A stretch of 64,000 nucleotides of DNA, taken from positions 600 through 64,599 of the forward strand of contig MWST01000032.1 of NCBI GenBank assembly GCA_002050235.1, written 5' to 3'. Origin of the DNA: Polyangiaceae bacterium UTPRO1 (GTDB lineage: Bacteria; Desulfobacterota; Binatia; UTPRO1). Under the pieces are notes generated by a model. The model did not search any database. It worked only from the letters and a program-made list of their open reading frames with translations, and was not told the DNA's origin. Shown piece by piece: positions 1 to 64,000 of this stretch (the stretch's first letter is position 1; each line of letters starts with the position of its first letter). Made by a program: the position numbers and the translations under genes.

Positions 1-197
1 TACCAAGCAATACCGGGATATTCAGTCGTTCCATATACGAAGGAGTATAGCAAAATGCGAGTCAGAGGGTGAGGAGCCTATGAAACCATTCCCGCGAATG
101 AATATATTGGCAAGGCCGCCCTCCTCTCCGGTCATACAGAGAGACGTGTTTGCAGGTTGGGTACGTAAAAGAGAGATGCGCAGTCGCTCCGAAATAT

Positions 198-227
198 ACA
201 CACGAGCGCATGTCGGCGCTCGTGTGT
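198..227 (-). terminator. Hairpin immediately 3' of the tRNA (putative intrinsic terminator)
   Basis: Perfect 12-bp inverted repeat ACACACGAGCGC / GCGCTCGTGTGT with a 6-nt loop. On the minus strand it directly follows the tRNA ACCA end and is followed by ATATTT. Confidence 0.6.
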
Positions 228-228
228 A

Positions 229-315
229 TGGTGGGCGAGGAGAGACTCGAACCCCCATGCCGACGAGCGGGCTAGATCCTAAGTCTAGTGCGTCTACCAG
301 TTCCGCCACTCTCGC
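229..315 (-). tRNA. tRNA-Leu (anticodon UAG), type II with long variable arm; 3' stems imperfect
   Basis: Minus-strand cloverleaf. It has a D stem GCG/CGC and a perfect anticodon stem CTAGA/TCTAG with loop CTTAGGA (anticodon TAG). It also has a ~15-nt variable arm, T-loop TTCGAGT and an encoded ACCA. The acceptor stem has 2 mismatches and the T stem has 2 G-T pairs. Confidence 0.8.
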
Positions 316-477
316 GCGCGGGATGCGAGGGCGCGCGGCGCGCGCGCCGTCACTGGTGCTACACCAAAGCACGGATGGCGCGCAAAGCGCCGCCGTTCCC
401 GCAGCGTCGCAACCCGTGTCCTACCGCAGCCGCGCGCAGCTTGCGGCCGGCAACCGCCGGCGGTACGAGCCCGTGCC

Positions 478-2136
478 GTGTCCCGACGCGGCGCTGCCAG
501 AGAGGACCTGCTAGCCCTCGGCCTGATCATCGCCGCCACCACGCTGGCGTACGCTCACAGCTTCGCCGGCACCTGGGTCTCGGACGACATCACGGCTATC
601 GCCGAGAACACGACGCTCCGTGCGCTCACCTTCGAGAATCTCCGCACTCTGTTCACCTCGCGTACCGACGGCACGAACTACATCCCGCTCAGCTTCCTGT
701 CGCTCGCCATCGACTATCGGCTCTGGGGTCCCGACCCTCGCGGCTTCCATCTGACGAACCTGATCTTCCACCTCGCCAACGCCGCCGCGATCTACTGGTT
801 CGTGGCACGGCTCCACGGCGCGCGCGGGCTGGCGACGGCAGCGGCCATCCTCTGGTCATTGCACCCGGTGCAGGTCGAGTCGGTCGCCTGGATCAGCGAG
901 CGCAAGAACGTCCTCTCGACGTTCTTCTTCCTCCTCGCGTTCCACATGCATCTCGACCTCGGCGATCGCCCCACCGCCGGACGCTACGCCGTACTCCTCG
1001 GGCTCTACGTCGCGGCTCTGCTCTCGAAGGTTAATACCATCGTCCTCCCCGCCGTGCTGCTCTGGTATGAGATCACGATGCGGCGCCGGCTGCGCGCGGG
1101 AGATCTCGGACGTGCGCTGCCGCTGCTCGCCTGCGGCGTCGTCATCGCGTGGGCCAACCTCCACGACAACCCGAGCCACGGCGCCGCCTACCACGGCGGC
1201 AGCCTCGCGGTGACCCTACGGACGAGCGCCACTACCATTCCGCGCTACCTCCTGAACATCGTCGCCCCCTTCGATCTCATGACCTACTACCCGGTGACGT
1301 TGCGCGCGTCATGGCTCGATCCGACCGTCGCCGCGTCCGTCGCGCTCATCGTCGCGCTCGCCGCACTCACCGTCTGGTGCGCGGTGCGCGGCCGGCCGGA
1401 AGGTTTCTGGCTCGGGTGGTTCGGCATCACCCTGGCTCCGATGCTGAACCTCGTGCCGTTTCCCGCGCTCATGAACGATCGCTACCTGTACGTTCCGCTC
1501 CTTGGAGCACTGGTGCCGCTCCTGGATCTCGGTGGACGCGCACTCGCCGCCGTCGGTGCGGCCAGTAGCGCTCCTCTCGTGGTCGGCGCCCTCAGCGTCG
1601 GCCTCACCGCCCTCACGGCTGCACGCGTGCCCGTCTTCCACGACCCGCTCGCGCTCTGGGCGGACATGGGACTTCGTGCTCCCTACATCACCGCCGATCA
1701 ACCTTACGGCCCCGGTCCGCGCACCGAGGAAAAGCGCCTCCTCGCCGCCGCCCTGCGGCAGCACCCGGATCGCGCCGTTCTCCACAACAACCTCGGCGGC
1801 CTCGCCTTCGAGGACGGCCGCCTGAACGACGCCCTGGCCTCCTTTGAACGCGCGCAAGCGCGTGCTCCGGACGACCCGGTGATCGCCCTGAACCTCGGCC
1901 GTACGTATCTCCGCCTCGGCCGCAGCGACGACGCCCTCCGCATGCTGCGGCGCGCGGTCGCACTCGAGCCGCCGTCCTTCTTCGCCCGCCTGAACCTGGC
2001 GCGCGCCCATCTCCTCGCCGGCGACGTCGCTGCTGCCCGGGCGGAGCTCGCGCGCGCCAAGGCCCTCAGGCCCGACCCGTACTTCTGGCAAGGACTCGAG
2101 CGGGCGTTGGCGCGCGCCGAGCAGCGCGGCTCCTGA
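478..2136 (+). CDS. Polytopic membrane protein with C-terminal TPR repeats (TMTC/DUF1736-like putative protein O-mannosyltransferase family)
   Basis: 552-aa ORF with a GTG start. The N-terminal ~400 aa are multi-TM, with HPVQVESVAWISERKNVL and FHLTNLIFHLAN type motifs seen in TMTC-like glycosyltransferases. The C-terminal ~130 aa are TPR-like (NNLGGLAFEDGRLNDALASFERA...). Confidence 0.7.
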   Translation: MSRRGAAREDLLALGLIIAATTLAYAHSFAGTWVSDDITAIAENTTLRALTFENLRTLFTSRTDGTNYIPLSFLSLAIDYRLWGPDPRGFHLTNLIFHLANAAAIYWFVARLHGARGLATAAAILWSLHPVQVESVAWISERKNVLSTFFFLLAFHMHLDLGDRPTAGRYAVLLGLYVAALLSKVNTIVLPAVLLWYEITMRRRLRAGDLGRALPLLACGVVIAWANLHDNPSHGAAYHGGSLAVTLRTSATTIPRYLLNIVAPFDLMTYYPVTLRASWLDPTVAASVALIVALAALTVWCAVRGRPEGFWLGWFGITLAPMLNLVPFPALMNDRYLYVPLLGALVPLLDLGGRALAAVGAASSAPLVVGALSVGLTALTAARVPVFHDPLALWADMGLRAPYITADQPYGPGPRTEEKRLLAAALRQHPDRAVLHNNLGGLAFEDGRLNDALASFERAQARAPDDPVIALNLGRTYLRLGRSDDALRMLRRAVALEPPSFFARLNLARAHLLAGDVAAARAELARAKALRPDPYFWQGLERALARAEQRGS

Positions 2137-2162
2137 GTCGGCCGGCGCCCCTGGCGCGCTCG

Positions 2163-3137
2163 CTATGCGCCTGCGAACAAACGCCGTGGATTGTCGACCA
2201 GGATCGTCGCGATGTCTTCCTCGCCGAGGCCGCCGGCGCGCAGCTCGGGCACGACCTTCCTGAAGATCATTGTCGGCCGCCAGTCAGGGAGCGCCGCCAG
2301 GATCTCCTCGTGTCGATTGGCGAAAGGCACGGGGCGGCCCTGCCAGCACACTATCGAATCGTGGGACAGCAGGATGTTTTGCGTGTAGCCGGCTCGCGCC
2401 AGCTTGAGGACGTTCTTGACCCGCACCTCGTCCGGCAAGATGAGGGCTATGCCGAAGCGATCGAAGCCGACGAAGGCGCCGCGCTCGGCGAGCCCGCGGT
2501 GGTAGTCATGGTCGTCGATCCCGTCCGAGTGGCCGACGACCAGCCGGTTGGCCGGGACGCCCTCCCCCGTGACCAGGTCGATCTGCTCGTGCCCGCAGGA
2601 AGCCTCCTGCGTGTGCGAGATCAGGGGAACCCCGGTCTCGCGCGCCGCCCGGGCTCCGGCCTGGACGAGCTTCCGCTCGTACTCGGACACCTGCTGCGCG
2701 CCGGTCGCGATCTTCACGGCCCCAGCCCGGATACCGGTGTCGCCGACGCCTTCGGTGATCTCCTTTATATAGATCGCGGTGATCTCCTCGATCGGAAGAT
2801 GGCGAAACGTATGGGTGATGCCCTCGGCTTCGAAATAGGCGCCGGTCGTACACACGATCTGCATCCCGCTCTTTAGCGCCAGCTCGGCCAGGAACTCGAC
2901 GTCGCGTCCGAGATCCATGGGACAGGGATCCACGAACGTGCGAACACCGAGATCACGCAGCTCCTGCATCTGGTCGACGGCGCGCGCCATCACCTCGGCG
3001 CGGACGAAGCGGGGCGCCAAGGCGTCGAGGTTCCAGCCCGGGTAGCCGACGAGGACGTGTTCGTGGATGAGCGTCCGGCCGAGCGCCTCCGGGGCGACGC
3101 TGCCGGTCACGGTCTGTACGCTGCGGGAAGCAGTCAT
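2163..3137 (-). CDS. Phosphotriesterase-related (PTE/PHP family) amidohydrolase-fold metal hydrolase
   Basis: 324-aa ORF. It has the N-terminal GRTLIHEHVLV metal-binding HxH motif plus later ISHT and GHSD motifs typical of the phosphotriesterase family. An AAAGGA sits upstream of the ATG. Confidence 0.8.
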   Translation of the reverse strand: MTASRSVQTVTGSVAPEALGRTLIHEHVLVGYPGWNLDALAPRFVRAEVMARAVDQMQELRDLGVRTFVDPCPMDLGRDVEFLAELALKSGMQIVCTTGAYFEAEGITHTFRHLPIEEITAIYIKEITEGVGDTGIRAGAVKIATGAQQVSEYERKLVQAGARAARETGVPLISHTQEASCGHEQIDLVTGEGVPANRLVVGHSDGIDDHDYHRGLAERGAFVGFDRFGIALILPDEVRVKNVLKLARAGYTQNILLSHDSIVCWQGRPVPFANRHEEILAALPDWRPTMIFRKVVPELRAGGLGEEDIATILVDNPRRLFAGA

Positions 3138-3233
3138 GGAGATTCCTTTCGCGGACGGGACGACTCCGCACTAGCAAGCGCCCCCGGACGGAACAAGGAC
3201 GCGTCCCCGGCGCCGGCACTGCAGCCGGCGGCT

Positions 3234-3902
3234 TCAGCCGGTTCCGATCGCCGCACCGAGCCGCTGCAGATACTCCGCACGCGGGATCTCGATCACGCCG
3301 AGCGAACGCAGGTGGTCGGTCGCAAGCTGCACGTCGAGAAGCTCGAACCCCTCGCGTGCGAGCCATTCCACGAGTGCCGCGAGCGCGAGCTTCGATGCGT
3401 TGGACGCCCGATGGAACTTCGATTCGGCCGCGAAGAACCGCCCGATCGCGACGCCATAGACGCCGCCGACGAGCCTGCCCGCGGCATCCCACGCCTCGAC
3501 GCTGTGCACCCACCCGAGCGCGTGCAGCCGTTCGTAGGCCCGCCGCATCGCCGGCGTGATCCACGTGCCCTCCGTCCGCTCCGCACAGCCGGCGATGACG
3601 CCGGCGCAATCACGGTCGCGCGTGATCCGGTAGCGCTCCTGGCGCCGCAATCGCGCCAGGCTGTGCGAGACGTGGAGTCCGTCGAGCGGCAGGATCGCCC
3701 GGGGGTCGGGGGACCACCAGAGGAGCCGCCCGTCGGGAGCCGGCCACGGGAATATTCCCTGACGATAGGCTGCGAGGATGGTGCCCGGCGCGAGATCGCC
3801 GCCGGCGGCAAGGCAACCGTGGCCGGGCGCCGAGGCGGCCGACGGCATGACGTAGCGGCTCGGTGCGGGCTCGACGGGCGGCGTTGCGCTCACCGCGCCC
3901 AC
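3234..3902 (-). CDS. aat: Leucyl/phenylalanyl-tRNA--protein transferase
   Basis: Strong resemblance to Aat: GGDLAPGTILAAYRQGIFPWP, LWWSPDPRAILPL, TWITPAMRRAYERLHALGWVHSVEAW, GGVYGVAIGRFFAAESKF. The stop is firm. The start is uncertain (GTG 3902 or 3893, ATG 3848, or the maximal ORF to 3980, which would overlap the upstream gene). Confidence 0.85.
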   Translation of the reverse strand: MGAVSATPPVEPAPSRYVMPSAASAPGHGCLAAGGDLAPGTILAAYRQGIFPWPAPDGRLLWWSPDPRAILPLDGLHVSHSLARLRRQERYRITRDRDCAGVIAGCAERTEGTWITPAMRRAYERLHALGWVHSVEAWDAAGRLVGGVYGVAIGRFFAAESKFHRASNASKLALAALVEWLAREGFELLDVQLATDHLRSLGVIEIPRAEYLQRLGAAIGTG

Positions 3903-3942
3903 GCCGTTTGCCGCCGCAGCCGCCTCCCGGAGCGATGCTCGA

Positions 3943-4944
3943 TCAACGCGCGTGTGCGGCGAAGTGCGTCCGCAGCTCATACATACCGCGAAACGTGGTC
4001 AGCACGTCGATGGGTGCGTCCAGCGGCAGCCCGCGAAACTCCCGGTATGCCCGCTCGACGTTGAAGATCAGACGCTCGGGCTCCGTCCACCCCGCGTAGG
4101 GCCCGAGGTCGATGCGCTTCGCAGCCTCGACCTCCGAGAGCCCGGCGTCGAAATGCCGTCGCGACTCCTCGCGTATGTACACCAGATAGGCGCGCATCTC
4201 GCGCGGACCTTCGAGGCCGGAGAGCGGCCCGTGTCCCGGCACGACGACCTCCGGCGCGAGGGCGATGATCGTGTCGAGCGCTGCTAGCCACTGGGCATAG
4301 GTCCCTTCCCAGCCGATCGGCGTGCAGAGCCGGAAGAGGACGTCACCGGCGAAAACCACCCGCTCGGCCGGCAGGTGCACGATCAGATCACCGATGGAGT
4401 GCGCCGGGCCGACGTAGAGCAGCTCGACGCGGAGGCCGTCGAGGTCGAGGTCGAGGCGTTCGTCGACCAGGGTCGTCGGCGGCGTCAGCTCGATGCCGGT
4501 GAAGTCCCAGTCCGCCAGCATCGCCGCGAACGCCGCCAGCGTCGGATCGGAACCGGCGCCGGCGCCGGCGCCGCGCAGCATCTCGAGCCCGGCCGGCGTC
4601 GGATCCTTGGTGAACGCCTCGGCGCAGCGACGGTGGCCGATGATCTCGGCGCCGTGGAACAGCTGGTTTCCCCAGCAGTGGTCACCGTTGTGGTGGGTAT
4701 TGACCACGCGCTGCGCCGGGGTAGGAAGCACGCGCCGGTAGAGGTCCATCAGCGCCCGCGTATGGGGAAGATCCCAGAAGGTGTCGACGACGAGCCCGCC
4801 GCCGCGCCGCACCAGGCCGGAGTTGCTCCAGCCGAGACCCCGATCCGGGGTCAGACACGCATACACGTCGTTGCCGATCTCACGGAGCTCCATGGACCCG
4901 GGCCATATCATCCCCCCGGTGCGCTGGCGATGCTCGGGGATCAC
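3943..4944 (-). CDS. MBL-fold metallo-hydrolase
   Basis: 333-aa ORF with the HHNGDHCWGN (HxHxDH) zinc motif and later GPAHSIGD and VPGHG motifs. The start could be GTG 4944 or ATG 4893. Confidence 0.8.
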   Translation of the reverse strand: MIPEHRQRTGGMIWPGSMELREIGNDVYACLTPDRGLGWSNSGLVRRGGGLVVDTFWDLPHTRALMDLYRRVLPTPAQRVVNTHHNGDHCWGNQLFHGAEIIGHRRCAEAFTKDPTPAGLEMLRGAGAGAGSDPTLAAFAAMLADWDFTGIELTPPTTLVDERLDLDLDGLRVELLYVGPAHSIGDLIVHLPAERVVFAGDVLFRLCTPIGWEGTYAQWLAALDTIIALAPEVVVPGHGPLSGLEGPREMRAYLVYIREESRRHFDAGLSEVEAAKRIDLGPYAGWTEPERLIFNVERAYREFRGLPLDAPIDVLTTFRGMYELRTHFAAHAR

Positions 4945-5070
4945 CCGACAGCCCCGTGCAAGGCGGCGTCGGCCGGCGTCACCGGGAGCTTCGCAGCGGA
5001 CGATCGCAAGCCGGCGGCGCAGAGCTTCCCGGTCCGCAGCGCGGCTGTTACAGTCCTCGGCGGCTCAGGC

Positions 5071-7074
5071 ATGGGAGCGACGGGGAGCGAGGAGGCTGCG
5101 ATCGGAGCGGACATCCAGCCGCTGCGATTCGTGATCGAGCACGTCGCACCGACGATCGACGGCGGGCGCTACCCGATCAAGCGCATCCTCGGCGAGCCCT
5201 GCCCCGTCGCCGTCGACATCTTGCGCGACGGGCATGCCGTCCTCGGCGGCCGCATCGCCTTCCGCGCCCCCGACGAAGCCGCCTGGCGCTACGCGACCCT
5301 CGCCTACGACTACGGCGACGATCGCTGGCACGGGAGTTTCCTTCCCGACCGGCTCGGTCGTTGGACCTATACCGTCGAAGCCTGGACGGACCGTTTCGCG
5401 ACCTGGCGGCAGGCGCTCGCAGCCCGGATCGACGCACAGCGCGACGTCGGTGCCGATCTCCTCGACGGCGCCGCACTCCTGCACGAAGCCGCGGCACATG
5501 CCCCGCACGACGCCGCCGCCAGGCTCGCGGCTGTCGCCGCCACGCTCGCCCGTACGGACGTTACGACCGCCGCGCGCGCCGCCGCGGCGCTGGACGCCGA
5601 GCTTCCGGCGCTCGTCGCCGCCCACCTCCCCGCACCAGACCGCACCCGCCACACGTCCGAGCTGGTGGTGATCGTCGATCGCGAGCGCGCCCGCTTCGCC
5701 GCCTGGTACGAGCTGTTCCCGCGCTCGTGCAGTCCCGTACCCGGCCGCCACGGCACGCTCCGCGACGCCGCCGAACGCCTCCCGGCGGTGGCCGCGCTGG
5801 GATTCGACGTCGTCTACCTACCGCCGGTACACCCGGTCGGACGCACGCACCGGAAAGGTCGCAACGGCGCTCCGAGCGCCGGGCCGGACGATCCGGGAAG
5901 CCCGTGGGCGATCGGCAGCGACGCCGGCGGCCATACCGCCATCGAGCCGGCGCTCGGCACGCTCGCCGATTTCGACCACTTCGTCGCCGTCGCCGCGGGC
6001 CTCGGATTGGAGATTGCGCTCGACTTCGCGCCGCACTGCTCGCCGGACCATCCGTGGATCCGCGAGCACCCGGATTGGTTCGACCGTCGCGCCGACGGCT
6101 CCGTCAGGTGCGCGGAGAATCCCCCGTACACCTTCGAAGACATCGTCCCGGTCGACTTCTGGTGCGCCGACCGCGCGGCGCTCTGGACGGCATGGCGGGA
6201 TGTATTGCTCTTCTGGATCGCCCGCGGTATCCGCACCTTCCGCGTCGACAACCCGCATACCAAGCCCTTCGCCTTCTGGGAGGGCCTGATCGCGGACGTC
6301 ACCCGGGCTCATCCCGACGTCATCTTCCTCGCCGAGGCGTTCACGCGCCCGAAGACGGTCCGCGCGCTTGCCGCGCTCGGTTTCAGCCAGTCGTACACCT
6401 ATTTCATATGGCGAACGACGGCGGCGGAGCTGCGCACCTACGTAACCGAGCTCACGCGCAGCGAGCTCGCCGAGATCCTGCGCCCGGCGTTCTTCCCGAC
6501 GACCCCCGACGTCCTGCACGCCTATCTCCAGAGCGGCGGCCGTGCCGCCTTTCGCATCCGCCTGCTCCTCGCCGCGACACTCTCCCCGCTCTACGGTATC
6601 TACAGCGGCTACGAGCTCTGCGAAGCGGCGGCGCTCAACGCCGGCAGCGAGGAGTACCTGGACTCCGAGAAGTTCCAGCTCCGCCAGCGCGACTACACCG
6701 CCCCCGACAACCTCAATGACGATCTGCGGGCGCTGAACGCGCTCCGGCGGCGCTACCGCGCGCTCCAGCTCGCTACCAACGTCGCTTTCCATGACGCCGG
6801 GAACGACCACCTGCTGTGGTATTCGAAGCGCGGGGACAGACCCGAAGACACCCTGCTCGTCGCCGTGAACCTCGACCCGCACCACGCCCGCGAAGCCATG
6901 GTCGAGGTGCCTTTGGAGATCCTCGGAATCGGAGAAGATGCCGCGTTCGAAGTCGAGGAGTGCCTCGACGGCGGGCGCTACGCGTGGCGCGGCCGGCGCA
7001 ACTACGTCCGACTCGATCCGACGGAGCGCGTGGGCCACGTCTTCCGCCTCCACCGTCCGGGCGGCCTCGGATGA
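5071..7074 (+). CDS. glgE: Alpha-1,4-glucan:maltose-1-phosphate maltosyltransferase
   Basis: 667 aa from ATG 5071, inside a longer shadow-extended ORF. The N-terminus FVIEHVAPTIDGGRYPIKR and the GH13 core (FRVDNPHTKPF, IFLAEAFTRP) match GlgE. Its stop overlaps the glgX ATG (ATGA). Confidence 0.85.
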   Translation: MGATGSEEAAIGADIQPLRFVIEHVAPTIDGGRYPIKRILGEPCPVAVDILRDGHAVLGGRIAFRAPDEAAWRYATLAYDYGDDRWHGSFLPDRLGRWTYTVEAWTDRFATWRQALAARIDAQRDVGADLLDGAALLHEAAAHAPHDAAARLAAVAATLARTDVTTAARAAAALDAELPALVAAHLPAPDRTRHTSELVVIVDRERARFAAWYELFPRSCSPVPGRHGTLRDAAERLPAVAALGFDVVYLPPVHPVGRTHRKGRNGAPSAGPDDPGSPWAIGSDAGGHTAIEPALGTLADFDHFVAVAAGLGLEIALDFAPHCSPDHPWIREHPDWFDRRADGSVRCAENPPYTFEDIVPVDFWCADRAALWTAWRDVLLFWIARGIRTFRVDNPHTKPFAFWEGLIADVTRAHPDVIFLAEAFTRPKTVRALAALGFSQSYTYFIWRTTAAELRTYVTELTRSELAEILRPAFFPTTPDVLHAYLQSGGRAAFRIRLLLAATLSPLYGIYSGYELCEAAALNAGSEEYLDSEKFQLRQRDYTAPDNLNDDLRALNALRRRYRALQLATNVAFHDAGNDHLLWYSKRGDRPEDTLLVAVNLDPHHAREAMVEVPLEILGIGEDAAFEVEECLDGGRYAWRGRRNYVRLDPTERVGHVFRLHRPGGLG

Positions 7075-9194
7075 GCGCCGGCGACGTGCGCGTATGGCCC
7101 GGCGCCCCGCGGCCGCTCGGCGCCACCTGGGACGGCGAAGGCGTGAACTTCGCGATCTTCTCCGCCCACGCGACCGCGATCGAGCTCTGCCTCTTCGGCG
7201 ACGACGGCCGCGAGAGCGCGCGCGTGCCGCTGGTCGAACGCGACCAGGGCGTCTGGCACGCATATCTGCCGGACGTCCGCCCCGGCCAGCGCTACGGCTA
7301 TCGGGTCCATGGTCCGTACGACCCCGAGCGCGGGCACCGCTTCAACCCGCGGAAGCTCCTGGTCGACCCCTATGCGCGCGCGCTCAGCGACGGCGGCCGC
7401 TTCGGGCCGTCGCTCTTCGGCTTCGCACCCGCCGAGCCCGAGGATGACCTCGTCGCGAGCGAGCTCGACAGCGCCGACGCGGCGCCGAAGGGCGTCGTCA
7501 TCGAGTCCGCATTCACGTGGGGCGACGATCGTCCGCCGCGCATCCCGTGGAGCCGCACCGTGATCTACGAGTGCCACGTGAAGGGCCTGACGGCGCGCCA
7601 CCCCGACGTCCCGGCGCACCTGCGCGGGACCTACCTCGGCCTCGCCACCGACCCCGTGATCCAGCACCTCCTCGGCCTCGGCGTCACCACCATCGAGCTC
7701 CTGCCGATCCACCAGGCCATGGTCGACCGCTACCTCTTCGCGCGCGGCCTCACGAACTACTGGGGCTACAACACGATCGCCTTCTTCGCGCCCGACGTAC
7801 GCTTCGCCACGGCGGGCGGCGGCGCCCAGGTCGCCGAGTTCAAGACCATGGTGAAGCGGCTGCACCGTGCCGGCCTCGAGGTGATCCTCGACGTCGTCTA
7901 CAACCACACCGCCGAAGGCGACCAGCGCGGACCGACGCTGTCGCTGCGCGGCATCGACAACGCCGTCTACTACCGCCTCGACCCCAGCCGGCCGCGCTAC
8001 TACGCCGACGTGACCGGATGCGGCAACACGCTGAATCTGCCGCATCCCCGCGTGACCCAGCTCGTACTCGACAGCCTGCGCTACTGGGTCGAGGAGATGC
8101 ACGTCGACGGCTTCCGCTTCGATCTCGCTCCGGTGCTCGGGCGCGGCGCCGCCATCGACAGGCGCAGCGACGCCTTCTTCGAGACCCTGCGGCAGGATCC
8201 CGTACTGTCGCGCGTGAAGCTCATCGCCGAGCCGTGGGACCTCGGAGCCGGCGGCGACTGGGGCGGGGCGTTCCCGGCCGGGTGGTCGGAGTGGAACGGC
8301 CGGTTCCGCGACGGCGTCCGCCGCTTCTGGCGCGGCGACTCCGGCCGCGTCGCCGACTTCGCATCGCGGCTCTCCGGATCCAGCGACCTCTTCGCGCCGA
8401 GCGGGCGCAACGCCGATGCCAGCATCAACTTCGTGACCTGCCACGACGGCTTCACGATGCGCGACCTCGTGAGCTACGAGCACAAGCACAACGAAGCGAA
8501 CGGCGAGGACAACCGCGACGGCAGCAACGAGAACTGGAGCCGCAACTGGGGCGTCGAGGGACCGACGGCGGCGGTCGAGGTCTTGCGCCTGCGCGGCAAC
8601 ACCGAGCGCAATCTCCTGGCGACGCTCGCTTTCTCGCAGGGCGTGCCGATGCTCTTGGCCGGCGACGAGATGCACCACTCGCAGCGCGGCAACAACAACG
8701 CCTACTGCCAGGATTCCGAGCTCAGCTGGATAGACTGGAATCTCGACCAGGCGGCGCGCGACCTCCTCGCCTTCACGCGTCGCGTATTCGCGATCCGCGC
8801 CGCCAATCCCGTGCTCCGGCGGCGGAGCTTCTTCCACGGCGGCGAAATCTCGGGCACCGGCCTGAAGGACGTCGCCTGGCTGCGCCCCGACGGCCGTGAG
8901 CTCGAGGAAGCCGACTGGCACGAGCGCGCGGGGCACGTCCTCGGCATGCTGATCCACGGCCGGGCGACCGACGAGAAGGACGATCGCGGCCGGCCGGTGG
9001 TCGGCCAAACGCTCCTGCTCCTCGCCAACGGCGGCAACCGACCACGCGCGTTCACGCTGCCGCGCCTCGGCCGGCCCGGCGATTGGCACGAGCTCGTGCA
9101 CACCGCCCGCAACACGACCAAGACCATCAAGGCCGATGTCGTCAACCTGGTCGGCCACTCGCTCGTGCTCCTGCGCTACGAGGATCGCGGGTGA
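7071..9194 (+). CDS. glgX: Glycogen debranching enzyme
   Basis: 707 aa. N-terminus [23 protein letters not shown], and GH13 motifs [31 protein letters not shown]. Confidence 0.9.
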
Positions 9195-11380
9195 GCGACG
9201 CGATCGCAGCGGCGGAGCGCCGCCTCGCCGCCGGGCGGCACGCGACCCCCCACGACATCCTCGGCGCCCACATCGCCGCGGTCGGCGGCGTCACGGGCAC
9301 GGTCGTGCGTGCGTTCCACCCCGATGCGATCGCGGTCGAGGTCGTCGACGACCGCAGACGAGCGACGGCGGCCGCAGCGAGCGGCAACGGCGTCTTCACC
9401 GCCTTCCTTGCCGGCGCCACGCCGCCGTTCCCCTACCGCCTGCGCTTCCGTTTCGCCGACGGCCGCACCTGGGAGCGCGACGACCCCTACCGCTTCCTGC
9501 CGACCCTCGGCGACCTCGACCTGCATCTCTTCGGCGAAGGCACGCATCGCCGCCTGTGGCGGCATCTCGGTGCGCATCCCCGCCGCGTCGACGACAGCGA
9601 CGGCGTCGCCTTCGCGGTCTGGGCACCGAACGCCCAGCGCGTGTCGGTGGTAGGAGACTTCTGCGGCTGGGACGGCCGCCTCTTCCCCATGCGCCAGCTC
9701 GGCGCCTCGGGCGTCTTCGAGCTGTTCGTCCCCGAGGTCCGCCCGGGAGCGCTCTACAAGTACGAGATCGTCACCCCCGAGGGCGAGCTACGTCTCAAGA
9801 CCGACCCGTACGCGGCGGCGATGGAGCGCGAGCCGGGCACCGCCTCGCTGGTGGTCGCCGCGAGCGCGTACGGGTGGGGCGACGGCGCCTGGATACAGGC
9901 GCGCCGCCTCCACGATCCGCTGCGGAGCCCGATGGCGGCCTACGAGGTCCACCTCGGCTCGTGGGCGCGCGCCGCCCACGAAGGCGACCGCGCGCTCGGC
10001 TACCGCGAGATCGCACCCCGCCTCGCCGCCCACGTCCGCGGGCTCGGCTTCACGCACGTCGAGCTGCTCCCGATCATGGAGCACCCGTTCGCGGGCTCGT
10101 GGGGATACCAGGTGACCGGCTACTACGCGCCGACGGCGCGCTGGGGCACGCCGGACGACTTCCGCTTCTTCGTCGACACCTGCCACCAGCACGGCCTCGG
10201 CGTCATCCTCGACTGGGTGCCGGCGCACTTCCCCCGCGACGACTACGCGCTCCGACGCTTCGACGGCACCGCCCTCTACGAGCACGACGATCCGCGGCTC
10301 GGCGAGCATCCCGACTGGGGCACTCTCATCTTCAACTACGGGCGGCGCGAGGTCGCCAATTTCCTGATCGCGAACGCGCTCTACTGGCTCGACGAGTTCC
10401 ACGTCGACGGCCTGCGCATCGACGCGGTCGCATCCATGCTCTACCTCGACTACAGCCGCCGCGACGGCGAGTGGCTGCCGAACCGATACGGCGGGCGCGA
10501 GAACCTCGAAGCCATCGCCTTCCTCCGCGACCTCAACGACACGATCGCCGCCGAGCATCCGGGCTGCTGCACGATCGCCGAGGAGTCGACGGCGTGGCCC
10601 GGCGTCACGCACCCGACCGCCGCGGGCGGGCTCGGCTTCACGTTCAAATGGAACATGGGTTGGATGCACGACACGCTCGGCTACTTCGCCCGCCAGCCGA
10701 TCCATCGCCGCTTCCATCACGACGAGCTCACCTTCGCGATGCTCTACGAGCACCGCGAGCGCTTCGTGAACCCGCTCTCGCACGACGAGGTCGTGCACGG
10801 GAAGCGCTCGCTGCTCGAGAAGATGCCGGGCGACGAGTGGCAGCAGCTCGCGAACCTGCGCCTCCTGCTTGCGTATCAGTACACGCGGCCCGGCAAGAAG
10901 CTGCTCTTCATGGGCACCGAGCTGGCTCCGCGCCAGGAATGGAATCACGACGCGAGCCTCGATTGGCGCCTCGGAGAGGAGCCCTCGCGCCGGAGCCTGG
11001 CGCGCTTCCTCGCAGCGCTCGGCGCGCTCTACCGGAACACCCCTTGCTTCTGGCGGGGGGACCCCGACGACGATTCCTTCGCCTGGATCGATTGCAGCGA
11101 CCGCGAGTCGTCGATCGTGAGCTACCAGCGCCGCTGCGGCGACGCCCACGCGGTCGTCATCTTGAACCTGACGCCGGTACCGCGGCCCGACTATCGCGTC
11201 GGCGTCCCGAGCGCGGGCCGCTACGCCCTCCGGCTCGACAGCGACGCCGTCTTCTTCGGCGGCTCCGGTCGGCTGCGAGCCGAAGCATTCGCGGCCGAGC
11301 CGCTGCCATGGCAGGGACAGCCGCAGTCGCTCGTACTCACGCTGCCGCCGCTGGCGGCGCTCGTGCTTTCCCCCGCATGA
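9191..11380 (+). CDS. glgB: 1,4-alpha-glucan branching enzyme
   Basis: 729 aa from a GTG that overlaps the glgX stop (GTGA). Motifs [40 protein letters not shown]. Confidence 0.9.
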
Positions 11381-13596
11381 GCGCCAAGGCCGTATCGCGC
11401 CCGGCGTTGCGGCGACTCGCTGCCCGGCTCGGCATCCTGCCGCGCTACGCAGACGCCGGCGGCACCGTGCGCGTCGCCTCGCACCGCACCATCGAAGCGC
11501 TCGCGGCGGCGCTCGGCTACGACGCCTCGACCGAGGCGGCGGCGGCGCGCGCCGCCCACCTCGTCGCCGCGGCCGATGCCGGCCCGATCGCGCCGACTCG
11601 GGTGGCGACTCCCGCGGCGGCGCGCCACGTCCCCATCGCTCTCCCTGCCGCGCACCGCAGCGGCGGCGAGTGGCTGATCGAGCTTCTCGACGAGCACGGC
11701 GAGCGCCGCACCGCCGCGGCGAGTCTGCGCGAACGCCGCCGCGAGCCGCAGATCACCCTGCCCTTCACACCGGATCGCGGCTACCACCGCCTGCGGCTCA
11801 CCCTGATCGCCCGCGGCGCTCCCGAGGTCACGGTCGACCAACGGCTGATCGTCGTGCCGGCGCGCTGCCCGACACCGCGCCGGCGCCTCGGGGCCCGCGG
11901 CGTCTTCGGACTGCTCGTGAACCTCTACGCCGTCGAGAGCGCGCGCAACTGGGGAGCCGGCGACTTCGGCGACCTCGGCACGATCGTGGACTTCGCAGGC
12001 GCCGCCGGCGCCGCATTCGTCGGCGTGAACCCGCTGCACGCCCTCCGCAACACGCGGCGCGAAATCAGTCCGTACAGCCCCGTGAGCCGGCTCTACCGCA
12101 ATCCTCTCTATCTCGACATCGAGGCGGTGCCGGAGAGCGCCGACTCCCCGACGATGGCTCGCCGGCTCCGCTGCCGCACGCTGGCCGCGGACCTCGAAGC
12201 ACTCCGCGCCGGTCCGCGGCTCGACTATGCCGGCGTCATGGCGCTCAAGACCCCGATCATTGCGGCCCTGCACCGCGCCTTCGTGCGCCGCCACGGCGAT
12301 GCGGACACGGCGCGCGGACGCGCCTACCGCCGCTACTGCCGCGAGGAAGGAACGGCGCTCCGCGACTTCGCGACCTACGTAGCGCTCGAAGAGCACCTGG
12401 CGCCGGCGGCGGGACGCGATTGGCGGCGCTGGCCGCGCGCTCTCCGCGATCCCGGCTCGGCGGCCGTCGCCGAGTTCCGTCGCCGCCATGCCCGGGACGT
12501 CGACCGCGCCCAGTGGGTGCAGTTCGAGCTCGACCGCCAGCTGGCAGGGATCGCCGCGCGCGCCCGCCGCGCTGGCCTCGCCATCGGCGTCTATCCGGAT
12601 CTGGCGCTCGGCTCGGCGGCGCGCGGAGCGGATGCCTGGGCGTTTCCCGGACAGTTCGTGCTCGACGGCACCAGCCTCGGCGCGCCGCCCGACGGCCTGG
12701 CGCCGGCCGGACAGAACTGGGGACTGCCGCCGCTCGATCCGCACGCGCTCCGCCGCGGCGGCTACGCATATTGGGCTCGCCTCCTGCGATCGGCTTTCCG
12801 CCACGCCGGAGCGCTCCGCATCGACCACGTACTCGGGCTCTTCCGGCAATTCTGGATCCCGCCCGGCCGCCCGGGCTGCGAGGGCGCGTACATCGAGTTC
12901 CCGACCGACGACCTCCTCGGCGTCCTCGCCCTGGAGAGCGAGCGCGCCGGCGCGCTCGTGATCGGCGAGGATCTCGGCACCGTCCCGCCCGGTCTCCCCG
13001 AGCGTCTGCGCGCCGCCGGAGTGCTCTCGACCCGGGTGCTGCTCTTCTCGCGCGATCGACGCGGCGCCTTCATGCCGGCGCCGAGCTATCCGCACCGGTC
13101 CCTGGTGAGCGCCAACACTCACGACATGGCGCCGCTCGCGGGCTGGACGGCGGGCCGCGATCTCGTGCTCCGGCGCACCCACGGCCAGCTGCCCGACGCC
13201 CGCGCGCTCGCCGCCGCGCGCCGGGAGCGCCATCGCGCCGTCGCCATGTTGCGGGCGCTGCTCGTCGACGCCGGACTGTGGCCCACGGACCGCCCCGCCG
13301 ACGGCGCCGACCCCGCCTTTCGCGGCGCCGTCCACGCCTTCCTCTGCCGCACGCCGAGCGCCCTCGTCGGCATCGCCTTCGACGACCTCGCCGGCGCCGT
13401 CGATCCCGTGAACCTCCCCGGCGTCGCCCTCGACCGGTACCCGAGTTGGAGCCGGCGACCCGGCTTGACGCTCGAACGCCTCGCGAACGACGCAGCCGTA
13501 GCTACAGCGCTGGCGGGTACCGCCCGGCGCCGAGCGCGGCCACCACGGCACGCGCGCGGTCCCGACTTGGCGGCGTACCGACCAGCGGCTAAGTAG
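11377..13596 (+). CDS. malQ: 4-alpha-glucanotransferase (long form, amylomaltase)
   Basis: 739 aa from an ATG that overlaps the glgB stop (ATGA). GH77 motifs [57 protein letters not shown]. Confidence 0.88.
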
Positions 13597-13604
13597 CGTC
13601 GACA

Positions 13605-14681
13605 ATGAGACTGCACCGCCATGCCGCGGCGGCGGTCTCGGGACTGTTGTTGGCGCTCGCGGGCTGTAGCCGTTCCGGCGAAACCGCTCCGACCGGGCCG
13701 CCGCCACCCGTCGTCGAGGTCGCCGCCGTCGTACCCCGGACGCTCGTCGACGAAGCCGCCCTCCTCGGCCAGTTGAACGCCGTCCAGCAGGTGGCAGTGC
13801 GCTCCGAGGTCCCCGGCATCATCGCGGCGATCGAGTTCGACGAGGGCCAGGCCGTCCGCCTGGGTCAGGTGCTCTTTCGCCTCCGCGACGACGAGCAGGT
13901 AGCGCGCTTGCACGAAGCCGAGACGGCCGTGCGTCTCGCCGCCGCCAACCACCGCCGCATCCAGGACCTCTCACGCGACGGCATCGTCGCTCCGTCGCAG
14001 CTCGACGATGCCACCGCGCAGTTCGAGGCGGCGCGGGCGCGGCTCGAGGTCGCACGCGTGGCGGTCGACCGCACGCGCATCACGGCGCCCTTCGACGGCT
14101 ACGTCGGACACCGCATGGTCTCCGTAGGCGCCCGTATCGAGCCGGAGAACGACCTCGTCACGGTGGAGTCGATCGCCGACCTCGAGCTCGCCTTCCAGCT
14201 CCCCGAGCTGGCGCTGCCGCTCGCCCGGGTCGGTGTGCCGGTCGACATTCGCGTCGCGCCCTATCCGGACCGCGTGTTCTCCGGCGCCATCTCCTTCGTG
14301 GCGCCGAGCTTGAACCCGCAGAACCGCCGCTTGCTGGTGAAGGCGCGGATCCCGAACGCCGACTTGACGCTCCGACCCGGCCTCTTCGCCACCGTCGAGG
14401 CCCGCCTCGGCGCCCGCGAGAACGTCCTGGCGGTGCCGGACAGCGCCGTCGTCTACGGCAGCAACGGCACCTTCGTCTGGAAAGTCGACGCGGCGCAGAA
14501 GGTGGCCCCGGCCGACGTCGCGCTCGGCGCCCGCCGCGACGGCATCGTCGAAGTGACGCGCGGCTTGCAGGCGGGCGACGTCGTCGTCGTCGCGGGAACC
14601 AACAAGCTCGCGCCGGGCATCGCCGTGGAGGCCGTGACCGCCGCCCCCGAGCCGACCGCGAGTCCGGGAGCGCGCTCCTGA
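13605..14681 (+). CDS. Efflux RND transporter periplasmic adaptor subunit (MFP), lipoprotein
   Basis: 358 aa. It has a signal peptide with a lipobox-like LALAGCS. The barrel-sandwich and coiled-coil pattern is typical of HlyD/AcrA-family adaptors (RITAPFDGYVG). It sits directly upstream of an RND permease. Confidence 0.85.
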   Translation: MRLHRHAAAAVSGLLLALAGCSRSGETAPTGPPPPVVEVAAVVPRTLVDEAALLGQLNAVQQVAVRSEVPGIIAAIEFDEGQAVRLGQVLFRLRDDEQVARLHEAETAVRLAAANHRRIQDLSRDGIVAPSQLDDATAQFEAARARLEVARVAVDRTRITAPFDGYVGHRMVSVGARIEPENDLVTVESIADLELAFQLPELALPLARVGVPVDIRVAPYPDRVFSGAISFVAPSLNPQNRRLLVKARIPNADLTLRPGLFATVEARLGARENVLAVPDSAVVYGSNGTFVWKVDAAQKVAPADVALGARRDGIVEVTRGLQAGDVVVVAGTNKLAPGIAVEAVTAAPEPTASPGARS

Positions 14682-14722
14682 GGATCTCCGACCACTGCAT
14701 CGAGCGCCCCGTCCTCGCGTCC

Positions 14723-17700
14723 GTGATGTCGCTGGTGATCGTGCTCGCCGGCGCGATCGCGCTGCCGCGGCTTTCGAACCGCGAGCTCCCCGACGTCGAT
14801 CCGCCGGTCGTCTCGGTGTCGACCATCTACACCGGCGCCGCTCCCGAGGTCGTGGAGACGTCGGTCACCCAGCCGCTCGAGGACGAGCTCATCGGCATCG
14901 ACGGCATCCGCCACCTCACCTCGCTCAGCCGCGAGCAGGTCTCGGAGATCACGATCGAGTTCGATCTCGACCGCAACGTCGACGAGGCCGCCAACGACGT
15001 GCGCGATCGCGTCGCTCGCGTCCGCGGCACCCTCCCCGACGAGGTCAAGGATCCGGTGGTCGCCAAGAGCGACGCCGACGCCAGCCCCATCATCTGGATG
15101 GCGCTGGCGAGCGACCGCTACGGGCAGCTCGAGCTCTCGACCATGGCCGAGACCCGCTTGAAGGACCGCCTCTCCAAGCTCCCCGGGGTCGCGACCATCA
15201 TCATCGCCGGCGAGCGGCGCCACGCGATGCGGGTCTGGGTCGACAACGTCCGCCTCACGGCCGCCAACCTCACCGTCGCCGAGATCGCCGAGGCGCTGGC
15301 GCGCGAGAACGTCGACCTGCCCTCCGGACGCGTCGAGGGTGCGCGCCGCGAATTCACGGTGCGCACTCTCGGGGAGGTCGCCAGCGCCGAGGATTTCCGC
15401 GCCCTCGTCGTTGCCGAGCGGGCCGGCGAGCCGATCCGCCTCGGCGACGTCGCGCGCGTCGAGGTCGGCCCCGAGGACGACCGCAACTACGTCCGCTTCG
15501 ACAAGAAGCCGTCGGTGGCCCTGGGCGTCGTCCGCCAGTCGAAGGCGAACACCGTCGCGGTCGCTGACGCAGTGCTACGGGAAGTCGCGATGCTCAGGCG
15601 GGAGCTTCCCGCCGGCGTCTCGCTCGACGTGGCCTACGACCAGTCCACCTTCATCCGTCGCTCGGTCGCCGATGTGACCCGCACCATCTTCGAAGCGGTG
15701 CTGCTGGTCGTCGGCGTCATCTATCTCTTCCTCCGCAGCCTGCGGGCGACCCTGGTGCCGGCGGTCGCGATCCCGGTGTCGGTAGTCGGCACCTTCGCGT
15801 TCCTCTACGCCCTCGGCTTCTCCATCAACACGCTGACCCTCATGGGCCTGACGCTCGCGATCGGCCTCGTCGTCGACGACGCCATCGTCGTGCTCGAGAA
15901 CGTCACGCGCTGGGTCGAAGCCGGCACGCCGCCGCGCGAGGCCGCCCATCGCGGCATGCGGGAGATCTCGTTCGCCGTGCTGGCGACGACGATCTCGGTG
16001 ATCGCCGTGTTCCTGCCCCTGGCCTTCCTCACCGACCAGACCGGCCGCCTCTTCCGCGAGTTCGGAGTGACGGTGGCGGCGGCGGTCGCGATCTCGGGCT
16101 TCGTGGCGCTGACGCTGGCGCCGATGATGTGCGCCCGACTGGTGCGACCCGCGACCGCCGCGCACGGTCTGAAGCGCCGGCTCGAGCGCGGCCTCGATCT
16201 CCTGATCGACGCCTACCGGCGCCTGCTCGGCATCGCCTTGGCGTGGCGGCGCGCTTGCGTCGCCGCCGGCGTCGCCTGGTTCGTGTTCGGGCTCTGGCTC
16301 CTGCAGACGGCGCCGCGCGAGTTCGTCCCGACCGCCGACCGCGGCAACATCCTCGTCATCACCGAGTCGCCCGAAGGCAGCACGATCGGCGATACCGACC
16401 ATTACCAGCGCCAGGTCGAGGACATCGTGCTCTCGGCGCCGAACGTCGCCAAGGGCTTCTCGGTGGTGGCGCTCGGCAACACCGGCCCGGGCAACGTCAA
16501 CCAGGGGGCCATGTTCGTGACCCTCGATCCCTGGGAAGAGCGCGCGCACTCGCAGCAGAGCATCATCACCGGGCTGTTCCCGCGGCTGCACCGCGTCGCC
16601 GGCATGCTGGCGTTCCCGATCAGCCCGCCGTCGCTGGGGACGAGCTTCGACGCCACGCCGGTATCGCTGGTCGTGCAGGGGCCGGACGTGCGCCAGCTCG
16701 CTGCCTTCGCCGACGAAGTGGTGCGCCGCACGAAGGCGCTGCCGGGATTCGTCAACGTGCGCAGCGATCTCGTCCTCAACAAACCGCAGATAGTCGTCGC
16801 CATCGACCGCAACCGCGCCGCCGACCTCGGGGTGTCGGTGCGCACCATCGCCTCGACGCTGCAGATCCTCCTCGGCGGCCTCGATCTCTCGACCTTCAAG
16901 CTCGAGGGCGAGACCTACAAGGTGATGGTGCAGCTCGAAGAGGCGTTCCGGCGCCGGCCGGGAGAGCTCCTCGAGCTCTACGTCCGCGGCAAGAACCAAG
17001 ATCTGATACCGCTGCAGTCGGTCGTGCGCATCCGCGAGTCGACCGCGCCGCGCGGCCTGCCGCACTTCGACCGCCTGCGCGCCGCGACGCTCTCGGCGAC
17101 GCTGCTTCCCGGCGTCCCCCTCGGCACCGCGCTCGATCGCATTCGCACGATCGCGGCCGACGTGATCGGTGACGCTCCCGGCTACCGTCTCGCCTTCTCC
17201 GGTGAGTCCGAGGACTTCTACGAATCCGGGAATGCCCTCGCCTTCGCCTATCTCCTCGCGGTCGTGATCATCTACCTGGTGCTTGCCGCGCAGTTCGAGA
17301 GCGTGTGGCATCCGGCCGTGCTCATGATCGCGGTGGCGCTGTCGTTCACCGGCGCACTGGCGACGCTCGCGCTCACCGGCAACACCCTCAATCTCTTCAG
17401 CCAGATCGGCCTCGTCATGTTGATCGGCCTGGTGACCAAGAACTCGATCCTGATCGTCGAGTTCGCCAACCAGCTCCGCGAGCAGGGCCGCGATCTCGCG
17501 TCCGCCATCTTCGAGGCGTCGGTGACCCGCTTCCGCCCGATCCTCATGACCGCGATCGCCACCGTCGTCGGCATCCTGCCGATCGCGGTCGGTTCGGGTG
17601 CCGGCGGCGAGCTGCGGGCACCTCTCGGCGTCGCCGTTGCCGGCGGCATGGTATTCGCGACGGTGCTGACGATCTTCGTCGTGCCCGCAGCGTATCTGGT

Positions 17701-17788
17701 GCTCGAAAACGCCCGCGGCCGGCTGCGCCGGGCGCCGCTGCGCACTGCGCCCGCACTCGACGGCTCGAGCGAGCCCGTTGCCGGATGA
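14723..17788 (+). CDS. Efflux RND transporter permease (AcrB/HAE family)
   Basis: 1021 aa from the first canonical start (GTG 14723). It is AcrB-like throughout. The conserved N-terminal IERPV segment lies upstream of this start, so the real start may be near 14678 (see findings). Confidence 0.9.
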   Translation: MMSLVIVLAGAIALPRLSNRELPDVDPPVVSVSTIYTGAAPEVVETSVTQPLEDELIGIDGIRHLTSLSREQVSEITIEFDLDRNVDEAANDVRDRVARVRGTLPDEVKDPVVAKSDADASPIIWMALASDRYGQLELSTMAETRLKDRLSKLPGVATIIIAGERRHAMRVWVDNVRLTAANLTVAEIAEALARENVDLPSGRVEGARREFTVRTLGEVASAEDFRALVVAERAGEPIRLGDVARVEVGPEDDRNYVRFDKKPSVALGVVRQSKANTVAVADAVLREVAMLRRELPAGVSLDVAYDQSTFIRRSVADVTRTIFEAVLLVVGVIYLFLRSLRATLVPAVAIPVSVVGTFAFLYALGFSINTLTLMGLTLAIGLVVDDAIVVLENVTRWVEAGTPPREAAHRGMREISFAVLATTISVIAVFLPLAFLTDQTGRLFREFGVTVAAAVAISGFVALTLAPMMCARLVRPATAAHGLKRRLERGLDLLIDAYRRLLGIALAWRRACVAAGVAWFVFGLWLLQTAPREFVPTADRGNILVITESPEGSTIGDTDHYQRQVEDIVLSAPNVAKGFSVVALGNTGPGNVNQGAMFVTLDPWEERAHSQQSIITGLFPRLHRVAGMLAFPISPPSLGTSFDATPVSLVVQGPDVRQLAAFADEVVRRTKALPGFVNVRSDLVLNKPQIVVAIDRNRAADLGVSVRTIASTLQILLGGLDLSTFKLEGETYKVMVQLEEAFRRRPGELLELYVRGKNQDLIPLQSVVRIRESTAPRGLPHFDRLRAATLSATLLPGVPLGTALDRIRTIAADVIGDAPGYRLAFSGESEDFYESGNALAFAYLLAVVIIYLVLAAQFESVWHPAVLMIAVALSFTGALATLALTGNTLNLFSQIGLVMLIGLVTKNSILIVEFANQLREQGRDLASAIFEASVTRFRPILMTAIATVVGILPIAVGSGAGGELRAPLGVAVAGGMVFATVLTIFVVPAAYLVLENARGRLRRAPLRTAPALDGSSEPVAG

Positions 17789-17813
17789 GCCGGGGCGGCA
17801 GCCCGCGCCCATG

Positions 17814-19199
17814 TCACGATATACGGCCGGACCGGCGCAGCCAGAGGTAGAACGGCCATCCAGCGAGCAGCACGCCGAGGCCGATCGCGCACTCGAGCGG
17901 GCGGCCGACGAGCATGGCCGCGGCGACGCCGGCATTGGCGATCAGATAGAGCCCCGGAATCCACGGATAGCCCCAGGCGCGATACGGACGATGGAGCTCG
18001 GGACGGCGCCGGCGCAGCCGATAGAGCACGGCGGTATCGGCCATGGTCGCGAGCACGATGGCGAAGGTCGTGTAGTCGAGGACGCTCGGGAAGCGGCGCA
18101 GTACGAGGAGCAGCGCCATCGCCGCCAGCGCCTGGGCGACGATCGCGCGGTGCGGCGTCCTGTACTCGGGGTGCACTGCGGAGGCGCCGCCGATGAAGAG
18201 CCCGTCGAGCGCCATCGCGTAGGCGATGCGCGGGCCGACGAGGATAGTGGCGTGCAGAGTGCCGAGGATGGACCCGATCACGAAGAAGCCCACGCAGCGG
18301 CCGGCCGCCGCGCCGAAGAGCGCGGTCGCGGCTGCCGTTCCGGCATCCGGCTCGACGGCGAGCGCGGACAGCGGCAGGGCGTAGAGATAGACGGCGTTCA
18401 GCGCCAGGTACGCCAGCATGCAGAGGCCGAGCCCGAGGAAGAGAGCGCGCGGCAGCGTCCGTTCCGGATCGCGGATCTCGCTGGCGACGTACACCGGCGC
18501 GTTCCATCCGAGATAGGTGAAGAGCACCGGCGAGAGCGCCAGACCGAACGCCGAGAGTGGTGCCGCCGCGGCGGCGCCGGCGACGAGCGGCCGCAGGCGC
18601 GCAGCGTCGCCGCCGCCCAGGACCAACGCGGCGCCGACGAAGAGCGCCGCGCCGACGAGCTTCAACCAGCCGCCGAGATTGTTGACCTGTACGCCGCGGC
18701 GGACGCCGACGTAGTTGATCGCCGAGGTCCCGACCGTCGCCGCCACTGCGAGGACGAGCACGCCCGGAGCCCCGAGCCCGAGGTGCGCCGCCACGGCCTC
18801 GCCGAACGCCACCGCGAGCGATGCCACCGTGCCCGCATAGATCACGAAGAAGCTGAGCCAGCCGACGAGGAAGCCGGCGGCAGGATGCCACCCTTCCCGC
18901 AGATACACGTAGTCGCCCCCGGCCCGCGGGAACATGGCGCCGAGCTCGGCGTTGGCTAGCGCGCCGGCCAGCGAGAGCAGGCCGCCGGCGATCCAGGCGG
19001 CGAGCACCAGCCCCGGATTCGGGAGCAGCCTGGCGATGGCGGCCGGGGTGAGGAAGATGCCCGAGCCGATCACCGACGACACCACCAGCATGGTGGTGTC
19101 GTACGTCCCGAACTCGCGCGCCAGCCGATCGCGCGGATCGCGACCGCGCTCGTCCGCCCCCGCGCTCGCCGTTGCCGCCACGTCCGCTCCGTAGCACAC
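17814..19199 (-). CDS. APC-family amino acid permease
   Basis: 461 aa and about 12 TM segments. It has the signature N-terminal VVSSVIGSGIFLTPAAIA motif of APC transporters. Confidence 0.85.
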   Translation of the reverse strand: MCYGADVAATASAGADERGRDPRDRLAREFGTYDTTMLVVSSVIGSGIFLTPAAIARLLPNPGLVLAAWIAGGLLSLAGALANAELGAMFPRAGGDYVYLREGWHPAAGFLVGWLSFFVIYAGTVASLAVAFGEAVAAHLGLGAPGVLVLAVAATVGTSAINYVGVRRGVQVNNLGGWLKLVGAALFVGAALVLGGGDAARLRPLVAGAAAAAPLSAFGLALSPVLFTYLGWNAPVYVASEIRDPERTLPRALFLGLGLCMLAYLALNAVYLYALPLSALAVEPDAGTAAATALFGAAAGRCVGFFVIGSILGTLHATILVGPRIAYAMALDGLFIGGASAVHPEYRTPHRAIVAQALAAMALLLVLRRFPSVLDYTTFAIVLATMADTAVLYRLRRRRPELHRPYRAWGYPWIPGLYLIANAGVAAAMLVGRPLECAIGLGVLLAGWPFYLWLRRSGRIS

Positions 19200-19282
19200 C
19201 CCGGCAGTGCGCGGGGATCCCGGAGCCCGGTTGCCCGGGCACGGCCACGGCGGCGGCTATGCAGGCGGATCGGCACCGTCTC

Positions 19283-19298
19283 CGGTCGGCGCCGACCG
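19283..19298 (-). terminator. Short GC palindrome downstream of pilT (weak terminator candidate)
   Basis: The 16-nt palindrome CGGTCGGCGCCGACCG lies 18 nt past the pilT stop on the minus strand. There is no clear U-tract. Confidence 0.25.
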
Positions 19299-19315
19299 CG
19301 CCCGAGCGCCGCGCC

Positions 19316-20356
19316 TCAGTGCGCGCCGCCCGCCGCCGCCGGCTTCAGCGTCGCCGCCGGGCGCTCGAGGAGCCCCTTCTTGGTCAGCTCCGCGATCGCC
19401 GCGTCCATGGTCTGCATGCCGTGCGACTGCCCGGTCTGCATCGCCGAGGGGATCTGGTGCAGCTTGGCCTCGCGGATGAGGTTGCGAACCGCGGGAATCC
19501 CGACCAGGATCTCGTGCGCAGCCACTCGCCCGCCCCCCATCTTCTTCAGGAGCTTCTGCGCGATCACCGCTTCGAGCGACTCAGAGAGCATGGTGCGGAT
19601 CTGGCCCTGCTGGCCCGCGGGGAAGACGTCGATGATGCGGTCGATCGTCTTCGCCGCGCTCGAGGTGTGCAGCGTGCCGAACACCAGGTGGCCGGTCTCG
19701 GCCGCCGTCAGGGCGAGCGAGATGGTCTCGAGGTCGCGCATCTCGCCGACCAGGATGACGTCGGGATCCTCGCGCAGAGCGCTCTTGAGCGCCGCCGAGA
19801 AGGAGCCCGTGTGCGGGCCGACTTCGCGCTGGTTCACGAGGCAGCGCTTCGACGGGTGCACGAACTCGATCGGATCCTCGACCGTCAGGATGTGCGCATC
19901 GCAGGTATCGTTGATGTAGTCGACCATGGCGGCGAGCGTCGTCGACTTGCCCGAGCCGGTCGGACCGGTCACGAGCACGAGGCCGCGATCCTTCTCGCAG
20001 AGCTGTTGAAAGATGGGCGGCAGGCCGAGTTGCTCCATCGTCGGGATCACCGTCGGGATACGGCGCAGCACCGCACCCGGGCCGCGGCTCTGCATGAAGA
20101 CGTTGACGCGGAAGCGGCCGACGCCCTCGAGGGCGTAAGCAAGATCGAGCTCGTGCTCGTGCTCGAAGCGCGCTTTCTGCTCCGGAGTGAGCGCCGTCTC
20201 GACGCACGCCATGACGTCCTCGGCGCTCTGGACCGGGTGGCCGAGCGGCGCCAGGTCGCCGTCGACGCGCAGGCGCGGCGGCTGTCCGGCGCTGAGATGC
20301 AGGTCGGAGGCGTTCTTCTCGACGGTTTCACGAAGCAGCTGTTCCATGGTCGGCAT
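19316..20356 (-). CDS. pilT: Type IV pilus twitching-motility ATPase PilT
   Basis: 346 aa. Motifs ASDLHLSAGQPPRLRVDG, Walker A GPTGSGKSTT, the Asp box, and GTLHTSSAAKTIDRI. Confidence 0.9.
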   Translation of the reverse strand: MPTMEQLLRETVEKNASDLHLSAGQPPRLRVDGDLAPLGHPVQSAEDVMACVETALTPEQKARFEHEHELDLAYALEGVGRFRVNVFMQSRGPGAVLRRIPTVIPTMEQLGLPPIFQQLCEKDRGLVLVTGPTGSGKSTTLAAMVDYINDTCDAHILTVEDPIEFVHPSKRCLVNQREVGPHTGSFSAALKSALREDPDVILVGEMRDLETISLALTAAETGHLVFGTLHTSSAAKTIDRIIDVFPAGQQGQIRTMLSESLEAVIAQKLLKKMGGGRVAAHEILVGIPAVRNLIREAKLHQIPSAMQTGQSHGMQTMDAAIAELTKKGLLERPAATLKPAAAGGAH

Positions 20357-20600
20357 TCGGAGATCCCCTTTCGTTCAACGCCGGCGTTCGCGGTCGGCAG
20401 ACGCTGCTGCAAGACACACGCCATCCGCCCGGGACGAAAAACGCCCGTGCTCCGACGCCGGCGCCCGCAAGGGAGCGGCACGTCACCGCCGCCACCGTCG
20501 AAGCCGTGGCGTGCGCGTGTCGGTCGATGCTAGGAGGACCGCCGATGCCGCATGCCATCTGCACTGCCGCTGCGGCGGCGCCCGGACTCGGAGTCGCGGC

Positions 20601-21431
20601 ATGAGCGCCAGGCGGCTGCGTATCGCCGTCGTCGGCCATGCCCAGCACGTCACGCTCGCCGCGGTGCCGGCGCTGCCGGCCCCGGGCGAGATCCTCCATC
20701 TCGAGCGGCCGACGGTCATCGCCGGCGGCGGTGGTGCGATCACGTTCTTTCAGCTGGTGCGCAGCCCGGCGGAGGTGCACTTCTTCACCGCTCTCGGCAC
20801 CGACGCCGCCGGCGTCGAGGTCGAGGGCGCGCTCCGCGTTGCCGGCGGAACCGTCCATGTCGCGCATCGCTCCCGCGCCCACCACCGCGACCTCGTCCTC
20901 GTCACTCCCGACGGCGAGCGCACGATCATCGTCATGCAGCCGCCGCTGCACCCGAAGATCGGCGACCCGCTGCCGTGGAACGTGTTCGCGGACTGCGACG
21001 CGGTCTTCTTCACCGGCGACGACTCGGCCCTCCTGCGGGCGGCGCGAGCCGCGCGTCTGCTGGTCGTGACGGCGCGGCGCGCCGCGGTACTGGCGGCAGC
21101 GGCCGTCGCGGCGGATGTCGTCGTCGGCAGCGTGAACGATCCGCGCGAATCGGCGAACGCCTATCCCGCACCGCCGCGCGCGGTCGTGCTTACCGACGGC
21201 CGGCGCGGGGGGCGGATCATGACCGCCGCCGGAAGCGAGGCCTTCGCTGCGCCACCCCCGCCGCCGCGCATCGTCGGCTCCTACGGCGCCGGCGACAGCT
21301 TCGCCGGCGCTCTCACCTGGTATCTGGTCGCGGGGCTACCGCTGAAAGACGCGTGCGAGCGCGCCGGCGTGCACGGCGCCGCGGTGCTAGCCGGCGTCGA
21401 TCCGCTGCAGCACCAGCTACCGCTCGGCTGA
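20601..21431 (+). CDS. PfkB-family carbohydrate kinase (ribokinase-like)
   Basis: 276 aa from ATG 20601. The N-terminus RIAVVGH and the C-terminal GAGDSFAGAL anion-hole motif are typical of PfkB kinases. Confidence 0.75.
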   Translation: MSARRLRIAVVGHAQHVTLAAVPALPAPGEILHLERPTVIAGGGGAITFFQLVRSPAEVHFFTALGTDAAGVEVEGALRVAGGTVHVAHRSRAHHRDLVLVTPDGERTIIVMQPPLHPKIGDPLPWNVFADCDAVFFTGDDSALLRAARAARLLVVTARRAAVLAAAAVAADVVVGSVNDPRESANAYPAPPRAVVLTDGRRGGRIMTAAGSEAFAAPPPPPRIVGSYGAGDSFAGALTWYLVAGLPLKDACERAGVHGAAVLAGVDPLQHQLPLG

Positions 21432-21523
21432 GAGTCCACGCCGCCGCCGGGCCATGCGGACCGCACTCTACTTCATGCGGGGCATCCGCCACGTGCGCCG
21501 TTTTGAACGGGCTGCCGGCGCCG

Positions 21524-24184
21524 CTACGTCCGCTTGGCGCCCCCGCGCGTGCTCGGGGGCGCCACCGGCAGATCCCAGAGCGCGGCGATCTCGGGGTCGT
21601 CCTCGTCCCAGACGCGCCGGTGCAGCTCGGCAACCAGGTCGGGGTGGCGCAGCAGCATCCGGCGATGTTCGGCATCGATCTCGGCCGGGCCCTTGTGCAC
21701 GACCTCGTCGAGCAGCGCCGCGTGCGCGGAGCGGATGCTGGCGCGCAGCTTCCGGCCCGGCCGCAGGAGCGCCTTGTGGAGCGCGTTCACGTACGGATCG
21801 ACCGCCGTCGCGACGAACACGTCGTCGCGTCCGGGTGGCGCTGCGGCCAGGCGCGCCGCCACGGCGCGGACCTCGGGCGGCGGGTCCGTCTCCTCGGGCG
21901 TGAGGAAGAAGCCGAGGTCGCGAGCCCGCGCCCCCGCCGCGACGCGGCTCGCCAGCACCGACACGGGGATCGCCAGCACCAGCGCCCCGATGATCGGCAG
22001 GACCCACCAGAAGTACTCGGGGTTCAGCCAATACAGGAGCGCGCCCCAGGCGCTCGCGAAGAGCGTGTCGAAGCCGTGGGCGCGGATCGCGTCGCCCCAC
22101 GAGGTCTCGGCATCTTCCCGAGTCTGCGAGCGCCACACCACGGTGCGCCCGATGAGGTTGGTGAAGACGAAGCGGCTGTGGAAGGCCATGCGGATCGGCG
22201 CCAGGAGGCTCGAGAGCAGCACGTCGAGGACGACGCTGGCGAGGAGCCGCAGGATGCCGCCGAAGGCGCGCGCCTGGCCTTGGACGGCGATGAGCAACAC
22301 GCTCAGGATCTTCGGCACGAAGAGGATCATGCCGGTGACGGCGAGGAGCGCGAGCGCCCAGTTGGGACGCCAGATCGGCCACTCGGGAAAGAGGCTCGGC
22401 CCCGACGGGAAGTAGTCGGGCTCGAAGAAGACGTTGGCGACGGCCTCCCAGGTGCTGAGCAGGAGGAACGTCGCCCACAGCAGCGCCGACACGTACGAGA
22501 GCGCACCGTTCAGGAAGAGCGTGCGGTGGGCGCCGAAGAGACCCTCGGTGAAGAGGAGGCGCAGGTGCTGGAGGTTGCCCTGGCACCAGCGGCGATCGCG
22601 GCTCATCTCCTCGAGCAGCGTCGACGGCACCTCCTCCCACGAGCCGCCGAGGTCGTAGGCGAGCCAGGTGGTCCAGCCGGCGCGCCCCATGAGCGCCGCC
22701 TCGACGAAATCGTGGCTCAGGATCTCGCCGCCGAGCGGCGGCTTCCCGGGCAGGCGCGGCAGCGCGCAGTGCTCGATGAACGGCGCCGTGCGGATGATGG
22801 CGTTGTGGCCCCAGTACTGGCCGTCGCCGAGCTGCCAGAAGTGCAGCCCCGCCGAGAACATCGGCCCGTAGGCGCGGCTGGAGAACTGCTGCACGCGCGC
22901 GAACAGCGAGCGCCGCTGTACCGCGATCGGCACTGTCTGGATGATACCGACGTCGGGGTGGCGGCGCATGAGCTCGACGAGCCGCACCAGGGTCGATCCC
23001 TGCATGACGCTGTCGGCGTCGAGCATCACCATGAACGGGTAGCGCGCCCCCCAGCGCCGACAGAAGTCGGCGACGTTGCCGCTCTTGCGGCGCAGCCGTA
23101 CGCGCCGGCGCCGATAGAAGATGCGGTCGAAGCCGTCGACGTCGCGCGCCCACGCCGCCCATGCCTCCTCCTCGCGGACGATGGTTTCGGCGTCGGCGGT
23201 GTCGCTCAGCACGAAGAAGTGGAACTGGTCGGCGGCGCCGATCCCCGCCAGCGACTCCTCGATCGCGCGCAGGCCGGCGAAGACGCGGTCGACCGGCTCG
23301 TTGCAGATCGGCATGACGATCGCGGTGGGACGCCCCGTGACGGCGGGATCGGGCGCGGCGCCCGGAAACGGCACGCTCGTACCGGGAGCGCGCGAGATCG
23401 CGAAACGATCGCCGCGCACCAGACACCAGAAGCCCATGAGCGCCGCCCAGAATCCGATCGAGATCCATCCGAAGAGCACCCCGAAGACGACGACGATCGC
23501 GACCTCGAGCCAAGTGCCGCCTCCCCGCGGCAGCACGCTGACCATGAAGCCGCTCGCGACGACGGTCGGCAGCAGCACGAGGACGGAGAGAAGGAGGCGG
23601 CGGCGGTGGGCGACGCGCGTCCACGCGAGCGCGCGCCGCCGACGGCGGAACGCCTTCCGCGCCGCCGCGCCCGAGACGCGGCCGCGCAACCGCCCGAACC
23701 AACGATACAGGAGGCGGCGCTCCATCGGCTCCGGCGCCATCGACGTGCGCTGGAGCGGCGGCATCGAGTCGAAGCGGCCGCCGCTCACCGGCGCCGTGCG
23801 CAGCGCTCCGGATGCGCCGACGACACCGGTCCCGAGCCGCCACGCGAGGAAAGGCTCGATGCCCCCGTCCCAGGGTCGCGGCGGCACGGGGCGCTGCCGC
23901 AAGAGGAGCGTGCGGAGCTGGGCCAAGGTCACGTCGACCGCGTCGTTGCCCTCCTCCCAGGGCTCGCTCATCGCCAGCCCCACGGCCTCGCGGGCGAGCC
24001 CGTCGCGCTCGGCGGCGGCGACGCCGAGCGCCGCCAGGTAGGCCACGGCCCGCACGTGGGCCAGCCGCCAATCCTGGAGCAGGCGGTGCCCCGGCCCGTC
24101 GAGGCGCAGGCGACCGGGATCGGTCGGGCCGTCGGCGGTCACGTGCAGGACCGGATCGGCCAGTGGCTCGAGACGTTTGTCCAT
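21524..24184 (-). CDS. opgH: Glucans biosynthesis glucosyltransferase H (OPG synthase, GT2)
   Basis: 886 aa. Motifs TAIVMPICNEPV, FHFFVLSDT, RKSGNVADFCRRWG, MVMLDADSVM and QGNLQH, with flanking TM segments as in MdoH/OpgH. Confidence 0.88.
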   Translation of the reverse strand: MDKRLEPLADPVLHVTADGPTDPGRLRLDGPGHRLLQDWRLAHVRAVAYLAALGVAAAERDGLAREAVGLAMSEPWEEGNDAVDVTLAQLRTLLLRQRPVPPRPWDGGIEPFLAWRLGTGVVGASGALRTAPVSGGRFDSMPPLQRTSMAPEPMERRLLYRWFGRLRGRVSGAAARKAFRRRRRALAWTRVAHRRRLLLSVLVLLPTVVASGFMVSVLPRGGGTWLEVAIVVVFGVLFGWISIGFWAALMGFWCLVRGDRFAISRAPGTSVPFPGAAPDPAVTGRPTAIVMPICNEPVDRVFAGLRAIEESLAGIGAADQFHFFVLSDTADAETIVREEEAWAAWARDVDGFDRIFYRRRRVRLRRKSGNVADFCRRWGARYPFMVMLDADSVMQGSTLVRLVELMRRHPDVGIIQTVPIAVQRRSLFARVQQFSSRAYGPMFSAGLHFWQLGDGQYWGHNAIIRTAPFIEHCALPRLPGKPPLGGEILSHDFVEAALMGRAGWTTWLAYDLGGSWEEVPSTLLEEMSRDRRWCQGNLQHLRLLFTEGLFGAHRTLFLNGALSYVSALLWATFLLLSTWEAVANVFFEPDYFPSGPSLFPEWPIWRPNWALALLAVTGMILFVPKILSVLLIAVQGQARAFGGILRLLASVVLDVLLSSLLAPIRMAFHSRFVFTNLIGRTVVWRSQTREDAETSWGDAIRAHGFDTLFASAWGALLYWLNPEYFWWVLPIIGALVLAIPVSVLASRVAAGARARDLGFFLTPEETDPPPEVRAVAARLAAAPPGRDDVFVATAVDPYVNALHKALLRPGRKLRASIRSAHAALLDEVVHKGPAEIDAEHRRMLLRHPDLVAELHRRVWDEDDPEIAALWDLPVAPPSTRGGAKRT

Positions 24185-24211
24185 CGGCTCAACGAGGGCA
24201 ACGGAGCGCCA

Positions 24212-25408
24212 TCATGGCACGGGGAGCAGTCGGTTGGCACGCGCCACGGCGCCCAGCCAATGGGCGCTAGGGCGCGGAGTCCGCCGCTGCGTGGCGCGGT
24301 CGACGGCGACGATGCCGAAGCGCGGAGCGTAGCCGAATGCCCACTCGAAGTTGTCGAGCAGGCTCCAGTAGAGGTAGCCGCCGACCGGAATTCCGTCGGC
24401 AAGGCAGGCGAGCACGCCGCGGAGCGCCCGCTCGACGTACTCGATGCGCTCGCGATCGTCGTCGACGGCGACGCCGTTCTCGGTGACGACGATCGGCGCA
24501 CCGGTGCGCGCCGCGGCGCGACGGATGCAAGCCTCCAGAGCCTCGGGATAGAACTCCCAGCCCATCTGGGTGCAGCGCGCCGACGGAGCCGGCCGCCGCG
24601 GTCCGTCCGGGCCGACGAGCGCGCGCGTGTAGACCTGGACGCCGAGGAAGTCGTCGCCGCGCGCGGCTTCGAGGAACACGTCTTCCATGTCGCGGCGCTC
24701 CTGGTCGCGGACGCTCTCGCCGCCGTCGACGGCCTGCCAGTCCTGCATGGCGAGCGTGAGGCCGATCGGCGCCCGGCCCGGGCCGCCGCGGATCGCTTCG
24801 ACGGCGCGGCGATGCGCCGTGATCAGGATGTCGTTGACGCGCCGGCGCAGCGCCGGATCGCGATGTCCGGGCGGAAAGAGCCCCCAGCGATAGCCGGCAT
24901 CGGCGACGATGTTCGGCTCGTTGATCGTGCACATCCGGGCGACGACGTCGCCGAGCCGGACCGCCGCGCGCGCCGCGAAGCGCGCGAAGAGGTCGGCCGT
25001 CGCCGGCTCCGCCCAGCCGCCGCGCGCGGCCACCCAACGCGGCGTCGTGAAGTGGTGGAAGGTGAGGATCGGCGTGAGTCCGCGCGCCAGGCAGGCCTCG
25101 CACATGCGGCGGTAATGATCGAGCGCCGCGGCCGAGAACTCGCCGTCTTCGGGCTCGATGCGGCTCCACTCGAGCGAGAAGCGATAGGCGCCGAAGCCGA
25201 GTCCGGCAAGCAGGTCGAGATCGTCGGGATAGCGGTGGTAGTGATCGCAGGCGTCGCCGCTCGGCTCGCGGCACGGAGTGTCGGCGCCGTGCTCCCAGGC
25301 CCACCAGTCGTTGTTCCAGTTGCCTCCCTCTACCTGGTGAGCAGCCGTGGCGGCGCCCCAAACGAAGCCGTCGGGAAAGGCATCGACGGAGGCCGGTCGC
25401 GGGGGCAC
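24212..25408 (-). CDS. GH1 beta-glucosidase
   Basis: 398 aa from GTG 25408, inside a 945-aa shadow-extended ORF. Motifs FPDGFVWGAATAAHQVEGG, the acid/base TINEPN, and the nucleophile VTENG. It ends 27 nt upstream of the opgH start on the same strand. Confidence 0.85.
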   Translation of the reverse strand: MPPRPASVDAFPDGFVWGAATAAHQVEGGNWNNDWWAWEHGADTPCREPSGDACDHYHRYPDDLDLLAGLGFGAYRFSLEWSRIEPEDGEFSAAALDHYRRMCEACLARGLTPILTFHHFTTPRWVAARGGWAEPATADLFARFAARAAVRLGDVVARMCTINEPNIVADAGYRWGLFPPGHRDPALRRRVNDILITAHRRAVEAIRGGPGRAPIGLTLAMQDWQAVDGGESVRDQERRDMEDVFLEAARGDDFLGVQVYTRALVGPDGPRRPAPSARCTQMGWEFYPEALEACIRRAAARTGAPIVVTENGVAVDDDRERIEYVERALRGVLACLADGIPVGGYLYWSLLDNFEWAFGYAPRFGIVAVDRATQRRTPRPSAHWLGAVARANRLLPVP

Positions 25409-25501
25409 CCGGCAGGTATGGGAGGCGCCGTGTCCGGCGTCAAGTGCCGACGCAGAGACCGAGCAGACGACCAGGCGCCCGTCTGGCACAATGGGGCGCA
25501 C

Positions 25502-27088
25502 ATGCACCGGCGGCGCGCGCGCACTTCGGTCCTCCCGTGGCTCGCGGCCGTCGCGGCGCTGCTGCTCGTGTCGGCCTGGCGTCCGCAAGCCCGCGCGGCC
25601 GACGCCGCGGCGGACGACGGGCTGCCGCGCCCCGTGTGCCCACTCGAATCCATCGTGCGCAACGACGGCGACATCCCCGTCTGGGAAGACGACCCGGTGC
25701 TGACGCCGAGGAAGACGGCGTGGGAAGACTCGCTCGGCGGTCGGGTCGCCGCCCGGCCGGCCGTGCGCGCCCGCTTGCAAGGCTGGCCAGCGCTCGCGCT
25801 CCGGGATCGCGCCGCACTGCCCGGCGACGACCGCGCCTTCCTCGAGCAGCTCGCGCGCGACACCTGGCGCGGACTCGACGCTTTCACCGACCGCGAGAAC
25901 GGTCTCCCGGTCGACCACGTCCGCCTCGAGCCCGATGGCGGCGGCGCGCCGGCGGGCGTCGTCGGCGACTACACCAACATCACCAATGTCGGCATGCACC
26001 TGATCGCGGCCGTCGCCGCACAGGCGCTCGGACTCGTCTCCGCAGCGGAGGTCGTAGCCTCTATCGAGCGCACGCTCGATACCCTCGATCGCCTCGAAAC
26101 GCACGCGGGCTTCTTCTTCAACTACTACGACACCACCTCGCTCGAGCGGACGAGCAACTTCATCTCGTTCGTCGACTCGTCGTGGCTGACCGCCGGCCTC
26201 ATGATCGCGCGCGCCGCGCTCCCGCCGCTCGCGGCGCGCACGACCGCACTCCTCGGCCGTATGGACTACCGCTTCTTCTACGACCAGAAGCTGGGCCTGC
26301 TCTCGCACGGCTACTTCGTCCATCGTCGCGCGCGCTCGCGCTACCATTATGCGGTGCTCTACACCGAGGCGCGCCTCGGAGCGCTGATTGCCATCGGCAA
26401 GGGCGATGTCCCCGAAGCGACCTGGTTCCGCATGGTGCGGACCTACCCCGCCGACTGCCTCGGCCAGAACCAGACGCCGGTCGCCGCCGTCCACAAGGTG
26501 GTGCGCGGCCACGGGGTGTGGGGCGGCTGGTACGAGTGGCAGGGCGAACGCTACGTGCCGTCGTGGGGCGGCAGCATGTTCGAAGCCCTGATGCCGACGC
26601 TCGTCATCGACGAACAGCGCGCCGCGCCGGCTAGCCTCGGAGCCAACGACGTCACCCACGCCGTCGTGCAGCGCCGCTACGCGCTCGAAACCCTCGGCTA
26701 CCCCGTCTGGGGCCTGTCGCCCGCCGCCATCCCCGGCGGCGGCTACCGGGAGTTCGGCGTGCGCCCGCTCGGCATGCGCGGCTACGGTGCCGGCATCGTG
26801 ACCCCGCACGCGAGCGCCCTCGCCCTCACCGTGACGCCCGCCGAGGCGACCGCCAACCTGCGCCGCCTCGCCGAGCGCTACGAGATCTACGGCGACTACG
26901 GCCTCTACGACGCCGTCGATCCGGCGACCGGCCAGGTCGCACGCACCTATCTCGCGCTCGACCAGGCGATGACGCTGGTGGCCATCGCCAACCATCTGCG
27001 GCCTGCCGTGATCCCGAACCTCCTGGCCACGGACGCGGCCGTCAGGCACGCCCTCGCGATCCTCGGCGACGAGCGTTTCTTCGAGTAG
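25502..27088 (+). CDS. Secreted DUF3131/'glucoamylase'-family protein (GH144-like putative endo-beta-1,2-glucanase)
   Basis: 528 aa from ATG 25502, the 3' end of a 2178-aa shadow ORF. It has a Sec signal (AVAALLLVSAWRPQARA). The motifs FFNYYDT, VDSSWLTAG and SWGGSMFEALMP recall the alpha/alpha-toroid family linked to beta-1,2-glucan metabolism. The family assignment is from memory. Confidence 0.65.
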   Translation: MHRRRARTSVLPWLAAVAALLLVSAWRPQARAADAAADDGLPRPVCPLESIVRNDGDIPVWEDDPVLTPRKTAWEDSLGGRVAARPAVRARLQGWPALALRDRAALPGDDRAFLEQLARDTWRGLDAFTDRENGLPVDHVRLEPDGGGAPAGVVGDYTNITNVGMHLIAAVAAQALGLVSAAEVVASIERTLDTLDRLETHAGFFFNYYDTTSLERTSNFISFVDSSWLTAGLMIARAALPPLAARTTALLGRMDYRFFYDQKLGLLSHGYFVHRRARSRYHYAVLYTEARLGALIAIGKGDVPEATWFRMVRTYPADCLGQNQTPVAAVHKVVRGHGVWGGWYEWQGERYVPSWGGSMFEALMPTLVIDEQRAAPASLGANDVTHAVVQRRYALETLGYPVWGLSPAAIPGGGYREFGVRPLGMRGYGAGIVTPHASALALTVTPAEATANLRRLAERYEIYGDYGLYDAVDPATGQVARTYLALDQAMTLVAIANHLRPAVIPNLLATDAAVRHALAILGDERFFE

Positions 27089-27099
27089 AAGACCCGGCG

Positions 27100-28200
27100 A
27101 TGGCTCGGGTCGCCCTCGTCCACTTAGGTAAAGTCTACGGCAACGACGTGCGGGCGCTCGACGACGTCACGCTCGAGGCCGCCGACGGCGAGCTCCTCGT
27201 GCTGGTCGGGCCGTCGGGGTGCGGCAAGTCGACGGTGCTGCGCCTGGTCGCCGGCCTCGAGGAGGCGACGAGCGGCGAGATCCGCATCGGCGGCGTCGTC
27301 GTCAACGACCTGCCGCCGCAGGAGCGCAACGTCGCCATGGTGTTCCAGGACTACGCGCTCTACCCGCACATGACGGTGCGGCGCAACCTCGAGTTCCCGT
27401 TGCGCATGCGCGGTGCCGCCCGCACCGAGATCGACCGCCGCGTCGCCGCGGTGGCGCGCCAGCTCGAGCTCGACGCCGTGCTCGACCGCCTCCCGAAACA
27501 GCTCTCCGGCGGCCAGCGCCAGCGCGTCGCCATGGGCCGCGCGCTCGTCCGCGAGCCGGCCGTGTCGCTCCTCGACGAGCCGCTCTCGAACCTCGACGCC
27601 AAGCTCCGGGTAGAGGTGCGCGCCGAGATCGCGGCGCTCCAGGAACGCACCCGGACCACGATGCTCTACGTGACCCACGACCAGGTCGAAGCGATGACGC
27701 TCGGCGAGCGCGTCGCCGTCCTGAACGCCGGCCGGCTCCAACAGGTCGCGTCGCCGCGCGAGCTCTACGAGCACCCGGCGAGCGCGTTCGTAGCCGGCTT
27801 CATCGGCAACCCGCCGATGAACCTGCTGCCGGGTCGGCTGGTGGCGGACGGCGGCGAGACCCGGGTCGCCGTCGCCGGCGGGACCCTGCGGCTGGCGCCC
27901 GCGGCGCTCGCGGGGCGCGAGCCGGCCGGAGGCGACGAAGTCACCGCCGGTATCCGCCCCGAAGCCCTGGTCCGCGTCGAGGACGGCGCGGCGAACGCGC
28001 TGCGCTTCGTCGTCGAGCACGTCGAGTGGCTCGGCCACGAGACCCTCGCGCACTTGCGGGCGGCGGCGGGAGCGGACGGCGCGCAGGTGGTGGCCCGCCT
28101 GCCCGGCATGCACCCGCTCGCCGCCGGCGCGCCGCTCGCGCTCGCCGTCGACCCCGGGCGCGTCTACGTCTTCGATCGCGACGGCCGGGCGCTCGCGTAG
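27100..28200 (+). CDS. Sugar ABC transporter ATP-binding protein (MalK/UgpC/MsiK-like)
   Basis: 366 aa. It has Walker A GPSGCGKST, the Q-loop, the signature LSGGQRQR, Walker B LLDEPLSNLD, and a MalK-type C-terminal regulatory domain. Confidence 0.9.
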   Translation: MARVALVHLGKVYGNDVRALDDVTLEAADGELLVLVGPSGCGKSTVLRLVAGLEEATSGEIRIGGVVVNDLPPQERNVAMVFQDYALYPHMTVRRNLEFPLRMRGAARTEIDRRVAAVARQLELDAVLDRLPKQLSGGQRQRVAMGRALVREPAVSLLDEPLSNLDAKLRVEVRAEIAALQERTRTTMLYVTHDQVEAMTLGERVAVLNAGRLQQVASPRELYEHPASAFVAGFIGNPPMNLLPGRLVADGGETRVAVAGGTLRLAPAALAGREPAGGDEVTAGIRPEALVRVEDGAANALRFVVEHVEWLGHETLAHLRAAAGADGAQVVARLPGMHPLAAGAPLALAVDPGRVYVFDRDGRALA

Positions 28201-28236
28201 CGGCGTGCGCCCGGCGAACAGCCGCATCCGCAGCTC

Positions 28237-31200
28237 TCAGAGCCCGAGGCGCACCTCGGCCGGAAAGGTCCGTATAGTCACCTCGTGCTCGCCGCTGCCG
28301 GCAGCGGGGGCGCCGTTCACGGTGACGCGCGCGACCGGTCCCGGAAGCGGCGGCTGCAGGACGATGCCGCCGGCCGGCACGGTGAGATCACCGTCGATGC
28401 GGAAGACGAGCGCGTGCTCGCCCTCGGCGGTGAGCGTGTAGGAGAGCACCCCCCAGTATGTGGGCAGGCGCTTCACCTCGACCCCCGGTGCCGCGAGCCA
28501 GCTCGCGGGCACGCCGGCGGCGAGGACGAGGGCCTGGTCGCTCTCGCGCTCGTACGCGAGCATCGTCCTGAAAGCGCGCACGAAGCTCGAGCCGACCCAG
28601 GTGTGCGGCATGTCGCCGATGAAGCGCGGCGCATTCGGATCGTGCCAGACGATCTCGGCCCACTGGTTCCACGCCGCCGGCCGCTGGTCGCGGAGCAGCG
28701 CCGCGAGGATGTCGTGGGCGCGTCCACGCTCGCCGAGGCGCACCATGGCTTCGACGTTGCGGAGCTCGTACGGGCTGTAGCCGCTGCTGGTCCCCCGTCC
28801 CTCGACGCGCTCCGCGACGGTGTCCCAGTAGCGCTCGAAGGTCCGGTCGATGGCGGCGCGCGGGAGATGCGGCGTCAGGTCGGCGATGGTGACCGCGATC
28901 GCGCTCGAGGTGGGGTCGAAGTCGGCGAGCTCGGCCGAGGCCGGGAGATAGTCGGTCGTCCGCGTCTCCATGACCCGGGCGATCGAGGCCACGATGTCGG
29001 CGCGGAACGCGTCGCGCAGCTCGACCCAGCCGGCGGCGCGCGCACCGTCGCCGACGGCCCGCGCCAGCTCGGCCGCATCGGCGACGCCGCGGAGGGCGAA
29101 GAAGTCGTCCCAGTACGAGTGCACCGGATGCGAGCTGTAGCCCTCGTGGCTGATCGACTCCGGGAGGAGGCCGAAGAAGATCTGCCGCCCGGGCTCGCGA
29201 TAGGCGTCGGTCGTGCGGGCGGCGCGGGCGTTGGCGATCCAGTCGACGGCGCGCGTGACTACCGGCCAGAGCGCGTGCACGAAGCCGACGTCGCGGGTGA
29301 AGCGGTAGTACTCGGCGATCGCGTAGAGCAGCTCGCCGTTGCTGTCGTGCTCGGGCACCGGGTCGGCGCCGCGCCGGTCGACGCAGCACGGCACCCGGCC
29401 GTCCGGCAGCTGAAACGGCGCATACCAGGCGAGGAAGTCCCGCACCGCCTCCACGTGGCCAGTCTTCAAGAGCACATCGGAGGTGAGCGCGCCGTCGCGA
29501 ATCCACGAGCGCGCGTAGGTGCGGGCACCGGGCTGGATCGCTGGACCGTCGCGGTTGACGAGGATGTAGGCGATCGTCGAGCGGAGCGTGTCGACGAGGC
29601 CGCGAGCGTCTTCCGGCAGCGTCACCTCGACGCGGCTCACCTGCTCGGTCCAATCGCGGACGACGCGGGCGCGCTCGGCCTCGACGTCGGCCATGCTCAT
29701 CGTCGGCGCGCGCGCGATCACCGGTCCCGGGTCGTGGAAGGGCACGGCCACCTGGACGGTGCCCGGCGCCCCTGGCGCCACCGTCAGCCGATACGCGAGC
29801 GCGCCCGACGCCCAGCCGAGCGCATCGGCGATGCCGGTCTCGGGCGGAACCTTGCCTTTCAATAGATAGGGGCCGACGAGCCCCTGCTCGAAAGTCGCCG
29901 CCCCGAAGCGGTCGGGCATCGTCAGCGACACCACGGCGCGATCGCCGTTCACCCACACCGTCCGGCCGTCGAGCGCCAGGGTGCGTATCGGCGTGACTCC
30001 ACCCACCATGTTCAGCGACTGCCACGGCGGCAGCACCTGGAAGGGCCGCAGCGCCAGAAAGAGGTCGACGTCGCGACCGCGGTCGCCGCGGTTCTCGAGA
30101 TCGTAGCGCACGTAGAGCACCGCCGACTCCGCGGGCCCGGCAGCGAAGGCCTCGATGCGCAGCCGCAGGTCCCCGTAGCGCCAGGTCACCGACGGGATCG
30201 GCAGCGCCCGGTCGGCGAGCGCCTGCGTCGGCTGCACGTCGCTCCAGGTCACGAGCGCGCCGTCGACGTAGAGGAACGGCTCGATCGTGAAGGCGCCCTT
30301 GTCGACCTCGACGATGCCCTCCTCGCTGACCAGAGCCTTGCGGTCGCCGCCCGGCACGCCGACGACGGTCCAGTACGATTGCCGACCGGTGAAGTACTTG
30401 GGGTACGTGCCGCGGAAGGCGCCCGCCGCAATCGCCTCGAAGAACTGGTTCGGCGAGGCGGAGAAGGCGATCGGTTGCACCGCCAGGCTGCGGATCTCGT
30501 AGCCCTTGCCCTGGCTGCTCTGCAGCAGCTCGAGGCGGATGTAGCGGGACTCGCCGTCGGGGAGGTAGACGTAGCTCCGCCCGCCGCTCCCGGCCGAGCT
30601 CGTGTAGGCCGGGGTCCACGTCTCGGCGTCGTCCGAGACCTCGACGCGATAGCTCGTCGCGTAGTGCTCGGGATCCCAATCGACGATGAGCCCGCCGTAC
30701 TCGCGCGGCCGCCCGAAATCGAGCTGCAGCCATTGCTCGGCGGCGAGCTCGCCGCTGCGCCAGCTCGTCTGCGGATCCTGGTCGAGGACGAGGCGGGGCT
30801 CGTGGCCGGGCGCGAACGTCGACGCCGTCACCAGCGGCGGCAGATCGGCGCGACTCGCCGCCGGCCGCTCCTCGAGCCGCAGGTCGTCGATCCACACCGA
30901 GCCCTTGCCGCCGGCGCCGGTCGTGATCGCGATCTCGATGAACGCGACCTTCCGCGGTGCGGCCGCGCGGCGCTGGCCCCAGGCGTATTCGAGGCGCGAC
31001 TTCTTGACGACGACGTGCTGCCACTCCTTCTGGAAGGCGTAGTCGCGGTACACTCGCCACCAGACGTTGTCGTTGGCGGGCTCGATGAGCTTGAACTCGA
31101 GCGTGTTCGGCGGCGCGTCGCCGCGGACGTCGAAGGTGAAGGCGAAGTTGCCGGGGAGCGTGAGCGGGAAGGCCTTGCGCGCGATGACGAACCCGCCGCC

Positions 31201-31422
31201 GCCCCGGAAGTCGAAGTCGAGGCGCATCGCGTTGCCGGTGCGGCCGGCGTCCTGCGCGATCTCCAGGCTCGCACCGGAGGACGCCTGGGCCGTCCAGCCC
31301 TGGACGCTCTCGAACTCGTCGAGCACCTGGGTGCCGGCCCGCGCCGCTTGCGCTCCGAGGCACAGGAGAACGAGCGCCGCTCGCAACAGCCGCCTCCGCA
31401 CGCCCGCTCCTCCCCCTTTCAT
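28237..31422 (-). CDS. Secreted multidomain glycoside-hydrolase-like protein (CIA30/CBM-like N-domain + F5/8 type C discoidin domain + alpha/alpha-barrel-like C-region)
   Basis: 1061 aa from an ATG that overlaps the upstream permease stop (ATGA). It has a Sec signal (LVLLCLGAQAARA). The discoidin-like segment is QTSWRSGELAAEQWLQLDFGRPREYGGLIVDW. The C-region has RSWIRDGALTS and EHDSNGELLYAIAEYY, reminiscent of GH15-like six-hairpin enzymes. Confidence 0.6.
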   Translation of the reverse strand: MKGGGAGVRRRLLRAALVLLCLGAQAARAGTQVLDEFESVQGWTAQASSGASLEIAQDAGRTGNAMRLDFDFRGGGGFVIARKAFPLTLPGNFAFTFDVRGDAPPNTLEFKLIEPANDNVWWRVYRDYAFQKEWQHVVVKKSRLEYAWGQRRAAAPRKVAFIEIAITTGAGGKGSVWIDDLRLEERPAASRADLPPLVTASTFAPGHEPRLVLDQDPQTSWRSGELAAEQWLQLDFGRPREYGGLIVDWDPEHYATSYRVEVSDDAETWTPAYTSSAGSGGRSYVYLPDGESRYIRLELLQSSQGKGYEIRSLAVQPIAFSASPNQFFEAIAAGAFRGTYPKYFTGRQSYWTVVGVPGGDRKALVSEEGIVEVDKGAFTIEPFLYVDGALVTWSDVQPTQALADRALPIPSVTWRYGDLRLRIEAFAAGPAESAVLYVRYDLENRGDRGRDVDLFLALRPFQVLPPWQSLNMVGGVTPIRTLALDGRTVWVNGDRAVVSLTMPDRFGAATFEQGLVGPYLLKGKVPPETGIADALGWASGALAYRLTVAPGAPGTVQVAVPFHDPGPVIARAPTMSMADVEAERARVVRDWTEQVSRVEVTLPEDARGLVDTLRSTIAYILVNRDGPAIQPGARTYARSWIRDGALTSDVLLKTGHVEAVRDFLAWYAPFQLPDGRVPCCVDRRGADPVPEHDSNGELLYAIAEYYRFTRDVGFVHALWPVVTRAVDWIANARAARTTDAYREPGRQIFFGLLPESISHEGYSSHPVHSYWDDFFALRGVADAAELARAVGDGARAAGWVELRDAFRADIVASIARVMETRTTDYLPASAELADFDPTSSAIAVTIADLTPHLPRAAIDRTFERYWDTVAERVEGRGTSSGYSPYELRNVEAMVRLGERGRAHDILAALLRDQRPAAWNQWAEIVWHDPNAPRFIGDMPHTWVGSSFVRAFRTMLAYERESDQALVLAAGVPASWLAAPGVEVKRLPTYWGVLSYTLTAEGEHALVFRIDGDLTVPAGGIVLQPPLPGPVARVTVNGAPAAGSGEHEVTIRTFPAEVRLGL

Positions 31423-32291
31423 TGCTTCACGCTGCCGCTGGCGATGCCTTCGATGTACGAGCGCTGCAGCGCCAGGAACACCACGACCACGGGTAGCACG
31501 GTGAGCACCGCTCCGGCCATCATCAATTCGGTGTCCTGGACGTGCTCGCCGAGGAGGTTCGCGAGCGCCACCGGCAGCGTCTGCAGGCGGCTGTCGCTCA
31601 GCACGACGAGCGGCCAGAGGAAGTCGTTCCACGTCCCCATGAAGGTGAAGAGCGCCAGGGTGACGAGGACGGGCCGGCAGAGCGGCACCACCACCGACCA
31701 GAAGATGCGGAGCTCCCCGGCGCCGTCGACGCGGGCTGCGTCGAGGAGGCTCTGCGGAATCCCGAGCGCGTACTGGCGGACGAGGAAGATGCCGAAGATG
31801 CTCGCCAGGCCGGGAACGACGACGCCGAGATAGGTGTTCACGAGCCCGAGCCCGCGCAGCATGAGGAAGAGCGGCAGCATGCCGAGCTGTCCGGGAATGA
31901 CCAGCGCCAGGAGCAGGATGGCGAAGATGCGGTCGCGGCCGGGGAAGCGGAAGCGCGCGAACGCATAGCCGGCGAGCCCGTTCAGCGTTACCGACACCAC
32001 CGTCGTGGCGACGGCGATGCCGAGGCTGTTGGCGAAGGCGCGCGCCAGGTCCAGGCGCGCGAAGAGCGCGCGGTAGTGCTCGAGGGTCGGTGCGCTCGGC
32101 AGCCAGCGCGGTGGCACCATGCTCGCCTCGCCCGCCGGCATCAGCGACGCCGACACCATCCAGAGGAGCGGCAGCAGCGTCAGGATCGTCGCGGCGACGA
32201 GGGCGGCGTGCACGAGCGCGATCGCGAGCCGGCGCCGCAGCGCCCGGACGCGGGGTGCAGCGGCGCCGGCGGCGGCGACCCCGGCTCTCAC
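31419..32291 (-). CDS. Carbohydrate ABC transporter permease (MalG-like)
   Basis: 290 aa from a GTG that overlaps the upstream stop (GTGA). The EAA loop is LLDAARVDGAGELRIFWSVVVP, and there are 6 TM segments. Confidence 0.88.
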   Translation of the reverse strand: MRAGVAAAGAAAPRVRALRRRLAIALVHAALVAATILTLLPLLWMVSASLMPAGEASMVPPRWLPSAPTLEHYRALFARLDLARAFANSLGIAVATTVVSVTLNGLAGYAFARFRFPGRDRIFAILLLALVIPGQLGMLPLFLMLRGLGLVNTYLGVVVPGLASIFGIFLVRQYALGIPQSLLDAARVDGAGELRIFWSVVVPLCRPVLVTLALFTFMGTWNDFLWPLVVLSDSRLQTLPVALANLLGEHVQDTELMMAGAVLTVLPVVVVFLALQRSYIEGIASGSVKQ

Positions 32292-33190
32292 GCGACCTCC
32301 CCGCGTGCGCCCATGGCGCGCACGACGAGACTCGGCACCAGCATGGCGAGGAAGAGCGCGAAGGCGATCGCCGCCGCGTAGCCCATGTTCCACCAGCGGA
32401 AGCCCTCGAGGTACATCAGCAGCACCACCGAGAGGGTCGCATGCGCCGGCCCGCCCTGGGTCATGACGTAGGGCTCGGCGAAGAGCTGGAGGTCGCCGAT
32501 CAGCGTCATCACGGTCACGAACACGAGCGTCGGCCGCAGCATCGGAAGCGTCACGTGAAGCAAGCGCGCGCGGGCGCGGGCGCCGTCGACGCGCGCCGCT
32601 TCGTAGAGGCGCTCCGGGATGCTCTGCAGCCCGGCGATCAGGATCACCATGTTGAAGCCGAAGTTCTTCCACACGGTCATGATGACGATCGCGGGCATCG
32701 CGAAGCGCGGCTCGCCGAGCCAGTCGATCGGGCCGATCCCCAGCGGCGCCAGCAACGCGTTCAGGAGCCCGATCCGGGGATGGAAGGCGTAGCGCCAGAC
32801 CACGGCCACGGCGACGAGCGTCGTCACCACCGGCAGGAAGAGCGCGGCGCGGAAGGCCGGCTTCCAGCGCGTCAGGGAAGCGCTCAGCAGCAGTGCGGCG
32901 CCGAGCGAGGCGGCGATCGAGAGCGGCGCCGCGACGACCACGAAATAGAGGGTGTTGCGGACGGCCGTCCGAAACAGCGGATCGCCGGCGAGGCGGTAGT
33001 AGTTGCCGAGTCCGACGCTGCGGAGATTGGCGCGGCTCGCGACCGCGTAGATGTCGAAGTCCGTGCCGCTGAGCGCGATCGCCGCCGCCACCGGCACGAA
33101 GAAGAAGAGCGCGATGGCAGCGAGCGCCGGCGCTGCGAAGAGGAGGCCCGGCGCCGCGCCGGCCGTCGCGAGGCGTCCGCCACGCCTCAC
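32288..33190 (-). CDS. Carbohydrate ABC transporter permease (MalF-like)
   Basis: 300 aa from a GTG that overlaps the SBP stop (GTGA). The EAA loop is LYEAARVDGARARARLLHVTLP. Confidence 0.88.
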   Translation of the reverse strand: MRRGGRLATAGAAPGLLFAAPALAAIALFFFVPVAAAIALSGTDFDIYAVASRANLRSVGLGNYYRLAGDPLFRTAVRNTLYFVVVAAPLSIAASLGAALLLSASLTRWKPAFRAALFLPVVTTLVAVAVVWRYAFHPRIGLLNALLAPLGIGPIDWLGEPRFAMPAIVIMTVWKNFGFNMVILIAGLQSIPERLYEAARVDGARARARLLHVTLPMLRPTLVFVTVMTLIGDLQLFAEPYVMTQGGPAHATLSVVLLMYLEGFRWWNMGYAAAIAFALFLAMLVPSLVVRAMGARGEVA

Positions 33191-34464
33191 GAGCGTCCGG
33201 CCTCCGCACGATCGAGCATCCAGCGCCGCTTCTCCAGGATCGAGTCGACGTCGCGGTCGAGCGCGGCGAGCCCGTCGTCGAGGGCGACGCCGCCGCGCAC
33301 CACGGCCTCGACGTGCTCCGTGATCTTGGCGGCGATGCGCTCCCACTCGGGAACCGTCGGCGGCGCTTGGACGCGGGCTAGTTGGCGCCAGAACGCGGCC
33401 GTACGCGGCGCCTCCGCGAGGCCGGCCGCATGCCAGGCGCTCGGCCGCGCCGGCAGGTCGCCCGTCAAGCGCCAGAACGCCAGCTGCTGCGCCGGCTCGG
33501 CGAGGAACGCGATCCAGCGCCACGCCAGATCGGCGCGCGGGGTGGTGCGGACGACCGCGAGGCTGGCGCCGCCGGCGAGCGACACGCCCGGACCGGCGCC
33601 CGTGAAGGTCGGCAGCGGCGTCGTCGTCCAGGCGTCGGCGAGCGCCGGCAGGCGGCGGCTCATCTCGCCGAGGTTCCATGGGCCGCTGAGGAACATGGCG
33701 AACCACCCCGACGCGAAGTCCTGGTAGACGTTCGCCGACTGCGCCGCGCCTGCGCCCGGCGCCAGCCCGCGCCGGAAGAGCGAGCGGTAGAAAGCGATCG
33801 CGGCGCCGAACGCCGGGCTCCGGAAGTCGCCGAAGCGGTCGCCGTCGCGCAGCAGCGCCGCGCCATGCTGCAGCGCCAGGATCACCGGCGTCTCCCACTC
33901 GGCCAGCGGCAGGAGCACGGCGTAGCGCTCGCCGCCGCGCACCAGCTGCTCCATGGCCGCCACCCAGCCGTCCCAGGTCGGCGGCGGCGCGTCGACGCCG
34001 ACAGCACGCAGCAGATCGCGGCGGTAGAAGAGGACGCGCGTGTCGACGTACCACGGCACTCCGAAGCGCTCGCCGTCGATCGCCGTCGCCGCGACCACAC
34101 CGGGGAACTCGTCGCTCGCCGCGGCGAGGTCGGCGGCGACCGGCGCCAGTGCGCCGAGCGCCACCAGCTCGGCGAGCCAGGTATTCCCGACCTGTACCAC
34201 GTCCGGCATCGCCTCCCCGACGTACGCCGTCAGCAGCTTCTCGTGCGCCGCGCCCCACGGGATCTGTTGCACGCGGACGCGGACCCCGGGATGGCGCCGC
34301 TCGAACTCCGGCACCAGCTGCTGCACGACCTCGCCCTCGCGGCCCATGGCCCAGAACTCGAGGACGTCGGCGTCGGAGGCGGCGCGGCAGCCTCCGGCGG
34401 CAGCCAGCGCCGCGCCGACCACCGCTACCAGCAGCCCCGAGCCGGAGCCTTGGCGCCATCGCAT
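33187..34464 (-). CDS. Extracellular solute-binding protein, sugar ABC transporter (family 1), lipoprotein
   Basis: 425 aa. It has a lipoprotein signal (AALAAAGGC). The segment EFWAMGREGEVVQQLVPEFERRHPGVRVRVQQIPW is typical of sugar-binding SBPs. Confidence 0.85.
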   Translation of the reverse strand: MRWRQGSGSGLLVAVVGAALAAAGGCRAASDADVLEFWAMGREGEVVQQLVPEFERRHPGVRVRVQQIPWGAAHEKLLTAYVGEAMPDVVQVGNTWLAELVALGALAPVAADLAAASDEFPGVVAATAIDGERFGVPWYVDTRVLFYRRDLLRAVGVDAPPPTWDGWVAAMEQLVRGGERYAVLLPLAEWETPVILALQHGAALLRDGDRFGDFRSPAFGAAIAFYRSLFRRGLAPGAGAAQSANVYQDFASGWFAMFLSGPWNLGEMSRRLPALADAWTTTPLPTFTGAGPGVSLAGGASLAVVRTTPRADLAWRWIAFLAEPAQQLAFWRLTGDLPARPSAWHAAGLAEAPRTAAFWRQLARVQAPPTVPEWERIAAKITEHVEAVVRGGVALDDGLAALDRDVDSILEKRRWMLDRAEAGRS

Positions 34465-34573
34465 GGGGCCTACACTCTAGCGGCGATCGCGGCGCCGTGC
34501 ACCGCCGGGAATGACGGGCGCAGCACGGCGCGCTTGACCGATTCGGCGCCCTGTACCAATAGGAGCGGCCAAC

Positions 34574-36148
34574 GTGCCAGCCGATCAGCATGCGACGGCC
34601 TCCCTCCGCGGGGGCTGTGCCGGCGCGACGACCGCGATCGCGCTCCTGACGCTCGCCGCAACGCTCGCGTCGGCCGCCCCGCCGCCGAAGCGATCCCCGC
34701 AACCGTCGCCGCCGCCGACCTTCGGCTTCGCCAACGTCGCCGCCAGGGCGAAACAGCTCGCGACCGAGCCCTTCAAGGCGCCGCCGCAGGTTCCCGAGTG
34801 GCTAACCAAGATCAATTACGATCAGTGGCGCGACATCCGCTTTCGCACCGACCAGACGCTCTGGCGCGATCCGATGCGGCCCTTCCAGGTGCAGTTCTTC
34901 CACCCCGGCCTCTTCTACGACCGCACCGTCGCGGTCAACGTCATCGACGGCAGCAAGGCGAAGCCGCTCACCTTTTCGCCGAGCCAGTTCGACTACGGCC
35001 GCAACGATTTCGCGAGCAAGGTGCCGCAGAGCCTCGGCTACGCCGGCCTCCGGCTGCATGCGCCGTTCAAGACGCCGAAGTACTACGACGAGGTGATCGT
35101 GTTCCTCGGCGCCTCCTATTTCCGCGCCGTCGGCCGCGACCAGGTCTTCGGTCTTTCCGCACGCGGCATCGCCATCGACACCGGGCTTTCGTCGGGCGAA
35201 GAGTTCCCCTACTTCCGCGAGTTCTGGCTGAAGACGCCGGCGGGCAAGGACAAGCACGCAGTCGTCTACGCTCTCCTCGACAGCCCGAGCCTGACCGGAG
35301 CCTACGAGTTCACGATCACGCCGGGCGAACAGACGGTCGTCGAGACGCGCGGCCGCCTCTACCTACGCAGAGCGCCGCAGAAGATCGGCTTCGCGCCCCT
35401 TACCTCCATGTTCTTTCACGGCAAGAACACGACGCGGTGCTTCGACGACTTCCGCCCCGAGGTGCACGACTCGGACGGCCTCCTCGTCGCCAGCGGCAAC
35501 GGCGAGTGGCTGTGGCGGCCGCTCGACAATCCCGAGAGGCTCGAGATCAGCTCCTTCCGCACTCCGGAGCTCCGCGGCTTCGGCTTGATCCAGCGCGACC
35601 GCGACTTCCGGAGCTACGAAGATCTCGAGACCCGTCCCGACCTGCGGCCGAGCGCGTGGATCGTGCCCGGCGGCGACTGGGGATCCGGCCACGTCGAGCT
35701 GATCGAGATCCCCACCAAGTCCGACGCCAACGACAACATCGTCGCCATGTGGGTGCCCGATCAGCAGCCGAAGGTCGGAGCCCCCTACGACTTCGGCTAC
35801 ACGCTCTCGTGGTACGGCGACGATCCCGGCCGGCCGCCCCTCGGCCGCGTCACGGCGACACGCCGGGACGACTTCGAGGGCACGAAGCGCTTCGTAGTCG
35901 ACTTCGCCGGCAAGGCGTTGGAGGACGTGCCCGGCGACCAGATCCTCCGCGGCGACGTCACCGTCGCGAGCGGCGAGGACACCGCCGAGATCGTCGACCA
36001 GCACGTCGCCAAGAATCCGGTGACCGGCGGCTGGCGACTCACCTTCCGGCTCCGCCCGAAGACGAGCGCGCCGATCGAGCTCCGCGCCTATCTCGACAAG
36101 GCCAGCGAGACCCTGACCGAGACCTGGTCGTACGCTTTCCGTCCGTAG
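34574..36148 (+). CDS. opgG: Periplasmic glucan biosynthesis protein, OpgG/OpgD (MdoG) family
   Basis: 524 aa, with AGGAG 8 nt upstream of the GTG. It is MdoG-family throughout (INYDQWRDIRFR, FFHPG, FPYFREFWL, NDNIVAMW). It has an N-terminal signal peptide with no obvious twin-arginine motif. The choice between G and D is uncertain. Confidence 0.85.
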   Translation: MPADQHATASLRGGCAGATTAIALLTLAATLASAAPPPKRSPQPSPPPTFGFANVAARAKQLATEPFKAPPQVPEWLTKINYDQWRDIRFRTDQTLWRDPMRPFQVQFFHPGLFYDRTVAVNVIDGSKAKPLTFSPSQFDYGRNDFASKVPQSLGYAGLRLHAPFKTPKYYDEVIVFLGASYFRAVGRDQVFGLSARGIAIDTGLSSGEEFPYFREFWLKTPAGKDKHAVVYALLDSPSLTGAYEFTITPGEQTVVETRGRLYLRRAPQKIGFAPLTSMFFHGKNTTRCFDDFRPEVHDSDGLLVASGNGEWLWRPLDNPERLEISSFRTPELRGFGLIQRDRDFRSYEDLETRPDLRPSAWIVPGGDWGSGHVELIEIPTKSDANDNIVAMWVPDQQPKVGAPYDFGYTLSWYGDDPGRPPLGRVTATRRDDFEGTKRFVVDFAGKALEDVPGDQILRGDVTVASGEDTAEIVDQHVAKNPVTGGWRLTFRLRPKTSAPIELRAYLDKASETLTETWSYAFRP

Positions 36149-36163
36149 GGCCGCGCGCTCTCC

Positions 36164-36961
36164 TCACGCGGCGGCGACACGGGCGTCGAGGAACGCCGCG
36201 ACCGCGGCATTGAACTCTGCCGGACGCGCCAGGTTCACCAGATGCCCGGCGTCCGCTATCTCGACGAGCTCGGCGCTCGGGATCGCACCGGCGAGGGCGC
36301 GGCTCGCGTCGAGCGAGAGCCGATCGCGCGCCCCCACGACGACGAGCGTCGGCGTTCGCAGACGCGCCGCGCGCGCCGCCAGCGTCGCCGCGTCCGGCTG
36401 CACCGCGATCACGCCGCGCAAGACGTGCGCCAGCGCGTACGGTCGATGTTCGAGGAAGCCGCAGCGCACGAGCGCCGCCCCCTCGGGTGCGAGGCCGGAC
36501 GACGGGCCCCACACGAACTCGGCGCCGGCGGCCTCGAGTCCGTCCCGCTCGATGCGAGCGGCGAAGCGCTCGGCGAGCGCCGTGTAGCTCCCGGGCCGAT
36601 CGCCGCCCGCCGGGAACGCCGCCAAGACGAGGGCGCGGGTCCGCTCCGGGTGAGCGAGCGCGAAGCGCAGAGCGATGCCTGCGCCCATCGACAGGCCGCC
36701 GACCACGGCAGCCGACACTCCGACCCGGTCGAGCACGCGCCCGACGTCGGCGACCAACGCTTCGGGCGTGTACGCAGCGGGATCGAGCGGCGCCTCGCTG
36801 CGCGCGTGGCCGCGGGCATCGAAGCGCACGACCCGGTAGCGAGCCGCGAGGGCGCGCGCCTGGCCGCGGAAGTTGCGAGCGCTGCCGCCGAAGCCGTGGC
36901 CGAGCACCACGACCGGACCCGCCCCCTCGGCCTCGACGTGCAACCGGGGTGCGTCAGCCAT
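36164..36961 (-). CDS. Alpha/beta-fold hydrolase
   Basis: 265 aa. It has HGFGGS, the nucleophile elbow GLSMG and a C-terminal GH. It resembles the 3-oxoadipate enol-lactonase/haloperoxidase-type family. Confidence 0.8.
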   Translation of the reverse strand: MADAPRLHVEAEGAGPVVVLGHGFGGSARNFRGQARALAARYRVVRFDARGHARSEAPLDPAAYTPEALVADVGRVLDRVGVSAAVVGGLSMGAGIALRFALAHPERTRALVLAAFPAGGDRPGSYTALAERFAARIERDGLEAAGAEFVWGPSSGLAPEGAALVRCGFLEHRPYALAHVLRGVIAVQPDAATLAARAARLRTPTLVVVGARDRLSLDASRALAGAIPSAELVEIADAGHLVNLARPAEFNAAVAAFLDARVAAA

Positions 36962-37097
36962 CCGTCACTCCGGCCTGCCGGCGAGCCGATCCGTTACCCC
37001 GGCGCCGCTCCGGCGGCACCTGCCGGCCGCGCCCCTGCCGGCCGCGACCGGCGATCACCGCAATGCAGACCGCAGTTGTCATGCGACTCATCCTGGT

Positions 37098-39083
37098 ATG
37101 CCGGTTGCTTGCGAAAACGACGTGGACGCGATCGGTAGCGCTGCGTTCCGACATCGCCTCGGCCTCGTACCGGCGGCGCGCCGGCTCGCGGTCATCGTGA
37201 CCGTATTCGCCGGCATCGTAGCCGTTCTCGTCGTGCTCGTGAACGCAGAGATGGCCATCATGGCGAGCGTCCGCGCCTACGCCGAGGGTGAGAGCTACTG
37301 GTCGAAGGGACAGAAGGACGCGGTCTTCCACCTCCGGAGCTACGCGGCCTCGCGCGACGCCGCCGACTGGAAGCGCTTCCGCGCCGCGATCGCGGTGCCG
37401 CTCGGCGACCACCGCGCCCGCGTTGAGCTCGCGAAGCGCGCGCCCGACCTCGACGCCGCCCGCGCCGGCCTGCGCGCCGGGCGCAATCATCCCGAAGACA
37501 TCGACGACATGATCATGCTCTACCGCCGCTTCGGCGGCGTGTCGTACATGGCGCACGCGATCGCGGCCTGGAGCGAGGCCGACCGCTACCTCTGGAAGCT
37601 CGTGCACGCCGGCGACAGAGTGCACGCCAAGGTCTTGGCCGGCGACACCGACTTCGCGCCCGAGCTCCGCCGCGTCGCCTCCCTGAATCGGAAGCTCACG
37701 CCCGTCGAGGAGGCCTTCTCGGCGACCCTCGGAACCGGCGCCCGCATGCTCCGCCGCCTCCTCCGGCTCGCCATCGACGGCATGGCGTTGGCGCTCGTGA
37801 CCGTCGGCATGACGATCTCGTGGTTGCTGCTTCGCCGCATGCAGCGCGGCGAGGAGCGCTACCACCATCTGCTCGAAACCGCGGGCGACGCGATCTTCGT
37901 CGTCGACGCCGCCAGCGGCCGGATCGTCGACGCCAACCGCCGCGCCGGCGACCTCATCGGCGTCCCGGTAGCCGACCTCATCGGGCGCGCCGCCGAGCGC
38001 TTCATGCGCTGCGAGGATCTCGCGGGCCAGCCGCCGAACGTCGTCGAGCAGCCCGCGCACGGTCACGCCGTGGTGAGCGGCATCGGCCTACGCCGCGCCG
38101 ACGGCCGCTCCGTCCCGGTCGAGGTGACGACCAGCGCCGCAGTCGTCGACGGTCGCCCGATCCTGCAGTGCATCGCCCGCGACGTCACCGAGCGCGAGCG
38201 CGCCGCCGCCGCGCAGCGCGCCGCGACCCGCACACTCGAACGGTCGTTCGCCGAGGTCCAGCGCGCCCGCCGCCAGTCCGAGGAGCGCGCCTTCGCCCTG
38301 GCGCGGCAAGCCGTCGAGCTCGACCTCGCCCGCACCGCGGCGCTCGAATCGGTGCGCGCGAAGTCGGAGTTCGTCGCCACCATGTCGCACGAGCTGCGGA
38401 CGCCGCTCAACATCGTTCTCGGCTACGTCGACATCCTGCACGACGCCGGCATGGGCCCGGTCAACGACGAGCAGCTCGACACGCTCGACCGGATCCGCGC
38501 CAGCGCCCTCCAGCTCCTCGAGCTGATCGACGGCACGCTCGCGATCGGCCGCCTCGACGCCGGGAGGGAGAACGAGCTCCGCGAGGCCGTCGACGTGCGC
38601 GCGCTCTGCGACGAGGTCAGCGCCGCGTTCGCGCCCCTCGTGCCGGCCGGCGTCACGCTGCGCACGCGCTGCGATCTCGGCAGCCGTCGACCCTGCCTCG
38701 ACCGCGTGAAGCTCAAGACGATCGTCCGCAACCTCGTCGGCAACGCCCTCAAGTTCACCGACACCGGCATCGTCGAGATCGGCGCCCGCAGCGAGGGCCA
38801 CGACGTGGTCCTCGAAGTGCGTGATACCGGGATCGGCATGCGGCCGGAGGAGTTGCCGCACATCTTCGACATGTTCCGCCAGTGCGACGGCTCGAGCACT
38901 CGTCGCTACGGCGGCGTCGGGCTCGGGCTGCACATCGTGAAGCGCTTCACCGATCTCCTCGGCGGCAGCGTCGACGTCACCAGCGAGCCCGGCGCCGGCA
39001 CCTCGTTCATCGTGCGCCTCCCGGACCGCAGTGCGGGAGCGCCGGCGGACTCGGAGGGCCGGCGCAGCGGCAGTGAGCTATGA
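37098..39083 (+). CDS. Membrane-anchored PAS sensor histidine kinase (no cognate response regulator adjacent)
   Basis: 661 aa from ATG 37098. It has one N-terminal TM segment, a ~190-aa unassigned sensor region, a second TM segment and a PAS domain (LLETAGDAIFVVD). The HisKA motif is MSHELRTPLN and the HATPase_c motif is DTGIGM...GGVGLGLHIV. The start is uncertain. Confidence 0.85.
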   Translation: MPVACENDVDAIGSAAFRHRLGLVPAARRLAVIVTVFAGIVAVLVVLVNAEMAIMASVRAYAEGESYWSKGQKDAVFHLRSYAASRDAADWKRFRAAIAVPLGDHRARVELAKRAPDLDAARAGLRAGRNHPEDIDDMIMLYRRFGGVSYMAHAIAAWSEADRYLWKLVHAGDRVHAKVLAGDTDFAPELRRVASLNRKLTPVEEAFSATLGTGARMLRRLLRLAIDGMALALVTVGMTISWLLLRRMQRGEERYHHLLETAGDAIFVVDAASGRIVDANRRAGDLIGVPVADLIGRAAERFMRCEDLAGQPPNVVEQPAHGHAVVSGIGLRRADGRSVPVEVTTSAAVVDGRPILQCIARDVTERERAAAAQRAATRTLERSFAEVQRARRQSEERAFALARQAVELDLARTAALESVRAKSEFVATMSHELRTPLNIVLGYVDILHDAGMGPVNDEQLDTLDRIRASALQLLELIDGTLAIGRLDAGRENELREAVDVRALCDEVSAAFAPLVPAGVTLRTRCDLGSRRPCLDRVKLKTIVRNLVGNALKFTDTGIVEIGARSEGHDVVLEVRDTGIGMRPEELPHIFDMFRQCDGSSTRRYGGVGLGLHIVKRFTDLLGGSVDVTSEPGAGTSFIVRLPDRSAGAPADSEGRRSGSEL

Positions 39084-39305
39084 CTCCTGCTTCTCTTCCT
39101 CGATCTCTTCCTCGGTGAGGAAGGGATGCGGCTGGGGGCCCGGCACGATGCCGGCAATGTCCGGATCCTCGCCCGCCACGCCCGGAGAACGCGTCTCCTT
39201 CTCGGCGGCCCGCTGCTCTCGGCGCATCTCCTTGTTCATGCGGCGCTGCTGCCGAGCTTGTTCTCTCTGGCGCTTGGTGACGGAGGTCCGTGACTTACCA
39301 CCCAT
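39078..39305 (-). CDS. Small highly charged hypothetical protein (75 aa)
   Basis: GAAGGAAGG lies 7 nt upstream of ATG 39305. The N-half is Lys/Arg/Gln-rich (KRQREQARQQRRMNKEMRREQR) and the C-tail is acidic (EEEIEEEKQES). Its 3' end overlaps the convergent kinase gene by 6 nt. Confidence 0.55.
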   Translation of the reverse strand: MGGKSRTSVTKRQREQARQQRRMNKEMRREQRAAEKETRSPGVAGEDPDIAGIVPGPQPHPFLTEEEIEEEKQES

Positions 39306-39512
39306 GGAGTTACCTTCCTTCGCGAAGCTCGCAGCGCTTGCCGCGGGGACGTCGGAGCTCGCAACCGCGACGACGACCGGCGCGCACGGTAGCACCGCGC
39401 TCCCGCGGTCACAACCGAACGCCGGCCCTTTGTCAGCACCGCGCCGCCGTCATAAGAGACCGCAGGAGCTGATCGGGGGAATCTCGGGCCGAGCGCGTCG
39501 AGCGGCCGCGCC

Positions 39513-40928
39513 GTGACGGGAGGTGGTGTGCACGCGGAACGACGATCACGGCTTTCGGCGCTCGAACGGGTGCTGCGCATCTTCACGGACATCCGCGCCG
39601 GCGAAGGGCCGACGAGCCTGGCGCTCTTCGCCAACGTCTTCCTGATCCTCTGCGCCTATTATTTCATCAAGCCGCTGCGCGAGAGCTGGATCGCCGTGTC
39701 GGACATACGCGGGCTCTCCAAGATGGAGGTCAAGGCCTACTCGAGCTTCGGACAGAGCCTGCTGCTCGCCGGGATCGTCTCGTACTACGGCCGCCTCTCG
39801 GCGCGGTGGCCGCGCCGGACGCTGATCACGCGCGCGACGCTGGCCTGCATGGCCTGCCTCGTCGTCTTCTGGATGCTCCAACCGGGGTTCATCCTCGCCA
39901 ACCTGCCGGGCTCGGGCATCGCCTTCTATCTCTGGGTCGGCATGTTCGGCGTCTTCATCGTCGCCCAGTTCTGGGCCTTCGCGGCGGACCTCTACGCCGA
40001 CGAGCGCGGCCAGCGGCTACTGCCGCTGATCGGCATCGGTGCGACCGCAGGCGCCGCGGCGGGCTCGTTCTTGACCGAGCAGCTCGTCCGCAGCCGCTGG
40101 GTCGATAGCGGCATGCTGCTGCTCCTCGCCAACGCTCCGCTCGCACTCTCGATCGCGCTCACCCGGATCGCCGATGCCCGCGGCCCGCTCGGCACGCCCA
40201 AGCACGAGCGCGTTCGGCCGACGGCCCCGGCCGCCGCCGACGGCCACGGAGCTCTGGTCTTCGTGCTGCGGCACCGCTACCTCTTCGCCGCCGCGCTGGT
40301 CGCCCTCCTCACCAGCTGGGTGAACACCAACGGCGAGAACCTCCTCTTCCGCGTCGTCCAGGAGGGCCTCGAGCAAGAGCGCCAGGCCAAAGGCATCACC
40401 GATCCGGCGGCGACGATCGGCTTCGTCCGCGCCGGCACCGCCGCTTTCTACGGCGACTATTACTTCTGGGTGAACGTGAGCGCCCTCGTGCTGCAGGCGA
40501 TCGTAGCGTCGCGCCTCCTCAAGTACGGCGGCTTCGGCGTGATCTTCCTCATGCTGCCCACGATCGCCCTCGTCTCCTACTCCTCCATGGCGATCATCCC
40601 GCTGCTATGGATGGTGCGGCTCATGAAGATCGCCGACAACAGCGTCGACTACTCCATCAACAACACCGCCCGACAGGTGCTCTGGCTACCGACGACCGCC
40701 GCCATGAAGTACAAGGCGAAGCCGGTGGTCGACTCGCTGTTCGTACGCTTGGGCGACGGCTGCGCCGCCCTCACGGTGCTGGTGGGCGTACAGGTCCTGC
40801 ACCTCTCGACGCGGCATTTCTTCTACGTGACCGTGGCGCTCGTGCTCCTGTGGTTGGTGATGGCGGCGGGCATCGTCCGCGAGCATCGGCGGCTGGTCGC
40901 GGCGCGCTCCGGCACCGCGGCTGCCTGA
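39513..40928 (+). CDS. TLC (ATP/ADP translocase, Npt1/Npt2)-like MFS-type membrane transporter
   Basis: 471 aa and about 11-12 TM segments. The N-terminal motif FLILCAYYFIKPLRESWIAV resembles the ILFNYxILRxxKDxLVV motif of TLC-family carriers. The family assignment is from memory. Confidence 0.65.
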   Translation: MTGGGVHAERRSRLSALERVLRIFTDIRAGEGPTSLALFANVFLILCAYYFIKPLRESWIAVSDIRGLSKMEVKAYSSFGQSLLLAGIVSYYGRLSARWPRRTLITRATLACMACLVVFWMLQPGFILANLPGSGIAFYLWVGMFGVFIVAQFWAFAADLYADERGQRLLPLIGIGATAGAAAGSFLTEQLVRSRWVDSGMLLLLANAPLALSIALTRIADARGPLGTPKHERVRPTAPAAADGHGALVFVLRHRYLFAAALVALLTSWVNTNGENLLFRVVQEGLEQERQAKGITDPAATIGFVRAGTAAFYGDYYFWVNVSALVLQAIVASRLLKYGGFGVIFLMLPTIALVSYSSMAIIPLLWMVRLMKIADNSVDYSINNTARQVLWLPTTAAMKYKAKPVVDSLFVRLGDGCAALTVLVGVQVLHLSTRHFFYVTVALVLLWLVMAAGIVREHRRLVAARSGTAAA

Positions 40929-40934
40929 CCGGTC

Positions 40935-43900
40935 GTGGCGCGCTCGGCCGCACCCGTCACCCGGCCGCTCTCGGTCGAGCCCGGCGAGGGGCGCGTCCTC
41001 GGCTGGAGCGCCCTGGTCCTCTTCGCCGTCTCGTGGGCCTCGATCTCGGTCGCCAACGTCGCCGACACGCTCTTCTTGAAACGCATCGGCGTCGATCGCC
41101 TGCCCTGGGTCTTCCTCGGGAACTCCGTGCTCCTCACCTTCACGACCTTCGCGGTCGGACGCCTCGCGGTCCGCTGGGAGTCGCGCACGCTGCTCGTGGC
41201 GACGCTCGCGGGACTCGGGCTGGCGCTGGTGCCGCTCTGGCTGCTGGTCGCCGCCGACGTCGGCAGCGCCTTCGTGCTGCTCGTGCTGGCGGCGAAGCAG
41301 CTCGACGCGATCGCGCTCGTCGTCTTCTGGACCGCCGTCGGAAGCCTGGTGAGCGCGCGCCAGGGCAAGCGGCTCTTCGCGCCGATCAGCGCCGGCGGCA
41401 CGTTCGGAGCTGTCGCCGGCAGCTTCGCCTCGGGCTGGCTCGGCCGAACGTTCGGCATCGCGACGCTCCTGCCGTTGGCGGGCATCACCATGGCGCTCGC
41501 CGCAGCAGCGGCTGCGCCGCTGCTGCGCCTGCGGCGCCCGCGCTACTACCGCCCCGCGCCCGTCCACGCGCTCGCCGACGTCGCCGGCCGGCGGTTCGGC
41601 CCGCTGTGGCGCACCAGCGCCCTCTTCCGCGTCCTCGCGCTGACCTCGCTCCTGGCCGGCATCCTCGGCCCGATGCTCTATTTCGAGCTCGCCTACGTCG
41701 CCGACCGGGCCACCTCCGGCCACGGCGGCGAGCAGCGCCTCCTCGACCTCTACGCGCTCTTCCGCGGCTGGCTGAACGTCGGCGTCATGGTGATCCAGGT
41801 GACCGGTACGTCCGCAGTCTTTCGCCGCCTCGGCGTGCCGCTGGCGGCGGCCCTCTCGCCCGTGATCTACCTCCTCGGACTCGTCGGGCTGAGCGTGCGG
41901 CTGAGCCTCGCCGCCGGCATCGCCGCGGTCGCCGGCGCCAACCTGCAGGACCACGCCGTCTACGATCCCGCGCAGCGCATCCTGGTGACCCTATTCCCCG
42001 AGCGCGTGCGCGCCGCCGTGACGACGCTGATCGACGGCCCCGTGAAGCGGGCCGGCGGCCTGATCGGAAACGTCGTCATCATCATTGCCCTGGCCGTCGG
42101 TACTCCCGCCTGGGTCGGCTACGCCGGCCTGCCGATCGCGGCGGCGTGGCTGGCGGCGGCGCTCGTCCTCTGGCGCCTCTACCCGGCCCTGCTCCTGCAG
42201 GTAGCGACCGCGCGGCGCAGCGACTTCGAGGAACCGCCGCCCCTCACCGAGTTGCTCGACGGCGGCACGGTGCGGCTCCTCGAGCAGAGCCTCGGCGGCA
42301 GCGACCTCGAGCGCTGCCGCGCCGCCTGCGACGTCGTCGTCGAGGCGGCTCCGCGCCGCGCCGTGCGCGCGCTCGCCCGCGCGCTCGGCGCCGCACCGGC
42401 AGCGCATCGGCCGCTCCTCGTCGCCGCCCTGCAGCGCGTGCTCGGCGAGGACTCTGCCGCGGCGCTCGTTCACGACGAGAGCGCGCGCCTGCTGGCGGCG
42501 CTCCTGGCCGCGCCCGCGGGCCTCGGCGCCCTCGATCGCGCCCACCTCGTGCAGGCCTACGGGCGCCTCCTCGGCGCCGCCGCCGCGCAGTCGCCGGCGC
42601 TGCGCACGGCGCTCGCCGACCCGCATCCCGCGGTCGCGCTCGCGGCGCAGGCGGCCCTCGCCCGGGCCGGCGCCGCCGCGAACACGGCGCTCGACGCCGC
42701 CCTCTCCGCTGCGTTCGCGCACCCTGACGCCGACGTGCGCCGGATCGCGGGCGAAGAGCTCGGCATCGAGCTCCGCCGGCCGGCAGCGGACGGCGCGGCG
42801 TGGGCGGTCCGGCTCGAGCAGTTGCTGGCCCGCCTCGAAGCGCCCGCGGACCGCGCCCACGCCGCCGCGACCCTGGCCGCGGCCGCAGCCGTCCACGGCG
42901 CGCGCCTCCGTCCGCACGCGGCGCGCATCCTCGTCCATCGCCGCGACGACGATCCCGCCGTCCGCATCGCCGTGCTCGACGTCATCGGCCGCGCCCGGCT
43001 CCTCGAAGCGGCGGAGAGCCTCGTCGATCATCTGACCGCCGCCGACCCGCGCGAAGCGGCGGCGGCGTGCGCGGCGCTGCGCGCCCTCGGTGCCGACGCC
43101 GTCGACGTCCTCCTGCACACGCTCCGCTGCGGCCGTTTCCGCGCCCGCGAAGCGGTGCGATCGATCCTCGTCGGCCTGCCGATCGATCCCGAGCGCCTGC
43201 GGGTGCTCCTCGACCGCGAGGTCGAGGTCATGCGCCGCCTGATCCTCCGCACCGAAGCGCTGCGCGTCGGCGGAGTCGCAGACGCGGTGCTGCAACGCCT
43301 CCACGAGCAGCTCGACGAGAGCTCCCACACGGCGGTAGTGCTGATCGCGACGGCGCAGGACGACGAGCGTCTGGCGCGCATCGGCCGCCTCCTCGGGCGA
43401 ACGCACGGCACGCGCGACCGCGCCCTCGTGCTCGAGGCCCTCGAAGCGCTCCTACCGCAGCGCGAGCGCGAGCGCCTGCTGCCGCTGCTCGATGACGCCA
43501 ATCCGGGAGCTCGCGCACGTCGCGCCATGGAGGCGCTCGGGCGGCCGCTGCCGACGTTCGCGGAGGCGGTTGCCGAGGTGCTCGCCTCCGGCGACGGGCT
43601 CGGTCGGGATCTCCTGCGCGGCACCCTGCCGGCGCCGACGCTGGCGGACCTCGGCGGCGACGTGACATACGAGCGGCCGGACCAGCGTATGACCCACGTC
43701 GACATGATCCTGGCGCTCCGCCGGCTCGACCTCTTCGCGGGGCTGACGACCCGGCAGCTCTCCGAGCTGGCGCGGGTCGTCGCCGAGTGCCGGGTCGCGG
43801 CGGGCGAGACGATCGTGCGCGAGGGCGAGCCGGCCACGCAGATGTACTTCATCGTCGCCGGCGCGGTGCGGGTCACCAGGGAGGGCGCGGCGGTATCGGC

Positions 43901-44147
43901 TCTCGGCCCGGGCGAGTTCTTCGGCGAGATCGCCGTGCTCGACGGCGAGCAACGCTCGGCGTCGGTGACCGCCGACGGCCCCGTGCACCTCCTCCGCCTC
44001 GATCGCCACGACCTCTTCGAGGTCATGGAGGAGCACCCGGCCATAGCGGTCGCCATCTGCCAGACGCTCGGCCGCCGCATTCGCGAGCTCCTCGACGAGC
44101 GCGCCGACGCGGCGGCGGCTCCGGGATCGCCGCAGAGCCGCTTCTAG
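40935..44147 (+). CDS. TLC-like membrane domain fused to HEAT-like repeats and a C-terminal cyclic-nucleotide-binding domain
   Basis: 1070 aa, with a GTG 6 nt after the upstream stop. The N-terminal ~420 aa are polytopic. The middle has Ala/Leu-rich HEAT-like repeats (DPHPAVALAAQAAL, HPDADVRRIAGEEL, DDDPAVRIAVLDVIG). The C-terminal cNMP fold is FFGEIAVLDGEQRSASV. Confidence 0.75.
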   Translation: MARSAAPVTRPLSVEPGEGRVLGWSALVLFAVSWASISVANVADTLFLKRIGVDRLPWVFLGNSVLLTFTTFAVGRLAVRWESRTLLVATLAGLGLALVPLWLLVAADVGSAFVLLVLAAKQLDAIALVVFWTAVGSLVSARQGKRLFAPISAGGTFGAVAGSFASGWLGRTFGIATLLPLAGITMALAAAAAAPLLRLRRPRYYRPAPVHALADVAGRRFGPLWRTSALFRVLALTSLLAGILGPMLYFELAYVADRATSGHGGEQRLLDLYALFRGWLNVGVMVIQVTGTSAVFRRLGVPLAAALSPVIYLLGLVGLSVRLSLAAGIAAVAGANLQDHAVYDPAQRILVTLFPERVRAAVTTLIDGPVKRAGGLIGNVVIIIALAVGTPAWVGYAGLPIAAAWLAAALVLWRLYPALLLQVATARRSDFEEPPPLTELLDGGTVRLLEQSLGGSDLERCRAACDVVVEAAPRRAVRALARALGAAPAAHRPLLVAALQRVLGEDSAAALVHDESARLLAALLAAPAGLGALDRAHLVQAYGRLLGAAAAQSPALRTALADPHPAVALAAQAALARAGAAANTALDAALSAAFAHPDADVRRIAGEELGIELRRPAADGAAWAVRLEQLLARLEAPADRAHAAATLAAAAAVHGARLRPHAARILVHRRDDDPAVRIAVLDVIGRARLLEAAESLVDHLTAADPREAAAACAALRALGADAVDVLLHTLRCGRFRAREAVRSILVGLPIDPERLRVLLDREVEVMRRLILRTEALRVGGVADAVLQRLHEQLDESSHTAVVLIATAQDDERLARIGRLLGRTHGTRDRALVLEALEALLPQRERERLLPLLDDANPGARARRAMEALGRPLPTFAEAVAEVLASGDGLGRDLLRGTLPAPTLADLGGDVTYERPDQRMTHVDMILALRRLDLFAGLTTRQLSELARVVAECRVAAGETIVREGEPATQMYFIVAGAVRVTREGAAVSALGPGEFFGEIAVLDGEQRSASVTADGPVHLLRLDRHDLFEVMEEHPAIAVAICQTLGRRIRELLDERADAAAAPGSPQSRF

Positions 44148-46081
44148 CGGACCCGGACTCTCCCGGCGTCGACGTCGGCGAGGAGCGCGGCGATGCGCTG
44201 CTGCAGCCGTCCGATCTCCCCGGCGGTGAGGCCGAGCTGGATCTTGCCGCGGGCGATACGAACCCCTTTGGCCGGATCCAGAGGAGCGGTGCGGCGCCCG
44301 AGCCGGAAGATGCCGGCCGCGTCGACGTCCATGTCGAAGAGCGTCGACAGGCGCTCGACCTCCTCCGGCGGCAGGGCGCGGAGCCGGGCTACGGGATCGG
44401 CGCGGAGCCAGGGGACGCGGAGCGTGTTCCAGTTGCGTACGAAGAAGTTCCACGGGAACCCTTCGAAGGCGATGCCGTTGTCGATCGAGAATACGCGCGG
44501 ATCCTCGGGGTCGGTGGAGATCAGGAAATTGCCGTCGCGGCCGTCGCGATGGTCGATGAGATAGGTGAGCAGGTTCATGTCCGCGAGGTGCGCGCCGTAG
44601 TGCGGATCGCGCTCGACGCGCTCGTCGATGTCGTCGTTCAGGTCGTCGGCGACCGCCACGTCCTCCATCCACGCGGCGAAGAGCCCGAGGACGCAGCGGC
44701 TGCCGGGGAGAGTCGGCTTCGCGTCCTTCAAGACGCGGTAGACGTCGACGGGGATGCAGCGCGGGACCGTCGTCGGCACGACGTAGTCGTCCTCGTCGAA
44801 GATCCAGCGTTGTATGGCGTAGGCGGCGACCTCTTTGCGCGGCGAGTTGTTCCAGCCGTCGAGCGTCGGCCTCGGGAACGGCTTCCACTTGACCTTCATG
44901 CTCCGGCCGTCGGCGAAGCGCACCGTGAACCGCGACGCCCCGGTGACGCCGGCGCCGGCGCGCTTCACCTCGCTGATCTCGAAGTCGTCGAGGGCGAGCT
45001 TCAGATCGAGCACCGACGGCGCCATCGGCCAGTTGCGCGGCAGCGCCTTGCCGGCCTGCCGCTGCGGTCCGAATAGATGCTCGGCGGCGCGATGGGCGAG
45101 CTGCGCGATCAGCTCGCCGCGGTAGGCCGGCGTCGCCTCGGTGAATACCGCGAGCGCGAACTGGTGGCCGTCGGGAGCGCGGACGATACCGGCGTCGGCG
45201 TAGTCGGGACCCCAGGTGCCGCTCTTCGCGTAGACCTCGAGGCCCGGAATGCGCGCCGCGCCGCCGGCGATCCGGCGCGCCAGGTGCGGCTGCTGCTTCG
45301 GATCACGCTTCATGCGGCGGCGGACGGCGGCGGAGTCCTCGGGCGTGAGCGCGCGATCGGTGGCGAGGAGCCCCAGCAACTTCGCCGTACCGATCGCCGT
45401 CATCGCCTGGCGGTTCGGATACTCGCCGTCGGCGCTGACGAGACCGCCGGCGACGCCATGGTCGCGGAGGAACTGCCGATCGCGACCGACGAGATCGCCG
45501 CCGCCGTCGTAGGTCGGATTGACGCAGTGGAGGTCGTCGATGCCGAGGCTCTGGAGCCAGCGCTTCACCACCTGCCGGCGCTCGCGGTAGCGCGCGTACT
45601 CGCCGGGCGGCAGCTCCGGACCCGGCGCGGTGTCGGTCAGCCGGGCGAAGACCTTCTGCGTCGCTCGATTGCTGCTCTCGCGGATCATCGCCTCGAGCTC
45701 GGCATCGAGCCCGGGATCGATGACCAGCCGCCCTTCCTCCTGCCAGCGATACGCCGCCATCAGGTAGACGAACTTGACGACGCTCGCCGGATAGATCGGC
45801 CGATCGCCGCCGGCGTGCGCGAGCCGTGGCGGCCCGTCGCTCGGAAGGTCGAGGAGTGCGACGCCGACTGCGGCGCGCCGCAGCGCCGGGTCGAAGTCGG
45901 CCAGCGTCGCCATCGTCCGCTCGAGGAAGGTCTGCAGCTCGGAGGCGGGCCGGATCGTCGCCAGCCATTGGCGTGCCGCCGCGGCCGGCGGCGGCGGCGC
46001 CGCCGCCGCGCCCCGCGCGCACCCGACGACCAGCAGCACCACCGCCATCCGCGACCAAGAGCGCATGCAGCTCCGCACCAT
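44144..46081 (-). CDS. Lipoprotein: class A beta-lactamase-fold serine hydrolase fused to a type II PI3/PI4-kinase-like domain
   Basis: 645 aa from ATG 46081, with the lipobox LLVVGC. The N-domain has SVVK (SxxK), SSN (the SDN position) and KSG (KTG). The C-domain has KVKWKPF, RKEVAAYAI, IDHRDGRDGNFLI (catalytic-loop-like) and IDNGIAF (DFG-like). Confidence 0.7.
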   Translation of the reverse strand: MVRSCMRSWSRMAVVLLVVGCARGAAAAPPPPAAAARQWLATIRPASELQTFLERTMATLADFDPALRRAAVGVALLDLPSDGPPRLAHAGGDRPIYPASVVKFVYLMAAYRWQEEGRLVIDPGLDAELEAMIRESSNRATQKVFARLTDTAPGPELPPGEYARYRERRQVVKRWLQSLGIDDLHCVNPTYDGGGDLVGRDRQFLRDHGVAGGLVSADGEYPNRQAMTAIGTAKLLGLLATDRALTPEDSAAVRRRMKRDPKQQPHLARRIAGGAARIPGLEVYAKSGTWGPDYADAGIVRAPDGHQFALAVFTEATPAYRGELIAQLAHRAAEHLFGPQRQAGKALPRNWPMAPSVLDLKLALDDFEISEVKRAGAGVTGASRFTVRFADGRSMKVKWKPFPRPTLDGWNNSPRKEVAAYAIQRWIFDEDDYVVPTTVPRCIPVDVYRVLKDAKPTLPGSRCVLGLFAAWMEDVAVADDLNDDIDERVERDPHYGAHLADMNLLTYLIDHRDGRDGNFLISTDPEDPRVFSIDNGIAFEGFPWNFFVRNWNTLRVPWLRADPVARLRALPPEEVERLSTLFDMDVDAAGIFRLGRRTAPLDPAKGVRIARGKIQLGLTAGEIGRLQQRIAALLADVDAGRVRVR

Positions 46082-46171
46082 AGCCGGAAGCGCACCGCAC
46101 GTCAGCGGCGCCAGCGGTATCTCGGGCCGGCGAATTCCGGTACAACCCGGCCGCTCATGGAGGGATTTGCG

Positions 46172-49100
46172 ATGGAGCGGCGGCGACGCGTGCTGGCGGT
46201 GGTCGTATTCTCGGGAATGCTCGCCGCGGGCGGCGCCGCGGCGGCATTCGAGGCGCCGGCGCTGTCGCCGGGACAGCAGAAGACCCTGAAGCAGAACTTC
46301 GCGCTCTGTCTCGGCAAGCTGAAAGGGCCCTATACCGAGAACTTCTGCCTCTGCCGCGACGGGCGCAAGCTCCCTGTCCAAGGGCCGAACGGCGCGGTGC
46401 GCATCCCCTGTCCGAACCCGCTGTTCTGCGCCGCCTACCGCGCTCCCTGGGCCGAGGCCCTCGCCCATGAGCGCATGTACATCGCCAACATCTTCTCTCG
46501 CGACGAGCATCTCTGGTCGACGTTCCCGAACCACCACGACCTCGTCCGCGGCTACGTGCTCGAGAAGTACTTCGTCGAGACGCACCCCACCCACAAGCTC
46601 GCGCAGATGAAGCAGTACCGCGGACTTTCCAGCGCCGAGGAAGAGCTTCCGGCAGCGCTCGCGTTCTTCGAGAAATATCTCGGCGGCGACGAATTCGACG
46701 GCGACCGCCACTTCCTCCTCGCCTACGAGCTGCAGCGCCGCTACTTCGCGCGCGACGACGTCGGCCAGGTGCAGAAGATCCGCGACCTGGCAGTACGGAT
46801 CGAGCGCGCCAAGGCCGACTTCAAGCCGCTGAAGGACGCCGTCCACAACCAGGTCTCGGCGGGCCTGATCCCGAGCCTCGTCGCCTACCGCGCCAAGCTG
46901 CCTGCCGGCGCGACCCGCGATCAGCTCGACGATCTCGTCGGCGAGATCCGCAAGCTCACGAGCCTCGACGAGAGCGCGCTCGCGCCGCAGGTCGGTGCGA
47001 TCGCCGATCCGGCCGTGCGCGCGGCGCTGACGAAGCTCCTGCCGAACCCGTCGACGCCGCCCGTCGAAGCGGCGACCGCGCTCGGGACGATGATGGCGAC
47101 GGCGCGGCGCGCCGTCGGCGAGAGCACGACCGCGCCCGCCGACAGACGCCGCCTCGTCGACCTCGACATCACCGCCGCGCAGGTGCTGCAGCAGCGCGGC
47201 AGCGCCGCTCTCGCCGGCCCCGGCACGACGGCGCAACAGCACGTCGCAGTGCTGGGGGCGCTCTCCGCGGCCGCCTACGGCGCCGGGCTCCTGAACGCGC
47301 GCGAGTACGAAGCGGCGAGCACGGCGATCCGCGAGCTCGGCGCCGACGCCGAGCCCGATCGCGCCGACTTCGCGCGCCGCCTGCGCGTGGCGAAGCGCGT
47401 CGTCGAGTGGGCCCAGGGCAACGCCGAGCTCGCCTTCGCCGAGGTGATGGCGCCCTGGACCTTCCTCCTCCCCGACGTCGCCGGCATCCGCGACGACGTG
47501 CTGCGCGGGTCGCCGCTCATCCTCTACGCCGAGGTCGTGAACCGGCTCGACGACTTCGCCGCCGGCGGCGAGCGGCCGAAGCATCGCTTCTTCGGCACCG
47601 CCGTCGAGGGCGACGTCCGGGCGCTGAATCCCGGCCTCGCCTACGGTCGACTGCGCGTCGGCCCCAAGGACCACGGCTACACGCGCGACGACATCGTGGC
47701 GCTCACGGAGACGCCCGCCGACCTCGAGCCGGCAGCGGGCATCCTGACGCAGGGCGAGGGCAACGTGCTCTCGCACGTCCAGCTCCTGGCTCGCGCCCTC
47801 GGCATCCCCAACGTCGTGCTCGGCTCGCGGGCGTTCGACGTCCTGCGCATGCACGACGGCAAGGCGGTGGTGCTGGTCGTGACCCCCGGCGGCCGGGTCG
47901 TCCTCGAGGAAGCTTCGCGCCTGTCGCCCGAGATCCGCGAGGCCTACGCCGAGTACACGCGCAACGAGACCCGCCGCACCGCCGGCGCGCTCGGCGGCGG
48001 CGCCGGACGCCTCCACATCGATCGCGCCAAGATCGACCTCGGCCCGAAGCTCCCCATCGACCTCAGAGACGTGCGCCGCAAGGACTCGGGCGTGTTCTGC
48101 GGCCCCAAAGCGGCATTCCTCGGCGAGCTGAAGTCGATCTTTCCCGACCACGTGGCGCGCGGGATCGTGGTGCCGTTCGGCGCCTACCACGCGCACTACT
48201 CGCGGGCGGCAGTGATCGTGCCCGCAGAGCTGCGCGGCGATAACGTCGCCGTTCCCGGTGAGCCTCTCTCGGCCTTCGTCGAGCGCACCTACCATACGTT
48301 CTTCGCCGAGCTCGTCCCGTCGGGAAAGAGCGAGCGCGAGCTCTCCGCCTGGATCGAGCCGCGCCTCGCCGTCGTCCGCCACACCATCCGCCAGACACCG
48401 CTCGATCCGGCCCTGCGCCAAGCGATCCGCGACGGACTGGCGAAGAACGGGCTCCTGCGCGGCGGCGACGACACCGCCGGCTGCTTCGTGCGCAGCGACA
48501 CCAACGTCGAGGATCTCGACAATTTCAACGGCGCCGGTCTGAATCTCACCCTCTTCAACCGCCGCACGCTCGACGACATCTATTCCGGCCTGGCCGAGGT
48601 GTGGGCCTCGCCTTTCCAGTTCCGCTCGTTCTCGTGGCGGCAGACGCTGATCGACGACCCGGTCTGGGTGCTGTCGTCGGTCGTGATCCTGGAGTCGGTG
48701 CCGTCGGAGAAGTCCGGCGTGCTGGTCACCGCCGACGTCAACGACGGCGCCCCCGGAAAGATGCTGGTCGCGACCTCGGAAGGCGTCGGCGGCGCCGTCG
48801 ACGGCACCTCGGCCGAGACCCTGCTCTGGTCGCCGCAGGGCGTCGAGCTGGTCACGCTCTTCAAGTCGCCGTGGCGGACCGCACTCGACGCCGAGGGCGG
48901 CAGCAAGATAGTTCCGTCGACCGGCCGCGACACCGTGCTCGAGCCGGCGGAGCTCACGCAACTGGTCGCCGCCGGCAAGAAGATCGGCGCCGAGCTGCAG
49001 CCGGTCCGCGACGCCGCGGGAAAACCGAAGCCCTGGGACATCGAGTTCGGCTTCACCGGCGGCAAGCTCTGGCTCTTCCAGTGCCGCCCGTTCCTCGGCA

Positions 49101-49198
49101 ACGACGAGCTCCGCAACATCCCGGCGCTGGCAGCACTGGACAGTACGCCGAGCGGGACGCGGGCGCAGCGACTCTCGCTCGCGCAGGTGCTGCGGTGA
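46172..49198 (+). CDS. Signal-peptide protein with PEP-utilizer phosphohistidine swivel domain followed by PPDK_N-type ATP-grasp domain (dikinase-like)
   Basis: 1008 aa, with GGAGGG 7 nt upstream of ATG 46172. The signal is VVVFSGMLAAGGAAAA, followed by a 6-Cys N-region. The swivel motif is GILTQGEGNVLSHVQLLARALGIPNVV (His codon 47774-47776). The ATP-grasp motifs are GPKAAFLGEL, VRSDTNVEDLDNFNGAGLNLT, SGVLVT and WDIEFGFTGGKLWLFQCRP. There is no PEP/pyruvate TIM-barrel domain. Confidence 0.75.
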   Translation: MERRRRVLAVVVFSGMLAAGGAAAAFEAPALSPGQQKTLKQNFALCLGKLKGPYTENFCLCRDGRKLPVQGPNGAVRIPCPNPLFCAAYRAPWAEALAHERMYIANIFSRDEHLWSTFPNHHDLVRGYVLEKYFVETHPTHKLAQMKQYRGLSSAEEELPAALAFFEKYLGGDEFDGDRHFLLAYELQRRYFARDDVGQVQKIRDLAVRIERAKADFKPLKDAVHNQVSAGLIPSLVAYRAKLPAGATRDQLDDLVGEIRKLTSLDESALAPQVGAIADPAVRAALTKLLPNPSTPPVEAATALGTMMATARRAVGESTTAPADRRRLVDLDITAAQVLQQRGSAALAGPGTTAQQHVAVLGALSAAAYGAGLLNAREYEAASTAIRELGADAEPDRADFARRLRVAKRVVEWAQGNAELAFAEVMAPWTFLLPDVAGIRDDVLRGSPLILYAEVVNRLDDFAAGGERPKHRFFGTAVEGDVRALNPGLAYGRLRVGPKDHGYTRDDIVALTETPADLEPAAGILTQGEGNVLSHVQLLARALGIPNVVLGSRAFDVLRMHDGKAVVLVVTPGGRVVLEEASRLSPEIREAYAEYTRNETRRTAGALGGGAGRLHIDRAKIDLGPKLPIDLRDVRRKDSGVFCGPKAAFLGELKSIFPDHVARGIVVPFGAYHAHYSRAAVIVPAELRGDNVAVPGEPLSAFVERTYHTFFAELVPSGKSERELSAWIEPRLAVVRHTIRQTPLDPALRQAIRDGLAKNGLLRGGDDTAGCFVRSDTNVEDLDNFNGAGLNLTLFNRRTLDDIYSGLAEVWASPFQFRSFSWRQTLIDDPVWVLSSVVILESVPSEKSGVLVTADVNDGAPGKMLVATSEGVGGAVDGTSAETLLWSPQGVELVTLFKSPWRTALDAEGGSKIVPSTGRDTVLEPAELTQLVAAGKKIGAELQPVRDAAGKPKPWDIEFGFTGGKLWLFQCRPFLGNDELRNIPALAALDSTPSGTRAQRLSLAQVLR

Positions 49199-50859
49199 CG
49201 GCGCACACCCGGCGCGGCGGCGGGCGGCTTTGGCGTCTGCTCGCCGCCGCCGCGGCCGCTCTCACGTTCGTCACGCTCCGCGTCGCGAGCGCGGCCCTCG
49301 ACGCCGGCGGCGACACCGCCTGGGACGGCAGCGAGCCGCCGCCCGGGGTCTACTTCCACTGGTACGAGCCGTCCTTCTACGCCGGCTTCGCGCCCCGCAC
49401 CCAGGATCCGAGTCGTCTCCACATCGAGCTCGGGCGCGGCAACCAGGTGCGGGTAACGGTCGTCCTCGGCGACGCCGAGCTCGACGCCTACCTGGGCGAC
49501 CTCCAGGCGCGACGCGCGGTCGTCCAGGAGCTCGTCGACAGCCGGATCATCACCCTCAGCACCAACCGCGCCTGGGAGCGCTTCACCAGCGCCCTCGACG
49601 ATGCCGGCGTCGCGGCGGCGCTGGCGGCGCGGGCGGAGACGAAGCCCGAGGCCTGGCGGGCGCGGAGCCTCGCGGTGATGACGGCGCTGAACCCCGGGCG
49701 CGTGTTCCGGATCGCTATGCCGCTCGCCGCGGTCGCCGCTCGCTGGCGGCCGCTGCTGGCACGCCTCGACGGCAGCGATCCGATAGAGCGCCTCGACGCC
49801 GCCAACGCCGCGCTGCCGGGTCGCATCGTGCTCGAAGAGCTGACACCGCCGCTCGGCGCCGCGCTCGATCGCTGCCTCGATCCGGCGCGCGGCCCAGAAA
49901 GCGCGAAGCCCGCTTACGAGCTCTGCGTCAAGGACTTCATCGAGACCGCGAGCGCGCGCCGCTACCGCGTCGTCGACGGCGCCGTCGTCGCCCACGAGTT
50001 TACCGCCATCTACCCCGCCGGCACGGTCGAGGGCTCGACGACCTACAGGGGCGAGAAGCTGCCGGACTTCGGGGTCACCGGCGTCTGGCCGCTCATCCGC
50101 CGCACCAATGGCCGCGGCATTCTCGGGATGGTCGACTACCTGTCGCCGAATCCCGGCTACGGCTTCATCCCCATGCTGCCCTACCAGTACGCCGGCGGCA
50201 TCACCTACAACGCCTTCCACAATGCCGGCGTGCGCTGCCAGTTGAACGGCACGCCGTTCCTGCCGAGCGCCTGGCGACAGGTCGCCGGCGAGCGCAGCGG
50301 CAAGCCGTACGAGAACCTCTGGATCGTCGGCCGCGGTCCGACGTCGCACGGCTGCACGCGGCTGCCGTCAGGCCACATGAGCGAGCTCCGCCAGATCGTG
50401 CCGTCGGAGTCGGACGCGCTCCTCCAGGTGAAGACCTATCGCGATCTGCCCGGCTGCTACGACGTCTTCGACATCGACGGCGACGGCGCCCCCGAAGTGA
50501 TGGGCGTCCAGTACTACCTCGCGTACCGCAGCAACGAGCACACGCCGGTGAAGGCCTGGGTGAGCAACCGGCGCGAACCCTTCTACCGCTGGCTCTACGG
50601 CAACAACGTCGTTCTCGGACCGGTCGGTGCGGCCCGCCTCCAAGAGGTGCCGGTCTGCCGCTTCGCCGGCAAGAAGGCGGCGGAGCGCGCGGTGCTCCGC
50701 GACCTGCCGCTCTACGAAGCCAAGTACCAGCCCGAGCAGATACAGTTCTTCCGTAGCAAGGCGGCTCCGGACAGCGCTGCCGGAGTCGAGCTCAACCGGG
50801 AGTTGCGCAAGGTCGGCGCCGGACACGTCCTCGAGCGCTCGCGCCTGCTGCTGCGCTGA
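49195..50859 (+). CDS. Exported protein with C-terminal L,D-transpeptidase (YkuD)-like catalytic motif, paralog 1
   Basis: 554 aa from a GTG that overlaps the upstream stop (GTGA). It has a hydrophobic N-terminal signal-like segment and a ~380-aa unassigned N-region. The catalytic motif is GRGPTSHGCTRLPSGHMSELRQIV (Cys codon 50353-50355). Confidence 0.7.
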   Translation: MTAHTRRGGGRLWRLLAAAAAALTFVTLRVASAALDAGGDTAWDGSEPPPGVYFHWYEPSFYAGFAPRTQDPSRLHIELGRGNQVRVTVVLGDAELDAYLGDLQARRAVVQELVDSRIITLSTNRAWERFTSALDDAGVAAALAARAETKPEAWRARSLAVMTALNPGRVFRIAMPLAAVAARWRPLLARLDGSDPIERLDAANAALPGRIVLEELTPPLGAALDRCLDPARGPESAKPAYELCVKDFIETASARRYRVVDGAVVAHEFTAIYPAGTVEGSTTYRGEKLPDFGVTGVWPLIRRTNGRGILGMVDYLSPNPGYGFIPMLPYQYAGGITYNAFHNAGVRCQLNGTPFLPSAWRQVAGERSGKPYENLWIVGRGPTSHGCTRLPSGHMSELRQIVPSESDALLQVKTYRDLPGCYDVFDIDGDGAPEVMGVQYYLAYRSNEHTPVKAWVSNRREPFYRWLYGNNVVLGPVGAARLQEVPVCRFAGKKAAERAVLRDLPLYEAKYQPEQIQFFRSKAAPDSAAGVELNRELRKVGAGHVLERSRLLLR

Positions 50860-50882
50860 CGACCTGCCGCCAAGGAGATCCC

Positions 50883-52616
50883 ATGCGCACGACGACCAGC
50901 ATCATCGCAGCACTGGCGCTGTTTTCCTGGATGCCCGGCACGGCGGCGGCCAAGGACTTCGCCGCCCCCCGGCTCGCCGGCGATCGCGCCGCGCCCGGGC
51001 TCATGGTCGAGGAGCCGCCGCGCTACGGCGTCTTCTACGACGCTCCGGAGCCGTCGTTCTACACCGGCTTCGCCCCGCGCACGCAGGACCCCGCCGCTCT
51101 CCACATCCATCTCGGGCGCGGCAACCAGCTGCGGGTGACCGAAGTGCTGTCGGACGCGGTCGTCGACGAGTACGCGCGCGACCTCGCCGAGCGCCGCCGC
51201 ACCTACCGCGCGCTCGTCGACTCCGGCCGGCTGCAGCTGACGCAGAACACCGCCTTCGAGGCGTTCGAACGCCGGCTCGACGCCCTCGGCCTCGACGACC
51301 TGGCGAGCGCGGAAGGAGCGCTGGCGCCCGACGCGCTCCGCGCCCGCAACCTCGACCTCATCGAGACGCTGAATCCCGGACGCGTCTTCCGGATCGCGAT
51401 CCCGGTGCGGAAGCTCGCCGCCCGCTGGATCGGCGAGCTCGACCGCATCACCGGCGGCGCCCGCGCGCGTCTCGACGCAGGCCGCAGGCTCGACCTCGCG
51501 AACGCGCTCCTGCCGACGCGCCTCTGGCTCGCCGACCTCCCGGCCGACGCCGCCGCCGCTCTCGACGATCTCGTCCGTCGCGCCCCCGCCGATGCCGGTG
51601 ATACGGCCGCTGTCGACGCCCTCGTACCCGCCTACGGCGCCCTCCTCGCGCGCGTCGGCGGCGGCCGCTATCCGGTCCGGGACGGCGTCGTGCGCTTCGC
51701 GGAGTTCACGGCGATCTACCCGGTCGGTACCGTCGCCGCGTACACGACGTGGCGGGGCCGGACGATCCCGCTGTATCCGACGCCGGGCCGGCGCGCCCTC
51801 ACCACCCATCAGCGCTCCCTGGTCGCCGACCACATCCCGGTCGAGGACTCGTACAGCTGGTCGCCGTGGCTGCCGTACATGCACGTGACGCCGACGATGC
51901 ACAACGCCATCCACACGCCGTGGTGGAAGATGGGTCCGGGCGACGCCGGGTTCCTTCCCGCGTCGTGGCGGCAGGTGGCCGACGGCAGCCGCGACGGCGC
52001 GCCGTTCACGAAGCTCTGGCTGCTCTCCCGCGGCCCCATGTCGCACGGCTGCACGCATCTGAACACCGGCCACATCGCCGAGCTCCGCCAGATCCTTCCC
52101 GCCGACGGCAACCGCCTGTACGACGTCGAGGTCTTCCTCACCCGCTCCGAGCATTACGACGTCTTCGACATCGACGGCGACCTCGTGCCCGAGGTGATGG
52201 GCGTACGCTACTTCATCGCCTACTCGCTGATCGCCGGGAAGCCGGATCGCCTGCGGGTGAAGAACGAGCGCCGGGCCTTCTACGACTGGCTCTACGGCGG
52301 CGATCTCCAGTGGCAAGGAGACCAGGGCGTCTTTCACGACGCCCACGAAGCCCGCTTCAGCGGCCGCGACGCGCGCGAGGGTCGAGGCTACGCGCGCATC
52401 CTGCTCCGCGAAGCGCCCTACCAGCCGGAGACCGTGCAGTTCTACCGCATGATCGACATCCCCTTCGCTCGCGCGCTCCGCCAGGTCGGGCTTCACCGGC
52501 GCGCGCTCGAAGTCCCCGATCGGCGGCAAGCCGCGAACGCGCCGATGATGCGCGGCGACGCCGGCGGCGCGGGCCGCTACGCGCAGCCGTTGTCCGCACC
52601 CCGGCGCAGCCGCTAG
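50883..52616 (+). CDS. Exported protein with C-terminal L,D-transpeptidase (YkuD)-like catalytic motif, paralog 2
   Basis: 577 aa, with AGGAG 5 nt upstream of the ATG. It has a clear Sec signal (IIAALALFSWMPGTAAA). It is colinear with paralog 1 (PSFYTGFAPRTQDP, LNPGRVFRIAIP). The catalytic motif is SRGPMSHGCTHLNTGHIAELRQIL (Cys codon 52050-52052). Confidence 0.75.
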   Translation: MRTTTSIIAALALFSWMPGTAAAKDFAAPRLAGDRAAPGLMVEEPPRYGVFYDAPEPSFYTGFAPRTQDPAALHIHLGRGNQLRVTEVLSDAVVDEYARDLAERRRTYRALVDSGRLQLTQNTAFEAFERRLDALGLDDLASAEGALAPDALRARNLDLIETLNPGRVFRIAIPVRKLAARWIGELDRITGGARARLDAGRRLDLANALLPTRLWLADLPADAAAALDDLVRRAPADAGDTAAVDALVPAYGALLARVGGGRYPVRDGVVRFAEFTAIYPVGTVAAYTTWRGRTIPLYPTPGRRALTTHQRSLVADHIPVEDSYSWSPWLPYMHVTPTMHNAIHTPWWKMGPGDAGFLPASWRQVADGSRDGAPFTKLWLLSRGPMSHGCTHLNTGHIAELRQILPADGNRLYDVEVFLTRSEHYDVFDIDGDLVPEVMGVRYFIAYSLIAGKPDRLRVKNERRAFYDWLYGGDLQWQGDQGVFHDAHEARFSGRDAREGRGYARILLREAPYQPETVQFYRMIDIPFARALRQVGLHRRALEVPDRRQAANAPMMRGDAGGAGRYAQPLSAPRRSR

Positions 52617-52627
52617 CAACGGCGGGC

Positions 52628-53818
52628 GTGACCGCCGCCGACCGCCGCCTAGTCGCCGTCCTCGGGCTCGCGATCTTCTTCGAGGGCTACGGGCGCATGC
52701 TCGTACCCGTGGCCCTCGCCTTCATCGGCACCGATCTCGGGGCAGCGCCCGACGCGCTCTCCTACGCGCTCGCCACGATCGCACTCGGCTCTTTCGGCGT
52801 GCTGGCGCTCGGTCCGGTCGCCGACCGCCTCGGGCGCCGCCGGCTACTGCTCGCGAGCATCATGCTCTTCGCGCTCTTCGGTGCCGGTACGGCTCTCGCG
52901 ACGTCGCTCGCCGGGCTCGTCGCCTGGCAGCTCACGGCGCGGGTCTTTCAGGAGAGCGCGCTCTTCACCGCCGCCGTGCTGGCCGCCGAGGAAGCGTCGC
53001 CGCCGAGCCGCGCCGCGGCGCAGGGCTGGCTCGGGACGGTGAACGCGCTCGGCGCCGCCTTCGCCGCGCTCCTCCTCGCCGCCATCGGCGTCGTGCCCGG
53101 CGGCTGGCGCGGGCTCGCCTGCGTCAGCCTGGCGCCGCTCGCGCTCGCTCCGCTGCTCCACCGCCACGTACCGGAAAGCCGCCACTGGCTCACACACAGC
53201 GGACCGCGCGTCGCCTTCCCGCCGCGGGCCTGGCGCGGGCGCGTCGCCGCGACGCTCGTCGTGGTCGCGCTGGCGATGAGCTACGACGTCGCCGCATTCG
53301 CGTTCGCGACCTACGTTCCCGTCGCCCGCCACGGTTGGAGCGCCGCCCAGGTGAGCGCGATGTTCATCGGCGCCGGCGCGTGCGGCCTGCCGGGATGGTC
53401 GGTGGGCGGCTTGCTCGCCGACCGCTACGGTCGCCGGCCGATCGCCGTGATCTTCCTGCTCGGGCTCACCGCCGCCGAGCTGCTGTTCTTCCTCGGCGGG
53501 CGGCGCGCGCTCTGGCCGGGCTTCGCGGCCATGGTCTTCTTCCAGGGCGGCAAGATGACGATCATCCGCGCCTGGGCCGCCGAGCTCTTCCCGACCAGCT
53601 TTCGCGGCGCCGCCGCGGGGTGGCTCACCGCCGCGGGCGCGGCCGGCGGCATGGGCGGGCTCGCGGCAGCGGGGGCCCTGGCTCGCGCCGCCGGCGGCAT
53701 CGACGTCGCACTCGCAATCGGATCGAGCGCCGGCGTGCTCGCGGCCGCCGCCGTCTTCGCCTGGCTGCCCGAGACGCGCGGCGTCCTCGCCGCGCCCCGG
53801 GTGCCGGAAGCCGGGTAG
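52628..53818 (+). CDS. MFS transporter
   Basis: 396 aa from GTG 52628 and about 12 TM segments. The loop 2-3 motif GPVADRLGRRRLL and the second-half motif LADRYGRRP are typical of MFS transporters. Confidence 0.8.
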   Translation: MTAADRRLVAVLGLAIFFEGYGRMLVPVALAFIGTDLGAAPDALSYALATIALGSFGVLALGPVADRLGRRRLLLASIMLFALFGAGTALATSLAGLVAWQLTARVFQESALFTAAVLAAEEASPPSRAAAQGWLGTVNALGAAFAALLLAAIGVVPGGWRGLACVSLAPLALAPLLHRHVPESRHWLTHSGPRVAFPPRAWRGRVAATLVVVALAMSYDVAAFAFATYVPVARHGWSAAQVSAMFIGAGACGLPGWSVGGLLADRYGRRPIAVIFLLGLTAAELLFFLGGRRALWPGFAAMVFFQGGKMTIIRAWAAELFPTSFRGAAAGWLTAAGAAGGMGGLAAAGALARAAGGIDVALAIGSSAGVLAAAAVFAWLPETRGVLAAPRVPEAG

Positions 53819-53866
53819 CATCCGACCCCGCGCTCTCGTAGTCTGCCGCGCCATAAGGAGGAACCG

Positions 53867-54274
53867 ATGCGATTCCCGAAGATGCTGATCGTCGTTCCCG
53901 TGCTCGCGCTCCTGGCGTTGGGATGCGCTCCGCGGCGTCCCGGAGGCCCCGGTGGATCTCAAGGCCGCCCGCACATCGCCATGGCGCAAAGCTGCAGCAC
54001 CGATGGGTGCGTCTACAAGGGCCGCTGTTTCTCGAACGGCGCCGTGAGCTCCAACGACGGCGTATGCCAGGCGTGCAGCAACGGCCGCTGGGTCGAAGCC
54101 AGCGGGTGCGTGGACCAGGGGCCCTGCGGAGCTCCCGGCTGCTGGGGTCATCACGGCTGGGGCGGTGGACCGGGGAGCTGTCCGTACTGCCCGTACGCAA
54201 AGGGCAAGGACGCCAAGGACGGCAAGGCTGCCCCGGCCGGGCGAGACGCCACCCCGCCCTGCCACAAACGCTGA
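53867..54274 (+). CDS. Small Cys/Gly/His-rich lipoprotein, function unknown
   Basis: 135 aa, with AAGGAGG 6 nt upstream of the ATG. It has the lipoprotein signal VLALLALGC. The mature part has 11 further Cys residues, including CPYCPY, plus a WGHHGWGGG stretch. Confidence 0.7.
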   Translation: MRFPKMLIVVPVLALLALGCAPRRPGGPGGSQGRPHIAMAQSCSTDGCVYKGRCFSNGAVSSNDGVCQACSNGRWVEASGCVDQGPCGAPGCWGHHGWGGGPGSCPYCPYAKGKDAKDGKAAPAGRDATPPCHKR

Positions 54275-54285
54275 AGGATCTCGAC

Positions 54286-54329
54286 GCGAGTGGCGGCCGG
54301 AGCGCAGCGGCGCTGCGGCCGCCACTCGC
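54286..54329. terminator. Long GC-rich hairpin between convergent genes (putative bidirectional terminator)
   Basis: A perfect 14-bp inverted repeat GCGAGTGGCGGCCG / CGGCCGCCACTCGC encloses a further AGCGC/GCGCT pair. It lies between the lipoprotein stop (54274) and the SDR stop (54342). Confidence 0.55.
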
Positions 54330-54341
54330 GGTTGCGGCGGT

Positions 54342-55121
54342 TCAGGCGTTGCGCGCCGTGACCCCGCCGTCGACGACGAGATGGGCGCCGGTGATGTACG
54401 CGGCGGCGGGCAGCACCAGGGCCAGCGTCGCGTGCGCCACTTCCTCCGGCTCGCCGTAGCGCCCGAGGACGGTGCGTCGGCGCGCGAACTCCCGCTTCGC
54501 CTCCTCCGGTATGGCCGCGGTGATGCCGGTGCGGATCGGACCGGGGCAGACCGCGTTCACGGTGATGCCCTCGCGGCCGAGTTCGACCGCGAGCGCCCGC
54601 GTGAGCCCGATGACGCCGTGCTTCGCGGCGGTGTAGGCGCTGGCGAAGCGCGTCGCGCCGAGCCCCTCGGTCGACGACACATTGACGATGCGGGCGGCAT
54701 TGGAGCGGCGGAGATGCGGTAGGGCGGCCCGCACGGTGCGTGTGTGCGCGGTCAGCAGCACGTCGATCGACGCCGTCCAGATCTGCTCGTAGTCGGGCGC
54801 GTCGATCGCTCCTACGAGCGCCAGCCCGGCGTTGTTGACCAGGATGTCGAGGCGTCCGAAGCGCGTCGCCACCTCGTCGACGACGGCGCCCACGCGCGCG
54901 CCGTCGCTGACGTCCATCGTCCATCCGTGGGCGCTGCCGCCGGCGGCGATGATCTCCCGCACGACGTCCGCAACCGCCGCCGCCGAGCGGTCGGTGACCG
55001 CGACGTGCGCGCCCTCGTCGGCGAAGAGCTGCGCCGTCGCGCGACCTATGCCGCTGGCAGCGCCGGTCACGAGCGCCGCACGGCCGGCGATCGAGCGGCT
55101 CAGCTTGGTCAGGCGGGACAT
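54342..55121 (-). CDS. SDR-family oxidoreductase
   Basis: 259 aa from ATG 55121, with GGAGGAG upstream. It has the cofactor motif TGAASGIGRA, NNAG and the catalytic YTAAK (YxxxK). Confidence 0.88.
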   Translation of the reverse strand: MSRLTKLSRSIAGRAALVTGAASGIGRATAQLFADEGAHVAVTDRSAAAVADVVREIIAAGGSAHGWTMDVSDGARVGAVVDEVATRFGRLDILVNNAGLALVGAIDAPDYEQIWTASIDVLLTAHTRTVRAALPHLRRSNAARIVNVSSTEGLGATRFASAYTAAKHGVIGLTRALAVELGREGITVNAVCPGPIRTGITAAIPEEAKREFARRRTVLGRYGEPEEVAHATLALVLPAAAYITGAHLVVDGGVTARNA

Positions 55122-55141
55122 CGGCTCTCCTCCCGGTGCGC

Positions 55142-55510
55142 TCAACGGATGGTGTGCGATCCGTGCGTGTAGCTGAAAGCCCAGGCCGCGACCGTCCGGC
55201 CTTCCGTCTCCACGTCGACGACGATCCGGCGGAAGAGGAACGGCACGTTCTCGTACTCGTCGACACGGTCGAGCGCGGCCCGGAAACGCGCCGGCGCCAG
55301 CCACACGATCTCGCCGTCGAGCCAGCCTTCGTCGGGCCCGAACACCGCCCCCGGATACGGCGCCTTGAGATCGAGCAGGCGCGCCCGCGCCCGCGCCGGC
55401 GCCCGCCGGACCACGTCCTTCGCCAGCACGTCCTCGCCGGATGCCCCTTTGCGCAGGGTTCCGTAGAGGAAGAGCGGCAGCTCGCGATCACGCTCGTCGG
55501 TATCGGTCAT
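55142..55510 (-). CDS. Gamma-glutamylcyclotransferase (AIG2/GGACT-like) family protein
   Basis: 122 aa from ATG 55510, with GGAGGGA upstream. The N-terminal LFLYGTLRKG motif and the later DEYE segment are typical of the family. Confidence 0.75.
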   Translation of the reverse strand: MTDTDERDRELPLFLYGTLRKGASGEDVLAKDVVRRAPARARARLLDLKAPYPGAVFGPDEGWLDGEIVWLAPARFRAALDRVDEYENVPFLFRRIVVDVETEGRTVAAWAFSYTHGSHTIR

Positions 55511-55553
55511 CGGCTCCCTCCGTGAGCAACGTACGAACGCCGGTGCGCCCGGC

Positions 55554-57194
55554 TCAGCCGAGCACCGCGGCCACGATCGTCCGGGCCTCGGCGACGATCG
55601 CCTCCAGATGGCGCTGGTCACGGAAGCTCTCGGCGTAGATCTTGTATATGTCTTCGGTCCCCGACGGGCGGGCGGCGAACCAGCCCTCGGCGGTGACGAC
55701 TTTGAGCCCGCCGATCGCGGCGCCGTTGCCCGGCGCCTGCGTCAGCTTGGCGACGATGGGCTCGCCGGCGAGGGTGGCGGCGGCGACGGCCGCGGGCTCG
55801 AGCTTGGCGAGGCGCGCCTTCTGCGCCGGCGTCGCCGGGGCATCGATGCGGGTGGAGCGCGGCATGCCGAGCTCGCGGGCGAGCGCGGCGAAATGCTCCC
55901 CGGGATCGCGGCCGGTGCGGGCCGTGATCTCGGCGGCGAGGAGGCTCGGGACGATGCCGTCCTTGTCGGTCGTCCAGACGCTCCCGTCCATGCGCAGGAA
56001 CGAGGCCCCGGCGCTCTCCTCGCCGCCGAAGCCGATGGCGCCGTCGACGAGGCCGTCGACGAACCACTTGAAGCCGACCGGCACCTCGACGAGCGTGCGT
56101 CCGAGCCGCGCGGCGACGCGATCGATCAGGCTGCTGCTGACCACGGTCTTGCCCACGGCGGCGGTCGCCGGCCATCGCGGCCGCTCGGCGAAGAGGTAGG
56201 CGACGGCGACGGCCAGGTACTGATTGGGCTCGAGGAGGCCGCGGCTGCGCGTCACGATGCCGTGGCGGTCGGCGTCGGCGTCGCAGGCGCAGGCGACGTC
56301 GAAGCGATCCTTCAAGCCGACCATCGGAGCCATGACGTAGGGCGACGACGGGTCCATGCGGATCTGGCCGTCCCAGTCGACCGCCATGAAGCGGAAGGTC
56401 GCGTCGATGACGTCGTTGACGATCTCGAGATCGAGTCCATGCCGTTCGCCGATCGCCTGCCAGAAGGCGAGGCTCGCGCCGCCGAGGGGATCGACGCCGA
56501 TGCGGACCTCGGCATCGCGGATCGCCGCGAGATCGACGACGGCGGGGAGGTCGGCAACGTAGGCGTCGAGATAGTCGTGGCGGTGGGTGGTCGCGGCGGC
56601 GCGCGCGCGCGGATAGGGCGTCCTCGGAACGCCGCCCGGGCCGTCGGCGATCAGAGCGTTCGCCCGGCGCTCGATCCAGGCAGTGGCCGCGCTGTCCGCC
56701 GGGCCGCCGTGCGGCGGGTTGTACTTGAAGCCGCCCGAGCGCGGCGGATTGTGGGACGGCGTCACCACGATGCCGTCGGCGCGGCCGCGCGTCCGGCCGC
56801 GGTTGTAGGTGAGGATGGCGTGCGAGACGACCGGGGTCGGGACGTAGCCGCCGCGCGCGTCGATCATCGTCTCGACGCCGTTCGCGGCCAGCACCTCGAG
56901 GGCGCTCGCGAAGGCCGGCTCCGAGAGCGCGTGGCTGTCGCTGCCGATGAAGAGCGGACCGTCGGTGCCCTGCTCCGTGCGGTATTCGCAGATGGCCTGG
57001 GTGATGGCGAGGATGTGTGCCTCGTTGAACGAGGCGTCGAGCGACGAGCCGCGATGACCGGAAGTGCCGAAGGCGACCCGCTGGCTCGCCACCGCCGGGT
57101 CGGGGCGCTCGGTGTAATATGCGGTCACCAGCTTCGGGAGGTCGGTGAGGATGGAGACGGGGGCCGGTTTTCCGGCGAGCGGGCTCACGGGCAT
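55554..57194 (-). CDS. pgm: Phosphoglucomutase, alpha-D-glucose phosphate-specific
   Basis: 546 aa. It has the active-site motif FGTSGHRG, the metal loop CDADADRHG, the sugar loop GGEESAG, and the C-terminal RPSGTED. Confidence 0.92.
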
Positions 57195-57323
57195 GGGATC
57201 CGTCTAGCGCAAGCCGGCGCCTTCGGCACGCCCCGCCGCCGCGGCGAGCCGCCCGGCCTGCATCCGCCCTCGACAGCCCGCAGCGAATGCCGTACTGCCC
57301 CTCTCGCGCAAGGAGGTTCGATT

Positions 57324-58385
57324 ATGGGTCGTCGTCCGATCGCCGCGATGCTGCTCGCCTTCGCTTTGCTCGTCGTCTCCACTCTCGACGCCTGGGCCGT
57401 CCCGCCCTGGGAAGCGGCGAACCCGATCAAGCCGCTGCCGGCGCCGCCGCTCGGCATCCATTCCAAGTTCGAGACGCTGCCGACGCCGCCGACGCCGGAG
57501 CGCGTTCGGCTCGGGCGCTGGCTCTTCTTCGACAAGCGCCTCTCCGCCGACAACACGCTCTCGTGCGCGTCGTGCCACCAGCCCGAGCACGCCTTCTCGG
57601 AGCTCACGCCGCACTCGACCGGCATCCGCGGGCAGCAAGGCGCGCGCAAGGCGCCGAGCTTCGTGAACCTCGCCTGGACGATCTTTCCGCACTTCTTCTG
57701 GGACGGCCGGGCAGCGTCGCTCGAGGAGCAGGCGCTCGGTCCGATCGCCAACCCGATCGAGATGGGCTCGACGCACGCGGCGATGGTGAAGACGTGCCAG
57801 ACACGAGGGTACGCGCCGTACTTCAAGGAAGCCTTCGGCGCGGATGAGATCACCCAGGAGCGCGTCGTCCACGCCATCGCCGACTACGAACGGACCCGTA
57901 TGAGCGGCAACAGCCCGGTCGACAGGTGGCAGATCGGCAAGGACGAGAGCGCCGTCTCGGCCGAGGTGAAGCAGGGCTGGCAGCTCTTCTTCGGCAAGGC
58001 CGAGTGCGGCCTCTGCCACATCGGCGAGAACTTCACCGACAGCCTCTTCCACAACCTCGGCATCGGCTGGGACCCGCAGAAGCAGGAGTTCAAGGACGTC
58101 GGACGCTATGCGATCAGCAAGAAGGACGAGGATCGCGGCGCCTTCAAGACGCCCGGCCTACGCGAGGTCGCGAAGCATCCGCCATACATGCACGACGGCT
58201 CGCTGGCGACGCTCGAGGCGGTGGTCGAGCACTACAACAAGGGCGGCAACCCGAACCCGCAGCTCTCGGCTCGCATCCACAAGCTCGGTCTCAGCCAGCC
58301 GGAAGTGCAGGCTTTGGTGAAGTTCATGGAGGCCCTTTCCGGCGAGGGCTACGCGGACACCGCACCGGCGGCGTTCCCGGAGTGA
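57324..58385 (+). CDS. Di-heme cytochrome c peroxidase (CCP/MauG family)
   Basis: 353 aa, with AGGAGG 7 nt upstream of the ATG and a signal peptide. It has two CxxCH heme motifs (CASCH and CGLCH) and the motifs FKTPGLREV and PYMHDGS. Confidence 0.9.
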   Translation: MGRRPIAAMLLAFALLVVSTLDAWAVPPWEAANPIKPLPAPPLGIHSKFETLPTPPTPERVRLGRWLFFDKRLSADNTLSCASCHQPEHAFSELTPHSTGIRGQQGARKAPSFVNLAWTIFPHFFWDGRAASLEEQALGPIANPIEMGSTHAAMVKTCQTRGYAPYFKEAFGADEITQERVVHAIADYERTRMSGNSPVDRWQIGKDESAVSAEVKQGWQLFFGKAECGLCHIGENFTDSLFHNLGIGWDPQKQEFKDVGRYAISKKDEDRGAFKTPGLREVAKHPPYMHDGSLATLEAVVEHYNKGGNPNPQLSARIHKLGLSQPEVQALVKFMEALSGEGYADTAPAAFPE

Positions 58386-58392
58386 AGCGGCG

Positions 58393-58424
58393 GCCGCGCC
58401 CGTCGCCGCGGCGACGGGCGCGGC
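58393..58424 (+). terminator. GC-rich hairpin downstream of the peroxidase gene (terminator candidate without U-tract)
   Basis: The near-perfect palindrome GCC GCGCCCGTCGCC GC GGCGACGGGCGC GGC starts 8 nt after the stop codon. Confidence 0.4.
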
Positions 58425-58552
58425 GTCGGCATGTGCCAGCGGCGGCACGCGGCAGCGCGGCCGTCGTCAGAGTTGGCGCGCGATGATGCCATAGGTGGCC
58501 GAGCGCGCGCGCCGCGACGCGATACGGCAAGCGCCATGAACTGGTCCATGGC

Positions 58553-60094
58553 TTGCTCGGTATGGCGCTGGTCATGCGCGCCGCCGCCGCTCCCCGCTCC
58601 TGCCGCCGCCCGGCATCCTTCGCTCTCCGCCCCGGCGAAGGTCGTACGGCGGCGCGCATGTTCGCCGCCGTGTTCTTCATCATGTGCGCCTACTACATGG
58701 TGAAGCCGCTACGCGAAGGCTGGATCGCCGTGTCGGCGATCGGCGGCCTGTCGCGCCTCGAGATCAAGGCCTACTCGAGCCTCGTGCAGAGCCTGCTCCT
58801 GCTCGCGCTCGTCGGCGCCTACGCGCGGCTCGCCGCCCGCTGCACGGCGCGCGCGCTCCTGCGCCGTTCGGCGTGCGCGTGCGCGGCGGCCCTGCTGGCG
58901 TTCTGGATCGCGCAGCCCGATTTCCTCTTCGTGGCGGTGCCCGGACTCGGCATCGTCTTCTACCTCTGGGTCGGCCTGTTCGGCGTCTTCGTCGTCGCAC
59001 AGTGCTGGACCATCGCCACCGATCTCTACGCCGACGACCACGGCCGCCGCCTGCTGCCGCTGGTCGCGGTCGGCGGAACGGCAGGTGCGGCGGTCGGATC
59101 CTGGCTCTACGGCGTGCTCGCCGGGCTCGGTCCCGGCAGTGCCCATGTCATCCTGCTCGGCGCCGTGGCGCCGCTCCTCGCCGCCGCCGGGTTGGCGCCG
59201 ACGGCCGCGCGCGGGCGCGTCGGGCGCCACTGCGGAGCGGGCCGCGGCAGCGCCGCGAGCCTCCGCCGCCTCGCCGGCGATCGCTTCGTGCTCGCAGCCG
59301 GCCTCCTCGCCCTCCTGCTCAGTTGGGCGGCGACGAACGGCGAAAACCTGCTCTTCCAGATCGTGCAGGACGGCATCGCCAGGACGATGAGCGCCGGCGG
59401 CGACGTTGCAGCCCTCGCCCGAGCGCGCGCCGCGACCACGGCCTTCTACGGCGACTTCTACCTGTGGACGAACCTCGGAGCGCTCGCCGCCCAGCTACTC
59501 GTCGCCTCGCGCCTCCTGAAGCGCGGCGGCCTCGCGGCGATCATCTTCGTGTTGCCGCTCCTCGCCCTCCTCGCCTCGGCGATCGCGGCGCTCGCCCCGG
59601 TGCTGGCGATCCTCAAGTGGGTGAAGATCGCCGAGCAGGCGGCCGACCATTCGCTGAACCACACCGCGCGCCAGGTGCTCTGGCTCCCCGCTGACGCCGA
59701 GACCAAGATCGTCGCCAAGCCCGCCGTCGACTCGCTGTGCGTGCGGCTCGGCGACGGCCTCGCGGCGCTCACCGTGCTCGCGAGCACCCATCTCGGCGGC
59801 CACGCGACCGCGGTGTTGATCGTCGTGAACGTGGTGCTGACCGTGCTCTGGCTCGCCGCTGCATACGTCGTCGTCCGCGAGCACGGCTGCTTGGTCGCTC
59901 GCCGCGCCGCGGCGGCGGCAGCGACCGCACGCTCGTTCGCCGCCGCCGCGCGCCGCGCCGCGGACACCGCGGCGCGCGGCGCCGGCGCCCTCTTGACGGC
60001 GCCCGCCAGGACCTGGGACCGCGTCGCCGCCTGGCGCCTCGATCTCTTGCCGATCGGGCGCGGCCACTCGCCGCCCAACGCCCTCGCGGCCTAG
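58553..60094 (+). CDS. TLC (ATP/ADP translocase)-like MFS-type membrane transporter, paralog of 39513-40928
   Basis: Up to 513 aa (TTG 58553, or ATG 58562/58574). It is colinear with the 39513 gene, with conserved blocks such as CAYYMVKPLREGWIAVS, EIKAYSS and FYLWVGLFGVFVVAQ. Confidence 0.65.
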   Translation: MLGMALVMRAAAAPRSCRRPASFALRPGEGRTAARMFAAVFFIMCAYYMVKPLREGWIAVSAIGGLSRLEIKAYSSLVQSLLLLALVGAYARLAARCTARALLRRSACACAAALLAFWIAQPDFLFVAVPGLGIVFYLWVGLFGVFVVAQCWTIATDLYADDHGRRLLPLVAVGGTAGAAVGSWLYGVLAGLGPGSAHVILLGAVAPLLAAAGLAPTAARGRVGRHCGAGRGSAASLRRLAGDRFVLAAGLLALLLSWAATNGENLLFQIVQDGIARTMSAGGDVAALARARAATTAFYGDFYLWTNLGALAAQLLVASRLLKRGGLAAIIFVLPLLALLASAIAALAPVLAILKWVKIAEQAADHSLNHTARQVLWLPADAETKIVAKPAVDSLCVRLGDGLAALTVLASTHLGGHATAVLIVVNVVLTVLWLAAAYVVVREHGCLVARRAAAAAATARSFAAAARRAADTAARGAGALLTAPARTWDRVAAWRLDLLPIGRGHSPPNALAA

Positions 60095-60176
60095 CGCCGC
60101 GACGACGGCGCATCGCTGCCGCTCCCGGACCACGCCATCGCTTGCGACCATGGCGGCGGATTGATAGCCGGCGCGC

Positions 60177-60968
60177 ATGCGCAAGCGACGATCTCTTCGC
60201 AGGCTCGTTCCGGCGATGCTCCTCATCGCCGCTGTCTCGATAACGGCAACGAGCTGCGGCGGCGGTGGCGGCGGCAGCTCGAACGGCAACCTCTGCGAGC
60301 AGTGCGGCGACTCCGACGGCCCCTGCAACGCCGCCGGCGCCGACATCCCCGCGGGCGCGCGGCAGCCGAGCTTCTGTCCGAACGGCGCCGACGGATGGTG
60401 CCACGCGGCGCTCGTCTGCACGCGCAAGGTCGACAGCGCACAGCGCCGCTGCTTCCCGGCGGACCCGGCAACGCAGGCGCTCGACATGCGCTTCGAGTGC
60501 GACGGCTCGCGGCCGGCCGGCACGCCTGCCGCCACCCCGACGCCGACGCCGACGTCGACCCCGACCGCTACCGGCACCGCGGCCACGCCGACCGCCACCG
60601 GTCCGACCGCATCCGTCGCCGAGCCCTCGCCGACGCCGACGCCGGCGCCGGAGGAGATCGCGGTCACCATCGACGTGTCGACCGAGGCCGACGGCTTCAC
60701 CGCCGACTTCACGGTCATCGTCACCTATCCGCCGCAGAAAGGCAGCTTCGGCGGCAGTGCCGTCGCCTGCGAAGGCGACAGCGTCGACCCGCAGGCCACG
60801 GACGACGGCAACGGCACCTTGACCCTCAGGTTCCAGGGAGATCCGGACGGCCTCGTCACCGACGGCGCGACGTGCACCTTCAGTCAGCTCGCGGGCGAAG
60901 AGCTCGTGGACGGGGATCTCGCCGCCTCGAGCCCGACTCCCGGCCTCGAGGTCGAGGTCTCGTTCTAG
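60177..60968 (+). CDS. Lipoprotein with Cys-rich N-domain, Pro/Thr-rich linker and unassigned C-domain
   Basis: 263 aa with a signal ending ITATSCGGGGGG. Eight Cys residues fall within ~75 aa. The linker is PTPTPTSTPTATGTAATPTATGPT, followed by a ~110-aa C-domain. Confidence 0.6.
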   Translation: MRKRRSLRRLVPAMLLIAAVSITATSCGGGGGGSSNGNLCEQCGDSDGPCNAAGADIPAGARQPSFCPNGADGWCHAALVCTRKVDSAQRRCFPADPATQALDMRFECDGSRPAGTPAATPTPTPTSTPTATGTAATPTATGPTASVAEPSPTPTPAPEEIAVTIDVSTEADGFTADFTVIVTYPPQKGSFGGSAVACEGDSVDPQATDDGNGTLTLRFQGDPDGLVTDGATCTFSQLAGEELVDGDLAASSPTPGLEVEVSF

Positions 60969-62281
60969 GGAATCTCCGGCGTGCTGCCGGAGGCTCGCGG
61001 CAGGTCGAAGCGCAGGGTCGGGACCATGAGCTGGACCGCCGCCCCGAAGACGCCGACGGCCATGATGATCGCGAACGCCGGCCCGACGCGCGCGGTCAGC
61101 CGCGGCTCGCGCGGGGTGCGAAACACCAGCGGCAGCGTCACCGCCACGCTCGTCAACGAGGCGATCACGGCGCCGATGCCGGCGGTGGTCGGCGAGATCG
61201 TCGCGTGCGTCGCCAGCATCGCCGCCGACGCCACCGTCGAAGCGCTCGACACCAGGCCCCCGAACGCGCTCACGGCGTAGAATCCGAGCTCGCCGAAGGC
61301 GCGCTGGGCGAGAGTGCCGGCAACCTGCAGGGCCAGGAACAAGACGCCGTAACGCAGCGTCGTGGCGAGCGAGAACGGCGAGTCCAACTGCAGGGGAGCC
61401 TGTGCCGCGGTCGCATAGCGCCGCCGCCCCGCCAAAGCGAGGCCGATGGTCGCGAGCAGCATGCCGCCGAGCGGCAGGATCGCGTGCGCCAGCGCCGCGG
61501 TCGCCAGGAGACCGAGCAGCAGGGCGTTGCGCACGACCATCGCCGCGGTCGCGAACAGCATGCCGCGATAGGCGGCTTCGGCGAGCTGGCCGTTGGTTTC
61601 GTGGGCGCGGTGCGCCAGGTCGGCGACGGTCACCGAGCTGTTCACGAGTCCTCCGAAGAACCCCGTAACCTCGAGTCCGCGCGCCCCGTAGATCTTGAGC
61701 AGGACATAGCTCGCGAAGCCGACACCGGCGATCAGGATGACCGTCGCCCACGCCGACTGGGGAGCGATCAGATCCCAGGGATCCACGGCCGCGCTCGGCA
61801 GTACGGGGTAGACGACGAAGGCCAGGATCGCGAGCAGGATCGCCGAACGCAGCTCCGCTTCCGTGAGCCCGAGGCTGAATCCGGCCAGCGGCTCCTTCCA
61901 CGCCAGCAGCGCCGCCGTCATCACCGCCACCGCGACGGGGGTGAAGGTATGGCCGAGCCCGCAGAACACCCCTCCGACCCCGGTCACGAGGAGCGCGATC
62001 GAGGTCGTCAGCTCGGCGCTCTGCTCGGCGCGCAGCGCCTGCAAGTTCAAGAAGATGATGAGGACACCGAGGAACGCCAGGCTCATCAGCGCGTAGGACT
62101 CGCCGAGGAGGCCGCCGAGGCTCCCGAGCAAGGCGGCGAACCCGAAGGTCCGCAACCCGGCCTCCTTGCCGCGGTGCTCGCGTTCCAGTCCGACGAACAG
62201 CCCTACCGCCAGCGCCAGCAACAGGCGCGACATCGTCGGCAAGGGCGGGAAGTGCCCGACCGGCGTCAGCGAGTCCATCAC
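60965..62281 (-). CDS. MgtC/SapB-family membrane protein with DUF4010-type C-terminal extension
   Basis: 438 aa. The N-terminal segment LALAVGLFVGLEREHRGKEAGLRTF is the MgtC-family signature. The remainder is polytopic, as in MgtC+DUF4010 proteins. Its ATG overlaps the stop of the upstream RND gene (ATGA). Confidence 0.75.
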   Translation of the reverse strand: MMDSLTPVGHFPPLPTMSRLLLALAVGLFVGLEREHRGKEAGLRTFGFAALLGSLGGLLGESYALMSLAFLGVLIIFLNLQALRAEQSAELTTSIALLVTGVGGVFCGLGHTFTPVAVAVMTAALLAWKEPLAGFSLGLTEAELRSAILLAILAFVVYPVLPSAAVDPWDLIAPQSAWATVILIAGVGFASYVLLKIYGARGLEVTGFFGGLVNSSVTVADLAHRAHETNGQLAEAAYRGMLFATAAMVVRNALLLGLLATAALAHAILPLGGMLLATIGLALAGRRRYATAAQAPLQLDSPFSLATTLRYGVLFLALQVAGTLAQRAFGELGFYAVSAFGGLVSSASTVASAAMLATHATISPTTAGIGAVIASLTSVAVTLPLVFRTPREPRLTARVGPAFAIIMAVGVFGAAVQLMVPTLRFDLPRASGSTPEIP

Positions 62282-64000
62282 GCTACTGTCGCCCGCGTCC
62301 GTCCGCGGCGCAACCGGCGAACGTGACGGAGCCCGGCCGCGACATCATGCCTCCACCACAGGCTCAGTCGATCGAGATACAGATAGATCACCGGCGTCGT
62401 GTAGAGCGTCAGCAACTGGCTCACGAGGAGGCCGCCGACGATCGTGATGCCGAGCGGGCGGCGGAGCTCCGAGCCCATGCCGCTGCCGAGCGCCAGCGGC
62501 AGCCCGCCGAGGAGCGCCGCCATCGTCGTCATCATGATCGGCCGGAAGCGCAGCAGACAGGCCTCGTAGATGGCCTCTTGCGGCGTCCTGCCGCCGCGGC
62601 GCTCCGCCTCGAGCGCGAAGTCGATCATCATGATGGCGTTCTTCTTGACGATGCCGATCAGCAGGATGATCCCGATCAACGCGATCACGTCGAGCTCGCC
62701 GCCCGTGAGCAGCAGGGCCAGGATCGCCCCCACCCCCGCCGACGGCAGCGTCGAGAGTATCGTCAACGGATGGACGTAGCTCTCGTAGAGAATGCCGAGC
62801 ACTATGTACACCGTCACCAGCGCCGCCAGGATCAGGAGCGGCTGGCTCGCGAGCGACGCCTGGAACGCCTGCGCCGTGCCGGCGAAGGTCGCCCGCACAC
62901 CCGGCGGCATGTCGAGATCGCGCACCGCCGCCGTGATCGCGTCGACCGCCTCGCCGAGCGCCACACCCGGCGCCAGGTTGAACGACAGCGTCACCGCCGG
63001 GAACTGCCCCTGGTGCGTCACCGCGAGCGCGGTCGTGCCGGGCTCGATGCGCGCGAAAGCGGCGAGCGGAACCTGAGCGCCGCTCGTCGAGCGCACGTAC
63101 AGGTCGTGGAGGGTCTCGGGGCGCTCCCAGAAGCTCGGCGCTACGCCCATGACGACGTGGTACTGGTTCAGCGCCGTGTAGATCGTCGACACCTGGCGCT
63201 GCCCGAAGGCGTCGTAGAGGGCGTCGTCGATCATCCGGGTCGTGACGCCGAGCCTGGCGGCGGTGTCACGGTCGATCGCGAGCGTGGTCTGGAGGCCGGC
63301 GTTCATCTGATCGCTGTTGACGTCGGTCAGCAGCGGCATGGCCCGCAGCCGGGCCAGCACCTTCGGCGCCGCGGCGTCGAGATCGCCGAGGTCGTCCCCC
63401 TGGAGCGTGAACTGGTAGAGCGCGCCGCTCGGCCGGCCGCCGATCCGGATGTCCTGCACCGGCTGCAGAAACAGGCTCGCGCCGGCAACGGCCGCGAGCC
63501 GCGGCCGCAAGCGCGCCGCGATCACGTCACCCTTCACCTTGCGCTCCGCGAGCGGCTTGAGCGCGACGAACATGCGCCCCGTGCTCGCGCCCTGCGAACC
63601 GCCGGTGAAGGCGACGACGGTCTCCACCGCCGGATCGCCGCGCACGATGTCGACGAGCTCGCCGAGCTTCCTCTCCATCGCCTGGAACGACGCCGCTTGA
63701 TCGGTCTGCACGTTGCCGACGAGCCGCCCGGTGTCCTGCTGCGGGAAGAAACCCTTGGGTACGATGCCGTAGAGATACACGTTGAGCGCGGCCGTGAGCG
63801 CGGCGACGAGGAGCGTGAAGCGCGGCCGCGCCAGCATCCACGCCAGGCTCCTCTCATAGGCGCGGTGCAGACCGGCGAAGGCCCGCTCGGCGCCGCCGGC
63901 CAGCCGCCCCGGCCGGGACGCGGCGGCGGCGCGGCGCAGGAGCTGCGCGCACATCATCGGCGTCGTCGTCAGCGACACCGCCAGCGACACCATGACCGCC
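62278..64000 (-). CDS. RND efflux permease (MdtB/MdtC/AcrB-like), 3' part only; gene continues beyond the window
   Basis: The reading frame is open to the window edge. The C-terminal half has an RND pattern (periplasmic porter domains, then TM8-12 with ILLIGIVKKNAIMMIDFA). Confidence 0.88.
   Translation of the reverse strand, partial: AVMVSLAVSLTTTPMMCAQLLRRAAAASRPGRLAGGAERAFAGLHRAYERSLAWMLARPRFTLLVAALTAALNVYLYGIVPKGFFPQQDTGRLVGNVQTDQAASFQAMERKLGELVDIVRGDPAVETVVAFTGGSQGASTGRMFVALKPLAERKVKGDVIAARLRPRLAAVAGASLFLQPVQDIRIGGRPSGALYQFTLQGDDLGDLDAAAPKVLARLRAMPLLTDVNSDQMNAGLQTTLAIDRDTAARLGVTTRMIDDALYDAFGQRQVSTIYTALNQYHVVMGVAPSFWERPETLHDLYVRSTSGAQVPLAAFARIEPGTTALAVTHQGQFPAVTLSFNLAPGVALGEAVDAITAAVRDLDMPPGVRATFAGTAQAFQASLASQPLLILAALVTVYIVLGILYESYVHPLTILSTLPSAGVGAILALLLTGGELDVIALIGIILLIGIVKKNAIMMIDFALEAERRGGRTPQEAIYEACLLRFRPIMMTTMAALLGGLPLALGSGMGSELRRPLGITIVGGLLVSQLLTLYTTPVIYLYLDRLSLWWRHDVAAGLRHVRRLRRGRTRATVA

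Follow-up and report, generated by a model that had tools for sequence, protein, structure and literature searches.

Textbooks treat carriers of the NTT type as a hallmark of energy parasitism and of plastids, and fusions of the NTT-HEAT-cNBD type occur also in Chlamydia, cyanobacteria, and oomycetes. A membrane transport protein with a C-terminal cytoplasmic cNMP-binding domain is likewise found in the sperm Na+/H+ exchanger SLC9C1, in MloK1, and in HCN and CNG channels, where this domain tunes activity. To our knowledge, the 2017 catalogue of the many NTT homologues in free-living bacteria—fusions included—has not been followed by the assignment of a role. The NTT-HEAT-cNBD fusion itself was published by Major, Embley and Williams (2017, Genome Biol Evol, PMC5381601), who also reported that substrates vary within the NTT family and that some tested members did not transport nucleotides.

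Here, we describe a gene pair within a stretch of 64,000 nucleotides from Polyangiaceae bacterium UTPRO1 (the window). Gene 1 (39513..40928, + strand) encodes a putative stand-alone 12-helix carrier of the NTT/TLC superfamily, and gene 2 (40935..44147, + strand; ORF of 1070 aa) a predicted NTT-like domain followed by a HEAT-like solenoid and a cNMP-binding domain. This order of carrier, HEAT repeats and C-terminal cNMP-binding domain is that of the published fusion family, which, like gene 2, is also present in free-living Deltaproteobacteria. An earlier note on this DNA had placed the two genes 6 nt apart; both ORFs and this gap (TGA at 40926-40928, GTG at 40935) are found as described, and every motif it quoted is present in the translations. 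As the gap is only 6 nt, the genes are probably co-translated. The length of 471 aa given there for gene 1 holds for the longest ORF; the true start is probably the GTG at 39528, which yields 466 aa, since a Shine-Dalgarno sequence (GGGAGG, 39518-39523) lies upstream of it and the identical database protein P0003 is also 466 aa long. GC3 values of 0.92 for gene 1 and 0.93 for gene 2 match the expectation for real genes in a 70% GC genome. A scan of 38900-46300 gave no match to an Rfam family or riboswitch. No promoter-like site turned up, and terminator-like sites are not more frequent than in shuffled sequence. A database search with gene 1 returned more than 2400 homologues; with gene 2, it returned about 110 of full length, in which the architecture is unchanged. 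Both genes are conserved among uncultured Binatia, Myxococcota, and 'Deltaproteobacteria'. The host had been taken to be free-living, in agreement with genome sizes of 4.4-7.7 Mb in the same genus.

Both genes share with the characterized NTTs—AtNTT1 (9j3j, 9j3l, 9j3m) and CpNTT1 (9j3n, 9j3o); PF03219, TCDB 2.A.12—the 12-helix MFS-type fold and, in a motif-level comparison, the motifs of helices 1, 4-5, and 11-12. The characterized NTTs have a long helix 3-4 loop that is missing here, and both proteins differ from them further by an identity of only ~15-17%, scores under the curated cut-offs, a free-living owner, and the outward direction proposed below. The topology is derived from AF2 models and MFS/NTT precedent; a crude Kyte-Doolittle profile with positive-inside counting failed to separate the 12 helices.

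For gene 1, the earlier note's likeness to TLC proteins is borne out at the superfamily level, by family profile and fold, and not by the single sequence. The Pfam search proposed there gives 18.6 bits against PF03219 (cut-off 21), and TIGR00769 gives 22 bits (cut-off 387), both below threshold. Among 44 diverse relatives of gene 1, 37 are matched by PF03219 (best E 2.4e-17), and a paralogue at 58553 in the window reaches 21.0 bits. The profile of the gene 1 family aligns over the full length to C. pneumoniae NTT1 (9j3n) with E 1e-25 (positions 13-447 versus 7-504) and to Arabidopsis NTT1 (9j3j) with E 1.6e-20; its PDB matches are confined to NTT structures, and the next hit has E 0.004. A Foldseek search with the AF2 model (pLDDT 81, pTM 0.83) ranks 9j3m, 9j3l, 9j3n, and 9j3o first to fourth (TM-score 0.62-0.72, E down to 9e-11) and generic MFS proteins below them. 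The membrane domains might have proven to be generic MFS proteins, which the earlier note would have counted against its proposal; they are not, and the closest structures are NTTs. Gene 1 is hence described as a predicted stand-alone carrier within a large and divergent clade of the NTT/TLC (ATP:ADP antiporter) superfamily, and the family assignment of both genes is considered highly probable.

The N-terminal domain of gene 2 (residues 1-425; 40935..42209, + strand) is delineated as a 12-helix NTT-like MFS domain by the helices of the AF2 model, fold match, hhalign, and tree. In the model (pLDDT 83.6), 12 long helices occupy residues 19-415; among membrane proteins, AtNTT1 is the closest in fold (9j3m, target TM-score 0.71). 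By sequence, this domain matches only MFS_1 (21-25 bits, below threshold) and not TLC, and its profile finds no sequence match in the PDB even at E 10, NTT structures included. Its link to the characterized NTTs is thus transitive, by way of the gene 1 family (hhalign 98.6%, E 1e-15) and of the PF03219-positive fusion protein P0239; in this sense, the TLC-like character ascribed to the first ~420 aa stands as superfamily-level homology. P0239 scores above threshold for TLC (38 bits), HEAT_2 (83 bits), and cNMP_binding (65 bits), and the gene 2 profile aligns to it with a probability of 100% (E 1.4e-45) over 957 columns, at positions 25-1073. As the alignment to this triply positive protein runs end to end, gene 2 is by its sequence a member, if a divergent one, of the published NTT-HEAT-cNBD family. 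The gene 2 clade differs from that family in being so divergent that TLC and HEAT_2 stay under the Pfam thresholds.

In a tree of membrane domains, which had the TLC paralogue of this genome as its root and left out the characterized NTTs, the gene 2 domain is nested among the fusions and separate from the clade of gene 1 (SH-aLRT 99 for either clade). The membrane domains of the two genes are old paralogues; an origin of the gene 2 carrier domain by recent tandem duplication of gene 1 is ruled out by the tree. Many charged residues within the gene 2 membrane helices are invariant, among them K49, R50, R142, K145, R359, and R372.

The stretch for which about 450 aa of HEAT-like repeats had been reported is an all-helical repeat region at residues of about 440-905 in the AF2 model (42252..43649, + strand; ~25 helices, ~470 aa, pLDDT mostly >85). 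HEAT_2 scores 18.3 bits on gene 2 itself, under the cut-off of 27.7; several orthologues are matched by PF13646, and the solenoid aligns to the HEAT_2-positive stretch of P0239. It is followed by the cNMP-binding domain (residues of about 921-1061; 43695..44117, + strand), identified by PF00027, alignment, and phosphate-binding cassette. The canonical fold claimed for this end of the protein is confirmed by a PF00027 score of 78.1 bits (cut-off 27.5) and by a β-roll cNMP-binding fold at 950-1061 of the model. A degenerate cassette would have spoken against the earlier note's proposal; the cassette FGEIAVLDGEQRSA is intact, with F996, G997, and E998 invariant and R1007 and A1009 at least 90% conserved. 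The domain aligns with the functional CNB domains of PKG, PKA, MloK1, and CRP, and its FGE and RSA fall on the cassettes of the functional PKG, PKA, and MloK1 domains. We regard it as likely a real cNMP sensor, and solenoid and sensor are both predicted to be cytoplasmic. Directly after gene 2 and on the same strand, a gene for a HisKA-receiver-class III cyclase is found at 9 of 68 orthologue loci, and the window's own genome encodes three cyclases and five CNBD proteins.

MloK1, HCN, and SLC9C1 each have a CNBD whose fold is matched by that of gene 2, whereas the transport domains of these proteins and of the CNG channels are unrelated to that of gene 2, and the whole-chain TM-score is only ~0.1. 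Furthermore, gene 2 places a solenoid of 470 aa between carrier and sensor—unlike SLC9C1 and the channels.

The pair is part of a larger conserved module of exported enzymes. Downstream, on the opposite strand, lies a gene for a lipoprotein of 645 aa (44144..46081, - strand; lipobox LLVVGC), whose N-terminal part is β-lactamase-like (Beta-lactamase2, 53.6 bits); it has a homologue at 25 of 68 gene 2 loci and at 29 of 80 gene 1 loci. Its C-terminal 300 aa have no match in Pfam or PDB profile searches. A kinase-like domain had been considered for this part and was dropped, as the profile searches came back empty and the motifs DHRDGRDGNF and IDNGIAF were the sole hint. The next gene (46172..49198, + strand) encodes a predicted exported dikinase-like enzyme of 1008 aa, with a signal peptide, a swivel-His domain, and a C-terminal ATP-grasp (PPDK_N). 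The dikinase is GWD-like. Its signal peptide is kept in 18 orthologues, homologues lie within 10 kb at 30 of 68 gene 2 loci and 27 of 80 gene 1 loci, and across 31 related genomes it has the same presence/absence pattern as gene 1. Both gene models are backed by translation, signal peptides, and orthologue lengths. Two paralogous proteins of 554 and 577 aa, each with a signal peptide, follow (49195..52616, + strand), with homologues at 16-20 gene 2 loci and no significant Pfam match; a YkuD assignment was rejected at E 0.14 at best. All four neighbours thus carry an export signal—signal peptide or lipobox—and their export is a prediction from these signals.

The synteny was assessed in a set of 30 gene 2 loci with at least 5 kb of flank on each side. 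Gene 1 is adjacent in 13 of these and nearby in 8. A gene for the dikinase or the β-lactamase-like protein is present at 20 of the 21 gene 2 loci with gene 1, versus one of the nine without it. In loci of the Myxococcota type, the order is shuffled and the module genes still stay together. An independent set seeded with gene 1 agrees: it has 30 loci that span 9 kb or more, and a dikinase or β-lactamase-like gene is present at 23 of them; gene 2 adjoins gene 1 in only 11 of the 80 gene 1-seeded loci. Such synteny indicates a functional link and is silent on transport direction and substrate. The module is patchy: of 121 genomes sampled across the phylum, only the window's own yielded the dikinase, and horizontal movement is probable. 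This pairing with a stand-alone NTT-like gene and an exported-enzyme module also sets gene 2 apart from the fusions as described in PMC5381601; the pairing is absent around three canonical members, and no dikinase lies near these three NTT-HEAT-cNBD genes.

As the pair stands beside exported, ATP-using enzymes in a free-living bacterium, it may feed the periplasm with ATP. We propose that both carriers are nucleotide exchangers which supply periplasmic ATP, gene 2 under the control of cAMP or cGMP, and give this inferred reading a probability of roughly 45%. Both carriers would work with the exported ATP-grasp dikinase, the β-lactamase-like lipoprotein, and the other exported proteins: ATP would leave for the periplasm, ADP, AMP, or phosphate would return, and the exported ATP would drive ATP-dependent chemistry beyond the inner membrane. 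An outward direction of NTT-type exchange is expected because the cytoplasmic ATP/ADP ratio is high and the membrane potential inside-negative. The mitochondrial ADP/ATP carrier, which moves ATP out of an energized, inside-negative compartment in exchange for ADP, behaves as proposed here; this is a functional analogy only, as that carrier is an SLC25 protein with six helices and of unrelated fold and family, and no homology is claimed. Gene 1 would be the core carrier of the module and gene 2 an add-on, in which cAMP or cGMP at the C-terminal domain would set its own transport or its effect on gene 1, the signal being relayed via the HEAT solenoid. Dikinases release AMP and phosphate, not ADP, and therefore a plain ATP/ADP exchange would leave the cycle unclosed. 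Taken separately, a nucleotide as the carrier substrate appears about as probable as not, and ATP export to the periplasm somewhat short of an even chance. The literature holds no transport assay for any member of either clade nor for any NTT-HEAT protein. According to a review, the route of ATP into the periplasm is unexplained and no translocase homologue is known for that step (PMC7432876).

The opposite direction has precedent, as every characterized NTT serves its owner as an importer. Given the firm family homology, both carriers might act as scavengers that take up ATP, NTPs, NAD, or other nucleotides from outside, as happens in Chlamydia, Rickettsia, and plastids, with cNMP tuning uptake to the energy state—an adjustment of ATP uptake by cAMP was proposed by Major et al. 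(2017, PMC5381601)—and with exported neighbours that are unrelated or only loosely related. We consider such import unlikely. The hosts are free-living with genomes of 4-8 Mb, and external ATP is scarce for them. It is established carrier knowledge that electrogenic ATP/ADP exchange in an energized cell tends toward a net loss of ATP, not a gain. Import also gives no account of the tight link to exported ATP-grasp enzymes, which withstands rearrangement. Another possible cargo, in place of ATP, is a compound that the exported enzymes consume or make—perhaps a muropeptide, a phosphorylated piece of glycan, or some other organic anion—moved in the manner of organophosphate/phosphate antiporters or AmpG-type MFS permeases. 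The low identity of both clades to characterized NTTs, which stems from structural alignments, would fit such a cargo, as would the sole match of the gene 2 membrane domain to MFS_1 by sequence, the cell-wall-related folds of the module (the β-lactamase-like domain and a weak YkuD-like motif), and periplasmic glucan genes close by in the window. Nevertheless, an exported ATP-grasp dikinase would still require a nucleotide donor beyond the inner membrane, the nearest relatives in sequence and fold are NTTs rather than UhpT, GlpT, or AmpG-type carriers, and the NTT signature motifs FW.FA, KR...G.GA, and K.K.K..D are retained; a cargo of this kind seems improbable to us.

A further reading concerns gene 2 only, which might be a membrane-anchored sensor or scaffold ('transceptor') instead of a transporter: the HEAT repeats would recruit partners, the CNBD would read cNMP, and gene 1 alone would transport. 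Most gene 1-seeded loci indeed combine gene 1 and the exported module without gene 2, some orthologues sit in a pure signalling context with a receiver-cyclase and a receiver gene adjoining, and HEAT repeats are typically scaffolds for protein–protein interaction (Major et al. 2017, PMC5381601). The strong conservation of the membrane domain, with its many invariant charged helix residues, and the full 12-helix carrier fold argue against a loss of transport, and we hold this reading to be decidedly improbable.

What is new here is the context: genetic linkage joins the carriers to exported enzymes that have ATP-binding folds and, at related loci, joins the carrier with the sensor to a cyclase. 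The locus thereby points to a concrete and testable role for the NTT carriers of free-living bacteria. Should ATP export fail, the pair would still be a clean model for the effect of a HEAT-cNBD extension on an NTT-type carrier. If ATP export is borne out, it would alter the view of an ATP-free periplasm and account for part of the ATP that bacteria release, and a natural small-molecule-gated MFS carrier would be at hand for study. More broadly and more tentatively—we consider it possible, with the odds against it—NTT-type carriers might run in reverse in free-living Gram-negatives of several uncultured lineages, where ATP export across the inner membrane would power periplasmic ATP-dependent enzymes dedicated to this supply, and the NTT-HEAT-cNBD protein might act as a cyclic-nucleotide-controlled valve in this lineage. 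This would give the widespread NTT-HEAT-cNBD family its first function and provide a molecular answer to the supply of ATP to the periplasm.

The observation of the earlier note, a carrier-like gene pair whose second member is fused to HEAT repeats and a cNMP-binding domain, is confirmed as a whole, and its interpretation as a second-messenger-gated transporter or transceptor is supported. Both reading frames are present as noted, gene 1 at 39513–40928 (+, 471 aa) and gene 2 at 40935–44147 (+, 1070 aa), and the 6-nt spacing holds: gene 1 ends in TGA at 40926–40928 and gene 2 starts with GTG at 40935. Their third-position GC of 0.92 and 0.93, respectively, matches genuine genes of a genome of ∼70% GC; hence, both look real. 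The start of gene 1 probably requires a small correction from 39513 to the GTG at 39528—the Shine–Dalgarno sequence GGGAGG (39518–39523) lies ahead of this codon, and the resulting 466 aa equal the length of an identical database protein, P0003. In the region of the gene pair, a promoter-like site, a convincing terminator, and an Rfam element were looked for, and none was found. A sensor kinase gene (PAS–HisKA–HATPase, 36873–39083, +) lies directly upstream of gene 1, with 430 bp between them, an arrangement otherwise conserved solely in L015, L016, and L020, which are among the closest relatives. The closest relatives L012–L017 and L020 carry a Y_phosphatase3-family phosphatase gene (264 aa) immediately 3′ of gene 2 (e.g., L013:13188–13982) and a gamma-glutamyltranspeptidase gene preceding gene 1 (e.g., L013:6175–7965), both of which are absent from the window.

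Taken alone, gene 1 scores below the cut-offs of PF03219 (18.6 versus 21 bits) and TIGR00769 (22 versus 387 bits). At the 50% clustering level, its family comprises 6219 representatives at E up to 0.001 and 472 at E up to 1e-30, and many of its more than 2400 close homologues carry the source annotation "AAA family ATP:ADP antiporter" or "NTP/NDP exchange transporter". PF03219 is matched by 37 of 44 diverse family representatives (best E 2.4e-17), and the 44-member family profile matches, in the PDB, Chlamydia pneumoniae NTT1 (CpNTT1; 9j3n, E 1e-25, full length) and Arabidopsis NTT1 (AtNTT1; 9j3j, E 1.6e-20), the first match after the NTT structures reaching only E 0.004. For the AlphaFold2 model of gene 1 (pLDDT 81, pTM 0.83), the top four Foldseek matches are AtNTT1/CpNTT1 structures with TM-scores up to 0.72, and generic MFS proteins rank after them. 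In alignments, this family and NTTs share Y..K/R..R/K-D/E (helix 1), FW.FA with KR...G.GA after it (helices 4–5), and K.K.K..D (near helix 12); the long loop between helix 3 and helix 4 of the solved NTTs is missing in gene 1. Together, the PF03219 matches of its relatives, the NTT profile matches, and the fold matches place gene 1 in the NTT/TLC superfamily as a member of a divergent clade, so that the TLC likeness noted earlier holds at superfamily level, by family profile and fold rather than by its own scores. The genome bears two further carriers of this type. A second gene 1-type paralogue (58553–60094, +; 51% identity; PF03219 21.0 bits, exactly at the cut-off) lies 6 kb past the exported-enzyme cluster, adjoins a phosphoglucomutase gene (55554–57194, −) and an MgtC/DUF4010 gene (60965–62281, −), and has counterparts kept 23–38 kb from gene 1 in same-genus genomes. 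A third, more canonical TLC-family gene on contig 12 of the same genome (12619–13938, −; L007:1507–2937) is 28% identical to gene 1 and matches PF03219 in three pieces covering most of the model.

The AlphaFold2 model of gene 2 (pLDDT 83.6) divides the protein into a membrane domain of 12 long helices (residues 19–415), a solenoid of ∼25 helices (residues ∼440–905), and a cNMP-binding β-roll with C-helix (residues 950–1061), the relative packing of which is uncertain given a pTM of 0.56. In Pfam, only cNMP_binding is strong (78 bits), with MFS_1 and HEAT_2 below threshold; MFS_1 is also the sole Pfam match of membrane-domain family members, and a membrane-domain sequence profile found no match in the PDB. 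The best membrane-protein fold match of this domain is AtNTT1 (9j3m, target TM-score 0.71). Homology is established by profile alignments, on the one hand to the gene 1 family (405 columns, hhalign 98.6%, E 1e-15) and on the other to P0239 (positions 25–1073, E 1.4e-45), a database protein in which TLC (38 bits), HEAT_2 (83 bits), and cNMP_binding (65 bits) all exceed their Pfam thresholds. The TLC-like character of the membrane domain is thereby borne out. As for the HEAT repeats, the helical solenoid and the alignment with HEAT_2-positive P0239 speak for them, whereas the protein's own HEAT_2 score falls short. The cNMP-binding domain is canonical as claimed: its phosphate-binding cassette, FGEIAVLDGEQRSA, is intact rather than degenerate, and the domain aligns with functional domains of PKG, PKA, MloK1, and CRP. 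Across the family, F996, G997, and E998 do not vary, and conservation of R1007 and A1009 reaches at least 90%. We take the R-S-A form of the cassette to resemble that of the cAMP binders CRP and MloK1, a likeness that does not settle specificity. The 12-helix MFS topology and an Arg-rich central loop suggest that the HEAT and CNBD regions are cytoplasmic; a crude hydropathy test of the topology was uninformative.

NTT–HEAT and NTT–HEAT–cNBD fusions were described by Major, Embley and Williams in 2017 as monophyletic, widespread among bacteria (Deltaproteobacteria, cyanobacteria, and Chlamydiae among them), present in oomycetes too, and functionally uncharacterised at that time; the authors suggested that ATP uptake is possibly adjusted by cAMP (PMC5381601). 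The architecture is thus of a known kind, of which gene 2 is a very divergent member, and our full-text literature search found no later functional study of these fusions. In a maximum-likelihood tree of membrane domains, which leaves out characterised NTTs and is rooted on the more canonical contig 12 paralogue, the gene 2 clade is nested in the clade of all HEAT–cNBD fusions (SH-aLRT 99), with the gene 1 family apart in a clade of its own (support 99). These separate clades rule out a recent tandem duplication as origin of the pair. Among three canonical NTT–HEAT–cNBD genes from elsewhere, none has a dikinase nearby, two adjoin a divergently transcribed MFS gene, and genes for a CRP-type regulator and a CHASE2-cyclase lie in the vicinity of one.

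Downstream of the pair, the window encodes a series of proteins predicted to be exported. A convergent lipoprotein gene (44144–46081, −; lipobox LLVVGC), whose stop overlaps that of gene 2 by 4 nt, combines a β-lactamase-like N-terminal domain with a C-terminal domain without assignment. It is followed by a 1008-aa dikinase-like protein (46172–49198, +; hereafter the dikinase) with a signal peptide conserved in 18 orthologues and, in the order known from glucan-water dikinases, a swivel-His domain ahead of a C-terminal ATP-grasp domain (PPDK_N), and by two paralogous signal-peptide proteins (49195–50859 and 50883–52616, both +), neither with an assignment; a YkuD match in the two was not significant (E 0.14). 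Within the C-terminal 300 aa of the lipoprotein, the motifs LIDHRDGRDGNFL and IDNGIAFEGFP resemble a kinase catalytic loop and Mg-binding loop; Pfam and PDB profile searches with this domain, which is limited to the closest relatives (L014, L015, L016, and L082), gave no match, leaving the kinase likeness unsupported. In two related genomes, the dikinase matches (G127:C8:216703–219707 and G132:C25:13672–16633) are fragmented by several in-frame TGA codons and are possibly pseudogenes or assembly frameshifts; the gene 1 match of G132 also bears three TGA codons. A periplasmic glucan/sugar-uptake block (27100–36148) encodes a MalK-type ATPase, an F5/8 type C protein, a solute-binding protein, and MdoG, and in a related Binatia locus (L003/L043), MalK, GH144-like, GH1, GH94, and F5/8-C genes surround the pair; this proximity may reflect lineage synteny, not a functional link.

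This neighbourhood is conserved. GTDB species representatives supplied 68 loci with gene 2, MAGs throughout (Binatia, Myxococcota, "Deltaproteobacteria", and distant Riflebacteria), whose neighbour genes we scored and clustered; in 30 of these loci, gene 2 is flanked by 5 kb or more to either side. The dikinase or β-lactamase-like gene is present in all 13 loci with gene 1 directly upstream, in seven of the eight with gene 1 within 10 kb, and in one of the nine where gene 1 was not found near gene 2. The module genes also cluster in Myxococcota-type loci despite a different order (gene 1, β-lactamase-like gene, an unassigned gene, dikinase on the minus strand, gene 2). A second, independently gathered sample, comprising 80 metagenome loci with gene 1 as seed, agrees: 30 are at least 9 kb long; 16 of these contain the dikinase and 7 more the β-lactamase-like gene, and gene 2 adjoins gene 1 in only 11 of the 80. 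In a set of 31 related genomes, presence and absence of gene 1 coincide with those of the dikinase within the window's family: both occur in the window's genus (8/8 genomes) and in two other genera, whereas searches of eight genomes from two further genera found neither. Gene 2 is distributed likewise, bar one genome that is 61% complete. Owing to kinship, these genomes are not independent samples, and the pattern amounts to one or two evolutionary events.

A second context, without gene 1 and dikinase, is found in 9 of the 68 gene 2 loci. Here, gene 2 is followed after ∼30 nt or less by a co-oriented HisKA–receiver–class III cyclase gene (472–480 aa), which a single-domain receiver gene often accompanies (Myxococcota-type MAGs; L064:9971–19613, L045, L048, L052, L053, L055, L057, L063, and L070). 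This position directly 3′ of gene 2 lends independent genomic support to the CNBD reading a locally made cyclic nucleotide. L064 also bears a second, HEAT_2-rich fusion gene on the opposite strand, with an esterase gene between the two. The window's own genome, a 3.8-Mb MAG (89% complete), encodes three class III cyclases and five CNBD proteins, and same-genus genomes of 4.4–7.7 Mb indicate free-living organisms, as had been supposed.

We regard as demonstrated to which families the two genes belong, how their domains are ordered, that the sensor is intact, and that linkage to predicted exported proteins, an ATP-grasp enzyme among them, is conserved. According to a review, the route of ATP into the periplasm is unknown, and no translocase that would carry it there is known to be encoded by Gram-negative bacteria (PMC7432876). 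In an energised free-living cell, an NTT-type exchanger would move ATP out and ADP, AMP, or phosphate back in, and the exported ATP would serve the exported dikinase along with whatever other partners use ATP. Gene 1 would be the core carrier, being the most frequent companion of the module. Gene 2 would add cNMP control, acting on its own transport or, via the solenoid, on a partner. This ATP-export reading, the likeliest of those considered, has weak points: transport direction is not derivable from synteny, and the dikinase yields AMP and phosphate, which plain ATP/ADP exchange leaves unbalanced. Of the alternatives, import of nucleotides by the gene pair is unlikely, as is movement of a substrate or product of the exported enzymes by the carriers; that gene 2 is a sensor and not a carrier appears less likely still.

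The fused architecture itself has been published already, yet it is functionally blank. New are three findings that together make a specific mechanism testable: gene 2 is conserved as the partner of an NTT-like carrier that stands alone, both genes belong to a module of predicted exported ATP enzymes, and sister gene 2 loci are linked to a cyclase.

Follow-up and report, generated by a model that had tools for sequence, protein, structure and literature searches.

In the secretory pathway of eukaryotes, kinases of the Fam20C family work in a lumen into which a membrane antiporter brings ATP. Classical nucleotide transporters (NTTs) exchange ATP for ADP. In peptidoglycan cross-linking, L,D-transpeptidases work with DD-carboxypeptidases, for example LdtD with PBP5 in E. 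coli. The known dikinases, such as glucan, water dikinase, PEP synthase, PPDK and rifampin phosphotransferase, are all found in the cytoplasm or in the plastid stroma. The order of domains in StGWD1 is acceptor domain, His domain, ATP domain (PMC13553574). Characterised NTTs all import nucleotides, according to Major, Embley & Williams (2017, PMC5381601), who describe fusions of an NTT with HEAT repeats and a cyclic-nucleotide-binding domain (NTT-HEAT-cNBD) as widespread among free-living bacteria, their function being uncharacterised.

Here we describe a cluster, conserved across many Gram-negative bacteria, which suggests that ATP may be fed into the periplasm, although this compartment is commonly described as free of ATP. 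No described pathway of this composition was found in the literature, in agreement with a preliminary description of the locus.

Gene Organization of the Cluster

Gene calls in the window (the whole stretch of 64,000 nucleotides that was analysed) were checked by GC3 frame plot and compared with public annotation (Table 1). The five genes A to E of the preliminary description were borne out by the frame plot, and the public gene calls (GCA_013328895.1, JAANMX010000207.1) differ only in starting A five codons later. The extent first proposed, 44144-53818, was correct for these genes but omitted the conserved neighbours at 39513-44147, NTT carriers that turned out to be the main clue. The divergent spacer between A and B would reach at most 105 bp with alternative starts; no sigma-70-type consensus and no terminator was seen in it, which carries little weight at 71% G+C. 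The GTGA coupling of B and C was also present, as a stop/start overlap at 49195-49198, and the same 4-nt overlap occurs in two further contigs. Only 6 bp separate up1 from up2.

Table 1. Features of the cluster and its neighbours (positions in the window).
Feature	Position	Strand	Length	Description
up1	39513..40928	+	471 aa	NTT/TLC (ATP/ADP translocase) family carrier, single-domain, ~12 hydrophobic segments (hydropathy)
up2	40935..44147	+	1070 aa	NTT-like membrane domain (~residues 1-430), HEAT repeats, C-terminal cyclic-nucleotide-binding domain
A	44144..46081	-	645 aa	Lipoprotein; Beta-lactamase2-fold serine enzyme and kinase-like domain
A-B divergent intergenic region	46082..46171	.	90 bp	
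B	46172..49198	+	1008 aa	Predicted exported dikinase
C	49195..50859	+	554 aa	Exported protein, unannotated family
D	50883..52616	+	577 aa	Paralog of C, signal peptide
E	52628..53818	+	396 aa	MFS transporter
up3	58487..60094	+	535 aa	Third NTT/TLC-like carrier, 4.7 kb downstream of E; possible member

Domains of the Exported Enzymes

The product of B starts with a signal peptide (residues 1-25) of the Sec type, not of the Tat type. Its cleavage site (AXA, followed by F) was invariant in 13 aligned relatives, down to 60% identity, and conserved cysteines stand just behind it in the same alignment. The Cys-containing N-terminal domain (residues 26 to ~500, about 480 aa) had no match in Pfam and none among PDB sequences. 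Then come a phosphohistidine swivel (residues ~505-590; His535 at 47774-47776), whose PEP-utilizers match was just under the cut-off in the window copy (4.6e-4), and an ATP-grasp domain (residues ~636-975, 48077-49096; PPDK_N, 2.8e-21), to which the matches to PEP synthase and rifampin phosphotransferase were confined. This architecture is the one initially proposed, and all the PPDK_N and swivel signature motifs, His535 included, were invariant in the 13 relatives (TQGEGN-x-LSH, GPK-x-A-x-LGELK, RSDTNVED...FNGAG, DIEFGF...LFQ-x-RPF). Relatives of B occur in at least 575 species genomes. The best 120 are 60-84% identical over the full length, and most of them come from metagenome assemblies of Binatia and "Deltaproteobacteria"; a second subfamily, B2, also full length and with a signal peptide, shares about 33% identity with B.

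Protein A carries a lipobox (LVVGC21), then a serine enzyme (residues ~60-340, 45041-46018) that matched Beta-lactamase2 in Pfam (2.5e-14) and has the catalytic motifs SVVK100, SSN136 and KSG286. Its closest solved sequence is PBP-A Tll2115, a weak match. For the C-terminal kinase-like domain (residues 348-645, 44147-45040), the sole Pfam match was PI3_PI4_kinase, also weak (E 0.14). However, 19 of 40 members of its family (430 clusters) matched this model, with a best value of 1.6e-5, and residues K51, E70, D166, N171 and D187-N188 were invariant or nearly so, in an H-R-D...N and D-N-G pattern. The top PDB match of the family profile was Vps34 (E 0.03), and weak Fam20C matches appeared in 3 of 40 relatives. 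As judged from these residues, the catalytic core is intact and of the PI3/PI4-kinase type; the fusion described earlier thus stands, but the label "type II PI4-kinase" was overly specific. A lipobox is also found in most stand-alone relatives of the kinase domain, and all relatives of the beta-lactamase-like part (A_N) begin with a hydrophobic leader.

C and D, described earlier as paralogs with an SHGC motif, are indeed 43% identical and carry S384-H-G-C387 (50344-50355) and S387-H-G-C390 (52041-52052), respectively, C390 being the only cysteine of D. The family is unannotated: C had no match in Pfam or NCBIfam, and among the 120 listed of its 613 relatives none had a Pfam domain and every name was "hypothetical protein". 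The signal site AxAALD/E was conserved across 28 aligned C-type relatives, and D starts with MRTTTSIIAALALFSWMPGTAAA followed by KD. All four enzymes have export signals, as first described, and these are conserved across their families. S-x-G-C is invariant, with H, S or Q at the second position as in E. coli LdtA-D. The YkuD signal was sub-threshold (E 0.007-0.04), and hhalign aligned just 26 columns. A confident structure model of C/D (pLDDT 87) had no significant match in the PDB, the top one being an L,D-transpeptidase (E 0.24, TM 0.2). The YkuD fold assigned earlier to C and D comes down to the motif and three sub-threshold signals, and their membership of the L,D-transpeptidase family is unproven.

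NTT-Like Carriers

By their sequences, up1, up2 and up3 belong to the TLC/NTT ATP/ADP-translocase family. The window copy of up1 lies below the Pfam TLC cut-off of 21 bits (18.6 bits, E 8.8e-4; TIGR00769, 5.5e-5), but 22 of 25 aligned up1 relatives matched this model (best 6e-22), and related carriers reach 77 and 71 bits. Carrier up3 falls exactly on the cut-off (21.0 bits); it matched up1 by phmmer at 2e-60, and in the related loci it matches the same carrier genes. In up2, with the NTT-HEAT-cNMP architecture, cNMP_binding was found at 5.2e-22 with an intact phosphate-binding cassette (FGEIAVLDGEQRSAS), HEAT_2 and MFS_1 were weak, and the cross-match with up1 was 8e-7. NTT-HEAT genes also occur in lineages outside the loci sampled here. 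The available part of PMC5381601 makes no mention of a linkage of NTTs to exported ATP-dependent enzymes.

Conservation of the Cluster

Linkage was assessed in 39 B-related loci, which represent at least five phyla and have flanks of 5 kb or more on either side. B has a C/D gene next to it in 31 of these loci, a beta-lactamase-like gene is kept in 26, and an NTT-like gene lies no more than 10 kb from B in 27 (up1-type in 25, up2-type in 22), so that the gene neighbourhood is conserved, exported ATP-dependent folds beside penicillin-binding-type folds included. We estimate the chance of an NTT-like gene near B at about 1-2%, given some three such genes per 5-Mb genome. The other 12 loci, among them that of the isolate Microbaculum sp. 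FT89, have no carrier within 10 kb. The MFS gene E was rightly recognised (MFS_1, 5.8e-31; the aromatic-acid/H+ symporter subfamily was far under cut-off), but with only 3 of 39 loci holding it, it is a lineage-specific accessory and not a core member.

Gene orders vary, for example up1-up2-<A then B-C-D, or <A_N then B-C-D<up2<up1, where < marks the reverse strand. Desulfobacterota, including the isolate NaphS2, have B-up1-D-up2 on one strand, and another locus has C-D-up1-up2 on one strand; C-type and D-type genes can be told apart in related loci. B2 adjoins up1 in one locus (L064) and lies near A_N-like and NTT genes in gammaproteobacteria; a Beta-lactamase2-fold protein is present alongside both B subfamilies. 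Stand-alone kinase lipoproteins have a TLC carrier immediately after them in L086 and L087-89, and in L085 one is flanked by an A_N-like gene and an up2 relative. Two unrelated folds that depend on ATP, and are both predicted to be exported, thus each accompany NTT-like carriers. Among the genomes listed, only diderm lineages hold the cluster; they include non-predatory methanotrophs, sulfate reducers and Hyphomicrobiales, and some are Myxococcota or Bacteriovoracaceae. Gene structure, domain identities with intact catalytic motifs, conserved export signals and the conserved NTT-like linkage are established.

A Proposed Periplasmic Module and Its Alternatives

We hypothesize, tentatively and at somewhat less than even confidence, that the cluster encodes a periplasmic module for envelope modification, with dedicated nucleotide carriers as its source of ATP; the basis for this is wholly genomic. 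The up1 and up2 carriers, and perhaps up3, would sit in the inner membrane, exporting ATP and taking up spent nucleotide, on the premise that they are exchangers of the ATP/ADP-translocase family and that the cell produces ATP itself. These carriers offer a concrete answer to where the ATP of exported enzymes would come from. Gating of the flow may fall to the cytoplasmic tail of up2, with its HEAT repeats and cyclic-nucleotide-binding domain. After Sec export, B would fold in the periplasm, bind ATP in its C-terminal ATP-grasp and transfer the beta-phosphate onto His535, releasing AMP and Pi; the swivel would then carry the phosphate to an acceptor held by the N-terminal domain. We propose this relay by homology, as it is the mechanism of glucan-water dikinase, PEP synthase and rifampin phosphotransferase. 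By homology, the kinase-like domain of A may be a second ATP user in the lineage of the window. Several points speak against this scheme. A dikinase yields AMP and Pi, whereas the exchange by classical NTTs is of ATP for ADP. No periplasmic adenylate kinase was seen, and ATP in the periplasm is expected to leak through porins. The import by all characterised NTTs, the low TLC score of up1 in the window, the 12 loci with no carrier near B, the NTT-HEAT genes of other lineages and the lack of any match for the acceptor domain of B also count against it.

The weakest steps concern the substrate. The acceptor would belong to the envelope, with peptidoglycan or its stem peptides as the most likely candidates, and both A, through its serine enzyme, and the Cys enzymes C and D might cut or transfer this substrate; phosphorylation could activate a carboxylate or mark the polymer for remodelling. 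The link to peptidoglycan is weak. Periplasmic glucan, also suggested as a target in the preliminary description, is not supported: the MdoG gene of the window had no match in any related locus. The general reading as an envelope module gained support from Sec and lipoprotein export, the cysteines of B, the restriction to diderms and the inner-membrane NTT-like carriers.

The carriers could instead serve uptake or salvage, importing nucleotides or a product after the exported enzymes have processed an external or periplasmic compound, with B perhaps running in reverse or using ATP from other cells. Dikinase chemistry is reversible in PPDK, the characterised NTTs cited above are importers, and our linkage data show a functional tie, not a direction. 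But free-living methanotrophs, sulfate reducers and Binatia inhabit ATP-poor surroundings, the cluster has no conserved nucleotidase or nuclease, and an importer gives no explanation for two different exported ATP-consuming folds linked to carriers; we regard this reading as unlikely. About equally unlikely is a reading in which ATP is not turned over outside at all, the enzymes being binding modules or pseudo-enzymes, charged once before export or using another donor, and the carriers moving non-nucleotides or acting only as cNMP-regulated partners. Reviews describe a periplasm without ATP, and up1 and up3 of the window are at or below the TLC cut-off. However, ATP-grasp motifs, swivel His and kinase core are invariant or nearly so down to 20-35% identity, which is unusual for pseudo-enzymes, and pre-loading would be impossible because a protein with a Sec-type leader crosses unfolded.

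Each component fold of the cluster has a known resistance relative, and the set could be read as periplasmic drug inactivation, in which A would supply a hydrolase of the beta-lactamase fold and an aminoglycoside-kinase-like domain, B a rifampin-phosphotransferase-like dikinase, C and D transpeptidases insensitive to beta-lactams, and E an MFS pump. The class A beta-lactamase fold of A, the adjacent MFS gene and the match of the B ATP-grasp to rifamycin phosphotransferase models (NF041857, 6e-12) would fit. Yet A scores only 18.5 against the class A beta-lactamase model, set at 200, B has another domain order and no rifampin-binding domain, the MFS gene is rarely kept, and no mobile-element context was seen; the strong conservation of the B family and of B-C translational coupling is as expected for housekeeping. 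We consider this quite improbable, and such a set would likewise need ATP outside the cytoplasm. Least probable are effectors secreted to act inside an ATP-containing target cell, the other reading first offered. Export signals on all enzymes and the Myxococcota or Bacteriovoracaceae among the holders are in its favour, but A and most kinase-domain relatives are lipoproteins, the surroundings of the cluster show no conserved T2SS, T6SS or contact-dependent genes, non-predatory lineages widely hold it, and this model leaves no role for the conserved linkage with carriers in the inner membrane of the producer itself.

Comparison with Known Systems

B shares the ATP-grasp (PPDK_N) and the phosphohistidine swivel, with all signature motifs, with glucan, water dikinase, PEP synthase, PPDK and rifampin phosphotransferase, and its domain order is that of StGWD1. 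It differs in its Sec signal peptide, which predicts export, and its conserved N-terminal cysteines, and has neither CBM45 nor the PEP/pyruvate TIM barrel. Like LdtA-D, C and D are predicted exported Cys enzymes in which a helix comes after S-x-G-C, and as in the LdtD and PBP5 pairing they adjoin a penicillin-binding-fold serine enzyme with SxxK/SxN/KSG. In contrast, they fall under the YkuD threshold, their model has no significant match to solved L,D-transpeptidases, the closest His that is nearly invariant stands 45 residues ahead of the Cys (17-19 in E. coli Ldts), and they have a large N-terminal domain without match and are coupled to a dikinase.

A known periplasmic ATP hydrolase gives a precedent for a periplasmic enzyme with ATP as substrate, although its fold is unrelated, it has no dedicated carrier and the energy is not used for synthesis. 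The Fam20C secretory kinases follow the same logic as proposed for this cluster, namely kinase-fold enzymes outside the cytosol which depend on a nucleotide carrier, but they act in the Golgi and not in a bacterial periplasm, and demonstrated homology with the kinase domain of A does not go beyond the kinase superfamily. Among NTT/TLC transporters, up1 and up3 are of the single-domain kind, and the architecture of up2 is precisely the NTT-HEAT-cNBD one described in PMC5381601. Whereas the characterised members supply parasites and plastids with ATP or nucleotides of the host, the flow proposed here would be outward, into the periplasm of the cell itself.

Gene Structure of the Cluster

The G+C content of the window is 70–73%, so raw ORF lists are crowded with spurious frames; the coding frame of each stretch was resolved by a third-position G+C frame plot. 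The resulting genes agree with the public gene calls on JAANMX010000207.1 (GCA_013328895.1), which is an exact sequence match. The 90-bp divergent spacer between A (lipoprotein with a serine enzyme and a kinase-like domain) and B (exported dikinase), and the GTGA overlap of B with C, were both seen in the sequence as in the preliminary description. Two relatives share the 4-nt B/C overlap, a genome at 75% identity and a contig at 63%. At its other end, A converges with the carrier gene up2, and the two tails overlap by 4 bp, so that their stop codons overlap. Scanning the divergent region and the stretch downstream of E revealed no promoter or terminator. The G+C peak of the window lies within up2, whose HEAT-repeat part also stands out for its very high first-position G+C; a long antisense ORF there imitates coding statistics, and its coding-like signal is most likely a compositional artifact.

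Coordinates of features in the window and in related loci (locus label before the colon)
Feature	Coordinates	Strand	Length	Description
up1	39513-40928	+	471 aa	NTT-like carrier
up2	40935-44147	+	1070 aa	NTT-like carrier
A	44144-46081	-	645 aa	lipoprotein, serine enzyme and kinase-like domain
B	46172-49198	+	1008 aa	exported dikinase
C	49195-50859	+	554 aa	S-x-G-C paralog
D	50883-52616	+	577 aa	S-x-G-C paralog
E	52628-53818	+	396 aa	ordinary MFS transporter
up3	58487-60094	+	535 aa	NTT-like carrier, 4.7 kb downstream of E
up2/A overlap	44144-44147		4 bp	convergent gene tails
G+C peak	42000-44000			G+C 0.767
Antisense ORF	41991-43451			imitates coding statistics
Glucan metabolism genes	6795-11380, 21524-24211, 34538-36148, 55554-57194
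Phosphotriesterase-family gene	2163-3170	-		PTE, 1.3e-59
Gammaproteobacterial B2 loci	L067-L079, e.g. L071:12908-14344, L074:9195-10598	+
Kinase lipoprotein + TLC carrier units	L087:10001-12565, L088, L089, L086:5876-8345			two-gene units
OEP and HlyD-type genes of NaphS2	L045:9465-12232	+		OEP, 1.4e-60
Genes between up2 relative and A	L003:2306-9807			four genes, 75%-identical complete genome

Conservation of the Neighborhood

A full-length relative of B was found in at least 575 genomes (scan with one genome per species), among them Binatia, Myxococcota, Desulfobacterota (including the isolate NaphS2), Methylococcaceae, Lysobacterales, Halothiobacillaceae, Hyphomicrobiales (including the isolate Microbaculum sp. 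FT89), Bacteriovoracaceae and Holophagae. The named sources of the nearest relatives are metagenome assemblies of Candidatus Binatia or "Deltaproteobacteria bacterium". We fetched 76 loci, searched their six-frame ORFs with the window proteins, and counted neighbors in the 39 of them that extend 5 kb or more to both sides of B. Genes of the C/D type were near B in 31 of these 39 loci and a beta-lactamase-like gene corresponding to the N-terminal part of A (A_N) in 26, whereas the kinase domain of A and the MFS gene E were each near B in only 3. Of the five-gene cluster first proposed, the MFS gene is a lineage-specific accessory. Relatives of the two carrier genes directly upstream of A, up1 and up2, were near B in 25 and 22 loci, respectively, and at least one NTT-like carrier in 27. 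By our own estimate, the chance of finding a carrier within 10 kb of B would be about 1–2%, given about three randomly placed carriers per genome.

Membership was kept while gene order varied. In the window-type order, up1 and up2 are followed by A on the opposite strand and then by B-C-D; most Binatia have A_N divergent from B-C-(D), with up2 and then up1 behind on the strand of A_N; Desulfobacterota have B-up1-D-up2 on one strand, and one further locus (L060) has C-D-up1-up2, also on one strand. Among cultured isolates, NaphS2 has the complete set, with B, up1, D and up2 all on the same strand, and Microbaculum sp. FT89 carries B and then C. The NaphS2 run leads straight into genes for an outer-membrane efflux protein (OEP) and a membrane-fusion protein of the HlyD type. 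The complete genome with 75% identity has four genes between its up2 relative and A; their products are Y_phosphatase3, Metallophos+DUF2238 and DUF2332 proteins and one of unknown function. A link to a phosphorylation cycle is conceivable for the two of phosphatase type.

Carriers and Their Pairing With Exported Enzymes

The three carriers had been overlooked in the preliminary description. By their sequences, up1, up2 and up3 appear to be members of the ATP/ADP-translocase (TLC/NTT) family, and the window copies are divergent: TLC (PF03219) scored 18.6 bits for up1 and 21.0 bits for up3, against a cut-off of 21. The same profile matched 22 of 25 aligned relatives (best E 6e-22), reaching 77 bits in NaphS2 and 71 bits in a gammaproteobacterium, and up3 matches up1 at 2e-60. 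With up3 in addition to up1 and up2, the 64-kb window would hold three carriers of this family. Hydropathy agrees with the roughly 12 membrane spans of this family and gives up2 about 10–12, followed by HEAT repeats (HEAT_2) and a cyclic-nucleotide-binding domain (cNMP_binding, 5.2e-22) with an intact phosphate-binding cassette. Anti-phage defense was discarded as an assignment, as PADLOC matched the cNMP-binding domain of up2 only and gave no defense-system match.

The pairing of exported enzyme and carrier recurs in other arrangements. A second subfamily of the dikinase, B2, is full length, about 33% identical to B, and has a signal peptide, a PPDK_N match (2.4e-29) and a PEP-utilizers match (6e-6); gammaproteobacteria have it, and two Binatia-type loci carry it as a second copy. 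Downstream of B2, a conserved exported protein of the Beta-lactamase2 family (about 420 aa; SVGK/SSN/KSG) stands in place of C/D. In one locus (L064), B2 is directly beside up1 and the two subfamilies, B1 and B2, are side by side; elsewhere B2 lies 1–8 kb from a pair of A_N-like and NTT genes. Stand-alone relatives of the kinase domain of A are found in L086 and three further assemblies with a TLC carrier 14–21 bp downstream and no B nearby. Upstream of these two-gene units is an ECF sigma factor gene on the opposite strand, with one small gene of unknown function between. In L085, an unfused kinase gene lies directly between an A_N-like gene and an up2 relative, and two other stand-alone kinase contexts (L090, L091) had no carrier. 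Two unrelated exported ATP-dependent folds thus each recur beside NTT-like carriers; this convergence is our best reason to think that the carriers serve the exported enzymes.

Protein B, an Exported Dikinase

The phosphohistidine swivel domain followed by a PPDK_N ATP-grasp, predicted earlier for B, was borne out by the conservation of the catalytic His and of the signature motifs. The ATP-grasp scored 76.6 bits (PPDK_N, cut-off 27). The swivel domain of the window copy scored 20.2 bits against a cut-off of 23.1; PF00391 is recorded for several relatives and reaches 26.1 bits in the B2 copy. The swivel motif reads TQGEGN-x-LSH535-VQLLARALGIPNV, with LSH535 invariant in relatives, and the PEP-synthase ATP-grasp signatures GPK-x-A-x-LGELK, RSDTNVED...FNGAG and DIEFGF...LFQ-x-RPF are invariant or nearly so. 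Assignment of B as a PEP synthase or PPDK proper was rejected, as PEP-utilizers_C gave no match, the ATP-His-TIM order is reversed, and B falls far under the cut-offs of the corresponding NCBIfam equivalogs. The leader has an AXA/F site, invariant in 13 aligned relatives, and is followed by a Cys-containing segment (C46, C59, C61, C80, C86). As relatives show no conserved twin-arginine motif, Tat export was dismissed in favor of Sec. Residues 26–500 had no match in Pfam or PDB sequences, and a profile that took in relatives at as little as 20% identity found none either.

Proteins C and D, an Exported S-x-G-C Family

Full-length C and D, which share 43% identity and both carry signal peptides, had no Pfam or NCBIfam match; 613 relatives were found, and all of the 120 listed are "hypothetical protein" or unnamed. 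The L,D-transpeptidase motif ascribed to this pair is present. In a 15-sequence alignment of the catalytic region, every sequence has the Ser, Gly and Cys of S-x-G-C, and the second position varies between H, S and Q, as in E. coli LdtA (SQGC), LdtB (SHGC), LdtC and LdtD (SSGC). The nucleophile motif S-x-G-C-x-R/H of YkuD is present too, and the single cysteine of D is the motif cysteine.

Membership of the L,D-transpeptidase family fared less well. In the catalytic fragments, YkuD (PF03734) was sub-threshold (15–17 bits vs. 23.4, E 0.007–0.04), being the sole sub-threshold Pfam match in two of four fragments and the best of two in a third. Counting back from the Cys, the first nearly invariant His (H342 in C) is met at 45 residues, against about 15–20 expected for YkuD, and hhalign of the catalytic region with E. 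coli LdtA–D gave a local similarity of 26 columns (P 0.0025). The AlphaFold model of full-length C (30-row alignment) had a pLDDT below 50 in the catalytic half, and Foldseek was uninformative. The model of C residues 270–554 (109-row alignment) was confident (pLDDT 87.3) and had no significant PDB match by Foldseek, the top match being the L,D-transpeptidase 4lpq (E 0.24, TM 0.15–0.20). We regard C and D as a new family of exported Cys enzymes, one that may be remotely YkuD-like. A C/D profile built from stop-to-stop ORFs was discarded, as it had caught out-of-frame read-through of B and artefactual gammaproteobacterial matches.

Protein A, a Serine Enzyme Fused to a Kinase-Like Domain

The N-terminus of A is a lipobox (LVVGC21) with Ala at +2. 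Residues ~60–340 passed the threshold of Beta-lactamase2 (Pfam PF13354, 53.6 bits vs. a cut-off of 22, E 2.5e-14), with the active-site motifs SVVK100, SSN136 and KSG286 intact and in order, which confirms the class A beta-lactamase-type fold; the SxxK/SxN/K[ST]G motifs are also present in gammaproteobacterial relatives. A class A beta-lactamase proper was rejected (NCBIfam equivalog NF033103, 18.5 bits vs. a cut-off of 200). Among solved sequences, A comes nearest to the DD-peptidase-like PBP-A Tll2115, a weak match (E 0.014).

The C-terminal domain (residues 348–645, 298 residues) was first described as type II PI4-kinase-like. Alone, its only Pfam match was PI3_PI4_kinase (PF00454), which falls on the catalytic loop and below cut-off (12.5 bits vs. 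27.1, E 0.14). An exhaustive search with the 298-residue query gave relatives in 430 representative clusters, most of them stand-alone proteins of about 340 aa with lipoprotein leaders. In the family alignment (n = 40), E70, D166 and D187 are invariant, K51, H164, N171 and N188 are nearly so, and H164 and D166 lie within a prevailing H-R-D. PF00454 was matched by 19 of the 40 relatives (best 1.6e-5), ABC1 and Fam20C likewise being matched weakly, and the top PDB match of the family profile was the PI3-kinase Vps34 (E 0.03). Based on the conserved catalytic residues, the PF00454 matches and Vps34, the kinase call holds at superfamily level; the type II PI4-kinase label goes further than these data, with no PI4KII structure among the PDB matches of the family profile.

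Glucan Genes

Genes of glucan metabolism are abundant in the window, including an isoamylase-like/GlgX-like protein (CBM48 and alpha-amylase domains), GlgB and a phosphoglucomutase, together with MdoG/OpgG (1e-189) and a GT2 glycosyltransferase of 895 aa that may be OpgH-like. None of the related loci matched MdoG, and the window's phosphoglucomutase and PAS histidine kinase recur in the closest relative(s) only. The glucan genes and the PAS histidine kinase were therefore not counted as members of the cluster, and the link to periplasmic glucan suggested earlier is not supported. A phosphotriesterase-family gene elsewhere in the window is unrelated to the cluster.

Discussion

An ATP-free periplasm is a working premise of envelope biology, and the usual reason why Tol-Pal, TonB, Lpt, Lol and BAM borrow inner-membrane energy. 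Several reviews met in our literature searches restate it, and our full-text searches found no description of a module such as this one. The best-supported reading of the cluster is a periplasmic module consuming ATP from its own carriers. In an ATP-making cell, we infer, the gradient would favor exchange of ATP out and ADP in by NTT exchangers, and the cytoplasmic cNMP domain of up2 would make this supply a regulated one. Judging from its homologs, B would take the beta-phosphate of ATP onto His535 and hand it on to an acceptor that its N-terminal domain binds. ATP would also be consumed by the kinase domain of A, and the ADP so formed is what NTTs classically take in exchange. Penicillin-binding-fold serine enzymes are regular neighbors, as are C/D in the B1 subfamily, which suggests peptidoglycan or its peptides as acceptor. 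As a speculation, B could act by analogy with starch phosphorylation by glucan-water dikinase (GWD), an insoluble polymer being phosphorylated to control its remodeling; equally speculatively, a stem-peptide carboxylate could be activated for transfer by C/D. The wider proposal is that many free-living diderms run a deliberate periplasmic ATP supply, in which NTT-type carriers, the NTT-HEAT-cNMP fusions included, export ATP under cyclic-nucleotide control and power the swivel dikinase and lipoprotein kinases, which, with beta-lactamase-fold and Cys-His enzymes, phosphorylate and remodel the envelope. We rate its chances at somewhat below even.

About a third of the loci have no carrier within 10 kb of B, which counts against a carrier-fed module. 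Two further weak points are that the product of a dikinase is AMP, not ADP, and that periplasmic ATP should leak through porins. We considered that the carriers serve uptake or salvage, a reading to be weighed against their recurrence beside both ATP-dependent folds; that the ATP-type domains are catalytically silent, against which the invariant residues of B and of the kinase family speak; and that the genes form a periplasmic drug-inactivation set, which the serine-enzyme fold of A would favor and its low score as a class A beta-lactamase proper would not. The preliminary description had also proposed exported effectors acting inside an ATP-containing target cell. Of all the readings, this one agrees least with the lipid anchoring, with the range of taxa and with the linkage to carriers of the inner membrane.

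A conserved exported module of ATP-grasp and kinase folds, served by dedicated nucleotide carriers, would form an exception to the premise of an ATP-free periplasm; if the wider proposal is true, the rule that excludes ATP-driven chemistry there would fall. The module would point to a new phosphorylation of an envelope component and would define three families, namely C/D, the N-terminal domain of B and the lipoprotein kinases. NaphS2 and Microbaculum sp. FT89, as cultured carriers of B and C/D, make experiments possible.

To our knowledge, no described system has this combination, whose proposed function is read from genomic context. The component superfamilies are known; C/D, the N-terminal domain of B and the lipoprotein kinases are without an annotated family. 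The architecture of up2 is that of the NTT-HEAT-cNBD fusions, which Major et al. (2017) (PMC5381601) present as widespread in free-living bacteria and leave without function; the module would give these proteins, and the NTT proteins of free-living bacteria, a testable function, a question since 2017. B differs from glucan, water dikinase in having no CBM45 and in its N-terminal domain, which has no detectable similarity. Its domain order, acceptor, His and then ATP, is unlike that of PEP synthase, PPDK and rifampin phosphotransferase, and is the order of the potato glucan-water dikinase (PMC13553574).

Follow-up and report, generated by a model that had tools for sequence, protein, structure and literature searches.

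Proteins that couple a penicillin- or peptidoglycan-recognising module to a signalling or catalytic module include the PASTA-domain Ser/Thr kinases (PknB/PrkC) and the BlaR1-type beta-lactam sensors. In both, the sensor lies outside the cell, the kinase or protease lies in the cytoplasm, and a membrane helix runs between them. The protein described here appears analogous in the modules that it couples, but differs in that both of its domains follow a single signal peptide and no further transmembrane segment is present. It also differs from PknB/PrkC in that its kinase is not of the Hanks type and its sensor is not a PASTA domain. Each half has its own described relatives. The N-terminal half is structurally nearest to PBP-A (Tll2115, Thermosynechococcus), BlaB (Streptomyces cacaoi) and LRA-5, none of which, to our knowledge, has been described with a kinase-like fusion or operon partner. 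The C-terminal half is closest to type II phosphatidylinositol 4-kinases (PI4KII) and, second, to the Fam20 kinases (the protein kinase Fam20C and the xylose kinase Fam20B), which act outside the cytosol, in the Golgi lumen, a compartment that depends on imported ATP. Sequence comparison and structural modelling indicate that the protein is exported and joins a PBP-A-like serine hydrolase to a PI4KII/Fam20-like kinase-fold domain, an architecture of which our literature searches found no description.

The gene lies in a window of 64,000 nucleotides from a soil bacterium, the whole stretch of DNA that was analysed, and the features discussed below are collected in Table 1.

Table 1. Features of the fusion gene and its neighbours (window coordinates; domain and family assignments are predictions).
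Feature	Coordinates	Strand	Evidence
NTT/TLC-like nucleotide-transporter homologue, 471 aa	39513..40928	+	Pfam TLC, TIGR00769, BLAST cluster, hydrophobic helices
NTT-like transporter with HEAT repeats and cyclic-nucleotide-binding domain, 1070 aa	40935..44147	+	cNMP_binding, homology to NTT cluster
Whole fusion gene	44144..46081	-	Continuous ORF, full-length homologues P0001-P0025
Protein-kinase-like domain, aa 348-645, closest to PI4KII and Fam20	44147..45040	-	AF2, Foldseek, invariant columns
Interdomain linker, aa 341-347	45041..45061	-	aa 341-346 the sole segment with pLDDT <50
PBP-A-like, class-A beta-lactamase-fold serine hydrolase domain, aa ~31-340	45062..45991	-	PF13354, Foldseek, invariant motifs
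Signal peptide, aa 1 to ~28	45998..46081	-	Lone hydrophobic segment of the protein, aa 12-30
Exported PEP-synthase/rifampicin-phosphotransferase-like enzyme, 1008 aa	46172..49198	+ (divergent from fusion gene)	PPDK_N, PEP-utilizers
Exported 554-aa protein of unknown family, RGP[TM]SHGCT[RH]L motif	49195..50859	+	Synteny; motif in orthologues and paralogue
Paralogue (~42% identical) of the 554-aa gene, start uncertain	50860..52616	+	tblastn

A single unbroken frame on the minus strand encodes 645 aa, starting with the ATG at 46081 and ending with the stop codon 44144-44146 (translation of 44144-46120), and contains all the motifs that the initial annotation had quoted; the identical protein P0001 has been called elsewhere from the second ATG (46066), giving 640 aa. 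The full-length AF2 model reaches a pLDDT of 92.0 and a pTM of 0.82. The proposal that both domains are encoded in one ORF holds, as about 25 clusters of fused homologues (635-685 aa, 64-82% identical) share the architecture and the linker. These clusters come from independent assemblies (JGI, ENA, NCBI and Logan), and all homologues derive from uncultured MAGs; the NCBI name of one of them is just 'serine hydrolase'. The initial annotation had itself considered that the ORF might be two genes separated by a frameshift or sequencing error. A merger of two genes through a frameshift or the loss of a stop codon is an artefact that the occurrence of the halves as separate genes in many genomes, and of broken versions in some nanopore-derived relatives (L005), would make conceivable. 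Because homologue clusters of the same length come from independent assemblies, we conclude that the ORF is not such an artefact. The uninterrupted frame in the window and the clean substitution of a short linker for the kinase signal peptide speak against it as well, and we give this explanation practically no credence.

The N-terminal domain matches Pfam Beta-lactamase2 (PF13354) well above threshold (E 2.5e-14; 53.6 bits against a gathering cutoff of 22), as had been anticipated for this half. Its top Foldseek matches are PBP-A structures (2j9o/2j7v; E 1.6e-11, TM 0.72-0.74 normalised to the target), PBP-A, BlaB and LRA-5 being the nearest solved structures at an identity of ~18-20%, and all three motif regions (SxxK, SxN and KxG) align to Tll2115 with HMMER. 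The motifs themselves, S100-V-V-K103, S136-S-N138 and K286-S-G288, show little or no variation among 47 homologues, and the predicted acyl-enzyme triad is intact. They follow one another in the class A order that had been claimed for them, but not at the class A spacing, since 36 residues separate SxxK from SxN and 150 separate SxN from KxG, compared with ~60 and ~104 in TEM-type enzymes. On the NCBIfam bla_class_A equivalog model the domain gives a partial match (18.5 bits, E 8.7e-4) that does not reach the cutoff of 200 bits. No invariant Glu was found between SxN and KxG among the 47 homologues, in a region that cannot be aligned to PDB class A sequences and whose invariant residues are H185, P189-T-Y191, D196, G199-R200, Q203, D207 and N223-R224. 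No conserved Glu was seen in the omega-loop region. PBP-A, BlaB and LRA-5 presumably do without the hydrolytic Glu166, as is hinted by two PDB titles that name an L158E and a V166E mutant. In modelled fold and HMMER alignment the domain looks closer to the penicillin-binding proteins of the PBP-A type than to true beta-lactamases. Besides the low identity and the different motif spacing (36 and 150 residues against ~60 and ~104), it is set apart from PBP-A, BlaB and LRA-5 by its kinase-like partner, joined to it by fusion or encoded in the same operon.

The C-terminal domain contains the motifs KVKWKPF (aa 396-402), RKEVAAYAI (aa 415-423), YLIDHRDGRDGNFLI (aa 507-521) and SIDNGIAFEGFPW (aa 532-544), which had led to the claim of a type II PI4-kinase-like domain. 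This claim is well supported by the AF2 model of the domain (pLDDT 93.4), whose top PDB match is human PI4KII-alpha (4hnd; Foldseek E 5.7e-9, TM about 0.5-0.55). PI4KII-alpha fills the first three ranks and is followed by Fam20 kinases (E 6e-7 for 5yh0 to 1e-5; also 5xoo and 4kqa) and by PI3K/PI4KIII. Searches with sequence only linked the domain to no solved kinase, and with Pfam PF00454 the picture is divided: 21 of 46 family members match it at E<=1 (best 1.8e-6) and six relatives carry a precomputed match, but the window protein itself stays below the gathering threshold (12.5 bits, E 0.14, against 27.1), its match, like the sub-threshold ones of those 21 members, spanning the catalytic loop to DxG (aa 147-195 of the domain). 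Weak matches to Pfam Fam20C were obtained for 5/46 members (best E 0.017), and one member matches Pfam APH (E 0.03).

The key residues of the domain are the Gly-rich loop G376-x-G-x-x-G381, the ATP-binding beta3 Lys (K398/K400), the alphaC Glu (E417), the catalytic Asp/Asn loop H511-x-D513-x4-N518 and the metal-binding D534-N-G536, none of which varies among 46 diverse members of the family. In the secondary structure of the model these residues occupy the canonical positions of a kinase: the Gly loop links strands 367-374 and 383-389, strand 394-401 contains the Lys and helix 414-427 the Glu, helix 493-508 precedes the H-x-D-x4-N loop, and strand 530-532 precedes D-N-G. The order and chemistry of the motifs, with D-x4-N followed by D-N-G and an aromatic-rich segment, are those of PI4KII-alpha/beta (PF00454), from which the domain differs in its low identity (16-20%) and in being bacterial and exported by a signal peptide. 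Its only two cysteines, C442 and C463, are near-invariant and probably form a disulphide pair. With the Fam20 kinases there is no significant sequence similarity; these are eukaryotic proteins, whereas the family studied here occurs in bacteria and in association with NTT-type transporters.

Regarding export, we looked for a lipobox ([LVI][ASTVI][GAS]C after the h-region of the signal peptide) and its conservation in orthologues. The window protein does carry LLVVGC, with a lipobox-like V-V-G-C21, as well as an alternative signal-peptidase-I site after the A-R-G / A-A-A stretch. An N-terminal signal-like segment is present in all fusion homologues, but the Cys is not conserved: some orthologues (P0002, P0005) keep it, while most others have a signal-peptidase-I type A-x-A site instead. 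The window protein may be a lipoprotein, and the feature is, as predicted from these motifs, lineage-variable. Among 134 stand-alone members of the kinase family, 126 begin with a hydrophobic segment, and a lipobox-like motif occurs in 36.

These observations bear on whether the protein could strictly be a PI4KII-type lipid kinase, held at the membrane by a lipoprotein tail and aromatic loops and phosphorylating the head group of a membrane lipid or an intermediate carried on polyprenol, with the PBP-like domain merely tethering it to nascent peptidoglycan. PI4KII-alpha being the best structural match is in keeping with this, as are the lipobox-like signals just mentioned and the segment that follows D-N-G (FPWNFFVxNWNxIRVPW), which is highly conserved in the family and resembles the aromatic stretch that follows IDNG in PI4KII. 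On the other hand, the protein and glycan kinases of the Fam20 group match nearly as well, the palmitoylation-type Cys cluster of PI4KII was not found in the C-terminal domain, and A-x-A cleavage sites suggest that the majority of the family is exported in soluble form, so that we consider a strict lipid kinase unlikely. It is a variant of the explanation that we favour below, the substrate being the difference.

Whether the fusion is conserved or split elsewhere has a double answer, as the approximately 25 fused clusters are matched in Binatia and other lineages by separate adjacent genes, each with its own signal peptide. In L001 and L002 a bla-like gene (362 aa) and a kinase-like gene (336 and 328 aa, respectively) overlap by 1-4 nt, suggesting translational coupling, and the pair is flanked as in the window by genes for a PPDK_N protein, a 552-aa protein, a cNMP protein and a 480-aa transporter. 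The fusion is the derived state of a conserved pair of adjacent, overlapping genes. Stand-alone C-domain proteins have their own signal peptide directly before a conserved PRNWP start; this signal peptide was eliminated by the fusion, and the linker now stands in its place. The kinase-like family at large is rare (652 clusters at 50% identity) and unannotated, and the C-terminal half of the window protein falls in no Pfam family. Other fusions occur within it. Kinase-Metallophos fusions are found in P0302 and P0331, the former on two independent contigs, and P0325 is a single protein in which TLC and one additional hydrophobic helix are joined to the kinase domain. This NTT-kinase fusion is known from one contig and could be a read-through artefact.

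In the window, the fusion gene is flanked by two NTT-like genes on one side and by the gene of an exported PEP-synthase-like phosphotransferase on the other. The 471-aa transporter homologue has multiple hydrophobic helices and falls just under the Pfam TLC cutoff (18.6 bits against 21; TIGR00769 E 5.5e-5), and its BLAST-cluster homologues score 87, 60, 33 and 22 bits on the same model. The 1070-aa protein combines an N-terminal part homologous to the NTT cluster with cNMP_binding (E 5e-22) and weak HEAT_2 and MFS_1 matches; its gene is convergent with the fusion gene, and the stop codons of both share CTAG at 44144-44147. On the other side, the 1008-aa protein has a hydrophobic N-terminal segment (aa 7-25), a Cys-rich N-terminus, a PPDK_N (ATP-grasp) domain (E 2.8e-21), a PEP-utilizers match (E 4.6e-4) with a swivel phospho-His domain (His535), and partial NCBIfam matches to PEP synthase and Rph. 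Its gene is syntenic in L002, L003, L006-L010 and L082. The GTG start of the 554-aa gene overlaps the upstream stop (GTGA), and its tandem arrangement with the paralogue is kept in L003, L006 and L007; no Pfam model matched the 554-aa protein at E 0.01, YkuD being reached merely at E 0.14, over the Cys motif. The fusion, PEP-synthase-like and 554-aa proteins each have a single N-terminal hydrophobic segment. The fusion, or the gene pair, belongs to a conserved cluster with two putative NTT/TLC-type homologues, a predicted exported ATP-grasp/phospho-His phosphotransferase and predicted exported Cys-motif proteins.

Such a neighbourhood could also be taken for a small resistance cluster, in which a bifunctional enzyme made of a beta-lactamase and an APH-type antibiotic kinase stands beside a rifampicin-phosphotransferase-like gene. 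The intact Ser-Lys / SxN / KxG triad in a beta-lactamase fold, a kinase-like fold of the same superfamily as the aminoglycoside phosphotransferases, the APH match of one family member and the partial match of the neighbour to the NCBIfam rifamycin phosphotransferase would all fit. We nevertheless find this very improbable, given the class A score far from its cutoff, the missing invariant Glu, structural neighbours of the N-terminal domain that are not hydrolysing beta-lactamases, and a C-terminal domain closest to PI4KII and Fam20 and not to APH. The signal peptide of the PEP-synthase-like protein counts against it too, since the rifampicin phosphotransferases known to us are all cytoplasmic, and so do the uniform GC content of the window, with no island signature, and an NTT synteny that is kept across phyla.

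This synteny was counted over the 47 kinase-family loci whose flanks extend for 3 kb or more in each direction. Of these, 26, from several phyla, have an NTT-like gene no further than 6 kb away, and 22 have one within 3 kb. At ~17 loci the NTT-like gene is directly downstream of the kinase-like gene on the same strand, in MAGs labelled Binatia, Myxococcota, Spirochaetaceae and Syntrophobacterales, and some only Deltaproteobacteria; members of the NTT-like neighbour cluster pass the Pfam TLC cutoff. Genes for Y_phosphatase3 lipoproteins are near the kinase-like gene in 13 loci and those for Metallophos lipoproteins in 12-13, and 20 of the 47 loci have none of these partner genes nearby. The NTT-HEAT-cNBD architecture, exactly that of the 1070-aa neighbour, was described by Major, Embley & Williams (2017, PMC5381601), who report that such proteins, of unknown function, are common among free-living bacteria, Deltaproteobacteria included. 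That study reports no link of these proteins to exported kinase-like proteins, which the present loci add.

The position of the gene beside ATP/ADP-transporter-like genes suggests ATP-driven phosphorylation outside the cytoplasm. Our best reading, to which we give about half of our credence, is a predicted extracytoplasmic kinase module fed ATP by NTT transporters. The NTT-like transporters would swap cytoplasmic ATP for periplasmic ADP/AMP, gated by cyclic nucleotide; we infer the nucleotide and its direction solely from family membership. The exchanged ATP would serve as phosphoryl donor for the exported kinase domain and for the PEP-synthase-like enzyme in a compartment normally deemed ATP-free, and the kinase family would be placed, like Fam20, outside the cytosol, where ATP must be supplied. 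The kinase would phosphorylate a cell-envelope substrate, and the PBP-A-like domain joined to it would bind or cleave this same substrate. The likeliest candidate is a peptidoglycan stem peptide of the D-Ala-D-Ala type or a precursor linked to lipid, a suggestion drawn solely from the PBP-A-like fold and the weak YkuD-like motif of the neighbour. In related loci, exported phosphatases (Y_phosphatase3, metallophosphoesterases) may undo the modification.

By the textbook view the periplasm is free of ATP, and the kinase fold also supports other chemistries, as in SelO and SidJ. The C-terminal domain could accordingly be non-catalytic (a pseudokinase scaffold or a ligand-binding domain) or use another donor or chemistry (AMPylation, polyphosphate, lipid pyrophosphate), the NTT link then reflecting regulation or nucleotide uptake. 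Neighbouring phosphatases and phosphoesterases would equally fit periplasmic nucleotide scavenging, and the NTT proteins characterised to date are importers in intracellular organisms (PMC5381601). Invariance in 46 diverse members of all residues for canonical ATP-dependent phosphotransfer argues against a pseudokinase, the cluster encodes another exported enzyme in which an ATP-grasp domain is combined with a swivel His, and the kinase-phosphatase fusions suggest a phosphorylation cycle; we regard a non-catalytic or otherwise catalytic domain as a minority possibility.

More generally, and more tentatively than for the extracytoplasmic kinase module itself, we propose that free-living bacteria may run periplasmic phosphorylation, in which NTT/TLC proteins, including NTT-HEAT-cNBD, export ATP to PI4KII/Fam20-like kinases and a PEP-synthase-like phosphotransferase, with phosphatases as erasers; in the lineage of the present locus the kinase would be targeted to the wall or its precursors by a penicillin-binding-type domain. 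The carriers so far are MAGs labelled Myxococcota, Binatia, Acidobacteriota, Spirochaetales, Gemmatimonadota and Syntrophobacterales, among others. If this is true, exported PI4KII/Fam20-like kinases would constitute a previously unrecognised family, and ATP would be available to them outside the cytoplasm.

The fusion gene, which joins an N-terminal PBP-A-like serine hydrolase to a C-terminal kinase-like domain, is a single open frame of 645 codons running from an ATG at 46081 to a stop at 44144-44146; further ATGs lie at 46066 and at 46048 (Met12, within the signal peptide). All the motifs quoted in the initial annotation were found in its translation: the lipobox LLVVGC with Cys21, the motifs S100-V-V-K103, S136-S-N138 and K286-S-G288, and, in the C-terminal half, KVKWKPF, RKEVAAYAI, YLIDHRDGRDGNFLI and SIDNGIAFEGFPW. 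A 640-aa protein (P0001) is identical to the product, and about 25 further clusters of homologues, 635-685 aa long and 64-82% identical, come from independent assemblies (JGI, ENA, NCBI and Logan). Because P0001 and these clusters of similar length are found in independent assemblies, the fusion is real and no frameshift is involved. The continuous frame and the independent full-length homologues thus rule out merged genes or a frameshift artefact, a possibility that the initial annotation had raised. In one MAG (L005, 9232-10891), the N-domain matches only as a fragment upstream of a kinase-like ORF (P0121, 345 aa), which begins within the last part of the N-domain sequence; rather than a genuine split, this copy seems to be a fusion gene that is frameshifted or mis-called. 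The G+C content is 67-77% over the window, with no compositional break at the fusion locus, and hence gives no support to a genomic island. Public records name the fused protein only 'serine hydrolase' or 'beta-lactamase class A'.

The N-terminal half matches the Pfam family Beta-lactamase2 (E 2.5e-14; 53.6 bits, cutoff 22). Its sole sequence relative in the PDB is PBP-A (Tll2115), and the alignment to it covers all three motif regions, SSN pairing with SDN and KSG with KTG. A full-length AlphaFold model of the fusion (pLDDT 92.0, pTM 0.82, only the linker 341-346 being below pLDDT 50) also has PBP-A as its best structural match in the PDB (E 1.6e-11, target-normalised TM 0.72-0.74), followed by a Sphaerobacter 'beta-lactamase', BlaB and LRA-5, while ordinary class A enzymes rank behind. 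We take PBP-A, BlaB and LRA-5 to be class-A-like proteins lacking the deacylating Glu166, and the PDB titles 'L158E mutant' and 'V166E mutant' agree with this. Among 47 homologues, the SxxK, SxN and KxG motifs are invariant or nearly so and no invariant Glu lies between SxN and KxG; the residues conserved in that interval are H185, P189-T-Y191, D196, G199-R200, Q203, D207 and N223-R224. The initial annotation had described class A motifs in the correct order and spacing. The order holds, but the spacings of 36 and 150 residues differ from the roughly 60 and 104 of TEM-type enzymes (class A numbering). Membership of the true class A beta-lactamases was rejected on the basis of the NCBIfam class A equivalog (18.5 against a cutoff of 200) and of the top structural neighbours, PBP-A, BlaB and LRA-5. 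We conclude that the N-terminal half is probably a PBP-A-like acyl-serine enzyme of the penicillin-binding type, with beta-lactamase activity putative at most.

Of the Pfam families expected for the two halves, Beta-lactamase2 was recovered well above its cutoff, whereas PF00454, the only Pfam match of the C-domain alone (aa 348-645), is sub-threshold for the fusion itself (E 0.14). An NCBIfam search with the same region gave no match. The C-domain has 729 homologues in a collection of 5.8 billion proteins, nearly all of them stand-alone, about 325 aa long and annotated 'hypothetical protein', and a precomputed PF00454 hit exists for 6 of these. Of 46 aligned members, 21 match PF00454 at E<=1 (best 1.8e-6), 5 match Fam20C weakly and 1 matches APH; the family is without a Pfam or NCBIfam model. 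Residues invariant in this alignment (C-domain numbers plus 347) are G381 (in G-x-G-x-x-G), K398-W-K400, N412, P414-R415, E417, H511, D513, N518 and D534-N-G536, with C442 and C463 near-invariant. The C-domain model built from the alignment (pLDDT 93.4, pTM 0.92) has human PI4KII-alpha as top PDB match (4hnd; E 5.7e-9, TM 0.55/0.48), followed by Fam20 kinases (5yh0 at 6e-7; 5xoo; 4kqa) and, lower and in this order, by PI4KII-beta, PI3Ks, Vps34, ATM and ordinary protein kinases. Conservation and model together place the invariant residues at the positions that a kinase fold requires: strands one and two flank the Gly loop, strand three carries the Lys and the helix that follows carries the Glu, H-x-D-x4-N comes after a long helix (493-508) and D-N-G after a strand (530-532). 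A profile search of PDB sequences with the family returned no kinase and only chance-level matches (Vps34 at E 0.79), and the link to kinases is hence one of fold and motif. The predicted kinase-like nature of the C-domain, already suspected in the initial annotation, is supported at this level by the structure search and the motif positions. Since the fold matches PI4KII (a lipid kinase) and Fam20 (a protein or sugar kinase) almost equally, the substrate could be a protein, a glycan or a lipid.

In Binatia MAGs, the two halves are adjacent genes, the stop of one overlapping the start of the next (L001, 3913-5001 / 5001-6011; L002, 4916-6004 / 6001-6987). Both states exist in other genomes, fused in about 25 clusters and split in Binatia, and the fusion derives from the gene pair. 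Stand-alone kinase-like proteins have their own signal peptide or lipobox directly before a conserved PRNWP; in the fusion, the short low-confidence linker (341-346) takes the place of this signal peptide. The N-terminus is complete in 134 stand-alone members, of which 126 show a hydrophobic segment there and 36 a lipobox-like motif; the fusion protein has one hydrophobic segment in all, at aa 12-30. Because the stand-alone kinases carry N-terminal signals and the fusion this single N-terminal segment, signal-peptide features imply that both halves are exported, in agreement with the beta-lactamase/PBP fold, which is always extracytoplasmic, and with the conserved Cys pair. The initial annotation had called the protein a lipoprotein: its lipobox is indeed present, but the Cys varies among fused orthologues and a conserved lipoprotein was therefore rejected.

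Features of the fusion locus and its surroundings in the window
Feature	Position	Strand	Remarks
Solute-binding protein	33187-34476	-	upstream context (33187-39083)
MdoG/OpgG periplasmic glucan synthesis protein	34538-36148	+	upstream context
Alpha/beta hydrolase	36164-36964	-	upstream context
PAS histidine kinase	36840-39083	+	upstream context
NTT/TLC-like transporter (471 aa)	39513-40928	+	
NTT-like + HEAT + cNMP-binding protein (1070 aa)	40935-44147	+	
Fusion	44144-46081	-	
Exported PEP-synthase / rifampicin-phosphotransferase-like protein	46172-49198	+	signal peptide
Exported 554-aa protein	49195-50859	+	conserved RGP[TM]SHGCT[RH]L motif; no Pfam family
Paralogue of 554-aa protein	about 50860-52616	+	tandem, ~42% identical; exported, no Pfam family
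Third NTT/TLC-like paralogue	58487-60094	+	match 58625-59896; 49% identical to 471-aa transporter; ~8 kb downstream of cluster

The fusion gene and the NTT-HEAT-cNBD gene converge on a shared palindromic CTAG (44144-47) that reads TAG on either strand, so close that nothing separates the two genes and a terminator would not fit between them. The N-terminus of the PEP-synthase-like protein is Cys-rich, with five cysteines in aa 46-86, and includes a signal peptide; the swivel His domain of the protein (~aa 517-556, with His535 in GNVLSHVQLLARALG) lies upstream of a PPDK_N ATP-grasp domain (~aa 729-974). This make-up is unusual because, to our knowledge, the PEP-synthase / rifampicin-phosphotransferase family is otherwise cytoplasmic. 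The motif shared by the 554-aa protein and its paralogue is similar to that of the catalytic Cys in YkuD L,D-transpeptidases; Pfam YkuD matches the 554-aa protein at E 0.14 only, and PDB sequence searches with it gave nothing. Binatia and Myxococcota loci have orthologues of these two proteins at the corresponding place. As for the upstream genes, the alpha/beta hydrolase recurs in close relatives (L003, L005, L006), as does the PAS histidine kinase (L003, L004), and neither was seen in Binatia. An anti-phage defence system found no support: PADLOC gave no match for the fusion, the PEP-synthase-like protein, the 554-aa protein or the 471-aa transporter, its only matches being to the cNMP-binding domain, a generic one, in the 1070-aa protein.

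The split or fused pair has these same genes around it in eight loci (L002, L003, L006-L010 and L082) of MAGs labelled Binatia, Myxococcales, Polyangiaceae and Deltaproteobacteria. Five others (L014, L023, L035, L036 and L078) hold a divergent version, with a kinase 40-50% identical, a divergent Beta-lactamase2 protein and PPDK-like and NTT genes. When 1.84 billion representatives were searched with its profile, the kinase-like family as a whole gave only 652 clusters at E<=0.001. Scanning GTDB with one genome for each species gave 214 loci, of which 80 were kept, all from MAGs with labels that include Myxococcota, Polyangiaceae, Binatia, Acidobacteriota, Spirochaetales, Gemmatimonadota, Syntrophobacterales and a few others. 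Clustering of the ORFs found up to 6 kb from the kinase gene showed NTT-like genes as the dominant neighbour (43/81 loci), and members of this cluster exceed the Pfam TLC cutoff (87, 60 and 22 bits). Where the kinase gene is flanked by at least 3 kb on each side (47 loci), an NTT-like gene lies within 6 kb in 26 and within 3 kb in 22; in about 17 loci it is directly downstream of the kinase on the same strand. Exported phosphatases rank next, as Y_phosphatase3 lipoproteins (13 loci, E 3e-69) and metallophosphoesterase lipoproteins (12-13 loci). A DUF2252/APH-like lipoprotein is present in 3 loci. In the closest relatives (L004, L005, L006, L007, L008 and L013), the Y_phosphatase3 lipoprotein gene (~285 aa; for example L006 11972-12844) adjoins the NTT-HEAT-cNBD gene, on that side of the fusion gene; tblastn found none anywhere in the window. 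Some proteins carry such associations within one chain. In P0302, found on two independent contigs (L084 181-2337, L085 174-2330), and P0331, a kinase domain behind a signal peptide is joined to a PPP-type metallophosphatase that bears GDVHG / GDVMDRG / GNHE motifs. P0325 (L083 5718-8132), from a single contig and to be treated cautiously, consists of a TLC transporter, one extra hydrophobic helix and the kinase domain. The NTT-HEAT-cNBD architecture was reported in 2017 as widespread among free-living bacteria and functionally uncharacterised (PMC5381601).

That the fusion is a bifunctional antibiotic-resistance enzyme is unlikely. It misfits the class A beta-lactamase model, the structural neighbours of its N-terminal half are PBP-A-like, the kinase domain is not APH-like, the Rph-like neighbour is exported and the NTT synteny extends across phyla. 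Catalytic residues are conserved in both domains of the protein, and its gene shows a conserved linkage to those of NTT-like transporters and of an exported ATP-grasp/phospho-His enzyme, and among relatives also to genes of exported phosphatases. We propose that the NTT-like proteins would act as ATP/ADP (or ATP/AMP) exchangers, gated by the cytoplasmic HEAT-cNMP module, that deliver ATP to the periplasm of a free-living cell. The kinase domain would use this ATP to phosphorylate an envelope substrate, and the attached PBP-A-like domain would bind or process that substrate too; the likeliest candidate is a peptidoglycan stem or precursor that contains D-Ala-D-Ala. The weak, putative YkuD-like Cys motif of the 554-aa proteins would fit this cell-wall theme. 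The periplasm counts as free of ATP, with envelope processes there taken to be powered indirectly. It is possible that the kinase fold is used there in a non-canonical or non-catalytic way, although the invariance of every catalytic residue and the existence of kinase-phosphatase fusions count against this.

The initial annotation knew of no penicillin-recognising fold linked to a kinase-like one, and our full-text literature searches likewise returned no description of the fusion, of the kinase-like family or of an NTT-kinase link, only the NTT-HEAT-cNBD paper being relevant. Both folds are already known; what appears undescribed so far is the hydrolase-kinase combination, the exported PI4KII/Fam20-like family and the NTT linkage of that family. 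This family would be a bacterial counterpart of Fam20, the secretory-pathway kinases of eukaryotes; the NTT-HEAT-cNBD proteins would gain a testable function, and the PBP-A-like partner domain suggests that the kinase targets the cell wall. Phosphorylation tied to a penicillin-binding fold would be new in peptidoglycan biology, and also for the reading of 'beta-lactamase-like' genes in soil resistome surveys. Furthermore, exported kinases with all catalytic residues and a genetic tie to ATP/ADP transporters would counter the view of an ATP-free periplasm, and a periplasmic ATP supply, if true, would be a new kind of system.
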